Shown here: in pieces, positions 1 to 64,000 of the stretch
Position numbering within the stretch: the first letter of the stretch is position 1
Layout: each line of letters begins with the position of its first letter
NCBI GenBank assembly: GCA_964399035.1
Contig: CAYNPH010000097.1
Span: forward strand, 1,211-65,210
Reading direction: 5' to 3'
Source of the DNA: an uncultured Desulfurococcaceae archaeon
GTDB lineage: Archaea > Thermoproteota > Thermoprotei_A > Sulfolobales > NBVN01
DNA length: 64,000 nt
The notes under the pieces: model-generated
What the model was told of the DNA's origin: nothing
Database searches by the model: none
What the model saw: only the letters and a program-made list of their open reading frames with translations
Made by a program: the position numbers and the translations under genes

Positions 1-570
1 GCCGGGGCAGGCTTCTTCATATATAGGAAGAGCAGTGGCGTCTTGAAGAGGGTCCTCTCCAGCCCGGCAACACTGTTTGAGCTCTTAGGGGAGGATCTGC
101 TCTCTGCCATAGCGATATCTGCACTATCTGCCGCGATAATCCTAGGAACGGGTGTAGCGATTGGCGGCAGAATAACGTTTGATGCTCTGAACCCCAGCCA
201 CTACCTCGCAATCGCGCTAATCTTCGTGGCCGGGATCTTCGCGTACGGCTTGGGGCTCCTCATAGCACCTACGGTGAGATCCACCCACGCTACAGGTGCA
301 ACGACCGCCATAGGGTTAATGTTAGTTTTCCTAACAGGGATCTGGTGGCCACCCAAGGAGATGCTGCCCGCACCTCTCCAGGCTTTCGCGAACGTGTTCC
401 CACCTGCCTGCGCGTTCGAGGCCATAAGGGACATACTAGTGTGGGGTAAAGACGTAATGCAGACCTACTGGAACATCATCATCGCCATTACAGGCACTCT
501 CCTGCTGTATGTGGTGATAGCCCTGATATATCACGGCAGGGCTGAGAAGTTCGCTGAGAAACTGTTGTGA
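1..570 (+). CDS. ABC-2 type transporter permease, C-terminal part (frame open to the window edge)
   Basis: Frame 1 has no stop from base 1, so the gene probably starts upstream of the window. Hydrophobic polytopic sequence (LIFVAGIFAYGLGLLIAP, IIIAITGTLLLYVVIALIY). Lies beside an ABC ATPase/permease pair. Confidence 0.55.
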   Translation, partial: AGAGFFIYRKSSGVLKRVLSSPATLFELLGEDLLSAIAISALSAAIILGTGVAIGGRITFDALNPSHYLAIALIFVAGIFAYGLGLLIAPTVRSTHATGATTAIGLMLVFLTGIWWPPKEMLPAPLQAFANVFPPACAFEAIRDILVWGKDVMQTYWNIIIAITGTLLLYVVIALIYHGRAEKFAEKLL

Positions 571-649
571 GTTCATAGGTAAGATATAACGCTTTTCATT
601 CTCTTCTTAACTTTACTTATTGACTATAACCTCCACTAAGGTGAGAGGA

Positions 650-1372
650 ATGGCAGAAGCTGTGGTAGTGGTGGAGAACCTACGTAAAGTATTTGGGGAT
701 GTTGTCGCTGTTGATGGCGTATCCTTTAGTGTGAAGCCCGGTGAGGTTTTCGGCTTAGTCGGACCTAATGGGGCTGGTAAGACAACAACGCTTAGGATCC
801 TCGCTACGATCCTTAAGCCCACCGAAGGCACCGTACTTATCTACGGGATGGATGTAGTCAAGGAGAAGGATAAGGTAAGAAGGATTATCTCCTACCTGCC
901 CGAGGAAGCCGGTGCCTACAAGAACATGACAGGTTACGAGTACTTGAAGCTCATGGCAAAAATTTACGGGTTAAGCGACGCGGCCGTGGAGGAAGGAGCG
1001 AAACTCTCTGGCTTAGGTGATGCGTTGAGGAGGTACGTAGGAACCTATAGTAAGGGTATGAAGCGGAGGCTACAGCTTGCTAGGGCCTTAATGGTTAGGC
1101 CTAAGTTAGCTATTCTCGATGAGCCAAGTTCCGGGCTTGACGTCATGCATGCTGTGTACGTCAGAAACGTGATTAGAGAATTCGTTAAGGAGACGGGCGC
1201 CGCCGTTATTCTTTCTTCGCATAATATGCTTGAGGTGGAATACACCTGCGATCGGGTAGCCCTAATAAACAAGGGGAAAATAGTTGCTGAAGGTACGCCG
1301 CGTGAACTCAAGGACGCGTTTAACGCGAGTAACCTTGAGGAAGTCTTCGTTAAGGTGGTGGGTCAGCAATGA
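650..1372 (+). CDS. ABC transporter ATP-binding protein (ABC-2 exporter type)
   Basis: Walker A GPNGAGKTT, signature-like YSKGMKRRLQLA, Walker B LAILDEPSSGLD, H-loop SSHNM. ATG at 650 is preceded by GGTGAGAGG. The ORF track gives an alternative TTG start at 620. Confidence 0.9.
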   Translation: MAEAVVVVENLRKVFGDVVAVDGVSFSVKPGEVFGLVGPNGAGKTTTLRILATILKPTEGTVLIYGMDVVKEKDKVRRIISYLPEEAGAYKNMTGYEYLKLMAKIYGLSDAAVEEGAKLSGLGDALRRYVGTYSKGMKRRLQLARALMVRPKLAILDEPSSGLDVMHAVYVRNVIREFVKETGAAVILSSHNMLEVEYTCDRVALINKGKIVAEGTPRELKDAFNASNLEEVFVKVVGQQ

Positions 1373-2742
1373 TGAGTGAGTTAGTGAAGAAGGAGATAGT
1401 GACGACCTTAAGGGACAAGAAAGTAATTATCTCAACCATAGTGATGCCTTTAATTATCTTCGCAATTATGGGCGCCATCTACGGCTTCGCGTTCAGCACT
1501 GTCGCACAGCAGGCCAAGCATGTGGCTACACACGCCCAGATACTCGTTTGTGACATGGATAAGGGACCCGTAGGAGCTTACGTGGTTCAGTACGCTAGGA
1601 ATCACTCATCAGTAACGTTTATCAAGAATCAATGCTCGCTACGCGAGATAGCTGAGGGGCTCTCGAGTAATAGGTACGACTTGGTTGTAATTGTTCCTAG
1701 AGGGGCGTCCGCTAACTTCACCTCAGGTAAGCCCGTACTAGTGAAGGTCTTCACTAAAGCCACCGGCATATCGATGGCCTCAAGCATAGGGATGAGCCTA
1801 GCTAATGCGTTCATCGACGGGATCAATGACTTCCTTAGGACCCTTATCCTTAAGTCGGCAGGCCTTAATCCGGAGTTCACGGTGAACCCTGTCAAGGGAT
1901 ATGCAATGGTGTTATTCAGGGGACGATTCGTGCCTCCGCAAGCCCTGACGTCTCTGTTTATGATTTCATTCACGTTCGTTATGGCACCATTAATAGTCAT
2001 AGTAACAGCGTTAGGTTTCGCCTCAACGTCGATGGCGACCGAGAACGAGGAGAAGACCCTAGAGGTTCTCCTTTCACTGCCTATACCGAGGGTTAAGATA
2101 GTGTTGTCGAAGCTTGCTGGAACCCTAGTGGTTGCGGCGCTCGCGACCGCGTCGTTCACCGTAGGTATGCTGATATACACGTCAATGGTCTTCGGCGCCG
2201 TAACGACTTCCGTGGGGAACGCAAGTTCAAGCACGTCAGGGAGCGCAGCGACCGCCGCGCCCCAAGCATTCAACTCGGCGGTGTTCGCGTTACTAGGCAC
2301 GAACGCCTTACTAATCATGGTGGTAGGGACGTTCCTTTCATTACTGGCGGTCGCGTCGTTAGGGTTGCTCTTAGGCTCATTCGCCCCAAGCGTTAGGGCG
2401 TCCTCAACCTTCACAGGTCAGTTATCGTTTCTAGTAATGATACCTGGCCTCCTACTGATGTTCCTGTCGCTCTCCTCCCTAGGGCCAGTGGGTGTGGGGG
2501 TGTTAATCGCCTTGTCTCCCTTCATAACGCCGATAGTAGCTATGAAAGCATACATAGAGGGAATCACTTGGGCAGTGCCTGCGAGCTTAGGGTGGAGCGT
2601 TGCGTTCTCAATAATGATGATACTCATCGCGGCAAAGCTACTTGACTCGGAGAGGTTGCTGAACATACAATACTCGCTACTATCTAGGGGCGTGAGGAGG
2701 AAAAGGAAGGGCGCTCGTTTCCGGCTTAGGTTCAAGCAGTAA
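1369..2742 (+). CDS. ABC-2 family transporter permease
   Basis: ATGA stop/start overlap with the ATPase gene. Has an N-terminal TM segment, a large extracytoplasmic loop, then multiple C-terminal TM segments, as in ABC-2 permeases. Confidence 0.7.
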   Translation: MMSELVKKEIVTTLRDKKVIISTIVMPLIIFAIMGAIYGFAFSTVAQQAKHVATHAQILVCDMDKGPVGAYVVQYARNHSSVTFIKNQCSLREIAEGLSSNRYDLVVIVPRGASANFTSGKPVLVKVFTKATGISMASSIGMSLANAFIDGINDFLRTLILKSAGLNPEFTVNPVKGYAMVLFRGRFVPPQALTSLFMISFTFVMAPLIVIVTALGFASTSMATENEEKTLEVLLSLPIPRVKIVLSKLAGTLVVAALATASFTVGMLIYTSMVFGAVTTSVGNASSSTSGSAATAAPQAFNSAVFALLGTNALLIMVVGTFLSLLAVASLGLLLGSFAPSVRASSTFTGQLSFLVMIPGLLLMFLSLSSLGPVGVGVLIALSPFITPIVAMKAYIEGITWAVPASLGWSVAFSIMMILIAAKLLDSERLLNIQYSLLSRGVRRKRKGARFRLRFKQ

Positions 2743-2762
2743 AAGTACGGGCGGGATACTCA

Positions 2763-3119
2763 CTAACACGTTAGGTGAATTAATAATAGTACTTTCTTTC
2801 CCGCGTTAACGAGTTCATTGTACTTCCTGACGGCCCTCCTAGACTTATCGATGAACACCTTAACTCCTCTCCGCTGGAAGGCCTCAATAACGTCGTCGTC
2901 TACCCTCATTAACCCGTCATACCCCGTCCCTATGACTACCGCGTCCACGGGCTCCGCTAGGTAGTCCCTAACATCCGGTATCTGCAGTCTATGACCTTCG
3001 AGCCTCCACCAGTCAATTACCTTACCCTGAGGCGTTACCACCACGTCATGTGTGTACGTCTTACCGTTAATCACGATCACCCCGAAGTCGTAGTGGTCTA
3101 TGAGTGGTTGCTTACTCAT
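2763..3119 (-). CDS. Mth938-domain (DUF498-like) protein, paralog A
   Basis: 118 aa. Pattern FGVIVINGKTYTHDVVV...VVIGTGYDGLMRV...LIHLTC resembles the Mth938/NDUFAF3-type domain. Overlaps the thiDN stop by 8 nt. Confidence 0.6.
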   Translation of the reverse strand: MSKQPLIDHYDFGVIVINGKTYTHDVVVTPQGKVIDWWRLEGHRLQIPDVRDYLAEPVDAVVIGTGYDGLMRVDDDVIEAFQRRGVKVFIDKSRRAVRKYNELVNAGKKVLLLIHLTC

Positions 3120-4494
3120 GTCGCATCACCTCCGCCACTCTCAGCACTTTCCTCACAGCATCTACCGCATCAAAGCCGAAAACGTTTATCATTGGCTCCT
3201 TACCGACATCGCCAGTATGGTATATGATGTCCGGAACCTTCCCTCCAGCGCGCCTCACCGCTACCTCAACACCCCAAGGTATCGTGCCTCCCTCGACAGC
3301 CTTGACTTCCTCGGGTTCCTCGGATCTGTCGTAGTAGGAGCACGTGAACCCCAGCTTCTCAGCTACTTGAATGAATTCCTTAGAGTACTTCACGTTAACA
3401 GCTCCCCTGATCCTCTCGTCGAACTCCATTGCCTTCAGTACTGCCCTAGCTAGGTGGGATGACGCACCAAAGGATGGGGGACCTACTGCCCTAACTGTTT
3501 TGCCGTATCTTACTACGCGTCCCTTAACTGCCGCAACGTCCTCCACACCCTTAGCGTATCTTCTTGAAATAGCGGTTACTACGTTCATCTGCACCTCGGG
3601 AACTAAGGGATTAACTAACTCACCGTTCTCTTCCAGTATCTCAACGGCTCTAGCTACCGATGCTAGAGCAGCCCATCTTTCGGCCGGGATGTCGACCCAC
3701 GCCGAGGGGTTTACTGGGCAGTGTCCTCTCCCAACACGTGCACCGTACTCGATCGCTAGGGTTACGAACCGCTTAGCGACCCCCACCGAATCCTCCACAC
3801 TTAACCCCTTCGCGAGGCAGGCAGCGATGGCGGCAGAGAACGTGCATCCAGTACCGTGCGTGCATCCACCTTCAATCCTCCTAGCCCTGAATTCCTTGAA
3901 GGAACCCTCATAGTAGAGAACATCGATGGATTCCGTGCCAGATAGGTGCCCACCTTTAACGACCGCGGCCTCGGCCCCCAGCTCCTCAACAATGTACTTG
4001 GCAGCTCTCTTAGCATTGTCTAGGGTCCTCACCTTGATGCCAGTGATTCTTTCGGCTTCACTTGCGTTCGGTGTGACTACCGTGGCTAGAGGTATTAGCT
4101 CCTTTATGAGGGCCTCGATGGCGTCATCCCTAAGTAGCTTAGCCCCGGACTTAGCTATCATTACGGGGTCAACAACTAATGGGAACCCGTACTTTCTCAC
4201 CGTTGTGGCGACCGCCCGTATTATCTCGGCGTTGCTGAGCATCCCGGTCTTAGCTGCGTCAACGCCGATGTCATCCGCCACCGCCTCAATCTGCGCGGCG
4301 ACGACCGCTGGGGGGACATCATGTATTGCCCGCACCTCAAGCGTGTTCTGTGCAGTAATGGAGGTTATTGCCGACATGCCGTGCACGCCTAATGCGGCGA
4401 AGGTCTTGAGGTCTGCTTGGATGCCTGCTCCGCCCCCTGAGTCTGACCCAGCTATCGTTAAGGCGCGTGGAATCTTAACACGCACAACGCACAC
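3112..4494 (-). CDS. thiDN: Bifunctional hydroxymethylpyrimidine/phosphomethylpyrimidine kinase (ThiD) fused to an archaeal ThiN thiamine-phosphate synthase domain
   Basis: N-terminal [22 protein letters not shown]...ITAQNT is the ThiD signature. The roughly 190-aa C-terminal extension matches the archaeal ThiDN architecture. Confidence 0.8.
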
Positions 4495-4528
4495 CCATTA
4501 AAGGTGTTGGTCCGACCTATTTAACGGA

Positions 4529-5554
4529 GTGTCGGGGATGAGGGCTCCGAGTTTTGAGGCGGGTTTAGAGGGCTTACCGTATAAGGAACTCAGTGAGGAT
4601 GCCTTACTGGCTTTCATGTTTGCACGCGCATTACGTGAGGCTAGAGGACCGGAAGTCCCTGCCGTATTCTTAGGCGAATCCTTTAGCTTATTGAGGCGCG
4701 TGGTGCGTAGTGCTGGATTACCTACCCTAGAATACCACGCTCTCACTGAGTCCCGCGTGAGGTCAGCAGCGCTCGTGCTTGTAAGTCACACCTTATGCAT
4801 TAACGCTGACCAGCTAGGAGGTATGAAGCGTCTTCATGATGCTTTAGTCATGCTTCACGGTTACTTGAGGCATCTAAACACCTGCCACAACGCCTTCCAG
4901 GCACTCCGCGATGCTGGAGCATGCGTAGCCGTAATTCCTGTGGGACCTGGTTTCCTAGTAGCCGTGCTTGATGATGTGGGCAGTAAATTCATTAGTAATG
5001 TGACGAGTGCTTACCTAACTTCGCTAAGGGAGGGTCCTATGCCCGTGAGTTTCAACACCGCCAAGCTACTGTATATTCTCGCGGGAAGCTTAGGCGGGTT
5101 AATAGTGGAGGTAGGTACTGGCAGGGGCTTCTCAACTGCTTGGTTAGCCGCGGGAGCTAGGAGGTCTGGAGGTAAGGTGTTTTCCTTCGAGGCTAAGGAG
5201 GAGCGGGTTAGGGAGGCTAGGTCCCTTCTCGAGGAACTTGGTTTCTTAGGGGTTGCTGAGGTCATCAGCGGGGATTTCAGGGAGAGTGTGCACAGCATTG
5301 CGGGACAAAAAGCCTCACTCATATTCATTGATGGTGCTAAGGAGGAATACCTCGACTACCTTAGGGCACTGGAAAGCGCGGGAGTGGTGGGTGAGGGTAC
5401 GTTGATTCTAGCGCATAACACCGTGTCCCACATCAAAACCATCTCCCCCTACGTTGAGGCCGTCTACAGTGGGGGTTACCTCTCACTAACAACGATGACT
5501 GACCGAGCCGGCTTAACTATTACGTTAGTGTTAAACACTACGAAGAGTCGTTAA
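4529..5554 (+). CDS. SAM-dependent O-methyltransferase (family 3-like C-terminal domain) with an uncharacterized N-terminal domain of about 170 aa
   Basis: C-terminal half contains VEVGTGRGFST (SAM motif I) and LIFIDGAKEEYLDYL, typical of the YrrM/caffeoyl-CoA OMT-like family. I do not recognise the N-terminal half. Confidence 0.6.
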   Translation: MSGMRAPSFEAGLEGLPYKELSEDALLAFMFARALREARGPEVPAVFLGESFSLLRRVVRSAGLPTLEYHALTESRVRSAALVLVSHTLCINADQLGGMKRLHDALVMLHGYLRHLNTCHNAFQALRDAGACVAVIPVGPGFLVAVLDDVGSKFISNVTSAYLTSLREGPMPVSFNTAKLLYILAGSLGGLIVEVGTGRGFSTAWLAAGARRSGGKVFSFEAKEERVREARSLLEELGFLGVAEVISGDFRESVHSIAGQKASLIFIDGAKEEYLDYLRALESAGVVGEGTLILAHNTVSHIKTISPYVEAVYSGGYLSLTTMTDRAGLTITLVLNTTKSR

Positions 5555-5555
5555 G

Positions 5556-5948
5556 GTGGTGAGCAGTATGGGTGAGTGGAGTACTGGATTTGGGTGGGTA
5601 ATCATTAACGGGGTTAAGTATGGGCATGACGTACTAGTGCTCCCTGATGGATCCGTACTTAGGCGAAAGAAGGAGTTATCTAAGAAGTTGCGGGAGGTGT
5701 ACGGCCATACACCATTCTCCCTTAGCGAGCTTGAGGATCTATTGGGTGTTTGCGGCCGTCCTCCCGAGATCCTTGTTATTGGTTCGGGACAGTACGGTGA
5801 CTTACCGGTGATGGAGGACGTTCTGAGGAGGGCGGAGGAGTTAGGCATCAAGGTCATTGTTAAGAGGACTCCAGAGGCACTCACTCTGCTTAAGGATTTG
5901 CTTGCTAAGAGGCGCTTAGTTGCTGGTGTGATTCACGTTACGTGTTAA
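5556..5948 (+). CDS. Mth938-domain (DUF498-like) protein, paralog B
   Basis: FGWVIINGVKYGHDVLVLPDG...ILVIGSGQYGDLPV...GVIHVTC is the same pattern as ORF 2763-3119. Starts 1 nt after the methyltransferase stop. An ATG at 5568 is an alternative start. Confidence 0.6.
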   Translation: MVSSMGEWSTGFGWVIINGVKYGHDVLVLPDGSVLRRKKELSKKLREVYGHTPFSLSELEDLLGVCGRPPEILVIGSGQYGDLPVMEDVLRRAEELGIKVIVKRTPEALTLLKDLLAKRRLVAGVIHVTC

Positions 5949-5953
5949 TGGGT

Positions 5954-7318
5954 TTAAGCCTGGAGAACCATCAGAGCCGCCACTATCACGAGTAGCACGC
6001 CGCCAGCTAAGCTTATGTGGGGGCTGTACTTGATTAGCTTATCCCTAACCCCGCTTAGCTTAGTTATCCCTAGCATCGCAACCAGTATTAGGATTAAGGG
6101 GGTCACGAACACTATGTTATACGCTAGGAGTAGCGCGAGCCTCTCGATTAGGGATTGAGTGGAGATTATCATGGCGAAGGCTATGTATGGCCCCGCACTG
6201 CAAGGGAGGAGTGTGAATGAGGCAAGCAACCCTATCGCGAAGGCCGCTAAGATACCTACCCTCTTACTAAACATCCTTGCTAAGCGCCCAGCCTTACACT
6301 CAGGATCGTCCTCGCGGCATACCTCCGTCCCACCGGCTCTCGAACCACGCATTAAATCGCGAACAGCACGGGCAATTATGAAGGCAGCATACGCGAACGC
6401 AATAATAAGAACCAATTGCCTAGGGAGGAATGAAGCAACCTCGCTCAGCCCGAGGCCAAGCATTAAGTAGCCAGACATCACGGCAATGACGAATGCCGCG
6501 CCAATAGCGGCGACCTTGCCTCGTGACCCGCTAATAGATACAGACACCAGCATTACGGCATACAGGACGAATGTGCACGGGTTAATCGAATCCGTCAGCG
6601 CGAGAGGCACTAGGAAGCCCAGCATCTCGATTAAACCCCTACTATTGCCGGAGGAGCCGCCTCTAGAAGTTGTTATGGTTGACGCTGTGGTTGCGGAGGG
6701 CGTTGACGATGTCGTACTAGTGGTCGCGGTTTCCGTTGTGTGAACGCTTGTTGACGTTATGGTCGAGCTTGTGATCGTGCTGATACTTGTGTGGGTCGCG
6801 AACCCTCCGTGGGTAACTACATCGTAGGGTAAGGGTATGTATTCCTTAATGAATAAGGACTGATTACTTAGTGAAATAACCATGTATCCCTTCTCTTCTA
6901 TCCCTAGGTAAACAGGTATCTTGTCGCTCGCGCTACCCTTAATGAGGTTATCCCAGAACGCCTTATCCCTAACCTCACCTATAACTAGAGCAACGATATG
7001 CTCACCCTTAATGACTAGGGTCTGCGGTATGTACCCAGGTAATCCCGTAGCGTTCAGGAATTCATTGAAGTACACTAGGCAGGTCCTATTAACCGAGATA
7101 TCGCAGAAGTAATGATGACCATCATAATTCTGTACGAGGAACTCGTGCAGGGGCACGCAGTGAGGGCACTTAGAACTGCCGTACTCGAAGAGGAAGAAGT
7201 TGTCGTCACCACTACTTTGTTGGGCAGACACCACATCGTATTGCGTGGTGAGCAACACTAGGAGGGCTACCGTCACCGTAACTACTAGGAGGAACCACCG
7301 TGACTTACTCCTACTCAA
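5954..7318 (-). CDS. Thioredoxin-like domain fused to a CcdA/DsbD-type thiol-disulfide transporter membrane domain
   Basis: Signal/anchor segment, then a Trx-like module with CPHC and a cis-Pro-like YIPQT, then a Ser/Thr-rich linker. A polytopic domain follows with Cys in TM segments (INPCTF, LLPCSAGPY), as in CcdA/DsbD. Confidence 0.6.
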   Translation of the reverse strand: MSRSKSRWFLLVVTVTVALLVLLTTQYDVVSAQQSSGDDNFFLFEYGSSKCPHCVPLHEFLVQNYDGHHYFCDISVNRTCLVYFNEFLNATGLPGYIPQTLVIKGEHIVALVIGEVRDKAFWDNLIKGSASDKIPVYLGIEEKGYMVISLSNQSLFIKEYIPLPYDVVTHGGFATHTSISTITSSTITSTSVHTTETATTSTTSSTPSATTASTITTSRGGSSGNSRGLIEMLGFLVPLALTDSINPCTFVLYAVMLVSVSISGSRGKVAAIGAAFVIAVMSGYLMLGLGLSEVASFLPRQLVLIIAFAYAAFIIARAVRDLMRGSRAGGTEVCREDDPECKAGRLARMFSKRVGILAAFAIGLLASFTLLPCSAGPYIAFAMIISTQSLIERLALLLAYNIVFVTPLILILVAMLGITKLSGVRDKLIKYSPHISLAGGVLLVIVAALMVLQA

Positions 7319-7429
7319 GACTTGCTCACTACTTCCTAAAAGGGAACCCGGGGTTAAATTGTTGATGTAGCAGAAAAACGATCGGTGTGCAGAAGCACAT
7401 TAAAACCCCATTTACGGTACTCCTGCCTT

Positions 7430-9031
7430 TTAATGGGACGCGCGGCAACCGCAGGAGGCTGACCCGACACTCACTGTTGCTTCTGGGTACGCTGTCTCGG
7501 AGGCCTCGCCCTCTTTCGCTATCATCGCCTCTAGGGCTGGCCTTACTTTATCTATGTTCCTGCGCACAAGCGATAGGAACAGCTTCAGCCCAAGTCTTAC
7601 TGGCGCTAATAGTGGTTCATTTATGTAGAAACTACCCATTATGTCCTCCACCCACCGCATACTATGCCTTAAGCACTGAACCAGCACGTCTATGTGTTCC
7701 TCCCTTAACCCGTGCTTCCTGAACCACTCCCTATTCTTGAGGGCGCCCATTGGGACGAAGAACATCGGCACTATTAGGCTCCTGTAGGGTTTGAGCCTAT
7801 CAAGGAGCTCGGCAGTAGCTAGCACGTCCTCCGGCTTCTCCTCCGGGAGGCCAAGTATTATGGTTGCTGCGGGAACTATGTGGTTCTCATGCATTATCCT
7901 GAATGCGTCCTCAACCACCTCCGGCCACTGCTCCGGAGGGTAAGGAGCGGATTTTGCAGGCATTATGATCTTCGCCAGCCTTACGCTACCGGTCTCTATC
8001 CCGACCTCAACACCGACGTACTTCTGCCTAGGTATAAGCATGTCATTCATTAGCTTAGACACGAGCCTGTACTTCTCCTCGGCGTACTTTATCGCCGCTA
8101 GGCTTAGGTGGGCCCATGAGATCGAGCCGGGCGTTGCCTTCAGGACAGCCTCATGGAGCTTCAGTATGGGTTCCGGCCTAGGCTTAACACCGTCGGCATA
8201 GTAGAGGAATACGTCCTCACTATGTAGTATGGTGTTCTTCACCCCGGCCCTTACGTTAACCTCTATTTCCTTAATTATGTGTTCTATGGGCATGAACCTT
8301 AAGGGCCTTAAGGTGACTGAACAGAAGCGGCAACCCCTAGGACATCCCCTCATTATCTCCACTAGGCCGTTCACGCTAGCCCCCTTAATTATGGGGATCT
8401 GCTCCACAGAAGGGGTATCCGCTGGCCCGACGTACACGTAGTCCGGCAAAGGCTCGTCGTTTAGGGCAGCCTCGACAATGTCGGTGATCACTAGCTCTGC
8501 CTCACCATCAACTACGCACTCCACACCCCACTTTTTCCACTCCTCCAGTGCCCAGAGCCACTGCCACGCGGCAGGCCCACCAACTATTATCTTAACGCCC
8601 CTCTTTCTTGCCTCCCTGACGGCGGGGGATTCCATGAACTTACGGAAGGATACCCTGTTGACAGGTTCCTTGCCAGTCATCATCCACCATTCACAGCTTG
8701 GCGGCCCGTACGCGAAGAAGTCGTGGTGCCCTATCATCAATACCTTCATGGTGTCCAGGTGCTTGTGTATGTGGTCAGGGTCAACTATCGCCGCATCGTA
8801 CCCGGCTTCCTGCAGTACTGCCTCAACCTTCCTGAGGCCGTAGGGCGCCTCTATGGGCCTCCCTAAACTATCAACCTTTAGCTTGGGCGCCGCTATCCAC
8901 ATCCACAACCACTCAGGTAACCCTATCGCCGGCCCGGTAGCCATGAATCCCAGAAATTCTTTGCCGTGATGATTGCTCATCATGGTTCTATCCGACGTAA
9001 TGACTATTTCAAATCCCTTACGCGCACCCAT
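7430..9031 (-). CDS. Radical SAM enzyme with an N-terminal B12-binding-like (Rossmann-type) domain, COG1032-like
   Basis: CX3CX2C cluster motif in MRGCPRGCRFCSV. N-terminal flavodoxin-like part (VLMIGHHDFF, KIIVGGPAAW). No SPASM-type extra Cys clusters seen. Confidence 0.75.
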   Translation of the reverse strand: MGARKGFEIVITSDRTMMSNHHGKEFLGFMATGPAIGLPEWLWMWIAAPKLKVDSLGRPIEAPYGLRKVEAVLQEAGYDAAIVDPDHIHKHLDTMKVLMIGHHDFFAYGPPSCEWWMMTGKEPVNRVSFRKFMESPAVREARKRGVKIIVGGPAAWQWLWALEEWKKWGVECVVDGEAELVITDIVEAALNDEPLPDYVYVGPADTPSVEQIPIIKGASVNGLVEIMRGCPRGCRFCSVTLRPLRFMPIEHIIKEIEVNVRAGVKNTILHSEDVFLYYADGVKPRPEPILKLHEAVLKATPGSISWAHLSLAAIKYAEEKYRLVSKLMNDMLIPRQKYVGVEVGIETGSVRLAKIIMPAKSAPYPPEQWPEVVEDAFRIMHENHIVPAATIILGLPEEKPEDVLATAELLDRLKPYRSLIVPMFFVPMGALKNREWFRKHGLREEHIDVLVQCLRHSMRWVEDIMGSFYINEPLLAPVRLGLKLFLSLVRRNIDKVRPALEAMIAKEGEASETAYPEATVSVGSASCGCRASH

Positions 9032-9440
9032 AGTGAGTCACCTCCTCAGTACGAATTATCGTCACATTCTCGTAGCCGGCTTGATCCAGTGTTCGAATAA
9101 AGTCACTACACAAACCAGCCACGATTACGTCCGGATTATTTAGTTGTTTAATCAGCTCTAGCAGATCCTCAGGTCTAGAGCCAAAGTACCTTATACTCAT
9201 GCTTAGCCCTATGTTCTCCTGAATAACGCTCCTCACTACCTCAAAGTACTCAGGTCTGCCTAGGGGCGTAACCACGTATATGAGCGACCTACGCCTGCCC
9301 TCGCTCACCGTCTTCTTGGCTACCTCGTTAGCTAGGGCCGTGGCTTCAGCTGAACCTACCCCCCTACAAACAACGAGCACTAGCTCCTTACTATCTCTCT
9401 CTACTCTTAACTTTGACTTAATTAACAACCGATTGACCAT
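9018..9440 (-). CDS. Hypothetical protein (140 aa), co-transcribed with the radical SAM gene
   Basis: ORF overlaps the radical SAM start by 14 nt and starts 4 nt after the wHTH gene stop. No recognisable motif. Confidence 0.5.
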   Translation of the reverse strand: MVNRLLIKSKLRVERDSKELVLVVCRGVGSAEATALANEVAKKTVSEGRRRSLIYVVTPLGRPEYFEVVRSVIQENIGLSMSIRYFGSRPEDLLELIKQLNNPDVIVAGLCSDFIRTLDQAGYENVTIIRTEEVTHYGCA

Positions 9441-9444
9441 CTCC

Positions 9445-9828
9445 TCACACCTCCTCCAACTTGGTTAGGAGCGCGTGTAACTCGCTCTCGAGCAGACGCA
9501 CAGTACTTAGAACATCTTCATCTTCAAGCTCGTCCGCTACCGACCTTAAGTACGCACGTATCTCGCTCAGGTGCTCGCGAACTAAAGCGACCACGCCCTC
9601 TGCTCTTGCTCGGAAGAGATGCCTTCTTCCACGAACCCTTATTCTCTCAATCAAGTACTTCTCCTCCAACAACCTTAATGCTAAGGAAAGGTGGCTTTTA
9701 GCATATCCTGTAGCCTCAACAAGCTCACTCAACGCCAGCGGTCTCCCCTTACGTATCAACGTGGACAGCACTAGTGCAGCGGCAAATGGTAATCTAAGCA
9801 TCGTGAGTAGGTTCACCAACGGATCCAT
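9445..9828 (-). CDS. Winged-helix transcriptional regulator (MarR/ArsR-like)
   Basis: LALSELVEATGYAKSHLSLALRLLEEKYLIERIRVRGRR is an HTH plus wing pattern. First gene of a three-gene minus-strand unit. Confidence 0.6.
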   Translation of the reverse strand: MDPLVNLLTMLRLPFAAALVLSTLIRKGRPLALSELVEATGYAKSHLSLALRLLEEKYLIERIRVRGRRHLFRARAEGVVALVREHLSEIRAYLRSVADELEDEDVLSTVRLLESELHALLTKLEEV

Positions 9829-9845
9829 TGCTCTCCCCTATGTTC

Positions 9846-9875
9846 AGTATATTCCGAACATTCCGTATAAACATT
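9846..9875. promoter_or_regulatory. Divergent promoter region with direct repeat ATTCCG-N3-ATTCCG flanked by TATA-like elements
   Basis: Sequence GTATATTCCGAACATTCCGTATAAAC lies 20-45 nt upstream of the wHTH start codon on the minus strand. Candidate autoregulatory operator. Confidence 0.3.
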
Positions 9876-9964
9876 ACTCACCATACAATTAAGCTGGCGA
9901 CGAAGGGTCCAGCACCCTATCCACAGTATTTAGCAGACCGTAAGACCTAATTACTCATTCTCAA

Positions 9965-11431
9965 GTGAAGGTGCGGGCATTGACGAGGATGATGCTGACG
10001 ATCGCTGCCGCCATTGCAGCCCTAGTATCACTCGTGATATCACTTGGGTACCATATCCTAATATACATTAAAGCTAGGAGCAGTAAGGACTCCTGGATAG
10101 TTAGTCCTAAGGTGGGTAATCAATCCAGCGGAAGCGATAATAACAAGGTTAGGATCACTGTGATAGTTCCGACGAAGAACGAGCCCCTCGACCTGCTTGT
10201 CGAGGCTACCAAAGTACGTGCCCAAGCGCTAATGTCCGCGAGGCACTGCTCGGGCAATGTCCTTATAGTCTCAGACGATGATGAGGATTACGTAAGGAGA
10301 TTGCGTCACGCACTTCATGGCGAGATTAACTCTGGTGTTGTTAAGATCTTGAGGAGAGAGAAGCCTACAGGAGGTAGGAGCGGCGCGCTAGATCACGGAG
10401 CTAAGATTGCTGACGGCGAGTACGTGATGATACTTGATTCAGACTCCAAAGTCACGGCTGAGACCCTCGACAGTATCTGTGTTGTTGCGTCCGAACTTAA
10501 GCCGCCAGCAATAATAGCTCCTTGGAAAGGCTACGCTAGGGAGCCGGGCCGTGTTTCTGAGGCAATGATCTTTAGCACTGATACGGTGTCACACCTCCTT
10601 TACAGGATGAGGGGTAGGGCAGGGTTCTTTGTTTTCCCGCTTGGTTCAGGGACAGCCATACGGAAGGATGTGCTTGAGGAGGTGGGTTACTGGGGTCCCA
10701 ACATCATTCAGGACGATATATGGTTAGGCACTAAGCTAGCGCTGAAGGGGTACTTCCCCGTAGTGCTTGAGGAGGGTGAAACCGAGGTGCTCGTGCCGTC
10801 GAAGTTCCGCGCACTAAGAATCCAGCAGAGTCGCTGGGCATATGGGGCTTCCGAGGTTTTGTCGAGAACTCTTCACAGCATCATGGCCCACGCTAAGATG
10901 AGCTTAGGGAAGAAGCTCGAGATGATTCTCTACATGTTTCAACCCGCGTTAACACTCCTCATCCTAATAGCTACCCTCCTAGCATTCGCGGCCGCCGTGC
11001 TTGAGCCGGGCTGGAGTTTCTGGAAGGCACTACATAGCCCCGTCTTAGTTGCTGTTGCCTTAATCGCTGAAGCTGTGATCTTGGCTTACGTTATGCTACA
11101 GTTAAAGCTCTCAGATAAGACCGGGTGGATAACTGACGGGGCAAGCCTCTGGAAGTCGTTAGTGCAGTTAGGTAGGGCAGCGGCGATGCTAGGCGTGTTA
11201 ATACCTGTCATGGGATTTCACTCGCTACGCGGTCTTCTCAGAATGAAGTACAAATACATAATAACGCCTAAGCGAGGGTCCGGCGTGGGGCGTGACTGGC
11301 TACCCTACGTCGTGCTCGTGGCATCGGCTATAGGAACAAGTCTCGCCTTGCTTAACCATAACATAGTGTCTCTCGCCATACTCCTCCCGTTCTTAGCTGT
11401 CTCAGCTTACTCCTCTGTAAGAATAGAGTAG
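9965..11431 (+). CDS. Membrane-embedded family 2 glycosyltransferase (processive, cellulose/chitin/hyaluronan synthase-like)
   Basis: N-terminal TM segment, GT2 core (VIVPTKNE, ILDSDS) and QxxRW motif (RIQQSRWAYG), followed by several C-terminal TM helices. Confidence 0.7.
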   Translation: MKVRALTRMMLTIAAAIAALVSLVISLGYHILIYIKARSSKDSWIVSPKVGNQSSGSDNNKVRITVIVPTKNEPLDLLVEATKVRAQALMSARHCSGNVLIVSDDDEDYVRRLRHALHGEINSGVVKILRREKPTGGRSGALDHGAKIADGEYVMILDSDSKVTAETLDSICVVASELKPPAIIAPWKGYAREPGRVSEAMIFSTDTVSHLLYRMRGRAGFFVFPLGSGTAIRKDVLEEVGYWGPNIIQDDIWLGTKLALKGYFPVVLEEGETEVLVPSKFRALRIQQSRWAYGASEVLSRTLHSIMAHAKMSLGKKLEMILYMFQPALTLLILIATLLAFAAAVLEPGWSFWKALHSPVLVAVALIAEAVILAYVMLQLKLSDKTGWITDGASLWKSLVQLGRAAAMLGVLIPVMGFHSLRGLLRMKYKYIITPKRGSGVGRDWLPYVVLVASAIGTSLALLNHNIVSLAILLPFLAVSAYSSVRIE

Positions 11432-11499
11432 CAACTAAACCAAGTACTAAGTACTAAACAGTTTAACCTCAGCCGCAATCCTACCTAGGGGTCAACGTT

Positions 11500-11880
11500 A
11501 TGGAGTACGTGTTCACGGAGAAAGCCCCTAAGCCTGTCGGGCCATACTCCCAAGGCGTAAAGGTGGGTGCGTGGTTATTCATATCAGGTCAGATACCAAT
11601 CGACCCCGCTACCGGTCAGATCATCAGAGACGACTTCAGGAAGGCGTCAAGGCAGGTTCTCGAGAACATTAAGGCAATAGTTGAAGCCGCGGGCGGAACC
11701 CTAGAGAATATCGTGAAGGTGACCGTGTACATGAAGGACATCGGTAAGTTCAACGAGTTCAACGAGGTGTACAGCGAGTACTTCAGCAAACATAAACCAG
11801 CCCGCGCCGTAGTGGGCGTCAGTAAGCTACCTAAGGATGTGGAGCTTGAAGCCGAGGCAATAGCGTACCTAGAGAAGTAG
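11500..11880 (+). CDS. RidA/YjgF/TdcF family reactive-intermediate deaminase
   Basis: 126 aa. [12 protein letters not shown]...ISGQIP...VKVTVYM...PARAVVGV...[13 protein letters not shown] is the canonical YjgF family pattern. Confidence 0.85.
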
Positions 11881-11916
11881 GGTGTGAAACCCAACACGCA
11901 TGTATAGCACGGAGGG

Positions 11917-11922
11917 TTTTTT
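11917..11922 (+). terminator. T6 run downstream of the RidA gene (archaeal oligo-T terminator candidate)
   Basis: TTTTTT lies 37 nt after the stop codon, in a convergent intergenic gap. Confidence 0.3.
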
Positions 11923-11935
11923 CGCTTTAACCCCA

Positions 11936-13138
11936 TCACCTCCTATGACGGGATGTTATCACGTCATTAAGCGCGTAAAGTAGTTTACGATATAATTCAA
12001 CGGCTTTCTTAACCTCAATAACCTCAACATACTCATCAGGCTTATGCGCCATGGACTCCTCGCCCGGCCCTAGACCCAGCCCGCTGACGCCCAGTACGCC
12101 GGAAACGTACGCTAGGTCCGTGCTGAACCTCCAAACATACTTCGTTGCGTACTGGTAGCTCCTCTTCAAGGCTCCCAACACCTCCTTAATCATTGACCTA
12201 TCGTCATTCAGCCACGCTGGGAAGAACTCACGTGCACTCAGTTCCACGCCGGTCCACGTCCTGAGGGTCTCCTCCCTCAGCCTCGGCTGGCACGAGACGG
12301 CGTCACCAGCCTTAAGTAACTCCCCGCAAACCTTGCCGTAGAACGACAGCACGTCCTCAGGGTTACGGGACACGATGACCCTATGGTCAAGGGTCAAAAC
12401 ACATTGGTCTGGTATTTGAGGCACGTCCTCCGGCATACACGTAATTACGGAGGGGGTTAACGTCTCCTTACCTAGGGTAGGGTGCTCAGGGAGTCCCTGA
12501 GCCGCGTTCGTTGCGAGTATAGCGAATTCTGACGCACCAAGCAAAGCGTTCACGCCTTCCTCAGGCATTGATGCGTGTGCTGACCTACCACAGATCCTGA
12601 CATCGACTACCGCCCTGCCCCTATGACCCACGCCGAGGTTCAGGCTTGTTGCCTCCCCAGTTATGGCTACCTCGAACCTAGTGCCCCTGAACACCGTGCC
12701 TAAGGTATGCGCGATAGCCACGCCCTCCGCCGTCTCCTCATGCACGGTGTATATGACGTAGAGGTCTATATCTACCTCCCTGAGGTCCTCCAGCGCTGAT
12801 ATCTGGGCCGCGATCCCGCCCTTCATGTCGGCCGCCCCCCTGCCGTAGAGCTTTCCATCAACCACTTTAGCGGCGAAGGGATCAACGTGCCATTGTTCTG
12901 GGTTCCCCGGGCTGACGGTATCCATGTGACCCTCAATGAGTACGGGGCCGAAACCCTTGCCGCGTAACCTAGCCACCACGTTACCAACCCTGTCTATGAA
13001 AACCTCATCAACACCCGCATTCAGCAGGAAGTCCTTAACAACTCCAGCAATATCGCCTTCAGCACCCGAGGGACTGGGTGTTCTGATTAGTTCCTTAAGC
13101 ACATCGACCACATCCCGCCTCGACAACGATTGATTCAC
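11936..13138 (-). CDS. M20 family metallopeptidase/deacylase (ArgE/DapE/LysK-like)
   Basis: HMDTV, GRGAADMKGG and HEETAEG metal-binding motifs, with an inserted dimerisation domain. Substrate not assignable by eye. Confidence 0.7.
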   Translation of the reverse strand: MNQSLSRRDVVDVLKELIRTPSPSGAEGDIAGVVKDFLLNAGVDEVFIDRVGNVVARLRGKGFGPVLIEGHMDTVSPGNPEQWHVDPFAAKVVDGKLYGRGAADMKGGIAAQISALEDLREVDIDLYVIYTVHEETAEGVAIAHTLGTVFRGTRFEVAITGEATSLNLGVGHRGRAVVDVRICGRSAHASMPEEGVNALLGASEFAILATNAAQGLPEHPTLGKETLTPSVITCMPEDVPQIPDQCVLTLDHRVIVSRNPEDVLSFYGKVCGELLKAGDAVSCQPRLREETLRTWTGVELSAREFFPAWLNDDRSMIKEVLGALKRSYQYATKYVWRFSTDLAYVSGVLGVSGLGLGPGEESMAHKPDEYVEVIEVKKAVELYRKLLYALNDVITSRHRR

Positions 13139-13318
13139 CTAACCCATTATTGGGCGTCTCCCCTCAAAAATTACGTGTTGTGTAGTTCTTTGAACAATTT
13201 ATTTACGCTAATTACTTAGTACTCATAATATTATCAATATTTTTACAACATTTAACAACCTAATTCTCAGGCAATTAGGTTATATAAAGCGATAATTTTT
13301 GATACATAATACTAGGCG

Positions 13319-13615
13319 GTGTTGGAGTGCGTGATAAATACAACTGGAATGCTGAGAAGAAGCGATACCATGACTAGTAGTAAATCACGAATAAACATGA
13401 GGTCAGCCGCCCCTGGCATGTACATGGTACTCGACCTTCTAGCAAGAAGCAAGTGCGGGATGACGCTTTCAGAACTCGTAAGTAAGAACCCCAATAAAGC
13501 GGTTGAGGTGCTTCAAGAGCTTTACCCAGGGATCCCGAAGGTGCTTATAGATTCGTTAATTGCTTCAATAAGTGAGAATGAGGGAAGGACCAGGGGGAGG
13601 GGTAACTTAGTTTAG
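13319..13615 (+). CDS. Small hypothetical protein, possible HTH
   Basis: ORF follows a 180-bp AT-rich promoter-like gap. MYMVLDLLARSKCGMTLSELV is HTH-like. True start uncertain because several in-frame Met codons exist. Confidence 0.3.
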   Translation: MLECVINTTGMLRRSDTMTSSKSRINMRSAAPGMYMVLDLLARSKCGMTLSELVSKNPNKAVEVLQELYPGIPKVLIDSLIASISENEGRTRGRGNLV

Positions 13616-13730
13616 TCCCTTCCCCCAGCCCCTGTCACGTTTGCTCACAATGTAAGGCTAGTTGCGTGTACGAGTAACTGCTCCTAGTGAGCTTAAGTAT
13701 TAAGGTTGGGCTGGGAAGATCATTCTAGGG

Positions 13731-14270
13731 TTGAGAGCCTTGAGTACGTGCCCATTCGAAGTTATCAAGGGCGACATAACCAAGGTTAAAGTAGACGCTA
13801 TAGTCAACCCAGCTAACTCGTGGATGATTATGGGTGGTGGCGTGGCTGGCGCCATAAGGCGTGCGGGAGGGCAGGTAATAGAGTCAGAAGCGCGTAAGTA
13901 TGCCCCTGTTCCCGTAGGTAGGGCGGTAGTAACTAGCGCTGGCAGGCTACCCTGCAAGTACGTTATCCACGCACCAACAATGGAAAGACCAGCCATGCGT
14001 ACGACCATTGATAAGGTCAAGGCAGCTGTGCGGGCAGCACTAAGGGCAGCGGACGAAGTTCGCGCTAGGTCGGTAGCCTTCCCGGGAATGGGTACAGGGG
14101 TTGGCGGGCTTAATCCTCGTGAGGCGGCACTAGCCATGGTTGAGACCATAGTTGAGGAGATATCAAAGCTCAGTAACGTAAACAAAATTCTTCTTGTAGC
14201 TTTCAATGAGAGTCTTTATCATGCCTTCAAGGAAGCTATCTCTAAGAAATGTTTAGGAGAGCTGCGTTAA
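13731..14270 (+). CDS. Macro domain protein (ADP-ribose / O-acetyl-ADP-ribose binding or hydrolase, AF1521-like)
   Basis: GDITKVKVDAIVNPANSWMIMGGGVAGAIRRAGG and AFPGMGTGVGGL are macro domain signatures. Confidence 0.85.
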   Translation: MRALSTCPFEVIKGDITKVKVDAIVNPANSWMIMGGGVAGAIRRAGGQVIESEARKYAPVPVGRAVVTSAGRLPCKYVIHAPTMERPAMRTTIDKVKAAVRAALRAADEVRARSVAFPGMGTGVGGLNPREAALAMVETIVEEISKLSNVNKILLVAFNESLYHAFKEAISKKCLGELR

Positions 14271-14450
14271 GAAAACCTAGAGTCGCAAATACGTGACTAA
14301 CCACGTAGGCTGGTTGAATTTTGAGTTCTATATATGAAGTATTGCATAGATAAACAGTTGAATTATTGTTCTGTACTTAATGAACGTAAATTTTTTAGCT
14401 TTTCTAACAGAAAATATCTTTTAGGAGATAATAGAGAATAAGAAGGTGAG

Positions 14451-15053
14451 GTGATGTATAGAATGGCAATAAAGCTCTCTAGGACGGCCAGCGACCTCCT
14501 TCAAGAGATATTGGATAAAGTAGTTTCTACGAAGGTAGCCACCGCTAGGGTTGTGATCTGTGGTGAACTCCATGAATGCATGCTAGTAGAATTAATGGCC
14601 TGCGATGAACCCGAACATATATGTGTTGGCTTTAGATATGGTGGTGTATTGACTGGAGAAAACATGCGTAAGTTGCGGGAGTTTCTATTCCTTGAGTTTG
14701 ACCTAGTACCCAAAATAATAAATTGCAGCCAATGGATACGGGGTTCTAGGGATGAGATGCTAGCGGTGCTTAAGGCTGTAGCCGAGAAGTTTCTTACAAG
14801 CACGGACTATGAGGCTGGTGCGGTTGCCGACATTAGGCAAGGTAGAGAGAGTTTAATATATATCTTAGGGACTGATCGGAAGGTACGTAAGTACGTTGTT
14901 AAGGGACTAGTCGAGCAATTAAGGCTTAAGAGGAAGTTCTTAAAGAAATTCCTAGAGCTCAAGCTCACTGGGGGTAAGACGGTCACCTTACCCTTGAGCG
15001 ATAGTGAGGAACCCCTAGTAAAAGCCATTGTGGAGGGGGAGTTTCTGACGTAG
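14451..15053 (+). CDS. Hypothetical protein (200 aa), AT-rich orphan
   Basis: ORF with GGTGAGGTGATG ribosome-binding context after a 180-bp AT-rich gap. No recognisable domain. Confidence 0.4.
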   Translation: MMYRMAIKLSRTASDLLQEILDKVVSTKVATARVVICGELHECMLVELMACDEPEHICVGFRYGGVLTGENMRKLREFLFLEFDLVPKIINCSQWIRGSRDEMLAVLKAVAEKFLTSTDYEAGAVADIRQGRESLIYILGTDRKVRKYVVKGLVEQLRLKRKFLKKFLELKLTGGKTVTLPLSDSEEPLVKAIVEGEFLT

Positions 15054-15100
15054 TGCTGAGTGAAACGTGAAACGCTATGTGACTAGGGAAAAAGCATCGC

Positions 15101-15565
15101 CTACTTCCTTGTGAAAGCCGCAACCACTCCTAGGATAAAGCCCACAGTTATTGGGGCCACGGTCATTATGCCGAAGGTTGCCAGAACCCCTTGGATTACA
15201 GGCCACAGCTTCACCGCTTCAGTTCCGAGTTTAGCGAGGAACTCGTTGACGTTCCCACCTATGCTCCACACCGAGAGCACCGAACCGAGGACTATGATCG
15301 CTATCAGCGCTAGTACGTACTTCACTACCTTAGCTGAGTAGTAGCCTAGGGCGAAGCCTAGTAAGAATTGAATGAGTATCACCACTAATGCCTTAGGGTT
15401 GGTGAGTAGCTTCCCTATAAGCTCGTTAATAACTCCCTGCGTGCTGGCACCCGCGCTGGTTGTTGAGGTATTGCTTACCGCCGCAACCGTGGTTGCTGAC
15501 ACGACAAGGAGCACTACTACGAGTAGACCCGTCAATAGCGCTCTCGGTGAACCATCACCTACCAA
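15101..15565 (-). CDS. Hypothetical membrane protein
   Basis: Signal/anchor segment, short Thr/Ser stretch, then three predicted TM helices. Confidence 0.45.
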   Translation of the reverse strand: MVGDGSPRALLTGLLVVVLLVVSATTVAAVSNTSTTSAGASTQGVINELIGKLLTNPKALVVILIQFLLGFALGYYSAKVVKYVLALIAIIVLGSVLSVWSIGGNVNEFLAKLGTEAVKLWPVIQGVLATFGIMTVAPITVGFILGVVAAFTRK

Positions 15566-15621
15566 CTAATCATCACCGTGATTATCTGTTGTTTTGACTA
15601 TTTAACTAATAGGTACCCCTT

Positions 15622-16224
15622 TCACTCTCGAGCATCCTTAAACCTAAAGCTACCGCTTTGCAATAGTGTTAATGCCTCCCTCCTTAACGCCTCATCCTCC
15701 CTGAAAACCCCCCGTACCTCCATAGTCGTTAGGTACATGGGTTCCTCAACACCCCTCACTAGCGCACAGGTATGTATAGCATCCACAAGCACCATTAATC
15801 CCTTGGGCCTTAGTTTTTCGTAGAGAAAATCCGCGACCTGCCTTGTCAACCGTTCCTGAACCTGCAGCCTCTTAGCGAAGGCATCCACGATCCTTGCAAA
15901 CTTGCTGAATCCTAGTATAGCTCCGTCCGGCACGTAGGCTATGTGCGCATATCCAAAGAATGGCAGAAGGTGGTGCTCACATACTGAACGCACTGGTACG
16001 TCCCTCACAACCACCACACCGCTCTTCACACCTGTGTCAGATGCTCTGAACGTCTTCAAGTGCGTGGCGGGATCCTCCCTATACCCTGCTGAAAGTTCCT
16101 CCAACCACATCCTAGCGACCCTGACTGGCGTTTCTCTAAGCCCCTCACGCTCCGGGTTTTCACCGATGAGTAGAAGGAACTCACGAACCAATTCCTCAAG
16201 CCTCTTCGCCCTCTCGTTCATCAT
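15622..16224 (-). CDS. folE: GTP cyclohydrolase I (FolE type IA)
   Basis: Active-site motif SVCEHHLLPFFGYAHIAYVP and QVQERLT. Confidence 0.9.
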   Translation of the reverse strand: MMNERAKRLEELVREFLLLIGENPEREGLRETPVRVARMWLEELSAGYREDPATHLKTFRASDTGVKSGVVVVRDVPVRSVCEHHLLPFFGYAHIAYVPDGAILGFSKFARIVDAFAKRLQVQERLTRQVADFLYEKLRPKGLMVLVDAIHTCALVRGVEEPMYLTTMEVRGVFREDEALRREALTLLQSGSFRFKDARE

Positions 16225-17041
16225 GACTTGCCGCCTCCAGCGCTATGGTCACGTCGGCGTTGAAACGTTCCTTAATTACGCGTTCTGCCTGAGCTATTAA
16301 GTGATTAACCTCATCCACCCTCGTGCCCGGAGGAACCCTTACAACCACATCACCATGTAATGTGGCGTCATCCACCATCCTCAGCCTTACCCTCACAGGC
16401 TCCAGCCCTAAGTCTCTTAACACGGACACTATACCCTGCACAGTTGGTTGCGGTGGCGCTGTATCACTAACTATCTTGATCACATCCCGCGTGATCAACG
16501 CTAGCTCGTAGAATATGTACGCAGCAAGGATCCATGCACCAGCATAATCGATTATGTAGGAGTACAGCGCACCAGCTACTGAGGAGGCTATCACAACGCC
16601 GCTCTCTATTAACTCACTGACTGTAAATACTGAGTACGGCAGGAATGCCCTCCCCCAGCGCCTAGAGAGAGCTATTACTACGGAGTACGTTGCGAAACCC
16701 AGCACAGCAAGTATCGGCGCGTTTATCGAAACGCTGTAGGGTTTTGGACTCATGAGTTCAGTGACGGCTATTCCAGCCACGAAAGAGTATGACATTAGCG
16801 TGAGTATCGTGCCGCCATACGTTAGCCTCCTATGACCGTAGTGATGATCCCTGTCAGGGGGCCTTAAGCTTCTCGTGAAGTACGTTATCGTAGCTGCTAG
16901 TGCCGCTAGGTTGGCAATCGACGTTAATGCATCAACCAGCAATGACTTAGAACCATAAACTACACCACCAACTATCTTGAACGTCGCAGCTAGCGTTGAG
17001 AGACCGAACAGCACAGCCAGCTTTAGGTTCCTGCTAGTCAC
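16196..17041 (-). CDS. Cation diffusion facilitator (CDF) family metal efflux transporter
   Basis: Six TM helices, LLVDALTSIANL and DRDHHYGHRRL motifs, and a C-terminal cytoplasmic alpha/beta domain. Overlaps the folE start by 29 nt. Confidence 0.7.
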   Translation of the reverse strand: MTSRNLKLAVLFGLSTLAATFKIVGGVVYGSKSLLVDALTSIANLAALAATITYFTRSLRPPDRDHHYGHRRLTYGGTILTLMSYSFVAGIAVTELMSPKPYSVSINAPILAVLGFATYSVVIALSRRWGRAFLPYSVFTVSELIESGVVIASSVAGALYSYIIDYAGAWILAAYIFYELALITRDVIKIVSDTAPPQPTVQGIVSVLRDLGLEPVRVRLRMVDDATLHGDVVVRVPPGTRVDEVNHLIAQAERVIKERFNADVTIALEAASHDEREGEEA

Positions 17042-17119
17042 TCCGCATCCTTCGTGATTGTTAGGTGGAGGCTTTATGATTTATGGGGGTGAGGGTGGGG
17101 GTTGGGGGTAAGGAGAGGG

Positions 17120-17380
17120 TTAGGAAGCCACGAGGGTAACGGTCTTCAGAACACCTGGTAGTCTCCTTATCTTAGTTATCACTTTGTCTAGCTTCTTTAT
17201 TGACGGCGCCTCTATCACGGCAACTATATCGAACTCACCGAACACTAAATCAGTATATACCTTGACGTCATCGTCAATTTCCTTAATTTTCTCCGCGACT
17301 TCGTGGTCGGACCCTATTTCCACGACCATTAGCACGTATGCTTTGATACCTCTCTCCTCCTCGCTCAAGGGTGGGAACAC
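17120..17380 (-). CDS. Stand-alone Lrp/AsnC ligand-binding (RAM) domain protein
   Basis: 86 aa. AYVLMVVEIGSDHEVAEKIKEIDDDVKVYTDLVFGEFDIVAVIEAPSIKKLDKVITKIRRLPGVLKTVTLV matches the RAM domain beta-alpha-beta-beta-alpha-beta pattern. No HTH. Confidence 0.55.
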   Translation of the reverse strand: MFPPLSEEERGIKAYVLMVVEIGSDHEVAEKIKEIDDDVKVYTDLVFGEFDIVAVIEAPSIKKLDKVITKIRRLPGVLKTVTLVAS

Positions 17381-17494
17381 CTCGGTATTAGTGTGTCTAG
17401 TGATATTTAAATTTATTTTTCAGTCTCCAAGTAACTGCTAATTAATAATTATGGAAATCATATTAACATTTAAACTATAATTTTAGGATTTGCG

Positions 17495-18037
17495 TTAAAT
17501 CCTAACGTTTTTTCCTAGGATTGACGAGAGCCGCTTCTTTAGTTCCGAAGCCCACGCACTGACTCTTATCGATGATGGGTCAGGTATTGAGTCGGGGTCA
17601 AGGGGCCTTAAGTCGAGGACTGGGGTTCCGTTGAAGAGGTCGAGGCCCTTTACCTTAAGGAGCCTTCCGTCACGTCCTAGGAACTCGACGATATCTATAG
17701 CTATTGGGTTGGGACGGTCGGGGGAGTCCGTGGCGAAGACCCCAACTAGGGGTAGTTCCTTTAAGGGGATGCCGAAGCGGGTAAGCAACCTTGGCTTGAC
17801 CCTAAGTACCTTTCTATGCCACGGCACTGCCCTGTGAAGCCACGCAATAATTATTAAGTGGGAGAAGCCCTCTATTCCCTCTAGCCCCGGTTCGTATTCC
17901 GGCAGTATCTCTATGATTCCCTCGACACCTCCACTTATCCATGCGTTTCGAACTTCATCGTCACTCGCGTTAATGCGTACGTACCCTATGGGTTCTATCT
18001 CTATTGGGATTTCCCAATCACGCTTCAACGTAACCAC
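17495..18037 (-). CDS. trmO: TsaA/TrmO-like tRNA methyltransferase family protein (UPF0066)
   Basis: IEPIGYVR..., FSHLIIIAWLH, SPDRPNPIAI and GTPVLDLRP are characteristic of the YaeB/TsaA family. Confidence 0.65.
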   Translation of the reverse strand: MVTLKRDWEIPIEIEPIGYVRINASDDEVRNAWISGGVEGIIEILPEYEPGLEGIEGFSHLIIIAWLHRAVPWHRKVLRVKPRLLTRFGIPLKELPLVGVFATDSPDRPNPIAIDIVEFLGRDGRLLKVKGLDLFNGTPVLDLRPLDPDSIPDPSSIRVSAWASELKKRLSSILGKNVRI

Positions 18038-18127
18038 CCTAGAGATTGGTGCCCAAAGCTACTCATTAATGCTTTCCGCACATGACTTACTACCGTAAAT
18101 GAAACTAGTACCATTGATTCAGAAACC

Positions 18128-19186
18128 TTGATTTCCCCGGCAGGCATAGTTTGCTGGGTGCTTAACACGTACGGGGGACGTGTTAAGGTAGTGTTCTTGT
18201 TTAAGCCACATAGGGTCGCACGTGAGGTACTGATTAACGCGGGATTCATTGTTAAGTACTACCGCGGTAGGGATGCCTTAACTGACGAGGAGTGGGTGAC
18301 AAGCGAGCTTAAGAATGCGGACGTTGTTGTTGTCACACCATATCAGACGGTTGACGATTCGCTGCTCGCGGTAGCTCCTGAGTTAAAGCTACTTATGGTT
18401 CACGGATCGGGGTACGATCGTCTCGACCTCGAGGCCTTAGGTAGGCGTTGTGTGTGCGTGGCTAACGCACCCGACTACGTTGCGGATGCTGTTGCTGAGC
18501 ACGCACTAGCGCTGACTCTCGCAGTTCTTAGGAACGTGGTTACGGGGGACAATTACGTTAGGTCTGGCGAATGGCGTGAGGGCGCAGCCCCCCGCAAGTT
18601 CTTGGGCCTCCAACTTGCGGGAAGGAAGGTCGGGATCGTGGGGCTTGGGAGAGTAGGTGCTAGGGCAGCAGCTCTGTTCAAGGCTGTGGGCGCCTCAGTC
18701 ACGTACTGGAGCCGAAGGAGGAAGGTTGAGGTTGAGCACGCCTTAGGAATAAGGTTCGAGGGTCTAGAGGAACTTCTCTCAACCAGTGACGTGGTCGTGA
18801 TTTCCGTCGCGCTAACGCCTAAGACAAGGGGCCTCATTGGACGTAGGGAATTGAACCTTATGAAGGAGGGGGCCTTGCTAGTCAATGTTGCTAGGGGTGA
18901 GATCATAGATATGGACGCGTTAATTGAGGCCCTCCAGGAGGGGCGGATTAAGGCAGCACTAGATGTGTTCCCTGAGGAACCCCTCCCGAAGGATCACCCA
19001 TTGACGAAGCTAAGCAACGTAGTATTCACGCCTCACATAGCTGGCTACACCCTAGAGTCCGTCATATATACTGGGAGGTACGTTGCTGAAGCCATAATAG
19101 GGTACTTCATCGAAAGACGAGTACCTCCAACCGCATTAAACGCTGAGAGATGTGTTGAGTGCTTAAAGAAGCGTTTCAGTAAGTGA
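18128..19186 (+). CDS. D-isomer-specific 2-hydroxyacid dehydrogenase (glyoxylate/hydroxypyruvate reductase-like)
   Basis: NAD motif VGIVGLGRVGARAA, catalytic-region LVNVARGEIID and FTPHIAGYT. The true start may be GTG at 18191. Confidence 0.8.
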   Translation: MISPAGIVCWVLNTYGGRVKVVFLFKPHRVAREVLINAGFIVKYYRGRDALTDEEWVTSELKNADVVVVTPYQTVDDSLLAVAPELKLLMVHGSGYDRLDLEALGRRCVCVANAPDYVADAVAEHALALTLAVLRNVVTGDNYVRSGEWREGAAPRKFLGLQLAGRKVGIVGLGRVGARAAALFKAVGASVTYWSRRRKVEVEHALGIRFEGLEELLSTSDVVVISVALTPKTRGLIGRRELNLMKEGALLVNVARGEIIDMDALIEALQEGRIKAALDVFPEEPLPKDHPLTKLSNVVFTPHIAGYTLESVIYTGRYVAEAIIGYFIERRVPPTALNAERCVECLKKRFSK

Positions 19187-19201
19187 TAAAGCGTTCCTTC
19201 C

Positions 19202-19861
19202 TTAAGTGAAGAAGTATAGGGCTAACGCAACAGCAAATAGCGCGACCCACTCCCCCGGCGCCCCCCTAAGTACCTTGAAGCCGTCGAGCGGCGGTATCGG
19301 GATGAGGTTGAAGAGCGCTATCCATGCATTGACGCTCCCCACAGCTAAGGCGTAATAATGCCATGGGAAAGGCAGCGCGGTTGATACTACTAGGGTTATG
19401 ATGGCTACAGCTATGTTCGCTAAGGGACCGGCCTCGGCAACGCGTATCTCTGCCTTGGGGTTGCTGATGGGGTATAGCGCCATTATATAGACTGCTCCGG
19501 GGGCCGCGAACACGAATGTTCTCCCAAGGAACTTAGTTGAGAAGAGAGCCAGCGCTAGGGCCAGCGCTAGGCCGGCGTACCATGCCCTGTACTTGGCGTA
19601 GAGCCCATACCTCCTAGCTACCTGCCTGTGTGAGAGTTCATGAGCTATGAATGCCGTCGCGACCGCGACGCCCGCGATAGCTAGGCCTATTAGGTGCCCT
19701 GTGAGGAGGGATGCGGCTCCGAATGCTATGGTTAGGACAGCCCACGAAATGATTAGGTCGATAACTTCCCGTAGATCCACCTTCTTTCTCTTAGGTGGTT
19801 GGATAACCACCCACCCGTACCCATATCCTCCGCTTCCGTAGTATCCCAACGCTGTGCACAC
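19202..19861 (-). CDS. M50 family (site-2 protease-like) membrane metalloprotease
   Basis: HELSHRQVARRYG (HExxH) inside a TM segment, and NLIPIPPLDG (the second M50 motif). Confidence 0.75.
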   Translation of the reverse strand: MCTALGYYGSGGYGYGWVVIQPPKRKKVDLREVIDLIISWAVLTIAFGAASLLTGHLIGLAIAGVAVATAFIAHELSHRQVARRYGLYAKYRAWYAGLALALALALFSTKFLGRTFVFAAPGAVYIMALYPISNPKAEIRVAEAGPLANIAVAIITLVVSTALPFPWHYYALAVGSVNAWIALFNLIPIPPLDGFKVLRGAPGEWVALFAVALALYFFT

Positions 19862-19897
19862 CTGGTTAAACTGAGTTGAAGGGTTAAAAGCTAGGCG

Positions 19898-20779
19898 CTA
19901 CGTGCTCACACCACTTAACGCTTCCCGCTCCCTACCGAGTAAGTTTATTGCCACAGGCTCCTTTACGTGTAAGTCCAGTTGCGGGAACGGTATCTCGATC
20001 CCGGCCTCATCTAGGGTTGCCTTCACCTTAGCCACTAACTCCATGTAAGTCTCGAACCACATGCTTGTTGGCACCCAGCACCTCAGCTTAAGCACTATTG
20101 CTGAGTCAGAGTAATCCACGACATATACCTTAGGAGGCGGGTACACTAGAACTAGTGGGTGCTCCTCAAGCATCCTGCGTAGGGCCTCCCTAGCTCTCTC
20201 GATATCTGACTTGTAGGAGATACCTATGGGTATGTCTATTCTCCTAGCGACGCTCTTGCTGTAGTTGCTTATGTCCGAATTCATTAGTTTCTCGTTAGGT
20301 ATCCTAACTAAGACACCGTCCCACGTCCTTATCTTGGTTGACACCATCGATATGTCCTCCACCCTCCCAACGTAGTCTAGAACCTTGATCGGGTCCCCTA
20401 TCTTAAAGGGTCTCTCAATGTACAGCAATAGACCGCTGAAGAAGTTCGCGAAAACCGTCTGGGCCGCAAAACCTATGACTAAGCTCGCAAAACCGCCTAC
20501 CATCAGTAAGCCCGTTAATTGTATACCGAACGGTGAGAGGGCCGCCACAACACCGATTAATATTATGCCGTAGACCACGATCTTCTCTATGCCCACGTAT
20601 ATGTGTGGTGGCACCTTAGGTCTTAAAGACCTTCTGAGCCAGTACCTTATGAACACTGCTACAGCTACTGTAACTCCTATGGCGGCAGCTACCCCTACGT
20701 ATAGAAGTATTTGCCTTTCAAGTGCCGGTAAAGCTTCAAACATCGTGCCTAACTTATGAAGCATGTCCTGCGGGAACAT
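19898..20779 (-). CDS. Small-conductance mechanosensitive channel (MscS family)
   Basis: Three TM helices, then PFKIGDPIKVLDYVGRVEDISMVSTKIRTWDGVLVRIPNEKLMNS, the MscS beta-domain signature. Confidence 0.85.
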   Translation of the reverse strand: MFPQDMLHKLGTMFEALPALERQILLYVGVAAAIGVTVAVAVFIRYWLRRSLRPKVPPHIYVGIEKIVVYGIILIGVVAALSPFGIQLTGLLMVGGFASLVIGFAAQTVFANFFSGLLLYIERPFKIGDPIKVLDYVGRVEDISMVSTKIRTWDGVLVRIPNEKLMNSDISNYSKSVARRIDIPIGISYKSDIERAREALRRMLEEHPLVLVYPPPKVYVVDYSDSAIVLKLRCWVPTSMWFETYMELVAKVKATLDEAGIEIPFPQLDLHVKEPVAINLLGREREALSGVST

Positions 20780-20780
20780 C

Positions 20781-21440
20781 TTAAGGCCCCTCCCTAAACT
20801 CCATGTGGAAGTACCTCGCAGTATTGTGTTCGACTAGCCCGCGAACCTCCCTCAAACCTTCGGCAGGAGGGCTCTCCTCAACGCCACTTACGTACACGAT
20901 GTTATCCCGAACATGTCCTTTCATGGTGCCATAGAAAACCTGGAGACGTGGACTCTCCCTCACGTAAAGCTTGAGCATGTTTAACCTAACGTAGATTCCC
21001 TTCACGACCTCCGGGGTAGGGGACTCGACAAGGATTTTACCTAGACCTTCAGCGCGATCCCACGAACTTGGGTTCGAGATAACGGCTGACTTAAACCACC
21101 TGCAGATGATACCCTCATATGGGGTGCCCACAACAGTATGTTTAACTCTGAAGGGTGATAGGACCTTCAATACTCTCTCCCCCGCAGCCACCCGCAGTTC
21201 GTATGGGATAGTGACCCACATACTAGTAGTTCCGGAAACAACTACTGGGGTCCCTAAATCGAGGTAGACGCACTCAGCTAACCGCACCGGTACGTGGGCA
21301 GGTAACGTAGGTTCAACGCCTATGGGTATATCGTCAACTAACACGAACTCCTCCTTAACGTAAGGATCCTCCACTAAGACCCTCCCAACCCGCCTCATTA
21401 CTCTAGCGAGACCTACCCGTAACTCATTGTTCACTAACAC
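20781..21440 (-). CDS. Conserved-looking hypothetical protein (219 aa), co-transcribed with mscS
   Basis: ORF stop lies 1 nt from the mscS start codon. Beta-rich sequence without motifs I can name. Confidence 0.45.
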   Translation of the reverse strand: MLVNNELRVGLARVMRRVGRVLVEDPYVKEEFVLVDDIPIGVEPTLPAHVPVRLAECVYLDLGTPVVVSGTTSMWVTIPYELRVAAGERVLKVLSPFRVKHTVVGTPYEGIICRWFKSAVISNPSSWDRAEGLGKILVESPTPEVVKGIYVRLNMLKLYVRESPRLQVFYGTMKGHVRDNIVYVSGVEESPPAEGLREVRGLVEHNTARYFHMEFREGP

Positions 21441-21656
21441 TCCTCCCCCCTTAATTCCCTGCTAGGGACGAGTATGTTTAAATGAGGAGAGCCCTTACGG
21501 TTCAGCCGATGCATAGGAAGAACTGGTTGTATCAATTAACGTAACTGAATTTTACATTTCTCAATAAATTTTATACACGTAAAAACCTGAGTAAACTAAA
21601 TTAAGCCTAGTATTACAGGATAACAGTACGTATCGAAAAAACTTAGAGAATAATAG

Positions 21657-22145
21657 GTGAGAGTCGTGCCAGGAAAGCGCTACGGTCTTCTAACCGAGAG
21701 GCAGTACACAGTCCTCAAATTAAGGATAGCGGGCAAAACCCAAGAGGAGATAGCCCGGATGCTCGGAACCTCAAGAGAGAACATATCGATCATAGAGAAG
21801 AGGGCTTGGCGTAAAGTCCGCCTAGCGGAGGAAACCCTAAGGTACGTCAAGGAGTTACTCTCAGTAGCTAAGGTCACCATACCGCCGGGAACCCACCTAG
21901 TTCAGGTTCCCGGAATGCTGATAGCCGCTGCAGATAAGGCTAGTGTGAAGTTAAAGGGCAACTTCACGAGAATATACGATGAAATACGATTCAGAGCCGA
22001 GGACTGCATCAAGGGAACCCACGTAGTTAAGCCAGTAACGGTCGTGATTTACAGGGACGGAACCTTCGAGGTTGTATCCGAGGACTCCCAGAAAAGCATA
22101 AGGGAGAAGGTCAGGAGCACCATACGTGTAGGGAACAGCCACTAG
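21657..22145 (+). CDS. tfx: Tfx family DNA-binding transcriptional regulator
   Basis: LTERQYTVLKLRIAGKTQEEIARMLGTSRENISIIEKRAWRKV is a LuxR/sigma-70 region-4-type HTH. It is followed by the Tfx C-terminal domain. Confidence 0.8.
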   Translation: MRVVPGKRYGLLTERQYTVLKLRIAGKTQEEIARMLGTSRENISIIEKRAWRKVRLAEETLRYVKELLSVAKVTIPPGTHLVQVPGMLIAAADKASVKLKGNFTRIYDEIRFRAEDCIKGTHVVKPVTVVIYRDGTFEVVSEDSQKSIREKVRSTIRVGNSH

Positions 22146-22173
22146 TGAATCACGTTTTAAACGCCCCTTAATC

Positions 22174-22179
22174 TTTTTT
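22174..22179 (+). terminator. T6 run after tfx
   Basis: TTTTTT lies 29 nt after the stop codon. Confidence 0.3.
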
Positions 22180-22271
22180 CAAAACACCTGATCGCTTGCT
22201 GGGGTATGTTACGATGATGCCTACTGATTTGCTAACGCTTTAGTGTCCTGGAAAATAAGTTGCCCTTACTC

Positions 22272-23543
22272 TCAACCACCTGTGCACACGTCCTCAACTT
22301 TTTCCTTGGCAAGCCGGTCCTTGAGCTTCACTATCGTCTTGAGCACCTCGATGAACCTATCGACCTCCTCCACGGTGTTATAGATGTAGTAGCTCGCCCT
22401 CACAGTTCCCTTAATGCCTAGTCTGTAGTGTAGAGGGTGTGCGCAGTGCCCTCCAGTCCTTACCGCTATTCCGAATAGATCGAGTGCCTTACCGACGGTA
22501 TGGTAATGCAGACCCTTCACATTGAAGGAGACCACGCCGCCCCTTACCTCAGGGTTCTTCGGGCCGTATACGTCGACATCGTTCGCTAGCTCTTTGAAGC
22601 GTTTTAGCGTGTGCCTTACCAGTTCCTTCTCATGCTCCCTTACGTTCTCCATGCCTATCCTTGTGAGGTACTTTACCGCTTCGGCTAGCCCTATTGCCCC
22701 CGCTATGTTTGGGGTGCCTGCCTCGAAGCGCCATGGTAGGTCATGCCAGACCACGGAGTCCAGCGTGACGTCCTTTATTGTGTCGCCCCCTGACTTGAAC
22801 GGCTCTAGATCCTCTAGAATATCCTTCCTGCCCCAGAGTATGCCTGTCCCTGTGGGGCCCAGCATCTTGTGCCCGCTGAAGGCTAGGAAATCGATCCCTA
22901 GGTCTCTGACGTCCGTGGGTGCGTGCGGTACCCATTGCGCACCGTCAGCCACTACTATGGCGCCCACGCTGTGGGCTATCTTAACTATTCTTTTCACGTC
23001 GTTCATCGTTCCGAGCACGTTGCTCATCATTGGGAACGCCACTACCTTCGTTCTCTCGCTAATCATTTCCTCGAGCATGTCGTACCTTAGTAGCCCGTCA
23101 CCGGTTATGTCAACGTACCGTATCTTTGCCCCAGTGATTTCAGCAACTTTCCTCCAGGGTAGCATATTGCTGTGGTGATCCATTACCGTGAGTATTATTT
23201 CGTCTCCCTCACGGAGGTTCTTGAGGCCCCAGGTATGCGCGATTATGTTTATGCTCTCGGTTGTGTTGTACGTTAGTATTACTTCCTCCCACGAGTACGC
23301 GTTTATAAAGTGAGCTATGACTTCATGTGCTTCCTCGAACGCCTCGCTCGCTTCCTGTGAGAGGGTGTGGAATCCTCGGTGGACGTTCGCGTTATATTGC
23401 AGGTAAAACCTAGCTATGGCGGCAACAACCTGGATCGGTCTTTGAGTGGTTGCCGCGTTGTCGAAGTATATTAAGGGATTTCCATTCACCGTGCGTCTAA
23501 GTATTGGGAAGTCCTTCCTTATCTCCTCGACGTTAAGCCCCAC
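22272..23543 (-). CDS. Cysteine desulfurase, class V aminotransferase (SufS/CsdA-like)
   Basis: PLP-lysine motif FSGHKMLGPTGTGILWG and catalytic Cys loop RTGGHCAHPL. Confidence 0.85.
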   Translation of the reverse strand: MGLNVEEIRKDFPILRRTVNGNPLIYFDNAATTQRPIQVVAAIARFYLQYNANVHRGFHTLSQEASEAFEEAHEVIAHFINAYSWEEVILTYNTTESINIIAHTWGLKNLREGDEIILTVMDHHSNMLPWRKVAEITGAKIRYVDITGDGLLRYDMLEEMISERTKVVAFPMMSNVLGTMNDVKRIVKIAHSVGAIVVADGAQWVPHAPTDVRDLGIDFLAFSGHKMLGPTGTGILWGRKDILEDLEPFKSGGDTIKDVTLDSVVWHDLPWRFEAGTPNIAGAIGLAEAVKYLTRIGMENVREHEKELVRHTLKRFKELANDVDVYGPKNPEVRGGVVSFNVKGLHYHTVGKALDLFGIAVRTGGHCAHPLHYRLGIKGTVRASYYIYNTVEEVDRFIEVLKTIVKLKDRLAKEKVEDVCTGG

Positions 23544-24105
23544 CCTTGCTCGCCTCCTCTATTAGTTTCTTGAGTAACTTAAGGAGTGTATCCTCGTCCT
23601 TGATAGGCTTCCTTACTGGCTCACCTCTCTCCGCCTTCTCGGCACGTTCCTTGAATGTCGGGACGGCCTTCTCTAACTCGAGGTCAGTGAGAACCCCCTC
23701 GTACTTCTCCTTATACTTTATCTCACCATTCTTTACATGGACTAAGTACGTAGTTGGCGATGCATGCACGTCGAAGTACGTGAATGTCGCTGCCGCTGTA
23801 GGTGACACGCATTCCCTAGCAAACCATCCGCACAGCACTATCACGAACCTGTAGTCGTTAAGCCTCCTTGCGTGCTTCCTCACGAAGGGGTACCAGTAAA
23901 TGTCGTATCTACGGCAGGCTGGACACTTAGTATTATCGAAATAAATAGTGTAGTAACCGTCATCCTTAGGGACGTACGGATCTGGGTCGTCCGAGGGCAA
24001 CATCACCCACATATCGTCCTTGGGGTCATACAGGTACACGCCTTGCGGGGATGTTGAACCCACTTCCTTAAGTCGCGTTATCTTCTTCGCCACGGCTTTC
24101 CCCAC
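23533..24105 (-). CDS. Thioredoxin-fold-like protein with a CPAC motif, co-transcribed with the cysteine desulfurase
   Basis: YFDNTKCPACRRYD (CxxC after a beta-strand) and a later SPTTYLV cis-Pro-like element. 11-nt overlap with the downstream desulfurase gene. Confidence 0.45.
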   Translation of the reverse strand: MGKAVAKKITRLKEVGSTSPQGVYLYDPKDDMWVMLPSDDPDPYVPKDDGYYTIYFDNTKCPACRRYDIYWYPFVRKHARRLNDYRFVIVLCGWFARECVSPTAAATFTYFDVHASPTTYLVHVKNGEIKYKEKYEGVLTDLELEKAVPTFKERAEKAERGEPVRKPIKDEDTLLKLLKKLIEEASKGGA

Positions 24106-24339
24106 ATTATCCGTTAGCAGGATGTTTCAAATAAACTTAAACTTGATCCAAGTACAATACCTCAAATAATCATGATTATCTTTATACAACAGTTATGACC
24201 TTATAATAATTCACACACACCTGCCAATACGTAGGCGTAAGTTTAAGCAGTTCTAACATGATTAAATAATTTAAACAGGAAATGAAATGCTTATAAGCCT
24301 CCCCTCCCATTACAGAGGCTGAAAATAAATGGGATAAAG

Positions 24340-25662
24340 GTGATGGAAATGGCTGGACAGAATTTGAAGGTAGTGGTAGCTGCAATTATAACTTTGATAG
24401 TGGGTATAGGCATAGGGTATGGAATATCGTTAGCCACGTCAACGGGAGGGGGGCAGGCCTCATCCCCATCAACCTCGACTGGAGGGACAACCACCGTAAC
24501 GGTAACTAAGACCGTGACCTCGTCCACTGGTAGTGGGACAAAGGTGTATAAGATCGGGTTCACGCTGCCGTTGTCGGGCGAGCTGTCCTCAGTGGGTAAG
24601 ATGTGGGAGCAGGTAGCTAAGATGGCAATTAATGACCTCAACAAGGAGGTGCAGGCTTACGGCTTCAACGTTAAGTTTCAGGCCGTGATACTGGATGACG
24701 CCACACAGGATGAGAAAGCCCTGCAGAACGTGCAGACATTCGCACAGCAGGGTATTAAGGTCGTGATAGGGCCTGCCGCGAGTTCTCAGGTTAAGGCTGT
24801 GAAGAGCTACGCGGACTCGAACCACATAGTCATAATATCCCCGTCATCGACGGCCCCCACACTCGCGATACCGAATGACTACATATTCAGGACCGTGGGT
24901 TCCGACGCACTTCAGGCTAAGGTGCTGGCCGCGCTGGTCGAGCACGAAGGCATAAAGAAGGTCGTGGTGTTCTACAGGAACGACGAGTACGGTAACGCCT
25001 TCGCAGAGTTCTTCAAGAAGTACTTTGAGGGGAGCGGTGGCACCGCGATCCTGCAGTCCTACACTACGGGCCTCTCCGACTACTCATCCGAGGTGAACGC
25101 GTTAGCGCAGAAGGTGCAATCCAGTGGTGCCGAGGCCGTGGTGCTCATCTCATTCGATACTGACGGTGCTAACATTCTGTCGCACGCCGCCAACAACCCC
25201 GTGCTCTCGAAGATAAGGTGGTTCTCATCGGAAGGTGTGCACGGAGCGTCCGAGCTACTCCAGCCAAGCCTAGCCAAGTTCCTGATAAGCGTTAAGTTCA
25301 TGGGTACTAGGCCGCAGACGCCTCACAACGTGCTGTACGAGCAGTTCGCCAAGAGATTCAAGGAAATGACGGGCAGTGACCCGCCCGTGTTCAGCGAGAA
25401 CCTATATGACGCGGTAATGCTTGCCGGGTGGGCCATACTTAGGGCAGGCACCTACGACGGCGCCGCCATAAAGGACGCACTACCTAAGGTGGCGGCCCAC
25501 TACTACGGGCCGAGCGGGTGGACGTACCTAGATGAGAACGGTGACAAGGCGTTCCAGCAGTACGCTATATGGTCGATAAAGCAGGTGAACGGCAAGTACG
25601 AGTTCAGCGACATAGGCGTGTACCAGGGAGGCACGGTGACCCTAACGTCACAGCCAGGCTAA
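24340..25662 (+). CDS. Branched-chain amino acid-type ABC transporter substrate-binding protein (LivJ/K family) with TM anchor and Thr-rich stalk
   Basis: N-terminal TM segment, STSTGGTTTVTVTKTVTSSTGSG linker, then KIGFTLPLSGELSSVGK...VVIGPAASS, typical of periplasmic binding protein type I. Confidence 0.8.
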   Translation: MMEMAGQNLKVVVAAIITLIVGIGIGYGISLATSTGGGQASSPSTSTGGTTTVTVTKTVTSSTGSGTKVYKIGFTLPLSGELSSVGKMWEQVAKMAINDLNKEVQAYGFNVKFQAVILDDATQDEKALQNVQTFAQQGIKVVIGPAASSQVKAVKSYADSNHIVIISPSSTAPTLAIPNDYIFRTVGSDALQAKVLAALVEHEGIKKVVVFYRNDEYGNAFAEFFKKYFEGSGGTAILQSYTTGLSDYSSEVNALAQKVQSSGAEAVVLISFDTDGANILSHAANNPVLSKIRWFSSEGVHGASELLQPSLAKFLISVKFMGTRPQTPHNVLYEQFAKRFKEMTGSDPPVFSENLYDAVMLAGWAILRAGTYDGAAIKDALPKVAAHYYGPSGWTYLDENGDKAFQQYAIWSIKQVNGKYEFSDIGVYQGGTVTLTSQPG

Positions 25663-25758
25663 TCAAGAACAGCCCCTACTTTTTGATTGAGTCCATGCTC
25701 TCCCTTAACCTCAGCTTAACCTCTCACCCGCCATACGCGTAACCACGGTCTTCAGGAG

Positions 25759-26712
25759 GTGATGGCGATGGTGAATATGGATGCGTACCAGGTGCTGACC
25801 GCCGTGCACATCGCGTTAATATACGCGGTACTGGCGGTTCCGTTAACGCTTAGTTATAAGACCACCAAGATAATCAATTTCGTTCACATAAACTTCATTA
25901 CGTACGGTGCTTACGTCGCTGTGCTATTATACGTATTCCTAGGTATTGACAACGTGTTCGTGGCTATCGTAGCGGCATTTGTGGTCGGCGGCATTATGGG
26001 CGTTATGGATAACGTTGCTGTCTTTGAACCCTTGAGCAGGCGTGGCGCTAACGTAGTGATATTGATGATAGCTTCGATGGGTCTCTGGATATTCTACAAG
26101 TACTTGATGTACTCGGTGCTCGACGTCCTGTCTAGGTTCGCTAAGGCTAACCTAGTGTCGGTGTTACTCAGGTTCGAAACCCTGCCTAGGGTCGTTGTCG
26201 GCGGGATACCTATAACGAGCGCTTTCCTAACCGCCGTCGTGACCGCTGCCGCGTTGGCGCTCATGCTTTACTTCGTTCTTGAGAGGACAGCGGTTGGGAA
26301 GGCTATCAGGGCGATAGCCGATAACCCGACCCTAGCCGAAATATCAGGTATTCCGAGGGGTAGGGTAGTTAATGTCATGTGGTTCATGGCTGGCGGGATG
26401 GCTGCGGTTGGAGGAGTGCTTTGGGCGATATTCGCCATAGCCACTCCCGAGGTCGGCGACACCCTAATACTGCAGGTATTCGCGATAGCCGTGATAGGTG
26501 GTTTAACCTCGCTTTCCCGGACGGCGTTGGGTGCCTTCATAATCGCGTTTGCTGAGAACCTCGGTATGGCGTTCCTTAACCAGGTCTTCGGCGTCCCCAC
26601 GAGCTTCAAGCCCTTCATAACGTTCTCCACGCTACTGATAGTCATCATAGCGTTCCCGCCTCTAGGTGCCGGGGGTGGGTTACCGTATAGGTTCCTAAGG
26701 AAGAGGAGGTGA
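25759..26712 (+). CDS. livH: Branched-chain amino acid ABC transporter permease
   Basis: Polytopic protein with GKAIRAIADNPTLAEISGI, the LivH family conserved loop. Confidence 0.8.
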   Translation: MMAMVNMDAYQVLTAVHIALIYAVLAVPLTLSYKTTKIINFVHINFITYGAYVAVLLYVFLGIDNVFVAIVAAFVVGGIMGVMDNVAVFEPLSRRGANVVILMIASMGLWIFYKYLMYSVLDVLSRFAKANLVSVLLRFETLPRVVVGGIPITSAFLTAVVTAAALALMLYFVLERTAVGKAIRAIADNPTLAEISGIPRGRVVNVMWFMAGGMAAVGGVLWAIFAIATPEVGDTLILQVFAIAVIGGLTSLSRTALGAFIIAFAENLGMAFLNQVFGVPTSFKPFITFSTLLIVIIAFPPLGAGGGLPYRFLRKRR

Positions 26713-26718
26713 GACGGT

Positions 26719-27777
26719 ATGCTACCCAGCTTCGATATCCTCGGGTTCCTGGTCTCGTGGGGCACGTTCCTAGGCATCTACGCGATTCTAGCAATATCCC
26801 TTAACCTTGAGGTAGGGCTGACCGGCATGGCTAACTTCGGTAAGGTGGCGTTCTACGGGATAGGGGCATACTTAGCCGCATCTCTCAGCGTGTACACCGT
26901 GCTCGCCGTGTATCACGTGGCGGCCGCGCCCTACACTACTGAAGGAATCATAGCTCTAGGCAAGTACGGTGGCGCCAACCCCGCCCTAGACTTAGGGATA
27001 TTTGCAGCGTCACTCGTGCTTGGGTTCATCATCGCTGGGTGCGTAGGGTACTTACTGACGTACCCAACACTTAGGGTAGGTCCGGCGTTCCTCGGCATAA
27101 CACTACTGGCGTTCGGGGAACTCCTGAGGATATTCCTGCTGAATTACCAGCCGCTCGGCGCTAGTAAGGGGTTAAGCGGCATACCGCACCCCTTCCTGTG
27201 GATCCCTGACCCCGTGCTTAGGGAGAGGCTCTACGTCCTCATAGTGTTGGGGTTCCTAGCGATAACGTTATGGTTCGCCGAAAGAATAACTAACTCCCCG
27301 TTCGGCAGGGTGCTTAAGGCTATTAGGGACGATGAGGTGGCGGCTCTCTGCATGGGTAAGCATGTGCCTAGGGTTAAGGCAACAGTTCTCTTCATAGGCT
27401 CGGGAATGGCTGGCATTGCCGGCGTCCTCCTAGCGTTCTACATGAGCTCAGTGAACCCGAACATGTTCGTGCCGGCGGTAACCTTCAACATCTGGGCCAT
27501 GGTCATACTCGGGGGTATGGGGAATAATAAGGGGGCGGTGGTTGGCGCAGCAATAATCACGTTCGTGGACAGGATACTGACCTTCATAACCCCCAACCTA
27601 GGCATAACGATAATCACGCCTGACTACATCAGGTGGATGATCGTCGGCATACTCATCGTGCTTGTGCTGATGTTCATGCCCGGAGGACTAGTGCCGGAGA
27701 AACCCATCAAGACCCCGGCATGGGAGGCTGTGGAGGATCTAGAGAAGGAACCGGCTAGGGGAGGTGATGAGGCGTGA
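26719..27777 (+). CDS. livM: Branched-chain amino acid ABC transporter permease
   Basis: Polytopic protein with SPFGRVLKAIRDDEVAALCMGK, the LivM conserved loop. Confidence 0.8.
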   Translation: MLPSFDILGFLVSWGTFLGIYAILAISLNLEVGLTGMANFGKVAFYGIGAYLAASLSVYTVLAVYHVAAAPYTTEGIIALGKYGGANPALDLGIFAASLVLGFIIAGCVGYLLTYPTLRVGPAFLGITLLAFGELLRIFLLNYQPLGASKGLSGIPHPFLWIPDPVLRERLYVLIVLGFLAITLWFAERITNSPFGRVLKAIRDDEVAALCMGKHVPRVKATVLFIGSGMAGIAGVLLAFYMSSVNPNMFVPAVTFNIWAMVILGGMGNNKGAVVGAAIITFVDRILTFITPNLGITIITPDYIRWMIVGILIVLVLMFMPGGLVPEKPIKTPAWEAVEDLEKEPARGGDEA

Positions 27778-28535
27778 CTAAACCTATACTCGAGGTTAAG
27801 GACCTAGCTAGGTACTTCGGCGGTGTTAAGGCGCTTGACGGAGTGACGCTGGAGGTACCGGAGAGAGGAGTGATAGGGTTGATAGGGCCGAACGGGTCAG
27901 GGAAGACCACGCTGTTCAACGTAGTTACCGGGTTCTACGTACCTACGCGTGGGGAGGTGTGGTACGCTGGGGAGAGGATAGACGGGCTTAACCCGAATGA
28001 AGTGTTCCTGAAGGGGCTCGTGAGAACCTTCCAGATTCCTAGGCTATTTCCCTCGCTAACCGTGCTTGAGAACGTCCTGCTGACCCCGCCAAGGCAGGTG
28101 GGTGAGAAGATCCTAGTCGCGCCATTCAGGAGTAGGTGGGAGAAGCAAGAGAAGGAGCTCGCCCGGAAGGCTGTAGCGCTCCTTAAGAAGTTCGGCCTCG
28201 GCGACTACGTAAGGGCTAAGGTGTCGGAGTTATCCGCAGCCCACATGAAGATGATCGAGACCATCAGGGGACTAATAACGGACGCTAAGGTCTACCTACT
28301 GGACGAGCCAGCCGCTGGCGTCGCATACACTACTGCGAGGGAGCTCTTCACGTTCATAAGAAGGTTAAGAGATGAGGAGGGCTTAACCTTCTTCATCATC
28401 GAGCACAGGCTGGAGGTACTCATGGACTTCGTTGACTACGTCTATGTCCTTCACAACGGCAAGCTACTCTCCGAAGGCAAGCCCGATGAAGTAATGAATG
28501 ATCCAAAGGTAATTGAGGCATACATAGGGAGGTGA
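27774..28535 (+). CDS. livG: Branched-chain amino acid ABC transporter ATP-binding protein
   Basis: Walker A GPNGSGKTT, Walker B YLLDEPAAG, and C-terminal DPKVIEAYIG typical of LivG. 4-nt overlap with livM. Confidence 0.85.
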   Translation: MTKPILEVKDLARYFGGVKALDGVTLEVPERGVIGLIGPNGSGKTTLFNVVTGFYVPTRGEVWYAGERIDGLNPNEVFLKGLVRTFQIPRLFPSLTVLENVLLTPPRQVGEKILVAPFRSRWEKQEKELARKAVALLKKFGLGDYVRAKVSELSAAHMKMIETIRGLITDAKVYLLDEPAAGVAYTTARELFTFIRRLRDEEGLTFFIIEHRLEVLMDFVDYVYVLHNGKLLSEGKPDEVMNDPKVIEAYIGR

Positions 28536-28541
28536 TTAGAG

Positions 28542-29270
28542 GTGAGTGAACAGGGCGCACCAATACTTGAGGTTAAGGGCCTGAGGTCTGGGTACGGGAA
28601 GATGGAGGTGCTTCACGGCATTGACTTAGTGGTTAGGGAGGGCGAAGTAGTGGCGGTTCTCGGGCCTAACGGGGCGGGTAAGACGACCCTGCTTAACAGC
28701 ATATTCGGGATAGCCACGATTCACTCAGGTCAAGTCGTCCTAGCAGGTAAGGACGTGACGGGGTTAAAGCCTCACCAGATAGTGCGGTTAGGCGTAGGGT
28801 ACGCGCCTCAAACAAACAACGTGTTCCCTGAACTCACGGTCGAGGATAACCTAGTGATGGGTGCGTACATGCGTGGCAGGGACCCAAGCATCAAGGATGA
28901 CATTAAGGAGATGTTCAAGCTATTCCCCGAAATAGCTAGGAGGAGGAACCAGAAGGCGAAGACATTGAGCGGTGGGGAGAGACAGATGCTAGCCGTCGCT
29001 AGGGCGCTTATGTCTAGGCCGAAGCTCCTCCTACTGGACGAGCCGACCGCCGGGCTAGCGCCTAAGGCTGCAAGCACCTTAATGCGTAAGGTCGGGGAAA
29101 TAAGGAGCATGGGGGTAACCATACTCCTCGTGGAGCAGAACGTAGCTAAGGCATTGAGCGTTGCTGACAGGGGATACGTGCTTGTGGGTGGGCGCATAGT
29201 TAAGGAGGCCTCAGCAGACGAGCTAAGAAGCATTGAGATGGAGAAGCTATTCTTCTTGGGAGGGGAGTGA
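28542..29270 (+). CDS. livF: Branched-chain amino acid ABC transporter ATP-binding protein
   Basis: Walker A GPNGAGKTT, signature LSGGERQMLAVARAL, Walker B LLLLDEPTAGL. Confidence 0.85.
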   Translation: MSEQGAPILEVKGLRSGYGKMEVLHGIDLVVREGEVVAVLGPNGAGKTTLLNSIFGIATIHSGQVVLAGKDVTGLKPHQIVRLGVGYAPQTNNVFPELTVEDNLVMGAYMRGRDPSIKDDIKEMFKLFPEIARRRNQKAKTLSGGERQMLAVARALMSRPKLLLLDEPTAGLAPKAASTLMRKVGEIRSMGVTILLVEQNVAKALSVADRGYVLVGGRIVKEASADELRSIEMEKLFFLGGE

Positions 29271-29344
29271 GTTCTCTGCGATGACTTGAACAATAGTCTT
29301 AATTTTTAACTCTGTGTAAACCCATTAATCAGGTGAGCAACTGA

Positions 29345-29797
29345 ATGGTTAAGCTGGCAATAGTGGTTTCGGAGTTCAATTACGACGTGACCTACTTAAT
29401 GCTTCAGAAAGCCGTCAACCACGCTAAGTTCCTCGGTGCGGAGGTCACGCACGTCGTTAAGGTGCCCGGGGCGTTCGAAGTACCTATCGCGGTGAAGAAG
29501 CTTCTCGATAAGGGCGACGTCGACGCCGTAGTGACTATAGGGGCTGTGATTCAAGGTGCAACGAAGCACGATGAACTCGTTGCTGGGCAAACCGCGAGAA
29601 AATTAATGGACCTCGCGCTCGAGTACGGTAAGCCAGTAACGCTCGGCATAATAGGGCCCGGCGCATCGAGAATGCAGGCGCTCGAGAGGGTCGAGGACTA
29701 CGCTAGGCGCGCGGTGGAGGCAGCCGTCAAGATGGTGCGTAGGCTTAAGGCCGTTGACGAGCTAAGGTATGAGGGCGAAACCCTAACCATAGAGTGA
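29345..29797 (+). CDS. ribH: 6,7-dimethyl-8-ribityllumazine synthase
   Basis: [11 protein letters not shown]...VPGAFEVP...[15 protein letters not shown] is the lumazine synthase pattern. Confidence 0.85.
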
Positions 29798-29857
29798 TGT
29801 AGCACCAACTAAGCGACGGCACCCCCTAGCTAACTATGTCCCGGTAAGTGAGGAAGC

Positions 29858-30556
29858 ATGGTACTTGTAGGGACGGTGGCGTTCGAGGGATATAGGGAGT
29901 GGACGGAGTCCTTAGGACCTGACAGGGAATGGTTCATACAACTCGTGCAGGCTAGGACGTACCAGGTGATTCAGTCCTTCACTGCTGAGCACGATGGTAT
30001 GGCTTTACCCCTCAGGTACGATATCCAGTTAGTGCTCCTGCCAGGTAGCGTCGACCCGGAGGCATTCATTAACGGCGTTAAGGAAGCTCTCAAACCATAC
30101 AGTCCCACACCTGTCCGGGTAGCGTTACTCTGCGGTGAAATACCTTCGGTGCTCAGCAAGGTGCGCAAGTACTTAGAGCTAGGTGATTACTACGAGGAAT
30201 GCGAACCTAGGGAAATCGCGGTAGCGCATGCTGACCTAAACTACTTCACACACATGACCTCTAGGGACGGGCCCTACTCAGCGTATGTCGAGGTGATGAA
30301 GCTCATCAACACCTACGTGGAGTCCCTCGCGGACATTGCCGTCGTTCAGTACTTAGGAGGCGATAACCTAGTTGCAATTACCGAGCCCTCAAACCTAGAT
30401 GCGGTCATACAGGAACTCATTAAACCGAACCACATTAAGGTGGGGGTCGGTATATCGCACATACCTAGGAAGGCCTTCTCAGCCGCGGCTACGGCCCTAA
30501 CGAGGATTAGGGAGGGTGGCAGGAGGATCAAATACCTTGTGCTAAGGGAGGGGTGA
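29858..30556 (+). CDS. arfA: GTP cyclohydrolase III (archaeal riboflavin/F420 pathway, MJ0145-like)
   Basis: N-terminal VGTVAFEGYREWTESLGPDREW resembles the GCH III family (QIDNYGPWT type). About 230 aa. Adjacent to ribH. Confidence 0.55.
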   Translation: MVLVGTVAFEGYREWTESLGPDREWFIQLVQARTYQVIQSFTAEHDGMALPLRYDIQLVLLPGSVDPEAFINGVKEALKPYSPTPVRVALLCGEIPSVLSKVRKYLELGDYYEECEPREIAVAHADLNYFTHMTSRDGPYSAYVEVMKLINTYVESLADIAVVQYLGGDNLVAITEPSNLDAVIQELIKPNHIKVGVGISHIPRKAFSAAATALTRIREGGRRIKYLVLREG

Positions 30557-30629
30557 GGGCCGCCAGAAGCAAACCACCTTTAGGCGGCACGCATTTTAAT
30601 GTGATTGAGACTTTCCCTTGGTGTGATGT

Positions 30630-31163
30630 GTGGTATTCAGTCTAATAGTGACGCATGAGCCAGGCATAGACAACTACCGTTGGGCCAGGAATCAACTCAG
30701 GCAAATAGCTGGTACTAAGTTAAGGTACGTTTCTTCCTACCAGTCAGTGATCCTCTATGACCTAGATGAGGATCCCCATGAGGTGGCTAGGGAGATAAGG
30801 GAGGCATTAAAAGGTGTTGGAACGCCCATCATAAGGGTCATACCTATAGATTACGTCACGGACCCCTACATAAGCGACGTTGTGGAGGTTATTAAGGAGA
30901 GCATAGCCCCCAAAATACCTGAGGGGACTAAGTTCCGTGTGACCCTCGAGGGACATCTTTACGTCGTGAGGGAGGACGGCTCCAGGGTGAGGATGCACAC
31001 CATAGACGCCGTCAGGGAGATAGCGAGGTACATTGACAGGCCAGTGGATCTCGAGAACCCAGAGTTAGTAGTCCTCGTTAAGGTCGTTAAGTACATGCGG
31101 GGAAGGAGGAAGGCCGGCATATCCTTGCTCAAGCCTGAGGAGCTGAGGAGGGTCTCCGTATGA
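30630..31163 (+). CDS. THUMP domain-like protein
   Basis: 177 aa. Ferredoxin-like N-terminal part, then FRVTLEG...VDLENPELVVLVKVV...AGISLL, which resembles a THUMP module. 4-nt overlap with the downstream mutase gene. Confidence 0.4.
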   Translation: MVFSLIVTHEPGIDNYRWARNQLRQIAGTKLRYVSSYQSVILYDLDEDPHEVAREIREALKGVGTPIIRVIPIDYVTDPYISDVVEVIKESIAPKIPEGTKFRVTLEGHLYVVREDGSRVRMHTIDAVREIARYIDRPVDLENPELVVLVKVVKYMRGRRKAGISLLKPEELRRVSV

Positions 31164-32563
31164 GGAGGCTCTTCGGGACAGCCGGTATTAGGGGCAGGTA
31201 CTTGGAAGAGGTCTCACCCCACCTAGCGGTCGAGGTGGGGATGGCGCTAACAACGTACGTGAAGGCATCTAAGGTAGTTATAGGCGGGGATGGTAGGCTA
31301 ACAACGCCTGTTCTCAAGCTAGCCGCGGCGGTAGGCGCTATGACTGTGGGGGCCAACGCGATCGATGTGGGGCTAGTTCCCCTCCCGACCCTAGCATGGT
31401 CCGTGAGGAGATACGGGGGCGACGGAGGCATATACATCACGGCATCGCATAACCCACCAACGGACAACGGCATAAAAGTATTCACCGCTGAGGGGATGGA
31501 GTTCCCCGAGAGGGATGAGAGGGAGCTAGAGAGGATAATCCACGAGAAGTCGTGGAGGCTCGCCGACTGGGACTCCGTAGGTAAGTATGAGGCAAGGCTA
31601 GGTGCGTTGGAGGACTACATAGAAGAAGTGAGTTCTAGGGTGATGCCAACCACGATTAAGAGAAAACCCAAGGTACTCATAGACACCGCCAACGGCGCCC
31701 CCTCACTAGCCACACCCAACGTGCTAAGGAGTATAGGTGCGGACGTCGTGACGCTAAACGCTAATGTCGACGGGAGGTTCCCGGGCAGGACACCTGAGCC
31801 AAGACCCGACGTGCTAGAGCCCTTCCTCCCCGTTGCTAGGGACGTGGGCGCGCATGTTTTCCTTGCGCAGGACGGTGACGGGGATAGGTTAGCTGTCCTT
31901 GACCCGGCTAAGGGCTTCATAAAGCAGGACAGAATCATAGCGTTAATAGCTAAGAGGAAGCTCGAGGAGAAGAAAGGAACTATCGTTGTGTCCATAGATG
32001 TCGGCAACGCCGTAAGGGATGTAGTCGAGGAACTCGGCGGTAAGCTCTACGTCGTGAAGCTAGGGAAAACACATGAAGGCCTACTCAAGAACCCTGACAC
32101 GTTAATAGCTGCTGAGCCGTGGAAACTCATCGACCCGTCCTGGGGGTCATGGATCGACGGGATCTATCAAGCTGGATTAATAGTTAAGTGGATGGCTGAG
32201 GAAGGTAAGGACATAGGAGAGTTAATGAGTGAGGTGCCTAACTACCCTCAAGCTAGGTACTCACTTAAGATGCCTAAGCACGTGCGCGACCAGGTGTTCG
32301 AGGCCATGAAGGACGAACTAATGGGGATGGCTGGCGAGAACTCCGAAATAATAACGATTGATGGGTTAAGGGTGAACTTCCCGGACAGGTCCTGGCTACT
32401 CATAAGGAAGTCCGGGACAGAGCCCAAGATAAGGATCTACGGTGAGGCAGGGAGCCCACAAGCACTGAGAGACATGGTCAACAAACTCATCCATACCGCC
32501 ACATCAACGCTCAGGAAGTTAGGGGTAAGCGAAGTTAAGGTGGAAGGCAAGATAATACCATAA
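31160..32563 (+). CDS. Phosphohexomutase (phosphoglucosamine mutase / phosphomannomutase family)
   Basis: Active-site Ser loop ITASHNPPTDNGIKV, metal loop AQDGDGDRL, and C-terminal RKSGTEPKIRIY. Confidence 0.85.
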   Translation: MRRLFGTAGIRGRYLEEVSPHLAVEVGMALTTYVKASKVVIGGDGRLTTPVLKLAAAVGAMTVGANAIDVGLVPLPTLAWSVRRYGGDGGIYITASHNPPTDNGIKVFTAEGMEFPERDERELERIIHEKSWRLADWDSVGKYEARLGALEDYIEEVSSRVMPTTIKRKPKVLIDTANGAPSLATPNVLRSIGADVVTLNANVDGRFPGRTPEPRPDVLEPFLPVARDVGAHVFLAQDGDGDRLAVLDPAKGFIKQDRIIALIAKRKLEEKKGTIVVSIDVGNAVRDVVEELGGKLYVVKLGKTHEGLLKNPDTLIAAEPWKLIDPSWGSWIDGIYQAGLIVKWMAEEGKDIGELMSEVPNYPQARYSLKMPKHVRDQVFEAMKDELMGMAGENSEIITIDGLRVNFPDRSWLLIRKSGTEPKIRIYGEAGSPQALRDMVNKLIHTATSTLRKLGVSEVKVEGKIIP

Positions 32564-32637
32564 AACGAGGGAAAATCCGGGAAAACAAGCACGTGGTTTT
32601 ACACTTCTTAAAAACATGAGGGGTTCTGACCACCGCG

Positions 32638-33303
32638 TTAGAAGTTCTCGGCGGTGGCCTCTGATTCGCCACTCTTCGAAGCGGTCGGGACGGCGGGTAG
32701 GGCTGGGAAGGTCTCCTTCATGCGCTGCTCCGCTATCACCTTTGCCTCCTCTAGCACTTTCCTCGCATCCGGGCTCGTGTAGATTGGTGACGGGCCTATC
32801 CCTAGCATCTCACCCGCTTCCATCACGGTCTCCTGAAGTATGTCATGCACCTCACCAAGCTCAATACCTATCTCGGGGAGCACACCCCTTATCGCTGCCC
32901 TTATATCCTTAACCACCCCCACCACGGGGCCAAGCATAGCGGCAATGTCACCTATTTCTCTTATGGACTCAATCCTCAGGGATATCTGTTCGAGCGCCAC
33001 CTGCACCATCAGTAGGGACTTAGCCACCTTCCTTAACTCCGCCACCTCATTAGCGTACATGGACGCCCTAGCCATGTCCTTACTTATGAGGGCATCTACA
33101 ACCCTCTCAAACAGGTCCTTATCCCTAGCCTTAAGCCTCTCTAAGTACACCTCAAGCCTCCTAACCATCGAGTTAATCTTGTAATGAGCCATAGCTAGCC
33201 TCATCCTAAGGGGCTTCTCCTTCGTGAACGCGCTCTTAATCATCTGACCAACGGTTTTCTCCTTTCCCTTCCAGGCTTTCTCAAAGTCCTTAAAGCTGGA
33301 CAT
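32638..33303 (-). CDS. ESCRT-III/Snf7 (CdvB)-like coiled-coil protein, tentative
   Basis: About 220 aa, all-helical. A long helical hairpin (RMRLAMAHYKINSMVRRLEVYLERLKARDKDLFERVVDALISKDMARASMYANEVAELRKVAKSLLMVQVALEQISLRIES) is followed by a short helix (GDIAAMLGPVVGVVKDIRAAI) and an acidic tail, which parallels the CHMP/CdvB layout. Start taken at MSSFKDF. The ORF extends to 33333. Confidence 0.45.
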   Translation of the reverse strand: MSSFKDFEKAWKGKEKTVGQMIKSAFTKEKPLRMRLAMAHYKINSMVRRLEVYLERLKARDKDLFERVVDALISKDMARASMYANEVAELRKVAKSLLMVQVALEQISLRIESIREIGDIAAMLGPVVGVVKDIRAAIRGVLPEIGIELGEVHDILQETVMEAGEMLGIGPSPIYTSPDARKVLEEAKVIAEQRMKETFPALPAVPTASKSGESEATAENF

Positions 33304-33471
33304 AGGCTTACACACCGATAACAGACTCCCCACGCAGATTTACTTAAAAAGGAGGAACCCAAATCCTGTAGAGGCGCATACAGTATATCGATTAAACTCT
33401 ATAAAGGAATTTCTACGGGTATCTCACACGTAACAAATACGAATTAAGTAGTTGCACTAGACCATTCAGTC

Positions 33472-33501
33472 AATTTTTAATTTACTAACTAATAAAATAT
33501 A
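33472..33501 (+). promoter_or_regulatory. AT-rich BRE/TATA-like promoter region of the pilin gene
   Basis: AATTTTTAATTTACTAACTAATAAAATATA lies 18-47 nt upstream of the ATG, followed by GAGGTGA. Confidence 0.4.
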
Positions 33502-33518
33502 CGTGAGGTGAGCCACAA

Positions 33519-33941
33519 ATGAAGGCTCTAAGAAAAGGTATATCCCCAATAATCGCAACGGTCCTACTAATACTCATAGCGATAGCGACCGGCATAGTAA
33601 TCTACGCATTCGCAACAGGCTGGATAGGAGGACGACTAAACCAAGGCTCAGGACCCCAAGCAGTACTGGTAGTGGAGTCAGGGTTCTACAATAGTTCCAG
33701 CGGTAATTTCGTATTGTACGTCAGAAATGATGGTGGGGTAGTAGCCAACATAACTAGGGCATATGTTACTGCACCTAACGGTAGCGTGATTTTCATTAAC
33801 CTCGGTAAGGGATACACCGTAGATCCAGGTAGTGTAACCAAAGTACTTGTACCGTATCCCTCAGCAACTATTGGCTACGCTTACAAGATAACGCTAGTGT
33901 CAAGTGACGGTGCAGAAGTATCATACACAATAAGAGCCTAA
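33519..33941 (+). CDS. Archaeal type IV pilin-like protein (class III signal peptide)
   Basis: MKALRKG/ISPIIATVLLILIAIATGIVIYAF is the prepilin peptidase (PibD/FlaK-type) processing motif plus a hydrophobic N-terminal helix. The C-terminal part is beta-rich with N-x-S/T sites. Confidence 0.75.
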   Translation: MKALRKGISPIIATVLLILIAIATGIVIYAFATGWIGGRLNQGSGPQAVLVVESGFYNSSSGNFVLYVRNDGGVVANITRAYVTAPNGSVIFINLGKGYTVDPGSVTKVLVPYPSATIGYAYKITLVSSDGAEVSYTIRA

Positions 33942-33956
33942 CAGGGAACCAATTAA

Positions 33957-33969
33957 TTTTTGATCTTTT
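33957..33969 (+). terminator. Oligo-T tract after the pilin gene
   Basis: TTTTTGATCTTTT begins 16 nt after the stop codon. Confidence 0.4.
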
Positions 33970-34114
33970 AGGGAAAACCACAACATCACACAATTTCTCC
34001 CTTTCTGTTTTCCACTGTTTATCACGAAGCACATATGAGGAAGGATAAAATGTAAGTATGTGGAGGAAAGTAAATTTGTTGATGTAAAGTAATTAAATTA
34101 GGAATAAAGTAAAG

Positions 34115-35671
34115 GTGCTAGCTATGCCTAAGGACGAAGGAATAATTCACAATGATGCCAATCCCAGCGTCATTCTTTCTGAGAAGGATAGTGAGAACTT
34201 TGAACTTAAGGAGGAGACCATTGAGGAGTACGAACTGGACGAATATACTAAGGTACGTATTGTTAGGTCTCCTATGGCTACTTCTTTTGGTGGTTCGCTG
34301 CAGTACGTTGTTGATACTCCACAACCAAGTGATGCGGAGAGGGAAGTTCTTGATTTTGTTAGGCGCTGGTTTATTGAGGAGTACCCTAGGCCTGAGCTCG
34401 ACATCGATAAGATGTCAATAGTTATTGAGGAGGCCATAGAGAGGTTCGCCCCTAGGATCCTGAGGAAGAAGCTTAAGCTGAAGCGGAAGGAGAAGATAGA
34501 TGAGGCCGTAATTGACCGCATTAAGTACATGGCTAGAAGGGACATTGTAGGGTTCGGTAAGCTCGAGCCTATGCTTAAGGACCCGAACATTGAGGACATA
34601 CACGTCCTCGGTATCGGTAAGCCTGTATTCGTGTGGCATAGGACTTACGAGAACTTACCGACGAATGTCTTCTTTGTCGAGCCTGAAGACCTTGAACGTC
34701 ACCTGCAAAAGATGATGTTGACTACCGGTAAGTTCGTGAGCTTGAGTCGACCGATAGTTGACGGCACGCTACCTATGGGGTACAGGATTAACGTGGTTCA
34801 TTCCGTCGTTTCCGAGTTAGGCACCGCGATCACCATCAGGAAGTATAAGGAGATACCATTCACCGTGATCGACCTAGTTAGGTTCGGCACCTTAACGCCC
34901 GAGCTCGTCGGGTTCCTCTGGGTGGCTATGGAGAATAAGCGCTCCGTGTTCATTGTCGGTGAGACTGCCGCTGGTAAGACCACCCTGCTAAACGCCGTGG
35001 CGACCCTAATACCACTCAATATGAAGGTAGTCGTCATTGAGGAGGTTAGGGAAATTAGGTTGCCCCACCCTAACTCAGTATTCATGGTTACTAGGGAAGG
35101 CGTTGAGACCCTCGGTAAGGTAACGCTCTATGACCTAGTTAAGACTTCACTCAGGCAGAGACCTGACTACATAATCGTCGGTGAGGTTAGGGGTGAGGAG
35201 GCGTACGTGCTCCTCCAGGCTATTTCCCTAGGTCATGGTGGCTTAGGCACGATGCATGCTGAGGGTGTTGAGGCCGCTGTTAGGAGGTTAATGGCTCCGC
35301 CCATGAATATTCCTCCATACCTGATGCAGTTACTTGACGTCATAGTTCACGTGTCTAAGGTGAGGATAGGGAGGAGGATAAACAGGTACGTGCTAACGGC
35401 TGCCGAGATCTCCCACATAGACCCTGAGACTAAGGAACCCGAGCTTAACGTGATATATAAGGTGTCCGTGGACGAGCGAGAGGGCGCTAGGTTAGAGAGG
35501 TTCGCGCCTGAAGCCTCGATAACGTTGAGGAAAATCAGTGAGATACGTGGTTTAAGCATAGATACCCTCATAAGTAAGGTGTACCGTAGGGCGGACTTCA
35601 TTCGAAGGTTAGCACTGGAGAACCCGCCATACGAGGAGGCGATACTCAGGCTAACTAACTACAGGGATTGA
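34115..35671 (+). CDS. Type II/IV secretion family ATPase (FlaI/ArlI / PilB / VirB11-like)
   Basis: Walker A GETAAGKTTLLNA, Asp box/Walker B DYIIVGEVRGEEA, His box GHGGLGTMHA. The likely start is ATG at 34124. Confidence 0.85.
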   Translation: MLAMPKDEGIIHNDANPSVILSEKDSENFELKEETIEEYELDEYTKVRIVRSPMATSFGGSLQYVVDTPQPSDAEREVLDFVRRWFIEEYPRPELDIDKMSIVIEEAIERFAPRILRKKLKLKRKEKIDEAVIDRIKYMARRDIVGFGKLEPMLKDPNIEDIHVLGIGKPVFVWHRTYENLPTNVFFVEPEDLERHLQKMMLTTGKFVSLSRPIVDGTLPMGYRINVVHSVVSELGTAITIRKYKEIPFTVIDLVRFGTLTPELVGFLWVAMENKRSVFIVGETAAGKTTLLNAVATLIPLNMKVVVIEEVREIRLPHPNSVFMVTREGVETLGKVTLYDLVKTSLRQRPDYIIVGEVRGEEAYVLLQAISLGHGGLGTMHAEGVEAAVRRLMAPPMNIPPYLMQLLDVIVHVSKVRIGRRINRYVLTAAEISHIDPETKEPELNVIYKVSVDEREGARLERFAPEASITLRKISEIRGLSIDTLISKVYRRADFIRRLALENPPYEEAILRLTNYRD

Positions 35672-35672
35672 G

Positions 35673-36431
35673 GTGAGCTTAGGGGTGCTTAACACTCTCT
35701 ACATCGGTAAGTCCAAGAGGGTTCACTACGCTGTTTCAGCCGTGCCGGCCGCCTTAGGAGCCGTGATTGCCGTCTTATCGTACCTTCAGTTCCTGCCCCT
35801 GAGCTTAATACTTGCAGTCATTTACACATTGATAATGGTTTCCATATCAGCATCCATAGCTTTCCTGCCTAAGTTCAAGGTAAGCTCAATGCTTGAGCAC
35901 CTAGAGCTTAGGCTACCTCACCTTATACTGAGGCTGAGGACGCTCATAATGGCTGGTGAGTCCCCTCTCGAAGCCTTTCTCTCGGCCGCTAGTGAAGTTC
36001 GATCCCCCATCCTTGATTACTTAATAAAGCAGATAGCGTTAGGGGTAACCCCTGAGGAAGCCATTAGTGAGTTGCAGAGAGCCCTTAAGAATAAGCCCGT
36101 GCTTGACACGCTTAAACGCATAGTGCTTTCTCTCGGGATGGGCGAGGAGGCGATAAACTACCTTAAGGAGGAGTTCGACGCGATAATGGCTGAGAGGGAG
36201 TCAGGGCTTAGGAAGGCTATAGAGAGTCTATCAGTGATTGTCGAGATGTACATGTCGATAGGCGTGTTCTTCCCGGTCATAGCGATAGTGATGCTGGCGT
36301 CACTCTCAATACTCGGTAGTGGGTTCGACATCAACGCGTTAATAGCCCTCCTAATATTCGTGGCGATACCCCTATTCTCGGCGTTCTCCGCAATCATGGC
36401 TAAGAAGATCGTTGAGAGGGCATTACTATGA
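35673..36431 (+). CDS. Type IV filament platform protein, N-terminal half-gene (single T2SSF-like domain, TadB/FlaJ-like)
   Basis: 252 aa. TM helices flank a cytoplasmic helical domain with LRLRTLIMAGESPLEAFLSAA (T2SSF-type aG.s..eA motif). Starts 1 nt after the ATPase stop. Confidence 0.6.
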   Translation: MSLGVLNTLYIGKSKRVHYAVSAVPAALGAVIAVLSYLQFLPLSLILAVIYTLIMVSISASIAFLPKFKVSSMLEHLELRLPHLILRLRTLIMAGESPLEAFLSAASEVRSPILDYLIKQIALGVTPEEAISELQRALKNKPVLDTLKRIVLSLGMGEEAINYLKEEFDAIMAERESGLRKAIESLSVIVEMYMSIGVFFPVIAIVMLASLSILGSGFDINALIALLIFVAIPLFSAFSAIMAKKIVERALL

Positions 36432-37294
36432 GGCGAAAAATCAACGCCAGCATAAGCAGGAAGGACCTCCGGATCCTGCTCCTCACGCTCCCTGCTTGGG
36501 CCGCGGTGCTCTATGCCGTATACTTAATAGTTATAACGAAGAAAGGATTCAGCCTCTACGACCCCTACGAGGCCTTAGGTATTTCCTTCATAATAGCTGT
36601 CTCACTGATACCGTCGGCACTCTTTGAGTATAAGTGGGAGTGGGAAACGTCTAGGGCGGAGGCTGAAATACCCTTGATACTGTCAGCGCTGGAGAGCGGT
36701 TTGAGGGCGGGTCTTAGCTTACCTGAAGCACTCAGGGAATCACTGAAGTACTCTAAGTACTTAAGGCGTGATCTTGTGAGGGTGCTTAATGCCTTAGCTG
36801 CTGGCGAGAGCATAGATTCGGCCATAAGGTACTTGAGGAGGGAGACGCCGCTCCTAGCCATAACAGCTGATTACTTGAAGGTCCTTGCTAAGGGTGGTGA
36901 AGAGCTATTCCGGACGCTTAAGGACTTTCGAGAGTCTGTTGAAGTGATAGTTGGGTACACGGGTAAGCTCAAGGAAGCCACTCGATCTTTCCTAGCCACG
37001 GTGTACATGGTGCTCATAGTTTACTTAATAACGACAGCAATCTTCCTTCAGACATTCCTATATCCGCTGGCCAAGGAATCAGAGAAGTTAACGATGCTCG
37101 GGAGGATAGATCCCTTAGCGCTCACGTCACTCATAATTTATGGGGCCCTAATAGAGTCGATACTGAACGGCATAACGACATCCTACTTCACGGGCTCCAG
37201 GTACCTCTCATCACTCTTCCACGCCTTAATCCTTCTTTTCCTCTCGATAATGGTGTACACGGTGCTCCTCTTTACCCAAGTGCCGCCAGCGTAA
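36428..37294 (+). CDS. Type IV filament platform protein, C-terminal half-gene (single T2SSF-like domain, TadC/FlaJ-like)
   Basis: 288 aa. LILSALESGLRAGLSLPEALRESL (T2SSF-type motif) plus C-terminal TM helices. ATGA overlap with the preceding half-gene. Confidence 0.6.
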   Translation: MRRKINASISRKDLRILLLTLPAWAAVLYAVYLIVITKKGFSLYDPYEALGISFIIAVSLIPSALFEYKWEWETSRAEAEIPLILSALESGLRAGLSLPEALRESLKYSKYLRRDLVRVLNALAAGESIDSAIRYLRRETPLLAITADYLKVLAKGGEELFRTLKDFRESVEVIVGYTGKLKEATRSFLATVYMVLIVYLITTAIFLQTFLYPLAKESEKLTMLGRIDPLALTSLIIYGALIESILNGITTSYFTGSRYLSSLFHALILLFLSIMVYTVLLFTQVPPA

Positions 37295-37471
37295 GTATGT
37301 TTAGTGGCGTCGTTCCCTAGCGAGGCTACCTTAACATCCCGCTTCTTGGGGTAAATTTTTATCATTATTTGTATGTATTTTACATTGGATGGTAATGTAG
37401 TAATGATTTGGGTGAGGAGGCTCTCCACTAGTGGTACTAGTGGCAACGGAGATCAAAAAGGGGAGGCACCC

Positions 37472-37855
37472 ATGCCGAAGCCAGAGACCTTGCAGGAGAT
37501 AGAGGAAGTAATCAACAGGATAATAACCCTGCTCGCGGGCTCCAAGAAAGCTAAGAGTACGTCCATAAAGTATCAGTACGTTACTGGTTCTAGGATGTCT
37601 GAACTCTTTATAGAGAATCCCGACGAATTCAGGGAGATACTCTACATGGATTACGGGCAATTAAGCGATGAAATCATTGCAAGGATCGTGGAGGCTCTAG
37701 CGGAAATCGTGCAGAGCGAGGAGAAACCTCCTTCAATGGACTCAGAGGAGTTTAAGGAGTACGTAGCCAAGCTAGCAATGAAATTAGAGAACCGTCTAGA
37801 GAGCACAACATTTAACATAACCAGTAAGCAGGGTAGCAACAAGGAGCATAAGTGA
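37472..37855 (+). CDS. Hypothetical acidic helical protein (127 aa) in the type IV filament cluster
   Basis: ATG at 37472 is preceded by GGGGAGG and an AT-rich promoter-like stretch (37350-37380). The 160-aa ORF-track version probably starts too early. No TM segment and no known motif. Confidence 0.45.
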   Translation: MPKPETLQEIEEVINRIITLLAGSKKAKSTSIKYQYVTGSRMSELFIENPDEFREILYMDYGQLSDEIIARIVEALAEIVQSEEKPPSMDSEEFKEYVAKLAMKLENRLESTTFNITSKQGSNKEHK

Positions 37856-37949
37856 AGGAAATCTAGAGTACCACTAAACCACGCGGCATTCACGGAACAT
37901 GAGGGATACGGGGGGTTAAAAAGGGCGTGATGTAAAACCCTCTCCTAAG

Positions 37950-37976
37950 TTGCGATTTATTTAATTAACGTCGCAA
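37950..37976. promoter_or_regulatory. Inverted repeat TTGCGA-N15-TCGCAA enclosing a TATA-like TTTATTTAATTAA upstream of the KaiC-like gene
   Basis: 6-bp arms at 37950-37955 and 37971-37976. The AT-rich core lies about 45 nt upstream of the ATG at 38008. GGGGTGAT lies just before the ATG. Confidence 0.4.
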
Positions 37977-38007
37977 GTAAGCCTATAGTTAGGCACGGGG
38001 TGATCGC

Positions 38008-39378
38008 ATGAATGACGTGTGTCCCACAGGGATTAGCGGACTCGATGAGTTTCTTAATGGTGGCATACCGAGAGGTAGCATAGTACTTGTTGCCGGTACG
38101 CCAGGGGCTGGCAAGACCACGATGGCTGCTAGGTTCATCTACGAGGGTTTAAGGCACGGGGAACCAGGTGTTTACTTATCGTTCCTTGAATCTAAGGCGG
38201 ACTTCCTTAAGTTCATGAAGCTCTTGGGCATGGATTTTGAGCCGTACCTGAGGAACGGCATGTTTCAGTATATTGAGGGACTTCAATCCACTACTTTCGA
38301 AACGGCTAGAGAAAACCTCATAGAGTTCCTTGACGCCGTGGCTAGGATAGGTGCCAAGCGCGTCGTCATAGACTCGATAACCGCGATAACGCAGATGACT
38401 ACTTTAAGGGGGGCTAGGGAGTTAATCAAGAACGCCTTAGTTCTTGGGCTGAGGCCCTACGAGGTTACGGGCCTCATCGTGGCCGAATTACCGATAGGAT
38501 ATGAAATCGTAGGGTATGGTCTCGAGGAATTCATTTTCGACGGCGTCATAATACTTAAGTCAGAATTTAGGAACGGCATTCTACGCAGGACGCTTCAAGT
38601 AAGGAAAATGCGCGGAACCGTAGTGCCTGAGGTAGAGCTTCATTACGACATAGTGACTGGGGACGGCATACGTGTTTACGCGCCAGTAAGGATTGAGGAG
38701 GTGGGGAAACCTAAGAAGGTTGAGACGATAACCCCTTTAGAACCCATTGACCGCGTGTTTCGTAACTTACGCAGGGGTTCACAGGTGCTCTTGATAGTTG
38801 ATAAGTACGTACCTTCCCTCGCTGTGGGCATCCTCGCAGGTTTAGCGTTCGCCTACTCCAGCGGAGGCAAGCTACTTATAAGGTCATTCAGTAAGCCACC
38901 AGACATCGTTAAACATGTCATAGATTTAATAAGCAACGCCTTCCCGGGGAAGGCTAGGGCCCCGGCCGAGATAATTATTGAGTGCTTGAACCCGACGCAG
39001 GAGCCCTTGTACAGGTTAGCTCATAGGGCAAGGGATAATGAGTTAAGGGTTAGGCCGGACTACCTAGTCATAGATCCGGTGAGTCATATACTCAAGCTTT
39101 CAGGGAGCATCCATGAGTTCTATAGGGACCACATAAATAACATACTAATGCGCAGGAAACTAGGCATAACCACGTTCTATTCCTACGCGGACGCTGAGGT
39201 TAAGGGTCTTGAACTGCCGGTGGAGCTATATGACGTCGTCGTAAGGATAAAGCGTAAGTGGGGTAGGGTCGGGAGATGCTACAGCGTAGAGGTGTACGGC
39301 ATATTGAAACCCGTTCCTCCAGGCCCCCTGACGTTCTGCGTGGATCCCGAGTGGAGGTTAGTGGTTGCGGAGGAGTGA
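38008..39378 (+). CDS. KaiC/RecA-superfamily ATPase (FlaH/ArlH-like N-terminal domain) with a degenerate second KaiC-like domain
   Basis: N-terminal GISGLDEFLNGGIPRGSIVLVAGTPGAGKTTMAARFIYEGL (KaiC-type Walker A) and Walker B-like RVVIDSI. The C-terminal half repeats the layout (LRRGSQVLLIVDKYVPSLAVGILAGLAFAYS) without a P-loop. Confidence 0.75.
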   Translation: MNDVCPTGISGLDEFLNGGIPRGSIVLVAGTPGAGKTTMAARFIYEGLRHGEPGVYLSFLESKADFLKFMKLLGMDFEPYLRNGMFQYIEGLQSTTFETARENLIEFLDAVARIGAKRVVIDSITAITQMTTLRGARELIKNALVLGLRPYEVTGLIVAELPIGYEIVGYGLEEFIFDGVIILKSEFRNGILRRTLQVRKMRGTVVPEVELHYDIVTGDGIRVYAPVRIEEVGKPKKVETITPLEPIDRVFRNLRRGSQVLLIVDKYVPSLAVGILAGLAFAYSSGGKLLIRSFSKPPDIVKHVIDLISNAFPGKARAPAEIIIECLNPTQEPLYRLAHRARDNELRVRPDYLVIDPVSHILKLSGSIHEFYRDHINNILMRRKLGITTFYSYADAEVKGLELPVELYDVVVRIKRKWGRVGRCYSVEVYGILKPVPPGPLTFCVDPEWRLVVAEE

Positions 39379-39760
39379 TATTGTGAGGTCCAGCAACGTT
39401 GACAGTAAGACTGAAGCGATGGTTGCTAGGTACCTAGCCAGCTTAGTTAATGAGAGGTTAAGGAAGCACGTACCAGGCCTTCAACTGTCGCTGAACATGT
39501 TCATGTACAGCATGTACGGCAGGTACCCGGGCGAGCTTATCTATAGTGACCCTAGAGCATTCATGACTGCCCTCAGGAAGTACTTCCGTGACCCAGACGT
39601 AGCCATTAGGTTGGTTAAGTATATACTCAAGCCACTGGAGGACTGCGGTGAGGAAGGTAGGGAAGCCCTACGTGCTTTACTTGATGGTAGGTGGGATGAC
39701 TTTAAGCGCTTAGCCACGCTTGCCCTAAGGAACAAGGCTAAGAAATGGGCTAGGACGTGA
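39365..39760 (+). CDS. Hypothetical protein (about 126-131 aa), last gene of the type IV filament cluster
   Basis: Overlaps or abuts the KaiC-like gene stop. GTG at 39383 is an alternative start. Helical and basic, with no known motif. Confidence 0.45.
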   Translation: MRRSDIVRSSNVDSKTEAMVARYLASLVNERLRKHVPGLQLSLNMFMYSMYGRYPGELIYSDPRAFMTALRKYFRDPDVAIRLVKYILKPLEDCGEEGREALRALLDGRWDDFKRLATLALRNKAKKWART

Positions 39761-39895
39761 TTATCTACGTGCACCCATTTCTTTCCTCATCACTATCACT
39801 TCTTACGTTAGGTACGGGTAGCAAATGATGCAATACCTAAACAGCATGACTTACGTTATTAAAGCCACATTACCCTTACTTAACGGTGCTACCAA

Positions 39896-40894
39896 ATGAG
39901 TATGGAGCGTTTTAAGGGGTTCTACCTTGACTGGCGTTCACTAGCTGAGAGAACCCTAAGCACTCAGGTCGAGAATCCTGGAGGGAGGGAGAGGTACGGC
40001 GGTATCGCGTTAACGGGGATGGGTGGTTCAGGCATTATAGGGGACATTATACATGTGCTGGCGTTCGAGTTAAGCGACGTACCGACGGTCGTTATTAAGG
40101 ATTTCAGCCTACCTAAGTACGTTAAGGACGACTGGTTAGTCTTAGCAATAAGCTATTCCGGAAACACCAAGGAAACGCTAAGCACCGTTCACGAGGCCTT
40201 GAGCAGGGGCTGTGACGTCGCCGGGGTGTCCTCTGGAGGTAAGCTTGCGGAGATAGCTAGGGAGAAGGGATTAACGTACCTTCAGGTGGAGAGCGGAAGG
40301 GTGCCACGTGCTTCTATGCCTGCGTTACTTATAGGCGCGTTAAAGGTATTGAGGGTAAAGGGCATGGACTTCCCGCTACCCTCCCCGGAAGGGATCGCTA
40401 AGCTAGGTGATGTAGATGAGGCTGAATCCTTAGCGGAGTACCTCGTTGAGGGGCTTACTGGGAGGATCCCTGTGTTCCTGAGTGATGTGAGGCACTACCC
40501 CCTCGCGATCAGGGCTAAGAACGAGTTCAATGAGAACGCGAAGATACCGGCGAAGGTTGAGGTGCTGCCGGAGTGGGGTCATAATGACATCGTTGGGTGG
40601 GAGAAGTGGTTGGGGCCCTTTACAGCCATAGTACTTGAGCTTGGTGAGGGGGACAAACTCTTGAAGTTTGCAGCCAATTACCTGCGGGAGGTTAATGTGC
40701 CTGTTAAGGAGTTAGTAATGTCTGACTCCATGCCCTACGTGGATAGGGTGCTATGGTACTCGCTAGTGCTGGGCTTAGCCTCGCTGAAGCTCGCCGAGGT
40801 TAGAGGGGTGGATCCCGGAGTAACTGAGTCGATATCAAAATATAAGACGTTCCTTAAGTCATGGAGCCCTAATCCGGAGGAAAGTTCAAGGTAA
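39896..40894 (+). CDS. Bifunctional phosphoglucose/phosphomannose isomerase (SIS domain, crenarchaeal PGI/PMI type)
   Basis: GMGGSGIIGD and ISYSGNTKETL SIS motifs. Its size of about 330 aa and overall layout match the Pyrobaculum/Aeropyrum-type PGI/PMI. Confidence 0.7.
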   Translation: MSMERFKGFYLDWRSLAERTLSTQVENPGGRERYGGIALTGMGGSGIIGDIIHVLAFELSDVPTVVIKDFSLPKYVKDDWLVLAISYSGNTKETLSTVHEALSRGCDVAGVSSGGKLAEIAREKGLTYLQVESGRVPRASMPALLIGALKVLRVKGMDFPLPSPEGIAKLGDVDEAESLAEYLVEGLTGRIPVFLSDVRHYPLAIRAKNEFNENAKIPAKVEVLPEWGHNDIVGWEKWLGPFTAIVLELGEGDKLLKFAANYLREVNVPVKELVMSDSMPYVDRVLWYSLVLGLASLKLAEVRGVDPGVTESISKYKTFLKSWSPNPEESSR

Positions 40895-40971
40895 AGCTAA
40901 ACACAGCTTTTAACCTAGGTTACGCTGAGTAATAAAAACCCTTCACACCAATTCATTCACGGTGTTTTAAC

Positions 40972-42243
40972 GTGGTTAAGACGTCGCGACTGCCTGGATT
41001 CCATAAGTTGACGCTTAAGGAAAGGTTAGCTAAGGTAGCTGAGCTTGCTGGCTTGAGCAAGGAGGATGTTAAAACATTAACAAAGGAGGGGCCACTACCC
41101 CTTGACTTAGCTGATAAGATGATCGAGAATGTAATAGGAACCATGCCACTACCTTTAGGCATAGCGACTAACTTCCTGATAAACGGTAAGGACTACCTAG
41201 TGCCCATGGCTATTGAGGAACCTTCGGTTGTTGCTGCCGCGTCTAACGCGGCGAAGATGTGTAGGGCTGGCGGAGGCATTAAGTCCTTAGCTACGGAGTC
41301 ATTAATGATCTCGCAGATACAACTAGTGAATGTACCCTCACCGCATACCGCGAAGTACGTCATACTTGAGCGTAAGAAGGAGATAATCGACCTAGCGAAC
41401 TCAACGAACCCAATACTCCTTAAGGTCGGTGGGGGAGTTAGGGACGTTGAGGTCAGAATCCTTAACTCGCCTGTGGGTCCAATGGTAGTGACTCACTTAA
41501 TTGTTGATGTGCGTGACGCGATGGGGGCAAACACCGTTAACACGATGGCTGAGGCCGTAGCTCCCTTGCTGGAGAAGTGGACTGGGGGGAAGGTGTACTT
41601 GAGGATAATCTCGAACCTAGCTGACAGGAGGTTAGTTAGGGCGTGGACTAGGGTGCCGAAGGACGTGCTTGGAGGTGAGGACGTAGTTGACGGCATCGTG
41701 TACGCTTGGGCTTTCGCGGCTGCCGACCCGTATAGGGCGGCGACGCACAATAAGGGGATAATGAACGGTGTGATAGCGGTAGCGTTAGCGACAGGGCAGG
41801 ATACTAGGGCGCTTGAGGCTGGAGCCCATGCCTACGCGGCGAGGAACGGTAAGTACGAGCCTCTAAGCGTGTGGGAGAAGGACAGGAACGGCGACTTAAT
41901 CGGTTACCTGGAAATGCCGATGGCTGTCGGTACAATAGGTGGCGCGGTCAGGGTTCACCCCGTAGCTAAGGTGGCGTTGAAGATACTCGGCATTAAGACG
42001 GCTAAGGAGTTGGCTGAGGTGATGGGTGCTGTCGGGCTAGCCCAGAACCTTGCTGCCCTCCGTGCATTAGCGACGGAGGGGATTCAGAAGGGCCACATGA
42101 AGCTACATGCCAGGCAACTGGCTATAACGGCTGGTGCGAAGGGTGACGAGGTTGACGAGGTTGTTAAGGAAATGCTTAAGCGCGGCGAAATACGGCTCGA
42201 TGTTGCTAAGGAGATACTGGAGGCTATTAGATCCAAGAGGTAA
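40972..42243 (+). CDS. hmgA: 3-hydroxy-3-methylglutaryl-CoA reductase, class II-like
   Basis: ENVIGTMPLPLGIATNFLINGKDYLVPMAIEEPSVVAAASNAAKM and VDVRDAMGANTVNTMAEAVAP closely parallel the class II (Pseudomonas mevalonii-type) enzyme motifs. Confidence 0.85.
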   Translation: MVKTSRLPGFHKLTLKERLAKVAELAGLSKEDVKTLTKEGPLPLDLADKMIENVIGTMPLPLGIATNFLINGKDYLVPMAIEEPSVVAAASNAAKMCRAGGGIKSLATESLMISQIQLVNVPSPHTAKYVILERKKEIIDLANSTNPILLKVGGGVRDVEVRILNSPVGPMVVTHLIVDVRDAMGANTVNTMAEAVAPLLEKWTGGKVYLRIISNLADRRLVRAWTRVPKDVLGGEDVVDGIVYAWAFAAADPYRAATHNKGIMNGVIAVALATGQDTRALEAGAHAYAARNGKYEPLSVWEKDRNGDLIGYLEMPMAVGTIGGAVRVHPVAKVALKILGIKTAKELAEVMGAVGLAQNLAALRALATEGIQKGHMKLHARQLAITAGAKGDEVDEVVKEMLKRGEIRLDVAKEILEAIRSKR

Positions 42244-42273
42244 GGAGGGTGCGCGTCACTAACCCGAGGGGCT

Positions 42274-43074
42274 TCACCGCCTTAAACCTTTAACGATCCC
42301 CACGAGTTTTTCCACGCGATTCACTGAAATCCTGCCACCTTCCTTGAAGTAGGTCCCCACTATAGCCCCGTCAGCCACGCTTAGAAGTTCTGCAGCATTT
42401 TCGGGGGTGACGCCGCTACCAACTATGACAGGTGCCTTAACCGCGTCCTTAACGGCCATGACCTCCTTAACGTCCGGCGGCGCTCCCGTCCTTGCACCAC
42501 TTACTATTACGGCATCAGCGCCCCCTCTCTCAACGGTTTCCCTAGCCACTAATTCAGGGGGTCTCCAAGCTAGCGGTGCCGCGTGCTTCACGTGCACGTC
42601 CGCGAACACAGCGACACGAGCCCCAAGGTACCGCCTGTACCGCATTAACTCGTACGCGATCGGCTCAAGAATCCCCTGATCCGAGACTACGGTCTCGGAG
42701 AGAGCATTAACCCTTATGAAGGACGCACCGCAAACATGCGCTACAGCCAACGCTTGTAAACCGCAGTTCCTTAGTATGTTTACCCCCACAGGTACCGAGA
42801 CCCTCTTCACTACCTCCTTAGTTATAAGGGCCATGGACGCCACCGTCGCAGGATCTGCCACGTTCTTAGGGTACGGGGCGTCGTAGAAGTTCTCAACCAT
42901 GATACCATCAACGCCTCCCTCCTCAAGTGCCCGTGCATCCTTAATGGCGGTCTCAATGATGTTGTCAATACTGACTCCCGAACCTGAGGGGGTCGAGGGT
43001 AGGGGCCCAACGTGAACCATGCCGATTATGAATGGCTTAACGCTGAATTCAAACACCCGCAACGCGTTCCCCAC
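42274..43074 (-). CDS. BtpA/SgcQ family TIM-barrel protein
   Basis: IIGMVHVGPLPSTPSG near the N-terminus and GADAVIVSGARTGAPP resemble the BtpA family. Confidence 0.55.
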   Translation of the reverse strand: MGNALRVFEFSVKPFIIGMVHVGPLPSTPSGSGVSIDNIIETAIKDARALEEGGVDGIMVENFYDAPYPKNVADPATVASMALITKEVVKRVSVPVGVNILRNCGLQALAVAHVCGASFIRVNALSETVVSDQGILEPIAYELMRYRRYLGARVAVFADVHVKHAAPLAWRPPELVARETVERGGADAVIVSGARTGAPPDVKEVMAVKDAVKAPVIVGSGVTPENAAELLSVADGAIVGTYFKEGGRISVNRVEKLVGIVKGLRR

Positions 43075-43200
43075 ATCAAGTGACGTTATTGTAAGTATAA
43101 TACCTTGACCCGCCCTACAGCGTTCATGCTAGTTCATTTAGCTAACCCCTCAAAAACGTACATTAACCCTTTATTGGTTAGATGCTAAAGTAAATACAAG

Positions 43201-44430
43201 GTGACATTAATGAAGGCTAAAATATTAGTGAAGGTCCCTACGCCCGCGGTGCTTACTGTCCTGCTGGCGCTCCTTACAGTTTCCCCGTTGCTAGGAGCGC
43301 AAACACTAGCAACTGGAACTTACGTCTATGCCTTAGGAACTGACGGTAGCGCCGACGTAAATATTATAGTAAGTAACGTGACCGGTCAAGCAATAATTTA
43401 CGTGAAGGTGGATCCGGGCATACTACCGGAATCCTTAGTAGCGGTGGATGAGAAAGGCAATATCGTACCTACGAGCATCATAGGCTCAACAGTGGTGCAG
43501 GCAATACCGGCTAATCAGTCGACACAACTGTTCATAAGGTACGAAGCAATCGTAGGCGAGTCCTCCGGTGGCATGGTGAAGGACATCATATCTCCTGGAG
43601 GTCCGGCAACCATCAGACTACCAGCTGGGGCTGCTCTCCTATACTTCAATGGAACTCCTTCATCCATCAAAATGATCGGCAATCAAATCGTAATTGAGTA
43701 CTCAAGCGCAGGCACCTATGAGATAGAGTTCACTTTACCACCACCGACAACGTCAACGACCTCCGCAACAACCACAGCAACACCAGCAACGACTACTACT
43801 ACCACAACTTCGTCCACTGTAAGCACCACTACGCAAACAACATCGACAAGACCAACAAGCACGACTACCTCCACAGCAGTAACAACCACGAGCACATCAC
43901 GACCAGCAACGAGCACCACCATACAAACAACAGTACCCAGCACAACCTCAAGCATCATAACACAGTCAACTTCAACTACAGGTGCGGCGACCAAAACCTC
44001 AACCACGTCTAGCACAACGCGAAGCACACAGGCAAGTTCAAGCACCACCGCAACTAAACCCATGTCAGGTCAGAGCAACATGACGTGGGTGTACGCGTTA
44101 GTAGCGGCAGTAATCGTCATAGTCATCATTGCGGCCGCTGCTTTGAGATCCCGTAGGACGCCCCGTGGCGGGAGCCCGGCTACGGGCGTGGGTGAGTTAA
44201 TCCGTGCTGAGGAACTTGACGAACGCGACTACGAGATCCTGAAGGCGCTGAAGGAGGGCACGGAGACTATATCCTCGCTTGCGAGGAAATTAGGGCTGAG
44301 CAAGTCCGTCGTGTGGAGGAGGGTTCAGAAACTACTGAGGTTAGGGCTGATAAGTAAGGAGGATAAGGGAGGGAGAACCTACCTCAGCATAACTGAGGAA
44401 GGATTAAGGAAATTAGGTGAGCAAGCATGA
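43201..44430 (+). CDS. Membrane-anchored winged-helix transcriptional regulator with an extracellular domain and Thr/Ser-rich stalk
   Basis: Signal peptide, a beta-rich ectodomain of about 150 aa with 3 N-x-S/T sites, and a Thr/Ser stalk of about 107 aa. A TM helix follows (WVYALVAAVIVIVIIAAAAL), then a cytoplasmic wHTH (DYEILKALKEGTETISSLARKLGLSKSVVWRRVQKLLRLGLISKEDKGGRTYLSITEEG). Confidence 0.65.
   Translation: MTLMKAKILVKVPTPAVLTVLLALLTVSPLLGAQTLATGTYVYALGTDGSADVNIIVSNVTGQAIIYVKVDPGILPESLVAVDEKGNIVPTSIIGSTVVQAIPANQSTQLFIRYEAIVGESSGGMVKDIISPGGPATIRLPAGAALLYFNGTPSSIKMIGNQIVIEYSSAGTYEIEFTLPPPTTSTTSATTTATPATTTTTTTSSTVSTTTQTTSTRPTSTTTSTAVTTTSTSRPATSTTIQTTVPSTTSSIITQSTSTTGAATKTSTTSSTTRSTQASSSTTATKPMSGQSNMTWVYALVAAVIVIVIIAAAALRSRRTPRGGSPATGVGELIRAEELDERDYEILKALKEGTETISSLARKLGLSKSVVWRRVQKLLRLGLISKEDKGGRTYLSITEEGLRKLGEQA
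43738..44060 (+). repeat. Low-complexity Thr/Ser/Pro-coding tract (ACN/TCN codon runs) inside the CDS
   Basis: Encodes PPPTTSTTSATTTATPATTTTTTTSSTVSTTTQTTSTRPTSTTTSTAVTTTSTS... Likely an O-glycosylated stalk. Confidence 0.8.
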
Positions 44431-44434
44431 GGAG

Positions 44435-44496
44435 ACGTTCTGTTCCGAACCCCGTGGAACGCGGAACGTTCCTTAGGGGGTTTTTAATATCGAACC
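44435..44496. promoter_or_regulatory. Cluster of GAAC/GTTC half-sites, including the perfect palindrome GGAACGTTCC, plus a TATA-like TTTTTAATAT
   Basis: ACGTTC (44435-40), GTTCCGAAC (44442-50), GGAAC (44456-60), GGAACGTTCC (44463-72), TTTTTAATAT (44481-90), CGAACC (44491-96). GGAGGTG lies 9 nt before the ATG at 44529. Confidence 0.45.
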
Positions 44497-44528
44497 ACTC
44501 CGCAAGGTTTCACGGAGGTGTGCAGGAC

Positions 44529-46277
44529 ATGACGTCAAGCCTCAGGAAAACCGTACCCGTAATATGGGCCCTGATAGTGGCGCTAGGCGTGTTAAGCCCC
44601 GCAAGCACCACGTTAGGAGCCCTAGCCCAAGACAGTTCGACCTCAACCACCGTGACACTAAATGCGAACGTTAACGTCTCGGTAGTGATGATAAGATCAC
44701 TTAACATTTCAATACAGGTAGCGATTAGCAAACTAACGAGCTTCAACGTAAGTAAGAACAGCACTGAGTGGCAGCTGGTGAGGGAGGCAAACCAATCACT
44801 AAAACTCGCGCTTCAAGCAAACATGACCGGTAACTACAGCGCTGCCGTGAAGTACGCGCAGGAGGGTCTAGCGAAGATCAGAAAGGCCCTAGAACTACTG
44901 TCGCAGGAGTACAGCGTAAAGGCCAACGAGAGTATCATAGAAGCGATAAGGTATGAGGGTAAAGTAAGGGCCCTCAATAGGACAGCGCACGTGCTACTGA
45001 ACGCAACCATAAGGGCTGAGGAAAAAGGCACCATCAACGTAACGGTTGCTGAGAAACTCAAGGCAACTCTCCAGAATGACATTAGGGCTCTCAGCGAGCT
45101 AGCTAAGTACCTGGCTAAGGTAGTGAATAGGTCTGAAACACTTAACGCGACCTACGTAGCCGATGTGCTGGAGAAGGTGGCAAAGGATCTAGCGAGCGTG
45201 CGTGAGACTCTCAACAACTGCGCTGCTAGGAGACTTCAGGAAATGGTGAGGATTAGGGTAATGGAGCAACTTAAGGCGATGTGGGAGGAGGTTAAGAAGA
45301 TAACTCAGGTCGCGCAGGAGGCTCAGGAGCAGAACTTAACGGTGATGGCGCAGGAGTTAATGAAGATCGCACAGAACCTAACGCAGAAGCTGATGAAGAT
45401 CGAGAAGGAAGTAATGAATGCCACTACGCCCATGAACATCTCTGAAGTAGAGAAGCTACTAAACATGACCAACCAAGTGAAGGTGCTGGTAAGTATGTCA
45501 CACGAAGTTAAGTGCTGTGGCAAGCATGCAATCGACTTAAGGGCCGTAATGAGCGACTTAGCGAAGTTGAAGATGACTATAATGCAAGTAAACATGACGT
45601 ACATGGAACTTAAGTTCATGACCAAAGGCATGAGCAGCGATATAATTAAGGAAGTCAATGACGTGGGTAAGCTTATGAAGGCACTGCAGGGCAACTACAG
45701 CGAGCTGGAAAAGGCGCTTGCGAACGGCGATGCAGAGAAAGTTAGGGAATGCCTAAACGCTATTAATGCAACAGCAACCCAGCTCAGTAACATGGTAAGT
45801 AAAATGATGCAGGAAAAGATGAGCGGACCTACCGCAAATCAAGTAAGGGTTATGCTGAGGAAAATGGATGACGATCTCAAGGCAGTAATGGAGCAGGTTA
45901 GGGAGAGGCTCCACTCAATGGAGAAAGTGGCTCAGCAGGCTCAGGCAAGTAAATCCGCGACCATCGAAGCCGAGCTGAAGACCGCCGTGAAGCAATTGGA
46001 GAGGGCGTTGACCATAGGTAAGGCAAGTAAGGCGCTGACGCCAACCCAGATAAGTAAGATCCAGAACGTTCAAGCAAGCCTAAGCAAAGTAATGACCCTC
46101 CTAAAGAACGGTAACACAGAGGAAGCATCGAAGATAATCAAGACAAGCATTGAGGTACTGAAGGAAGTACAACATGAGGTAAGCGTGAAGGCCGGCAAAG
46201 GCGGTGCAGTAGTCAGCACGGAGATTGAGGTAGTTATCGAGATACTCCATACTGTGCAGGCCATGATTGAACACTGA
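44529..46277 (+). CDS. Secreted Met-rich alpha-helical coiled-coil glycoprotein (hypothetical)
   Basis: Signal peptide MTSSLRKTVPVIWALIVALGVLSPASTTLGALAQ, then about 550 aa of heptad-like helical sequence. I count 21 N-x-S/T sequons by eye. No C-terminal TM segment. An alternative upstream ATG at 44427 overlaps the previous stop. Confidence 0.6.
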   Translation: MTSSLRKTVPVIWALIVALGVLSPASTTLGALAQDSSTSTTVTLNANVNVSVVMIRSLNISIQVAISKLTSFNVSKNSTEWQLVREANQSLKLALQANMTGNYSAAVKYAQEGLAKIRKALELLSQEYSVKANESIIEAIRYEGKVRALNRTAHVLLNATIRAEEKGTINVTVAEKLKATLQNDIRALSELAKYLAKVVNRSETLNATYVADVLEKVAKDLASVRETLNNCAARRLQEMVRIRVMEQLKAMWEEVKKITQVAQEAQEQNLTVMAQELMKIAQNLTQKLMKIEKEVMNATTPMNISEVEKLLNMTNQVKVLVSMSHEVKCCGKHAIDLRAVMSDLAKLKMTIMQVNMTYMELKFMTKGMSSDIIKEVNDVGKLMKALQGNYSELEKALANGDAEKVRECLNAINATATQLSNMVSKMMQEKMSGPTANQVRVMLRKMDDDLKAVMEQVRERLHSMEKVAQQAQASKSATIEAELKTAVKQLERALTIGKASKALTPTQISKIQNVQASLSKVMTLLKNGNTEEASKIIKTSIEVLKEVQHEVSVKAGKGGAVVSTEIEVVIEILHTVQAMIEH

Positions 46278-46470
46278 TGAGGTGAGAACACCCAAACAAG
46301 GATGGGGCGGTGCCGCAGGGCCCAAACCCCCTTTTTCCCTTTCGGGAAGCAGGTTCCCCAGCTTAAAAGCCCCACGGCACCAGTACACTCATTTTTAAAG
46401 ATTCACCGTATTATTTAAATGTGTGTAGCGCGTATTCAGTTCCTCTCAAGGAAGTCGGAGGGCGGGGTTC

Positions 46471-46731
46471 TTGTGGCTCTCTGAAAATGAGAAAAGAAAG
46501 AGATACGTTGAAGGTGCGGTGATCTCGGCGTTAAGGCTTTACAGGCACTGGAGGAAAAGAGGTGTTGGTTCTAAGGAAGCGTTTGCGAGGGCTGTTAGGC
46601 AGGCCCTAGGAATGATTGAGGCCAGCGGCATGAGGGAGGAGGAAGTTAAGGAATCTCTTGAAGAGCTGAAGAATATTATCGACGCCATACTCAATGCTAT
46701 TAATAGGGAAAAACGTGAGGAGGAAAGGTAA
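46471..46731 (+). CDS. Small hypothetical helical protein (86 aa)
   Basis: ORF downstream of the AT-rich TATTATTTAAAT element. No known motif. Confidence 0.35.
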   Translation: MWLSENEKRKRYVEGAVISALRLYRHWRKRGVGSKEAFARAVRQALGMIEASGMREEEVKESLEELKNIIDAILNAINREKREEER

Positions 46732-46761
46732 CATGCTTTTAATTAGCCTCGTTAAAAAGTA

Positions 46762-47631
46762 TTGGCGTGTGGAGTTATGGCTGAAATAGGGGAATCCCTG
46801 CTATTGAGGGTGTTCTTCGAGACGGCCGATGGTGGTTACTACTCACCAATGTTCGAAGGTTGCTTTGAGGCTCTCCCAGTACCTGAGTTTAGGGGCCGAC
46901 TCATAAGGCCAGAGGTAGCGGAGGAGTTCCGCTATGACAGAATACCATGTAGGTGTTTCCCGGACGATCTCTCAAGGTATTTACCCAGCGACTACGTCTT
47001 AGTTGGGGGATCCAGCTACCACACTAACGAGGTGGTCGCGCACTGGGATCCCAGACTTGACATAGGGGTTTACAGTGATTACTGGCGCTCGGCAGGAGGA
47101 AGAATACCCAAGAGCTTCAGGGAGTATAAGAAGAAGGAATGCTACATATTCTTCGCGGCAGGCTTAGCTAGGTACCCACGTGGATTCTTCAACATTAAAC
47201 ACGGGTTCACCGAGATCAGGAGGGCATTCATGCGTGCGGATCGAGGAGTCTACGTTGTTGCTTACATGAAGGTGGATGAGATAGCTGACTTAACAGCCAT
47301 CGCCTCTAGGGAGAACATAGATATAGGTAAGGAGGGCACCGACAGAGTCTGGGAAATAGCAGTGAGGGAGTACGGAGAGAGGGTGATTAAGACTCCACAC
47401 TATGCGCGCGGAGGCGACCTACCTGTAGTGATACTCAGTGAGAAAGGACACTATGGTTTCTTCAAGAGGCCTATACCGTTAATAGAGTGGTCAGGTAAGC
47501 GCAAGTTACTAAGCAATTACTCATACATGTTCGGGGTTAGGGGGCTGGAGGACAGGGTTCGTCAGAAAGCATTCGACAGAAGGAAGACCGAGGAAATCAT
47601 AAGTACCTTAAAGGAAGAGGGTCTACTCTGA
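46762..47631 (+). CDS. Hypothetical protein (about 285 aa)
   Basis: Long ORF with typical local codon usage. ATG at 46777 is the likely start. No domain recognised. Confidence 0.5.
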   Translation: MACGVMAEIGESLLLRVFFETADGGYYSPMFEGCFEALPVPEFRGRLIRPEVAEEFRYDRIPCRCFPDDLSRYLPSDYVLVGGSSYHTNEVVAHWDPRLDIGVYSDYWRSAGGRIPKSFREYKKKECYIFFAAGLARYPRGFFNIKHGFTEIRRAFMRADRGVYVVAYMKVDEIADLTAIASRENIDIGKEGTDRVWEIAVREYGERVIKTPHYARGGDLPVVILSEKGHYGFFKRPIPLIEWSGKRKLLSNYSYMFGVRGLEDRVRQKAFDRRKTEEIISTLKEEGLL

Positions 47632-47659
47632 GTGCCTTCAAGGTAAAAGGATGCTGAAC

Positions 47660-48724
47660 CTAACGCTTCAACCTAGCTAGTGACGGGTCGAAACCGAAGC
47701 GCCTTAAAACACCCTCAAGCCTTGCCCTAAGCTTCCCTCGCTCACCCCGCAACTTTATCAAGTACATTAGGGAGTAGCACGTTGTGAAAAGCGCGTGCAA
47801 GTACATCCCCAGGAACCCTAGGACACCTTGAAACCTCCTTGGCTCGCTGTAAGCCTTAATCGCTAAGCTCTCTAGCTTAGCGATGAGCCATGCGACAGTT
47901 AAAGCAATCGCACCTAATAGTGAGTAGGGAACCACATTCGTCGGGGGAGGCGTCATCACAGCAGCTATCGCAAGAGCAACCACGGCTAACGGAAATAAGG
48001 CGAATGCGGTCCAAGGAGGTAGGTCTGGAGGAAAACTCATTCCTATCATGTACGCACCTTCAACTAACCCTTTAACCCTAGACCTCTGCCACGCCTTAAC
48101 CTCCTTGAAGCTTGATGGCATAGTGACCACGACCTCAGCGTCCGGGCAGTGACGGAACCTCACTCCACGCTTCATTGCTAGCACACTGAAGTAGAAGTCG
48201 TCGCTTCTTGCTGAGGGCGGATACATGACCTTACTAAATACGGTGATTTTCGTGAGCTTATTATTGCCTGGTGCGTGGCGCTCCTTAACGTAGCTGAAGA
48301 GCATGTGGTAAGCGTGGTACCAGAAGAATAACCTAGACCATGTGGACGTGTGCTTAACCTTAGTGAAGCCTGAGAACACCTCGTGGTTGTTGTCCACGCA
48401 CTTAACTAGCGAACCAACGTATTTTGGCGTGTAGATGTTTTCTGAGTCTCCCCAAATTATGTACTGGTACCCGTGTTCCATAGCGTACCTCACAACCTCA
48501 GCGCGTGCCGGACCGACACCGCCCTTGACCGCTTGCTTCACTAGCTTGACGCAGCCATAGCGCTTGCTGAATTCCTCCACGACCTTGTCGGAGCCGTCTC
48601 TCGAGTGCCCGTCCATTACTAGGATGTCGAAGCATTCACATAACCTGCACTCCTCTTGATTAGCTAAGGTCTCTAAGCACCTCTTTAGTCCTTCGGCGTT
48701 GTCCTTATTCATTAGGACTAGCAA
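47660..48724 (-). CDS. Family 2 glycosyltransferase with C-terminal TM helices
   Basis: N-terminal GT-A fold pattern (LVLMNKDNAEGLKRCLETL, VMDGHSRDGS, IWGDSENIY) followed by hydrophobic C-terminal segments. Confidence 0.6.
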   Translation of the reverse strand: MLVLMNKDNAEGLKRCLETLANQEECRLCECFDILVMDGHSRDGSDKVVEEFSKRYGCVKLVKQAVKGGVGPARAEVVRYAMEHGYQYIIWGDSENIYTPKYVGSLVKCVDNNHEVFSGFTKVKHTSTWSRLFFWYHAYHMLFSYVKERHAPGNNKLTKITVFSKVMYPPSARSDDFYFSVLAMKRGVRFRHCPDAEVVVTMPSSFKEVKAWQRSRVKGLVEGAYMIGMSFPPDLPPWTAFALFPLAVVALAIAAVMTPPPTNVVPYSLLGAIALTVAWLIAKLESLAIKAYSEPRRFQGVLGFLGMYLHALFTTCYSLMYLIKLRGERGKLRARLEGVLRRFGFDPSLARLKR

Positions 48725-48779
48725 CGCCTTACCTGCTAACGCGCTACACCCCCGCTACCTCAGTGGTCTTGCCTCTCGT

Positions 48780-49130
48780 TTAAGGATAGGGTTCCGCCGT
48801 GTTAATAAGGTCTTGCCCTCTAAACCGTTTCACGGATTCACGTATTCCTTTGCCTATTGTCAGTAGTTTAATTAGGTTCCTTATTGAGTACTTTGCCAGC
48901 ACCTCTCTCTTGTAGATCCCTGTGAGCTCTATCGCTAAGCTAGGGGGGACTCCACGAATAACCGTGTTAATGAAGAACTTAACAGGTTCTGTTAAGCGCT
49001 TGAAGTTAATCCACAGCAAAGCATAGAGAGCAATCTCAGTGAGCGCTAGTAAGGTTGTAAAACCCAGCAACGCGATGGAAAGGATCGCGACGATCTTAGC
49101 GAGCGTTACTCTCCATTCCCTTAATTTCAA
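48780..49130 (-). CDS. Hypothetical small membrane protein
   Basis: Two predicted TM helices (AKIVAILSIALLGFTTLLALTEIALYALLWINF). Confidence 0.4.
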   Translation of the reverse strand: MKLREWRVTLAKIVAILSIALLGFTTLLALTEIALYALLWINFKRLTEPVKFFINTVIRGVPPSLAIELTGIYKREVLAKYSIRNLIKLLTIGKGIRESVKRFRGQDLINTAEPYP

Positions 49131-49149
49131 GATCTCCCACCTGTGAGCT

Positions 49150-49587
49150 TCACTCCATGCTGACTAAGACCTTCTTTCCAGCTTTCCTAACCTTCACTAA
49201 TCCCTTATCACTGAGCTTGCGTATCCGTTCGGTCACTATCCTGCGTGACGCCATTCCCCTCACCTTCCGCACTCTCCTAGTAATTTCACTCACGGTTAGC
49301 GGTTTGTCGGAGACCGCTAATACCTCAAGTATAGCTATACTTATTGGGTCACTAATGCCAGCAACCCTGGCCAGCTCCATTACCTTCGACGCCATTCTCA
49401 CCGCCTTATGGGCGGGGAGGAAGAAAAACATGGCTAGTTCCACAGCCAGCGAGGCTTCCGGATCTGCGCCGGAGGTGATTAGATATTCCTCAAGTACCTG
49501 AAGCTTACGTAGTACCGTCTCTAACAACCTCTCTATCCTGACAAGCCTCTCCTCAGGACCGCCTCGTTCACCCTCCCCACCCAACAT
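49150..49587 (-). CDS. Winged-helix DNA-binding protein
   Basis: ISIAILEVLAVSDKPLTVSEITRRVRKVRGMASRRIVTERIRKLSDKGLVKVRKAGKKVLVS is a wHTH pattern. Confidence 0.55.
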   Translation of the reverse strand: MLGGEGERGGPEERLVRIERLLETVLRKLQVLEEYLITSGADPEASLAVELAMFFFLPAHKAVRMASKVMELARVAGISDPISIAILEVLAVSDKPLTVSEITRRVRKVRGMASRRIVTERIRKLSDKGLVKVRKAGKKVLVSME

Positions 49588-49703
49588 CGTTTCCCCATAG
49601 CACCTTCTCTAACTAACGAAGGGAAAGATTTACATTGGTCTAGCCCACTAGTTTAACACGGGTAAATCCAGGTTTGACGCCTGGGCGGGTTCCCCGAGGG
49701 GGG

Positions 49704-50258
49704 TTACGACTCCCCCTCCCTTTCTTCCTCGGCTTTCCTCTCCTCTAGGCTAGGTTTTCTAGCGCTCATGAATCCCCTACCCTTAGAGAACATCTTTATT
49801 AGCATGGAACCTAGGTCAGCCATAGCTGTCCTCTTCCTGAAGTATTCTAAGGTCATTTCACGTGCCAATTCTTTGTCGATCCCTGCCTCGATTAGGTGTT
49901 TGTAGAACTGAGCCACGTCCTTACCTATCTGATCCCCGCTGAGCCCGCCTGTTATGGCTTTAATGAGTTCCGTTATGGGTTCCTTAAGATCCCTTAGGAA
50001 CTCTGATACAGCCATCAGTGGGGCCTTAACGTCCCAGTATCCCTTCATTACATCCTCCATTCCTCTGCCTGTCATGCCGTGCTCCTCTAACGCCTTCCTA
50101 ACCTTCTCTTTTATAATCTTCTTGGTTTCCTCGTCCATGTCTTGAGCATCCACTTTTGTAATCACTAGCTTAGCAATGCTCTCCGCTAACTCCTTTTCTG
50201 CGTCCTTCACGCTCTTACTCTCTTTCTCCGACATATTATTACCTATGTAAGTCTTCAA
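49704..50258 (-). CDS. Hypothetical charged helical protein
   Basis: ORF at the head of a minus-strand gene string. The likely start is MSEKES at 50234. No known motif. Confidence 0.4.
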   Translation of the reverse strand: MKTYIGNNMSEKESKSVKDAEKELAESIAKLVITKVDAQDMDEETKKIIKEKVRKALEEHGMTGRGMEDVMKGYWDVKAPLMAVSEFLRDLKEPITELIKAITGGLSGDQIGKDVAQFYKHLIEAGIDKELAREMTLEYFRKRTAMADLGSMLIKMFSKGRGFMSARKPSLEERKAEEEREGES

Positions 50259-50506
50259 TGCTCCCAGTATAATATGTTAACCGCCTCCTGGTGGGCAGGA
50301 AGTGAACAACGCATGACTGCACTGATTTCACGGTAGTGCTTACTCTTAATTAACGGGCTGATTCTTGTTTGATAAAAACGGTTAACTTATTCACGTAATA
50401 ATTTTAGCGTAGCCCATCCCTTAAGTAAGGATTTAATACTCCATCATCGGGTTCAAACATTTTTTTAAAGGCATGCCTTAATTACATCTCTTGGTGAATA
50501 CCAACC

Positions 50507-51964
50507 TTGTCAAAGACGGCCTTAATAGCCGGATTCGTAATAGCTGTAATAATCGTTGGTATTGCTGCCTTCTACGCCGGAATGAGTATGGCACCAAGTA
50601 AGACAACTACAGTTACCACGACTGTTACTGCTAGTAGTGGTGGGGGAGGCACTGCAGCTACTGTTACTAAGACCGTCACCACGACTGTGAGTACTAGCGG
50701 AACTACTCCCTCTTGGACACCACCAAGCAAGATAAAAGCTGCTTGGATTTACGTAGGCCCTGTCGGTGACTTCGGTTGGAGCTATATGCACGACCTTGGC
50801 AGGAGAGTTGTAGCGGCTCTATATAAGGACTGGCTCAAAACCACCTACGTAGAGAGCGTCCCCGAGAGCAAGTTAAAGAGCACTATCGAGTCACTCATTC
50901 AGAAAGGGTATCAAGTATTCTTCACCACGTCCTTCGGTTACATGCAGGGCACACTTGATGAGGCTAAGCTACACCCGAACCTGATGTTCTTCCACTGCAG
51001 CGGTTACTTAAGATACAAGAACATGGGTACGTACTTTGCCGACCTATATCAGATATACTATCTTGATGGATTAATTGCCGGGGCTTTAACTAAGACTGGT
51101 CATATAGGGTATGTGGCTGCGTTCCTCACGCCCGAGTTAGTTAGGCACATTAACGCATTCGCCATAGGAGCTAAAGAAATAGGTGAGCAACTAGGTAAAA
51201 ACATACAGGTTTACGTAATCGAAATTGGTGCTTGGTATAATCCTACAGCAGCAAGACAGGCAGCAGAGACCCTTGTTAATCAGTACAACGTAGATGCAAT
51301 AGCATATACCGAGGACTCAACCGCCATACTTGAGTATGCCGAGCAGTTATACAAGCAGCAGCACAAGCAGATCTGGGTCTTTAGCCACTACAGCCCAGGA
51401 TACGTGTATGGCCCCGATGTAGTAGCTAGTGGACAGATAGTTAGGTGGGAAGTAATATACGCGGACATACTAGCTAAGATCAAGGCCGGCGTATATACAC
51501 CATATAACCTAGAGAATGTGGACTACTGGGATCTCCTTAACTCAGGCGCTGTAGAATTTGGATGCTGGGTCTTCCCGAACGGCACCGTAATGCACATCAA
51601 TCCTAAGGTCATACCAATCCTGAAGAACATACAAGTAACCGACAAACTAACCGGCAAGAAGATGAGCGCCTATGAACTAATAATGGAGAGATACTACGAG
51701 ATGAAGAACGCACCCATGCTAAACGCCCTTGACAGCCTAGCAATTACCCACAAATACATGAACATAACCAAGGTAAGCATAGGCGGCAAGGAGAAATACT
51801 ACTACATAGCTCCAATATTCGATCCATTCACTGGTCCACTAAGTGGTTATAACATAAAGACCCATGCTAAGGTAACTGTGCCGGCTGGCGAGAGGCTGGG
51901 ACATGACGCACTGTGGACTATGCAGTGGTTCGTTGACTGGGTACATATAGTCGGTAAGAAGTAA
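50507..51964 (+). CDS. BMP family (PnrA/Med-like) ABC transporter substrate-binding protein with TM anchor and Thr-rich stalk
   Basis: N-terminal TM segment, TTTVTTTVTASSGGGGTAATVTKTVTTTVSTSGTT linker, then KAAWIYVGPVGDFGWSYMHDLGRR, typical of the BMP family. Confidence 0.75.
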   Translation: MSKTALIAGFVIAVIIVGIAAFYAGMSMAPSKTTTVTTTVTASSGGGGTAATVTKTVTTTVSTSGTTPSWTPPSKIKAAWIYVGPVGDFGWSYMHDLGRRVVAALYKDWLKTTYVESVPESKLKSTIESLIQKGYQVFFTTSFGYMQGTLDEAKLHPNLMFFHCSGYLRYKNMGTYFADLYQIYYLDGLIAGALTKTGHIGYVAAFLTPELVRHINAFAIGAKEIGEQLGKNIQVYVIEIGAWYNPTAARQAAETLVNQYNVDAIAYTEDSTAILEYAEQLYKQQHKQIWVFSHYSPGYVYGPDVVASGQIVRWEVIYADILAKIKAGVYTPYNLENVDYWDLLNSGAVEFGCWVFPNGTVMHINPKVIPILKNIQVTDKLTGKKMSAYELIMERYYEMKNAPMLNALDSLAITHKYMNITKVSIGGKEKYYYIAPIFDPFTGPLSGYNIKTHAKVTVPAGERLGHDALWTMQWFVDWVHIVGKK

Positions 51965-51972
51965 TTCAAGGT

Positions 51973-53547
51973 ATGGGTGAGAATCCCATGGCAGATGTAA
52001 TAAATCAAACTAGTTTTTCACAATCACAACCCCATTTAGGGGGAGAAATAACTATTTTAGTTAGGAAACTAGTTAAAAGATTTCCTGGAGTTTTGGCCTT
52101 AGATAATGTTAAGTTCGAACTCCGTAAAGGGGAGATTCACGCACTTCTCGGGGAAAATGGAGCTGGAAAAACCACGTTCGTTAAGATACTTTATGGTATT
52201 TACATTCCAGACAGCGGCGAAATAATAGTAAATGGTAAGAAAGTAATCTTCACATCCCCACTAGATGCCATAAAGCATGGAATAGCGCTAGTGTCGCAAA
52301 TTCCCCAGATCATAGGCTCGCTCACGGTTAGTGAAAATATCATACTTGGCCTTGAGAAATACGGTATGATGGCTAACGTACGTAAGATTGAAAACTACAT
52401 CAGAGAACAAAGCAAGGAAATAGGAATTCGTGTAGACCCGAACACTGAGGTGTGGAAACTCAGTTACACACAAAAGCAGCTGGTAGAGTTGCTACGCGCA
52501 GTCATACTTGGAGCTAAGGTGCTAATGCTAGACGAAGCAGTCACGTTCCTGCCTATTCGAGAGAAAAGAAGGTTCTTCAAATTCATGCGCAGATTCGCTG
52601 AGCGTGGAGGATCTGTTATACTAATAACACATAAGATCCCCGAAGCACTGGAGGTTGCTGATAGGATATCCGTGCTTAGGAGGGGCAAGTATGTAGGTAC
52701 TGTCGAAGCGAAAAATGCGTCAGTTGATACTATAAGGAAGATGATGTTTGGTGAGCGTTCATCGCAGATAACCTACGAGAGATTGCCTCTATCAAAACCT
52801 AGCGAGAAGGTTGTTCTGGACGTGAAGGACGTGTGGGTGATGGGTGATTACGGAGCCTTCTCTGTGAAGGGTGTTAGGCTACAGGTGCGGGCAGGGGAAG
52901 TATTGGGTATAGCTGGTGTTGCTGGTAACGGTCAATTGGAATTAGTGCAGGCGATCATGGGTCTCAGGAAAGTTAGGAAAGGCAAGATCCTGATCAGGAC
53001 TAACGGAGACGTTATAGACGTAACTAACAAAGGCACAAGCAAAATTAGGAGCCTTGGCGTAGGTTACATACCCGACGAGCCGTTAAAGTACGGCGTGTCT
53101 ATGGAGAACAACATCGAAGAAAACCTAGCGATGCTCCCATTAATATCTAAAGGAATAATTAAGTGGGGACAGATACGTAAGAAGGCTCAAGAACTGATAA
53201 ACGAATTTAAAGTAGTAACTCCTTCTAGCCGAACACCAGTCAAGCTTCTATCCGGCGGTAATATAATGAAGGTATTAGTCGGTAGGGAGCTTTCGGTCGC
53301 TAAGAAGCTCTTAGTGGCTTATAACCCTACGAGGGCCTTAGATGAAGTGACCGCAGTAACTGTTAGGAAAATAATTAAGGATAAAGTACTGAAACATAAG
53401 CTAGCTGTACTACTAGTCTCAGAGGACTTAGACGAAATATTCCAAGTGAGCGATACGATAGCCGTTATGAGTTCAGGAAGGATAGCAGGCGTATTCCCGG
53501 CTGAGAAAGCCGATCGTGAACAAATCGAAAAGTTAATGGTGATGTAA
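51973..53547 (+). CDS. ABC transporter ATP-binding protein with duplicated ATPase domains (sugar/nucleoside type)
   Basis: First Walker A GENGAGKTT and Walker B VLMLDEA. The second half has LSGGNIMKVLVGREL and LLVSEDLDE. Confidence 0.85.
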   Translation: MGENPMADVINQTSFSQSQPHLGGEITILVRKLVKRFPGVLALDNVKFELRKGEIHALLGENGAGKTTFVKILYGIYIPDSGEIIVNGKKVIFTSPLDAIKHGIALVSQIPQIIGSLTVSENIILGLEKYGMMANVRKIENYIREQSKEIGIRVDPNTEVWKLSYTQKQLVELLRAVILGAKVLMLDEAVTFLPIREKRRFFKFMRRFAERGGSVILITHKIPEALEVADRISVLRRGKYVGTVEAKNASVDTIRKMMFGERSSQITYERLPLSKPSEKVVLDVKDVWVMGDYGAFSVKGVRLQVRAGEVLGIAGVAGNGQLELVQAIMGLRKVRKGKILIRTNGDVIDVTNKGTSKIRSLGVGYIPDEPLKYGVSMENNIEENLAMLPLISKGIIKWGQIRKKAQELINEFKVVTPSSRTPVKLLSGGNIMKVLVGRELSVAKKLLVAYNPTRALDEVTAVTVRKIIKDKVLKHKLAVLLVSEDLDEIFQVSDTIAVMSSGRIAGVFPAEKADREQIEKLMVM

Positions 53548-53548
53548 G

Positions 53549-54769
53549 ATGAGGGTTATCGTAACTAAAAGGGTTAAGCCGTTAAGATTTGGTGGTATTA
53601 TAATTCCGTTTTTATCTATAGTTATAGGCATATTCCTAGCTACCCTAGCCCTCTACGGGCTAGCCCGTGTACCTCCCCCGCTAGTATATGGGGCAATAGG
53701 GCAATCCCTCATATCTCCTCAGATGCTTCAAACCTTCGTTATGCTAACCATACTTGGTGTAGCTCTCATAATACCATTCAGTGCAGCGGTGTGGAATATT
53801 GGTGCAGAGGGACAGATCATCTGGGGTATGATAGCCTCTGCGTTTATAGGGTTATCCGTTGCTGTTAGGTACATAATGGTATCGCAGGCGGAGCTACCTA
53901 AATATACTAACATGCCTGGGATGTTCGTTCTCCCAACACCTACGGTATCGGGCGCATATGCTGTTGAAGCACTAACTATGAGCCCTGGGGCCGCAATAGC
54001 GTTGATGCTCATATTAGCTGCCATCTCAGGGGCTGTGTGGGCACTAATAGCGGGTTTAATGAAGGCATACCTAGATATAGATGAGGTTGCAACGACATTA
54101 ATCATGAATTACATAGCATATTACGCGTATAATTATATAGTATATGGTCCTCTTCAGGGAATCACGATATCCACTAGCGGGTTCGGCCTCTCCAATGCCT
54201 TACATCCAGAGTTAAGGTTTGCTAGGATAAGTACAACCACGACAGCCACTTGGGAAGGAGTAGGGCTCATGATTGCCATATTCGCCATCGCATGGTTTGT
54301 ATTGAGGCACACCACTTTCGGGTTAAGGCTTAGAATACTGGGTTCGAACCCGAACGCACTTAAGGCTGCGGGTATAAATGTCCGTAAATATATAGTCCTA
54401 GCACTAACCATTAGTGGCGCTATAGCTGGCTTAGTAGGCACAATACTCTTCGCTGGCAACCTTTATCAGTTAATAAAGATAAAAACGATAACAACGCCAC
54501 CCACGCATAACATAGGCTACACTGCTATCCTAGTGTCATGGCTCTCTATGCTTGACTTAAGAGGCGTCCCCATAGCTGCTTACATTGTAGCGAGCTTATT
54601 CCAGGCCGGTATAAACCTGCAATCCTCACTTGGTGGGGTTAGTGGTGGTAGCGCTATGATTAGCAGCGGTGCGTTAACGTACGTTCTAATAGGATTCGTA
54701 CTGACCACATTCACCATACTGAGGGTGTTCTCAGAATATAGTATAAGAATAGTACGTGAAAAGAGGTGA
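53549..54769 (+). CDS. ABC transporter permease (BMP/ribose-type)
   Basis: Polytopic membrane protein starting 1 nt after the ATPase stop. GLRLRILGSNPNALKAAGINV is the conserved loop of this permease family. Confidence 0.75.
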   Translation: MRVIVTKRVKPLRFGGIIIPFLSIVIGIFLATLALYGLARVPPPLVYGAIGQSLISPQMLQTFVMLTILGVALIIPFSAAVWNIGAEGQIIWGMIASAFIGLSVAVRYIMVSQAELPKYTNMPGMFVLPTPTVSGAYAVEALTMSPGAAIALMLILAAISGAVWALIAGLMKAYLDIDEVATTLIMNYIAYYAYNYIVYGPLQGITISTSGFGLSNALHPELRFARISTTTTATWEGVGLMIAIFAIAWFVLRHTTFGLRLRILGSNPNALKAAGINVRKYIVLALTISGAIAGLVGTILFAGNLYQLIKIKTITTPPTHNIGYTAILVSWLSMLDLRGVPIAAYIVASLFQAGINLQSSLGGVSGGSAMISSGALTYVLIGFVLTTFTILRVFSEYSIRIVREKR

Positions 54770-54775
54770 GCCCGC

Positions 54776-55672
54776 ATGAACCCCGCGTTAGTAACCTTAA
54801 TATTGGGTGTGGGTCCGGCTTTCGCCGCATATTACTTAACAGCTATAGGGCATGGACTCTTCGAAAAATCAGGCATACTTAACTTAGCCATCGATGGTGT
54901 ATTTACCGTATCAGTGGCTGTGGCATATGTGATTGCACTATTCGCTGGTACGGCTATCGCCGGATCTGTGGCCTCCCTAATAATAGCTGCCGCGTTCGGT
55001 GTATTTATAGCGTACCTAGCAACCAAGTTACCTATAAGTCATGGAGCCATAGGCTTATCAATAATGTTCGTTGGATACGGATTAGCCGCGTTAATAGCCG
55101 TACCTATAAGAAGCCAAGTAAATGCTGTGGTGTCGTACCCGCTAAGCGTGGAAACAGACGTAGGTTTCATAGTGTTCTCCATAATACTGGGTATACTAGT
55201 GCACCTAATGCTCAGCAGAACCAAGCTAGGTGCAGCAATAAGGGCAGCAGGTGAAAACCCACACGCAGCATCAGCCCTAGGAGTTAACGTGCTTAAGGTA
55301 AGGGTCATAGCAGGCATACTCGGTTATGCACTAATAGGGTTAGGAGCATCATTCTACTTCCTAGCGTACACGCCAGCACCCTATAGTGAAGGCATGGGGA
55401 TGGGGCAAGGATGGATAGCATTCGCCATATCGTTATCGGCAGGGAGGCACCCCCTGCTAACGATACTTTCGGCGGCCGTCTTCGCAGAGCTTCTCTATAA
55501 TAAATTCGTCCTTCAGGGGTACCTAGGGCTATCAGTGCATGTAACAAAGATGATACCGTACCTAGCAGCGTTAGTTGCTATGGTGATATTCATGGTAACC
55601 CCATTGAAGAGGAAGTTAGCACCGCCGCGAGCCTTAGGGAAGATCTACTTCAAGGAGGAGAGAACTGTCTAA
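54776..55672 (+). CDS. ABC transporter permease (BMP/ribose-type)
   Basis: Polytopic protein. KLGAAIRAAGENPHAASALGVNV is the conserved loop. Confidence 0.75.
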   Translation: MNPALVTLILGVGPAFAAYYLTAIGHGLFEKSGILNLAIDGVFTVSVAVAYVIALFAGTAIAGSVASLIIAAAFGVFIAYLATKLPISHGAIGLSIMFVGYGLAALIAVPIRSQVNAVVSYPLSVETDVGFIVFSIILGILVHLMLSRTKLGAAIRAAGENPHAASALGVNVLKVRVIAGILGYALIGLGASFYFLAYTPAPYSEGMGMGQGWIAFAISLSAGRHPLLTILSAAVFAELLYNKFVLQGYLGLSVHVTKMIPYLAALVAMVIFMVTPLKRKLAPPRALGKIYFKEERTV

Positions 55673-55717
55673 GTCGGATAAAGCTAAGGCGATATTACTT
55701 TTTATTTGGTTAAACTA

Positions 55718-56521
55718 TTAAGGACGAATGTTTTTGAGCAATAAACTAACTTCATCCGCGAACTGTTTTAAGTCGTAAAGCCCCGACGCCTGTAGCGGCG
55801 CTACTCGGAAATCTAGGATAACTTCATTATCACTACCTACGTACAGCAGTAAGGTCACAGGTTTTTTACGCCCTAAACCGAACATACTACCGCGAACCAA
55901 TATAGCGTAAGTACTTGCTATCTCACGTTGTTTATATCCTAACTCATTACTCAGGAACTCAGTTGCCCTACGAATAAACTCAGGTACGCTCATTTCCGTT
56001 AAGTTCACGCGGCATATATGTCGAGCTAGGCTTAACGACCTACATACAGTGCCTTCATCAATAACATATTTCTCCATTAAGTATTCTTCTTCATTGGTCT
56101 TAGTTCTCGTGATACACCAATACAGTATACCACCGCCAAGTAGTACTAAACCCGCACCGATTAACCAGTATAGAATGCTGAACGAACCGACCCTCTGAGG
56201 ATAACATATGATAATACTTGCATTCTTAGGTAACGAACCCTTTATACAATATACTCCAACCTTGTTTACAGCATATTGAACAGTACATCCGCTAATAGTA
56301 GATGAGTTAACCTTTCTTAATTGAGGTATCGAAACACCAGTACCTTTCACACATATAATCCCGGGCTTACTTACCACGAAACATGAATTACTCACGAATT
56401 CCACACCAGCACACTCTACAGCACTATAAGTCAAGGCAGCATAGACTGTTACTATAATTCCTGTGATTAGCAATACTAATCCAATACGTAACGCAACCCT
56501 AGGTTCCACCTCAATCATCAC
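55718..56521 (-). CDS. Hypothetical two-TM protein with a Cys-rich extracytoplasmic loop
   Basis: TM1, then a loop of about 90 aa with 6 Cys, then TM2, then a soluble C-terminal domain of about 130 aa. AT-rich coding sequence. Confidence 0.45.
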   Translation of the reverse strand: MMIEVEPRVALRIGLVLLITGIIVTVYAALTYSAVECAGVEFVSNSCFVVSKPGIICVKGTGVSIPQLRKVNSSTISGCTVQYAVNKVGVYCIKGSLPKNASIIICYPQRVGSFSILYWLIGAGLVLLGGGILYWCITRTKTNEEEYLMEKYVIDEGTVCRSLSLARHICRVNLTEMSVPEFIRRATEFLSNELGYKQREIASTYAILVRGSMFGLGRKKPVTLLLYVGSDNEVILDFRVAPLQASGLYDLKQFADEVSLLLKNIRP

Positions 56522-56581
56522 GCCTTTAGACAGAGCCCACGAATTTTAAGGTTAGCCTACTTTTGATCCTGGTGTGATCCC

Positions 56582-57259
56582 TTGAAGGCAGTTGTGTTTG
56601 ACCTTTTCGGTACGTTAATAACAAGTGATTCTGATGAGGTGGCGCATGAGGCTCTCTCTAAGGCATTAGCGGAGATACACGCTAACGTTTTTGATTGGGA
56701 AGAGCACATGAGGATATATAGGGAACTAGTTGGGCAGGGCGTCTCATCCCTTGACGCTACCTGGGAGGCCCTCCTAAGATCTCTTCACGGAACCATGTCA
56801 GAACCGCTGGTGAGTAAGGCTGAATTAGTTAGGATGCATACCGAATTCCACGCCAGGTACGCTAGGTTACGCCCAGATGCAATCCCTGCTCTAAAGAAGG
56901 CTAGGGAGTTCCTTGATAGGGTCGGTCTAGTTACTGACGGGGACGGTGAGATTGTGTACGCCGTTTTGGAAGCGGTAGGGATTCTAAAGTACTTTGACGC
57001 CATAGTCACGTTTAATGACTGCCACGTGAGGAAACCTGATCCATGTTTATTCCTAACATGCTTAAGGAAGCTAAGCGTGAGACCTGAGAACGCGGTAATG
57101 ATAGGGGACAGATGTGCTGATGTTGAGGGCTCCACGAAGGTCGGTATGAAGGCTGTACTCCTAGGTAGTTCTAAGTACTGCAACGTTAAACCTCATGCGG
57201 AGGCTAATGACTTACTTGAAGCCGTTGATCATGCGTTAATTTTGCTTGGAATACGTTGA
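56582..57259 (+). CDS. HAD superfamily hydrolase
   Basis: Motif I AVVFDLFGTLI, motif II GLVTDG, motif IV MIGDRCADVEG. Confidence 0.75.
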   Translation: MKAVVFDLFGTLITSDSDEVAHEALSKALAEIHANVFDWEEHMRIYRELVGQGVSSLDATWEALLRSLHGTMSEPLVSKAELVRMHTEFHARYARLRPDAIPALKKAREFLDRVGLVTDGDGEIVYAVLEAVGILKYFDAIVTFNDCHVRKPDPCLFLTCLRKLSVRPENAVMIGDRCADVEGSTKVGMKAVLLGSSKYCNVKPHAEANDLLEAVDHALILLGIR

Positions 57260-57385
57260 CACATAAAACATTAGTTAAGGTATGTGAACGGTATCATTGA
57301 TTATATTTATCCTGCATCTAATTGAACTACTTACATGGGAACATCTTGATACTACCGACAGTAGGTGTAAACATCATATAAAGGT

Positions 57386-57472
57386 TGGTATTCCATGAGA
57401 TCAAATGCAACTTTTATTCCAGTTCCTTAATGAGATTCAGTGGTGCACCACATGGTGAGACATGGAATACCA
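57386..57472. repeat. 12-bp perfect inverted repeat TGGTATTCCATG / CATGGAATACCA with a 63-nt spacer containing the palindrome GGTGCACC
   Basis: Arms at 57386-57397 and 57461-57472. GGTGCACC at 57442-57449. Lies in a 290-bp AT-rich intergenic region upstream of ORF 57552. Confidence 0.7.
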
Positions 57473-57551
57473 CTTCTAAATAATTAGCTTCATCGAAGCA
57501 TAGTTTCTTGGTCATTAAATTAATAAATCCTCCAGATAAAAAGTCTACGAG

Positions 57552-58745
57552 GTGCCTCATTTGGCGAGTGAGAGACAGGATGAGAGAGAGCTTATTGAGA
57601 AATTATATTCGTACTTTCTCTATAGAAGATATTTGAACCCCTCACTTATTGACTTTATTGACCAAATACAAAGTTATGAGTACGTGCCGGAGATAACGCG
57701 GGTCGCTGATGACATGGGCATTCACGCCTCAACAGTGTGGAAATTTATGAACTTGCTGAAGAGTAAGGGACTCCGGTTCCTAGGCGTGGTCGAGATATCT
57801 AAGCTGAACGCTGAGGTCATAACGATAGTTCTCAACGAATACATACCCTACGAGAGATTATTTAAGTCTCTAATGAGGGAATATGCGCCCGTGCTCCCAT
57901 GGGGTACCGCTATAACCTACATAATACCGAGGGGTACGGCGGAGACTTTCCTGAACGAATTACTTCCCACGCTTCCTAGAGAACCTAAGGAGGTGATTAA
58001 GTCAACATACTCCATAATCGGCAGGCCGAACCTCAAGAGGTATTACGATGTGAAGAGCAGGGAGATAATAATTAATTGGGAGGACCTTGCGAACATGATT
58101 AGGGCTGCCCCACGCGAGTCAATACCGAGGGAGGTTCAGCGTAGAGGGAGGATAGACGATATAGACCTATTCATCCTCCGGAAGCTGGAGATCAACCCGT
58201 TTGAATCGCTAAGGAAGGTTACTGAGGAACTCAACAAGGAGATGAAGCCCGTATCGCCAGTAAATTACATCAGAGTGCTTAGACACTTCAAGAACCATAT
58301 CGAGGCAAGAGGGGTGCTTAAGGGAGTGAAGTTAGATACTACGCCCCTTTACCCGTATGACACGGTGTACGTGAAGACCATAATTAAGGGTAATCCTGCC
58401 GAGGTTCACAGGGTATCGAAGGTGCTTACAACGCATCCGATGTTCCCTGAAGCGTTCCTTAATCCGTCAGAAGGGGTTTCGGTGATTAATGCATTCATAC
58501 CGCTCACCAAGCTCTTCAGCTACAGTAAGTTCTTGGATAGCTTAAAGAGCGAAGGCTTACTCAAGGAGTGGAGCGTGACCTATCTTGATAGGGGCAGTTG
58601 GAAGAAGTTTGCACTACCTATAACGCTGTTCTCGAAGCCTGTGAACGTACTCGTGAGGGAGGGTGGTGATGAGTTCGTTGAGGAGATCGATGTTAGTGTG
58701 TCAATACCCCCATTAAGTAAGTTAAGGAAGGTGAAGAAGGGTTAG
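57552..58745 (+). CDS. Hypothetical protein with two HTH-like modules (tandem Lrp/AsnC-like layout, tentative)
   Basis: ITRVADDMGIHASTVWKFMNLLKSKG and IDDIDLFILRKLEINPFESLRKVTEEL resemble Lrp-type HTH segments. Each is followed by an alpha/beta region of about 100 aa. Confidence 0.4.
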   Translation: MPHLASERQDERELIEKLYSYFLYRRYLNPSLIDFIDQIQSYEYVPEITRVADDMGIHASTVWKFMNLLKSKGLRFLGVVEISKLNAEVITIVLNEYIPYERLFKSLMREYAPVLPWGTAITYIIPRGTAETFLNELLPTLPREPKEVIKSTYSIIGRPNLKRYYDVKSREIIINWEDLANMIRAAPRESIPREVQRRGRIDDIDLFILRKLEINPFESLRKVTEELNKEMKPVSPVNYIRVLRHFKNHIEARGVLKGVKLDTTPLYPYDTVYVKTIIKGNPAEVHRVSKVLTTHPMFPEAFLNPSEGVSVINAFIPLTKLFSYSKFLDSLKSEGLLKEWSVTYLDRGSWKKFALPITLFSKPVNVLVREGGDEFVEEIDVSVSIPPLSKLRKVKKG

Positions 58746-58913
58746 TTTTCCATTCAATATACGCACTCGAAGTCTTCAGCTTCATAGTGTGTCTTCGTAA
58801 TTTACTTTATTGCTCACTACTTTAATTTCGACCGACTTAGTGATAATTTTTACTACCGGACGAAGTAATTAATGCTAGATTGTTCTTAAATTTATTAGCT
58901 TACCCTAAACTGA

Positions 58914-60182
58914 TTGTCTCTGGGATCTTGTTTGAGGATTAGGAACATCCCAACCTTGGATGATATCCAGCTGAGTGAGCGGAAGGTATTAGTTAGGGTG
59001 GACTTTAACTGCCCCCTAGATAGAGAGGGAAATATACTGGACGACTCTAGGATGAGAGCACACGTGCCAACGATAAAGAAGTTACTTGATAAGGGAGCGG
59101 CTGTCGTGGTAACAACTCATCAGGGGAGGCCGGGGAATGAGGACTTCAGGGACCTGTCTAAGCACGCCGAGGTATTTTCGTCATTACTTGGTGAGGAGGT
59201 GAGGTTCGTTGAGGATGTTATGGGTCCTGAAGCTAGGAAGCAGATAAAGGAGCTGGGCTACGGGGAAGTGCTGATGCTTGATAACGTTAGGTTCGTTTCG
59301 GAGGAGGTTGTGGAGGCACCGCCTGAGGTTCAAGCTAAGACTTACTTAGTGAGGAGGCTTGCACCGCTTTTTGACTTGTTCGTTTTCGATGCGTTCGCAA
59401 CGGCCCATCGATCCCAACCATCAATAGTTGGCTTCCCGATGGTGCTCCCCTCCGTTATGGGTGAGTTGATGAGGAGGGAGCTTGAAGCCCTACGAAGGGT
59501 TCTAGAGGCGTCGGAACCTCCTAGAATATTTGTGCTCGGTGGCGCGAAGGTGAGGGACACTATTAGGATAATTGAGTACCTAACCAAGAACGGGATAGCC
59601 GACAGGATACTCACCACGGGTCTTGTGGGGCTGGTGTTCCACGTAGCTAAGGGAGGGAGGGTAGGTAAGGTAGTTATGAAGTTCCTTGAGGAGAAAGGCC
59701 TGCTGGGACTCATACCGAGGGCCCGCAGGGTAGTACTCTCAGGTGCGCCCCTTGACACGCCCTATGACCTAAGGGTGCTTAGAGATGACGGCACGGTAGC
59801 GGAGGAGACGGTCCATAACCTGACGGGGAAACCCATGGATGTGGGACCGTATACCGTCGCCATGTACTCCGAACTAATAAGGGAGGCTAAGGTGGTGGTG
59901 ATGCGTGGGCCTGCAGGGCGCATCGAGGACCCTAGGTTCCGCTCGGGGACAGAGGACCTGCTTAGGGCTGCCCTGAAGAGCAATGCGTTCGTCGTGATTG
60001 GTGGGGGACACCTTGGTGCGATGGCACGTAATCAGGCTCGGGGGAACATCCACATTTCAACTGGCGGTGGTGCCCTACTTTTCGCCTTGTCAGGTGAGAA
60101 ACTCCCTGCTGTAGCAGCCCTTGAGGAATCTGCCAGGAGGTTTCTTAAGGATCAAAGGAGAGGAGGTGATTCAGGTGGGTAG
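58914..60182 (+). CDS. pgk: Phosphoglycerate kinase
   Basis: VLVRVDFNCPLD, TTHQGRPG, FDAFATAHR and GGGHLGA motifs. Non-ATG start, so the exact start is uncertain. Confidence 0.9.
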   Translation: MSLGSCLRIRNIPTLDDIQLSERKVLVRVDFNCPLDREGNILDDSRMRAHVPTIKKLLDKGAAVVVTTHQGRPGNEDFRDLSKHAEVFSSLLGEEVRFVEDVMGPEARKQIKELGYGEVLMLDNVRFVSEEVVEAPPEVQAKTYLVRRLAPLFDLFVFDAFATAHRSQPSIVGFPMVLPSVMGELMRRELEALRRVLEASEPPRIFVLGGAKVRDTIRIIEYLTKNGIADRILTTGLVGLVFHVAKGGRVGKVVMKFLEEKGLLGLIPRARRVVLSGAPLDTPYDLRVLRDDGTVAEETVHNLTGKPMDVGPYTVAMYSELIREAKVVVMRGPAGRIEDPRFRSGTEDLLRAALKSNAFVVIGGGHLGAMARNQARGNIHISTGGGALLFALSGEKLPAVAALEESARRFLKDQRRGGDSGG

Positions 60183-61200
60183 GGTTCGCGTCGGCGTTAA
60201 TGGGTACGGTACTATAGGTAAGCGCGTGGCTTGGGCCATCATGAAGCAGCCAGACATGGAGTTGGTCGGCGTAGTTAAGACGAGGCCGTCTTGGGAGGCC
60301 CTCTCCGCGGTAGCGAGGGGGATAAAGCTATACGTGCCCGAAGGGAGGGAGAAGCTCTTCGAGGAGGCCGGAGTTAGGGTGGCGGGCACTCTCCAGGACC
60401 TAATTCAATCCGTTGACGTTATGGTTGACGCTACGCCAGCAGGTGTTGGTGCGTCCTATGCGGGAATATACAGAGACGCTGGTGTTAAGGCCGTGTTCCA
60501 GGGTGGTGAGAGAGAGTCCGTCGCCGAGGTCAGCTTTAACGCCCTATATACTTACGAGGCCGCGTTAGGTAAGGCATCAGCTAGGGTAGTATCCTGCAAC
60601 ACCACCGGAATACTGAGGGTGCTTTACGCGTTCAAGAAAGCAGGTACTGTGCGGAGTGTTAGGGTGACCATAGTTAGGAGGGGTGCTGACCTAAAGGAGG
60701 TAAAGAAAGGACCTATCGAGGGCTTACTACTGAAGCCCGCTAAGCCACCGTCACACCACGCTGAGGACGTGCGGAGCGTTGCCGGGCGTGACCTAGACAT
60801 AGTTACATACTCAATCGTTGCACCAACCACACTTGCACATATGCATGTAATGTTCGTGAGGTTCGAAGGTAACGTCAGTAAGGAAGACATCGTCAGGGCC
60901 TTCGAGGAGACCCCGAGGATCGTGCTGCTTAAGGCAAGCATAGCCTCCTCGACGGCTGAGGTGAGGGAGCTTGCCCGTGACCTTGGCGGGCGTGGCGATA
61001 TTTATGAAGTAATCGTGTGGCCGGAGAGCCTATGGGTTAGGGGTAACGAGGCGGGTATCGCATACATGGTTCATCAAGAGGCAATAGTGGTTCCGGAGAA
61101 TATCGACGCTATACGGGCCATCACGGGAATAGTTGAGGACGGGGCCCGGTCGATAAGGTTAACTGACGAATCACTGAGTATTGGTAGGTGGTTACCGTGA
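60175..61200 (+). CDS. gap: Glyceraldehyde-3-phosphate dehydrogenase, archaeal type II
   Basis: GVNGYGTIGKRVA NAD(P) motif and catalytic VVSCNTTG. GTG at 60175 follows GGAGAGGAGGTGA and overlaps the pgk stop by 8 nt. The ORF-track start at 60121 is probably too early. Confidence 0.9.
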   Translation: MGRVRVGVNGYGTIGKRVAWAIMKQPDMELVGVVKTRPSWEALSAVARGIKLYVPEGREKLFEEAGVRVAGTLQDLIQSVDVMVDATPAGVGASYAGIYRDAGVKAVFQGGERESVAEVSFNALYTYEAALGKASARVVSCNTTGILRVLYAFKKAGTVRSVRVTIVRRGADLKEVKKGPIEGLLLKPAKPPSHHAEDVRSVAGRDLDIVTYSIVAPTTLAHMHVMFVRFEGNVSKEDIVRAFEETPRIVLLKASIASSTAEVRELARDLGGRGDIYEVIVWPESLWVRGNEAGIAYMVHQEAIVVPENIDAIRAITGIVEDGARSIRLTDESLSIGRWLP

Positions 61201-61622
61201 CGTACGTTAGGGAGCCAACCTACGAGGTTAGCTTCCTGTTCAGGAAGGTGCTGGTCCCTATAGACGGGTCCGCTGCAAGCATGAAGGCGTTGGACGTCGC
61301 ACTGGACTTCGCGAAGAGGTATGGGTCACGGGTTACTGTAATGATAGCTAATGACGGCAGCGTTGGGGATGTTAACTCCATCGTCGAGGACGTCGAGGCT
61401 AAGGCTAGGGGTGCGGGCGTACGGGTTAAGGTCTTGGTGACTGACGTTGATGTTGGGCTGGAGTCTGCGGCAAGCAAAATACTTGAAACCGTTGAGGAAG
61501 GGGACTACGACCTAGTGGTACTCTCAGCAAGGGGAAGGAGCGCCAATCCCGAAGTGAACATAGGTTCCGTAGCGCTTTCAGTCATAGTGAATACCGCGAC
61601 CTCAGTCATGCTGATAAGGTAA
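61188..61622 (+). CDS. Universal stress protein (UspA family)
   Basis: KVLVPIDGSAASMKALDVALDFA, DLVVLSARGRS and GSVALSVIVNTATSVMLIR. Confidence 0.8.
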   Translation: MVTVTYVREPTYEVSFLFRKVLVPIDGSAASMKALDVALDFAKRYGSRVTVMIANDGSVGDVNSIVEDVEAKARGAGVRVKVLVTDVDVGLESAASKILETVEEGDYDLVVLSARGRSANPEVNIGSVALSVIVNTATSVMLIR

Positions 61623-61743
61623 TATCCACGCTAGGTTGTTACCGGCAAGTATTACCGGAACCGCCCTAAGCCAGACGAGTTTATTTGATTTCCACCTTAT
61701 AACCTGGAATCAAGACCAGATTGATTTAGGGGTTACTGAGGTC

Positions 61744-62214
61744 ATGGGCAGAGCGTGTTGCGCATTAATCCTAGCAACTAAGGTCCTCGGCGTATCCGCC
61801 TTAAGGGATCCGCTACTAATTCATAAGGCAACGTACATCGCCCAGAAGTTATTCGGGCTTAAGTTAGGGTACAGGTTTGCTTGGCTCTCAAGCGGACCGT
61901 ACTCAAGGTCATTATCCAAAGAATTAACGACGACCAGCCTCCCGTGCCAATGCACCGTCAGGAGCATTGAGGAGGTCTCCACCAAGGTTGCTGATCTCAT
62001 AACGCGTGTCTGTAAAAGCACAGGACTTCCCCCTCACGAAGCGCTGGACGTTATTGCCGGGATCGTGATGCTCTCGATAGACGTGTACCCCGTACCGAGC
62101 GACGTAATCGGGGAACTGAGGCGCAGGAAACCATCACTCCGAAGGGAGGCGATAGACTCAGCTGTTAAGGTGTTATTCCCCTACCTACGGGCACTTAAGC
62201 AAAGAACGCAGTAG
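61744..62214 (+). CDS. Hypothetical protein, weak resemblance to the SocA/Panacea (DUF4065) domain
   Basis: LIHKATYIAQKLFGLKLGYRFAWLSSGPYSRSLSKEL resembles the DUF4065 pattern (KL.KLLY.aq...G..l....f.aw..GPv...ly). Start taken at ATG 61744. The ORF extends to 61636. Confidence 0.3.
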   Translation: MGRACCALILATKVLGVSALRDPLLIHKATYIAQKLFGLKLGYRFAWLSSGPYSRSLSKELTTTSLPCQCTVRSIEEVSTKVADLITRVCKSTGLPPHEALDVIAGIVMLSIDVYPVPSDVIGELRRRKPSLRREAIDSAVKVLFPYLRALKQRTQ

Positions 62215-62282
62215 CTGCTTCTCCACGCTCCCGGAGGGCACGCTAATTACCTTATTCACCCATTGTTAGGGTAGGTGAGGGC

Positions 62283-63560
62283 ATGGGTGACGTGGTGAAG
62301 TACATCTACGATGAGGTTCACGGCTACATACCGTTGACCGACCTAGAGCTCCGCATAATTGACACGCCTACTTTCCAGAGGTTAAGGAGGGTTAAGCAGC
62401 TTGCGCAAGCCTGGTTTGTCTACCCTGGTGCCGTCCACACGAGGTTCTCCCACTGCCTAGGAGCCATGTACCTAATGGGACGCATTGCCGGTAAGTTCTC
62501 AAGGGAGGGTCTCATCCCGAAGGATGACCTTCAACTACTGAAGGTTGCCGCGCTACTCCACGATGTCGGTCACACACCGTACTCGCACGCGATTGAAACT
62601 TACTTCAAAGAGAGGTTTCAAGTGACCCACGAGGACATAAGCGCGTGGATAATAATGGAAGATCCACACATTAAGGACGCGTTGAACGAGTACGGCATCG
62701 AGCCTAGGGAGGTCGCCGCCATAGTGTCAGGAAGGCATAAGGACCCGACATACAACATGCTATTAAGCAGCGACTTAGACGTTGACCGTCTGGACTACCT
62801 GCTACGTGACGCTCTTCACACAGGGGTTAAGTACGGGTTAATAGACATCCACAGGATAACGACCACGTTAACGGTGGATGAGAAGGGATACGTAGCGGTG
62901 CCCGAGAAGGCGGTTCAAGCTGCTGAGTCCTTCTACATAGCTAGGCTCCACATGTATAGGTCAGTATACTACCACAAGACAATAACCGCCTACCAGCTCC
63001 TCATAAACGCCATATACGAGGAAATGATTGAAGAGCCTAAGGTGAGGGAGATCCTAGGTCCCTTCACCACTGGCGACGGCGTTCGGAGGGCTGTTAGGGC
63101 GGGTAAGATCTACCTGTGGGACGACTTCTTCATAGGTGGGTTAATGAATTACGTGATGATGAAGGGTCTGGGCGATAATGTCTTGAGGAACTTAATACGT
63201 CTTTACCTGGGGAGGGAAGGGTACCACACAGTCTTAGACAGGATAACGTATAATCCTCGTGAATTAAGTGAGAAGCTAAGTAACGCACTCACAGAATTCA
63301 GGGGAAGGTTAAGGAGCGCTGGTGTAGGAAGGCATAATGTTAAGCCCTACTTCGATACCGTGACGATAGTATCCGAGGAGAACTGCGTTAGGGTGGTTGC
63401 GGGCACCGGTACTTCTATCCCCATAACTAGGTTCCAAGCCTCAATAATAAGCAGTATTCCGAAGTCCATGGGGATACTGAGGATCTACGCCTTACCTGAT
63501 TGTGCGGAATACGTGCGTAAGTTAAGTGTGGACCTCCTTAACCATTACGTAAGCGTCTGA
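62283..63560 (+). CDS. HD domain phosphohydrolase (COG1078, SAMHD1/dNTPase-like)
   Basis: RFSHCLGAMYL, LLHDVGHTPYSH and DLDVDRLDYLLRD are the HD superfamily metal-binding motifs in the SAMHD1-like arrangement. Confidence 0.8.
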   Translation: MGDVVKYIYDEVHGYIPLTDLELRIIDTPTFQRLRRVKQLAQAWFVYPGAVHTRFSHCLGAMYLMGRIAGKFSREGLIPKDDLQLLKVAALLHDVGHTPYSHAIETYFKERFQVTHEDISAWIIMEDPHIKDALNEYGIEPREVAAIVSGRHKDPTYNMLLSSDLDVDRLDYLLRDALHTGVKYGLIDIHRITTTLTVDEKGYVAVPEKAVQAAESFYIARLHMYRSVYYHKTITAYQLLINAIYEEMIEEPKVREILGPFTTGDGVRRAVRAGKIYLWDDFFIGGLMNYVMMKGLGDNVLRNLIRLYLGREGYHTVLDRITYNPRELSEKLSNALTEFRGRLRSAGVGRHNVKPYFDTVTIVSEENCVRVVAGTGTSIPITRFQASIISSIPKSMGILRIYALPDCAEYVRKLSVDLLNHYVSV

Positions 63561-63998
63561 ACCGTCGGGATAGTACTTCTGCTTAACGCCAACCATCTTG
63601 TAGCCGAATTTCTTGTAGAGCCTTATGCCCTCCTTATTGCTCTGCGATACCTCCAGGTATATTCTCTTGACACCGTCCCTGAGGAAGGCCTCCTCAAGCA
63701 CCTTAAGTAGCGCTGACCCTAGACCACGCCTCCTATGCGAAGGCAACACCGCTAACGACATGACGTGGCCGGACCCATCCTCCTCCCTAACCCCAGTTAC
63801 GTACCCGACGACGCGGTTACCGCACTCAGCTACGAAGAAGTACTTCGGGTAGAGCACCAAGAATGTTATGAAGGCTTCCATAGGGTACGGGTAGGGAAAA
63901 GACTTAACCTCAACCAAGTATATGTCCCTCAAATCACTTTTCCTAGCCCTCCTGACAACACATTCTTGGGATACCCACACCACATCCTCGCTCAACAT
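63522..63998 (-). CDS. rimI: GNAT family N-acetyltransferase (RimI / archaeal Nat-like)
   Basis: VLPSHRRRGLGSALL (acetyl-CoA motif A), IYLEVSQSNKEGIRLYKKFGY. Convergent with the HD gene and overlaps it by 39 nt. Confidence 0.75.
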   Translation of the reverse strand: MLSEDVVWVSQECVVRRARKSDLRDIYLVEVKSFPYPYPMEAFITFLVLYPKYFFVAECGNRVVGYVTGVREEDGSGHVMSLAVLPSHRRRGLGSALLKVLEEAFLRDGVKRIYLEVSQSNKEGIRLYKKFGYKMVGVKQKYYPDGSDAYVMVKEVHT

Positions 63999-64000
63999 CC

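Follow-up and report, generated by a model that had tools for sequence, protein, structure and literature searches.

A type IV pilus gene cluster with an adjoining KaiC-like gene module in an uncultured heat-loving archaeon

The gene cluster presented here lies in a 64,000-nucleotide stretch of DNA (the window) and is a type IV pilus locus of an uncultured heat-loving archaeon of the Desulfurococcales. A comparative-genomic study of 2016 had described the architecture of the locus as subclade 4B, and the cluster is a new example of it rather than a new machine. The reading that fits best is that of an adhesive pilus whose machine is gated by a KaiC-based regulatory switch; we assign it a probability of about 0.6. 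All seven open reading frames are found on the forward strand. Judged by the encoded sequences, module 1 (33519-37294) is most likely a minimal crenarchaeal type IV pilus, an adhesive surface filament. Module 2 (37373-39760) is proposed to be a KaiC-family signalling unit, consisting of a KaiC-like ATPase flanked by paralogous acidic and basic helical proteins.

The first gene (33519..33941, forward strand) encodes the major pilin of 140 amino acid residues, which is of the PilA/UpsA type according to the profile models and has a class III signal peptide (MKALRKG/ISPIIATVLLILIAIATG) and a beta-rich C-terminal domain. The assignment as a class III signal-peptide pilin, made in an earlier note on this DNA, is borne out by the archaellin/type IV pilin N-terminal model TIGR02537, whose cutoff of 20 bits is exceeded at 29.9. 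The score on Pfam Pilin_N, 20.9 bits, is below the threshold of 25.2, and the UpsA model is matched end to end (residues 5-136) with 41.1 bits and an E-value of 1.8e-10, under its cutoff of 130. No other protein encoded in the window has a convincing class III signal, and orthologues of the pilin stand first in every related type IV pilus locus. Direct reading of the sequence reveals AT-rich TATA-like boxes and the Shine-Dalgarno-like motif GAGGTGA 5' of the gene (33470..33505, forward strand); the A+T content of the 70 nt preceding the gene is 69%. The oligo-T run at 33957..33961 (forward strand) is the only one of three T5 runs between 33300 and 40000 that stands behind a gene of the cluster, and it is likely an archaeal terminator of a monocistronic pilin transcript. 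The AT-rich promoter and the terminator named earlier are both present in the sequence.

The pilus assembly ATPase (34115..35671, forward strand) consists of 518 residues, or 515 if translation starts at the ATG at 34124. It belongs to the T2SSE/VirB11 superfamily (Pfam T2SSE, 101 bits) and retains the Walker A, Walker B and His box motifs, all three of the fragments reported earlier for a secretion-type ATPase (GETAAGKTT, DYIIVGEVRGEEA and GHGGLGTMHA) being present. The best-scoring NCBIfam model is the ArlI equivalog, with 335 bits under a cutoff of 550; BasE gives 176 bits (cutoff 1000) and TadA 192 bits (cutoff 373). The best matches in the PDB are afGspE (2OAP, 266 bits), FlaI (221 bits) and CpaF (156 bits). 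The protein falls within a clade of 21 leaves, apart from FlaI, with which it shares 36.5% identity in the core. The assignment as ArlI was rejected on the score and on the position of FlaI outside the clade.

The platform is encoded by two genes, as the earlier note had seen. The first product (35673..36431, forward strand; 252 residues) and the second (36428..37294, forward strand; 288 residues) are TadC/ArlJ-like proteins with one T2SSF domain each, scoring 29.4 and 31.7 bits, respectively. They correspond to the two ends of a single platform protein: the first half covers positions 17-235 of 555 in the N-terminal part of an ArlJ model and the second positions 354-455 of 465 in the C-terminal part. 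The split had been taken as a bacterial Tad-like oddity. However, a two-gene TadC is common in crenarchaeal type IV pili (PMC4858521) and is also seen in Pyrolobus fumarii.

The KaiC-like ATPase (38008..39378, forward strand) has 456 residues in two domains. The Pfam KaiC match (195.9 bits) is limited to residues 5-226, and the N-terminal domain (residues 1-226) is intact, with the Walker A motif GTPGAGKTT, E61, D122 and RKMRG. The C-terminal domain (about 245-456) has a KaiC/RecA-like fold in the model but no P-loop, DKYVPSLA standing in its place; the Walker-B-like residue D356 is kept. Walker A is absent from this second domain in all 16 family members compared (alignment A1), and the profile of the domain gives weak matches to RadA and KaiC-CII (E 0.06-0.15). 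The AF2 model of the whole chain (pLDDT 84, pTM 0.73) was compared by Foldseek with two-domain KaiC, which it overlays over about 470 columns (E 3e-35, TM 0.76-0.78), in agreement with the double-length protein proposed before. The score on the KaiC equivalog is 136 bits (cutoff 408). With the ArlH model it is 64.7 bits against a cutoff of 215, generic KaiC models scoring higher; this, the two domains and the probable separate transcription from a TATA-like box of its own led to the rejection of the protein as ArlH. The archaellum/Tad hybrid suggested earlier, with an archaellum-like FlaI/FlaJ/FlaH triad, fails because the ATPase and the KaiC-like protein are distinct from ArlI and ArlH, respectively, and because split platforms are common in Crenarchaeota.

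The flanking genes, orf1 and orf2, are predicted to encode soluble helical Death-like proteins without a membrane anchor. The product of orf1 (37373..37855, forward strand) is acidic (pI about 5), as noted earlier for 37472-37855, and cytoplasmic; its length is 127-160 residues, the start lying at 37373, 37403 or 37472. Profile searches gave it no Pfam or NCBIfam family and no direct match to PF11537. It is probably a paralogue of orf2, since alignment with the orf2 family by hhalign gives a probability of 83% and an E-value of 8.8e-6 over 65 columns, with a common EL..NP..F motif. Homologues of orf1 occur both in pilus loci and in loci lacking pilus genes, on the 5' side of the KaiC-like gene. 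The product of orf2 (39365..39760, forward strand) is basic (pI about 10), all-alpha and 125-131 residues long, and its AF2 model (pLDDT 89) has eight helices. The best fold match in the PDB is PH0832 (2P9X; probability 1.00, target-normalised TM 0.68, 24% identity), which is also the top profile match (E 0.085) and itself belongs to PF11537 with 84.8 bits. On PF11537, orf2 scores 12.7 bits and the homologue in locus L021 20.1 bits, both under the cutoff of 27. The fold and profile suggest that orf2 is a remote relative of the DUF3227/NitrOD5 'archaeal Death-domain-like' family, below the Pfam threshold for membership. Its own family is tiny, with nine representatives among 1.84 billion. The two accessory orphans are indeed uncharacterised, neither having a curated family.

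The genes after the pilin are not one tightly coupled string, as had been stated. Coupling is observed within the ATPase and platform genes, where 1 nt lies between the first two and the last two overlap by 4 nt, and between the KaiC-like gene and orf2, which overlap or, with orf2 possibly starting at 39383, leave a gap of 4 nt. A gap of 78-177 nt precedes orf1 and one of 152 nt precedes the KaiC-like gene. Each contains an AT-rich TATA-like box, that of orf1 at about 37335-37360 and that of the KaiC-like gene (TTTATTTAATTAA; 37950..37970, forward strand) some 40 nt 5' of it, followed by the putative Shine-Dalgarno-like motif GGGGTGAT. Both genes are therefore placed outside the ATPase operon.

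Domain identities, predicted folds, the coupling of genes and the conserved neighbourhood are results of the analysis; in the mechanism that can be proposed from them, we infer what the filament does, which proteins touch and which way regulation runs. The PilA/UpsA-like prepilin would be highly expressed from its separate transcript. A prepilin peptidase, the gene of which lies elsewhere, would cut it behind Gly7, and the T2SSE ATPase, docked as a hexamer on the two half-size TadC proteins, would polymerise it. In the first domain of the KaiC-like protein, which is predicted to be active, the binding or hydrolysis of ATP or autophosphorylation could switch a hexamer of this protein from one state to another. 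The helical proteins may serve as state-dependent adaptors, in the place that KaiB has in other KaiC systems, and the pilus machine would be gated by the output of the switch. Most likely, as we propose tentatively and by analogy, this output would act by touching the assembly ATPase or the platform directly, as ArlH contacts ArlI. Control of transcription, as exerted by CirA on the arl genes, would be an alternative only slightly less likely.

ATPase genes of the clade have the KaiC-like and orphan genes as conserved neighbours. Within the 21-leaf clade, five loci were reached from the ATPase side (L021, L023, L024, L025 and L026; ATPase 45-63% identical), and each of them has a two-domain KaiC-like gene paired with an orf2 homologue within 5 kb. 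The pair is arranged collinearly in L023-L025, divergently in L021 and L026. Apart from it, L021, L025 and L026 have unrelated flanking genes; these more distant relatives also encode two pilins and a large protein with a signal peptide. In L023 a class III signal (pilin-like) protein is encoded beyond orf2, and the KaiC module is therefore embedded in the pilus locus. The pair is absent beside the ATPases just outside the clade (Pyrolobus L020 and L022). Nearly all related loci have an orf2 homologue adjoining the KaiC-like gene, on the 3' side of the latter in all but L017, where an orf2-like ORF is 5'. Synteny extends over the whole block, from CdvB to HMG-CoA reductase, in the close relatives, and much of the collinear conservation thus reflects shared ancestry. 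A different explanation is that two independent systems are neighbours by inherited synteny and the KaiC-like protein, orf1 and orf2 form a general archaeal signalling hub with non-pilus targets. The separate promoter-like boxes and the intergenic gaps are consistent with it, and pilus genes are missing nearby in about half of the loci of the KaiC-like family. In these the pair has no pilus gene within 8-10 kb: in L006/L015 and L012 it lies next to PGI; L013 and L019 look alike, in a view reaching only about 3 kb and 2.7 kb 5' of the KaiC-like gene; and in L005/L016, L017 and L018 it is a second, paralogous copy elsewhere in the same genomes (MAGs). In the PGI loci without pilus genes the orf1/KaiC-like/orf2 block remains beside PGI, which adjoins it in the window too. 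Independence is nevertheless unlikely, since the pair is kept in all five ATPase-side loci although three of them differ in their flanks and two in orientation, a pilin-like gene follows orf2 in L023, and the same linkage was independently reported in Thermoproteales (PMC4858521). With a few KaiC-like genes in a genome of ~1,600 genes, the chance of adjacency may be put very roughly at a few percent for each independent arrangement.

The pilin's best named match, the full-length UpsA equivalog, and the proposal that KaiC-like ATPases act as signalling hubs in archaea (PMC5847659) would suit an Ups-like pilus for stress-induced cell aggregation and DNA exchange instead of surface adhesion, the KaiC-like module being a stress sensor. 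This is highly improbable: the UpsA score is far under the cutoff and may only reflect the generic PilA-family fold, UpsF gives 12 bits against 400, the locus has no second pilin (UpsB) and no UpsX, and no Ced-type DNA import gene was found among the other ORFs scanned in part of the window. The least probable reading is a distinct filament or motility machine with an archaellum-like rotary or novel motor, in which the KaiC-like protein takes the role of ArlH and orf1 and orf2 replace ArlX/ArlCDE. It draws on the presence of ATPase, platform and KaiC-like ATPase together, on ArlI as the best NCBIfam model of the ATPase, and on the uncharacterised accessory proteins. However, the ATPase is nearer to the non-archaellar afGspE than to FlaI, the KaiC-like protein fails as ArlH, the sole filament subunit is an UpsA/PilA-like pilin, and orf1 and orf2 lack the anchor. 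The locus has no archaellin and no ArlF/G/X/CDE gene, in line with the earlier failure to recognise FlaF/FlaG/FlaX/FlaCDE-type genes. Nothing in it points to motility, and the non-canonical machine proposed earlier has the gene set described in silico as subclade 4B. The type IV filament identity itself stands, with pilin, T2SSE ATPase and T2SSF platform halves recognised by profile searches, and the adhesive pilus with a KaiC-based switch is preferred.

It is useful to compare this locus with known systems. Like the bacterial Tad pilus (TadA/CpaF, TadB, TadC), it encodes two single-T2SSF-domain platform proteins after the ATPase. However, the ATPase scores lower on TadA and CpaF than on archaeal ATPases, the two halves correspond to a single archaeal ArlJ/TadC, one to its N-part and the other to its C-part, and the pilin, too, is of an archaeal kind. 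With the archaellum core ArlI/ArlJ/ArlH it shares a secretion-type ATPase, a polytopic platform and a KaiC-family ATPase encoded together, while its proteins fail all three equivalog tests and the KaiC-like protein has two domains and lies outside the ATPase operon. An interaction of ArlH with ArlI has been reported (bioRxiv 10.1101/2021.03.19.436134) and might be the best precedent for the mode of action of the KaiC-like protein. Cyanobacterial KaiC has the same double RecA-like fold and an intact first-domain ATPase site. It differs in the Walker A of its second domain and in its partners KaiA and KaiB, for which the locus has no genes, helical Death-like proteins being present instead. PH0832 shares with orf2 the fold and the motif PGL...EL..DP..F, orf2 being longer, with a basic C-terminal helix.

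CirA of Haloferax volcanii, a KaiC-like regulator encoded beside the arl cluster, represses arl transcription (PMC10983859). Both genes adjoin a type IV filament cluster and are transcribed separately, that of CirA divergently, as is the pair in L021 and L026. CirA acts on the archaellum of a euryarchaeon, with no Death-like partner reported, and the likeness drawn here is one of position and proposed role. The Aap and Ups pili of Sulfolobales (AapE/AapF, UpsE/UpsF, UpsA/B) are likewise TACK-type type IV pili with a class III pilin, T2SSE ATPase and TadC platform. In the window the platform is split and a KaiC-like module is attached, whereas the Aap/Ups loci are simply organised and none is mentioned for them in the main text of PMC4858521. 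The closest likeness in described architecture is with subclade 4B, known in silico from Thermoproteales (Makarova, Koonin & Albers 2016, PMC4858521); the comparison is one of gene content rather than of ATPase trees or of membership in arCOG01174/arCOG03758. The two pilins and large signal-peptide protein of that description recur in L021, L025 and L026, while the window encodes a single pilin and an extra Death-like paralogue, orf1, but neither a large adhesin nor an S-layer-like protein. The ATPase, two TadC genes, PilA-family pilin, KaiC-like ATPase and small alpha-helical 'Death-like' protein are common to both, and the KaiC/Death-like pair of subclade 4B was predicted to be regulatory (PMC4858521).

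The cluster consists of seven open reading frames on the plus strand between positions 33519 and 39760: a pilin, an ATPase, two platform genes (TadC1 and TadC2), a small acidic frame (orf1), a gene for a KaiC-like protein of 456 residues and a small basic frame (orf2). These correspond exactly to the gene list of the earlier note, and all motifs quoted there were found. The cluster is flanked by a divergent CdvB1/B2 gene on the minus strand (32638-33333; NF041005 281 bits, below the cutoff of 350) and, on the other side, by a gene for phosphoglucose/phosphomannose isomerase (PGI, 39896-40894). The CdvB1/B2-type ESCRT-III paralogue and the pilin gene diverge across an intergenic region of 185 bp (33334-33518), and this pairing is also kept in the related loci L003, L004, L008, L011, L023 and L024. 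The pilin gene has its own AT-rich box, as was noted earlier, and is followed by the sole T5 run located behind any gene of the cluster. The genes after it had been described as one tightly coupled string, which holds for ATPase, TadC1 and TadC2 and for the KaiC-like gene with orf2. However, gaps precede orf1 (78-177 nt) and the KaiC-like gene (152 nt), and a TATA-like AT-rich box is present in each. We infer four putative transcription units: the pilin gene, ATPase-TadC1-TadC2, orf1, and KaiC-like-orf2. An Rfam scan of 32500-41000 gave no match. Elsewhere in the window, positions 43201-46277 code for a 409-residue protein with a C-terminal winged-helix domain and then an overlapping frame of 616 residues with no Pfam match; the two are kept in L003 and in the 140-kb metagenome contig L001, where the second frame has a weak ATG17_like match. 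A frame of 397 residues just upstream of phosphoglycerate kinase (57552-58745) matches no Pfam family at E<=0.001.

Judged from its sequence, the locus has the components of an archaeal type IV pilus (TACK clade 4), namely a putative class III prepilin, a T2SSE-type ATPase and a TadC/T2SSF-type platform. The class III signal peptide described earlier is confirmed: the prepilin begins with MKALRKG/ISPII, followed by a hydrophobic helix, and passes TIGR02537, the archaellin/T4-pilin N-terminal model, with 29.9 bits against a cutoff of 20. The UpsA model aligns with it end to end at a score well under the cutoff of that model. It is the only class III protein found in the locus or in the 64-kb window, while L011, L021, L023, L025 and L026 have two pilins each. 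The platform is made of two adjacent genes with one T2SSF domain each (29.4 and 31.7 bits, cutoff 25.2). The first matches the N-terminal part of the ArlJ models and the second the C-terminal part, and the two therefore make up a single split platform. A prepilin peptidase gene is usually unlinked, and therefore the absence of a PibD (Peptidase_A24) homologue from the 64-kb window, in a phmmer search that took the L021 A24 protein as the query, is no argument against function. In L021 itself, a distant relative, 2.2 kb separate the pilus operon from the Peptidase_A24 gene (13257-13997) downstream of it. In L023, orf2 is followed by a gene (13762-16236) for a protein of 824 residues with a class-III-like signal peptide (KFRRG/FSYLVVV), a weak PKD domain and the His/Cys-rich stretch HGHKCGHKHKCCHHHCHCVC. 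Its role may be that of an adhesin associated with the pilus or of a surface protein that binds metal.

The ATPase (34115-35671) matches Pfam T2SSE with 101 bits (cutoff 24.9), and Walker A, Walker B and the His box can be read in its sequence. The protein is neither an orthologue of ArlI (NF058587, 334.8 bits against a cutoff of 550) nor BasE (176 bits against 1000). The nearest solved structures are the Archaeoglobus secretion-type ATPase afGspE (2OAP, 266 bits), S. acidocaldarius FlaI (221 bits) and CpaF (156 bits). A bacterial Tad origin of the split platform is rejected, with TadA (TIGR03819) matched by the ATPase at 191.7 bits against a cutoff of 373 and CpaF scoring below afGspE; in crenarchaeal clade-4 systems TadC is found in one or two genes (PMC4858521). 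The archaellum-like FlaI/FlaH part proposed earlier is not upheld either: the ATPase falls under the ArlI cutoff, the KaiC-like protein under that of ArlH, and no family match to an archaellin or to ArlF/G/X/CDE came from the seven products or from the genes that flank them. The earlier note had itself recognized no FlaF/FlaG/FlaX/FlaCDE-type genes, and the profile searches of the seven products agree. Nothing specific favours its suggestion of a motility machine.

An ATPase phylogeny had been proposed earlier as a check. In a neighbour-joining tree without bootstrap the window ATPase falls in a clade of 21 leaves, with S. acidocaldarius FlaI (36.5% core identity) outside it. The references were three sequences only, rebuilt from printed alignments, and the tree shows separation from FlaI, not placement among the published subclades. 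Two orthologues of the window ATPase, L004:3222-5723 and L014:710-3295, each carry an intein of 378 residues inside the Walker A P-loop (GETAAGK/SF...HN/T, after window residue 288). Further intein-bearing clusters in this clade are P0151-P0159 and P0162; the window gene is intein-free.

The gene order was examined in related loci from two sides. The window sequence itself is also present in L001. Starting from the KaiC-like gene, six distinct loci besides the window (L003, L004, L008, L009 in part, L011 and L014) keep the full order pilin(s)-ATPase-TadC1-TadC2-orf1-KaiC-like-orf2-PGI, so the order conservation asked about earlier is found. In four others (L006/L015, L012, L013 and L019) the orf1-like gene, KaiC-like gene, orf2 and PGI are kept and the visible stretch shows no pilus genes; upstream of the KaiC-like gene this stretch extends only about 3 kb in L013 and 2.7 kb in L019. 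The pair of KaiC-like and orf2-like genes is found in unrelated contexts in three more (L005/L016, L017 and L018), of which some at least represent a second copy within one MAG. Every relative with a name is a MAG of uncultured Desulfurococcales or Desulfurococcaceae; the genome scan relied on one peptide pattern, taken from the KaiC-like C-domain, and does not establish absence from cultured genomes. In the MAG contig L007 an IS607-type element (1-1586) lies directly upstream of orf1, at the place of the pilus genes of the window. The element codes for TnpA (HTH_17+Resolvase) and has a TnpB-like frame (OrfB_IS605), the latter apparently interrupted; the KaiC-like protein of this contig is 88% identical.

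From the side of the ATPase, all five members of the 21-leaf clade that were looked up (L021, L023, L024, L025 and L026; ATPases 45-63% identical) have both an orf2 homologue and a KaiC-like gene no more than 5 kb away, and in each the KaiC-like protein has two domains and a C-domain without a P-loop. The pair is collinear with the pilus genes in L023, L024 and L025, whereas in L021 and L026 it is divergent. L021, L025 and L026 have otherwise unrelated flanking genes and, besides the two pilins, a protein of about 900 residues with a class III signal. Just outside the clade, the ATPases of Pyrolobus fumarii (L020) and L022 lie in the order TackOD1-ATPase-TadC-TadC with no KaiC-like gene. The linkage observed in the present analysis is thus asymmetric: in this sample the ATPase clade always has the pair, but the pair also occurs alone. 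Among these loci L024 has two tandem KaiC-like genes, the extra one (11150-12499, 449 residues, two domains, the second without a P-loop) lying between TadC2 and the orf1-like gene. The multi-CXXC TackOD1 gene directly before ATPase-TadC-TadC (L020:6967-11339; L022:6988-11369), earlier noted in thaumarchaeal pilus loci (PMC5847659), is now seen at pilus genes of a cultured crenarchaeon, P. fumarii.

The Pfam KaiC domain covers only residues 5-226 of the KaiC-like protein. An AF2 model built from an alignment of 16 full-length relatives (pLDDT 84, pTM 0.73) has two RecA-like domains in one chain. Foldseek aligned it with 8ZN5, 1TF7 and 7S65, two-domain cyanobacterial KaiC being the named match, over approximately 470 columns with TM 0.76-0.78 and E down to 3e-35, and this superposition indicates a KaiC/RecA-like fold of the second domain. 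A profile of the C-domain alone gave weak RadA and KaiC-CII matches (E 0.06-0.15). The first domain retains Walker A, E61, D122 and the RKMRG motif. At the P-loop position of the C-domain the window protein reads DKYVPSLA, and GxxGxGKT is absent from every member of the alignment; the Walker-B-like D356 of this domain is invariant. The model, which is an addition of the present analysis, therefore describes a predicted true double domain of which the second is dead. The protein is not ArlH (NF052589, 64.7 bits against a cutoff of 215), which has a single domain, and it is not a clock KaiC (NF006799, 136 bits against 408), given the absent C-domain P-loop. No KaiB (thioredoxin-like) or KaiA family match was found; the neighbours are the all-alpha orf1 and orf2.

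The product of orf2 has no curated family match and its family is tiny, with six close homologues in a word-indexed search and nine representatives among 1.84 billion sequences in an exhaustive profile search, so sequence alone fails to bridge to the Thermoproteales. Its AF2 model (pLDDT 89) has eight helices and a single credible PDB match, PH0832 (2P9X; Foldseek probability 1.00, E 0.03, target-normalised TM 0.68, 98 columns, 24% identity), the next matches having probabilities of 0.3 or less. The family profile also has this PH0832 chain as its top PDB match (E 0.085), with the common motif PGL...EL..DP..F. PH0832 belongs to PF11537 (NitrOD5, formerly DUF3227), an archaeal Death-domain-like family; the Death-domain-like assignment is that of a 2017 study of KaiC hubs, cited through PMC5847659. 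The gathering score of PF11537 (27 bits) is missed by orf2 (12.7 bits, E 0.15) and by its best relative in L021 (20.1 bits), and four of the ten family members match below threshold. These comparisons suggest the identification of orf2 as DUF3227-like, also added here. The product of orf1 matched no family, PDB or Pfam entry, PF11537 included. However, hhalign relates its family to that of orf2 (probability 83%, E 8.8e-6, 65 columns), and on this one result orf1 is probably a diverged paralogue of orf2. The two differ in charge, orf1 being acidic (pI about 5) and orf2 basic (pI about 10).

The best-supported reading is that the locus would encode an adhesive-type pilus with a KaiC-based switch. 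There are two precedents for how such a switch might act. ArlH is KaiC-like, and its autophosphorylation controls binding to ArlI (bioRxiv 10.1101/2021.03.19.436134); CirA is encoded by a KaiC-like gene beside the arl cluster and lowers arl transcription (PMC10983859). We give a direct protein-level link to the pilus a probability of roughly 0.35, because of the strict association of the pair with one ATPase clade and its embedding in pilus loci such as L023. A more general role, in signalling or in transcription, is favoured instead by the promoters being separate, by the basic orf2 and by the copies that stand alone; action through transcription may be possible but is on the unlikely side. 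That the module and the pilus have no functional link at all is judged unlikely.

Within the reading of a direct link, the KaiC-like protein and its two Death-like partners could form a dedicated cytoplasmic component docked on the pilus ATPase of this clade and not a generic regulator: a two-domain ArlH-like ring with adaptors, acting as a nucleotide- or phosphorylation-gated switch for pilus assembly or retraction. This more specific proposal is speculative and rather improbable. If true, the ArlH of the archaellum could have arisen from a module of this kind. To our knowledge, no experimental study has dealt with a KaiC-like ATPase that is linked to a pilus of archaea, the archaellum set aside, or with a pilus class of the 4B type, and the partner proteins of the archaeal KaiC "signalling hubs" are, as far as we know, largely unknown. 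The locus offers a compact, well-delimited test case, with a single pilin and ATPase, a platform in two halves, and one KaiC-like protein with its two small partners. The specific prediction to be checked is that the KaiC-like hexamer is bound by the Death-like proteins and that the pilus is controlled by this complex. Its value is as material for a question already posed and not as a new discovery.

The architecture, read in the earlier note as a non-canonical mixture of archaellum-like and Tad-like parts, a reading not upheld here, had already been delineated by comparative genomics. Subclade 4B of the type IV pili (Makarova, Koonin and Albers, PMC4858521) combines an ATPase with two TadC-like genes and two PilA pilins, to which a large signal-peptide protein is sometimes added. 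A KaiC-like ATPase and a Death-like helical protein also belong to it, and the helical protein was proposed as a KaiB substitute in pilus regulation. The window locus likewise has an ATPase followed by two TadC-like genes and a PilA-family pilin, with one pilin against two in 4B. It also has the linked KaiC-like ATPase and the small alpha-helical Death-like protein (orf2, with its DUF3227-like fold), coupled and conserved. Subclade 4B was published for the Thermoproteales, whereas the lineage of the window is Desulfurococcales. The locus is filed here as one whose predicted products match the 4B architecture, its membership by arCOG01174/arCOG03758 or by the ATPase tree being putative. It is a probable member, in an uncultured lineage, of a known pilus class.
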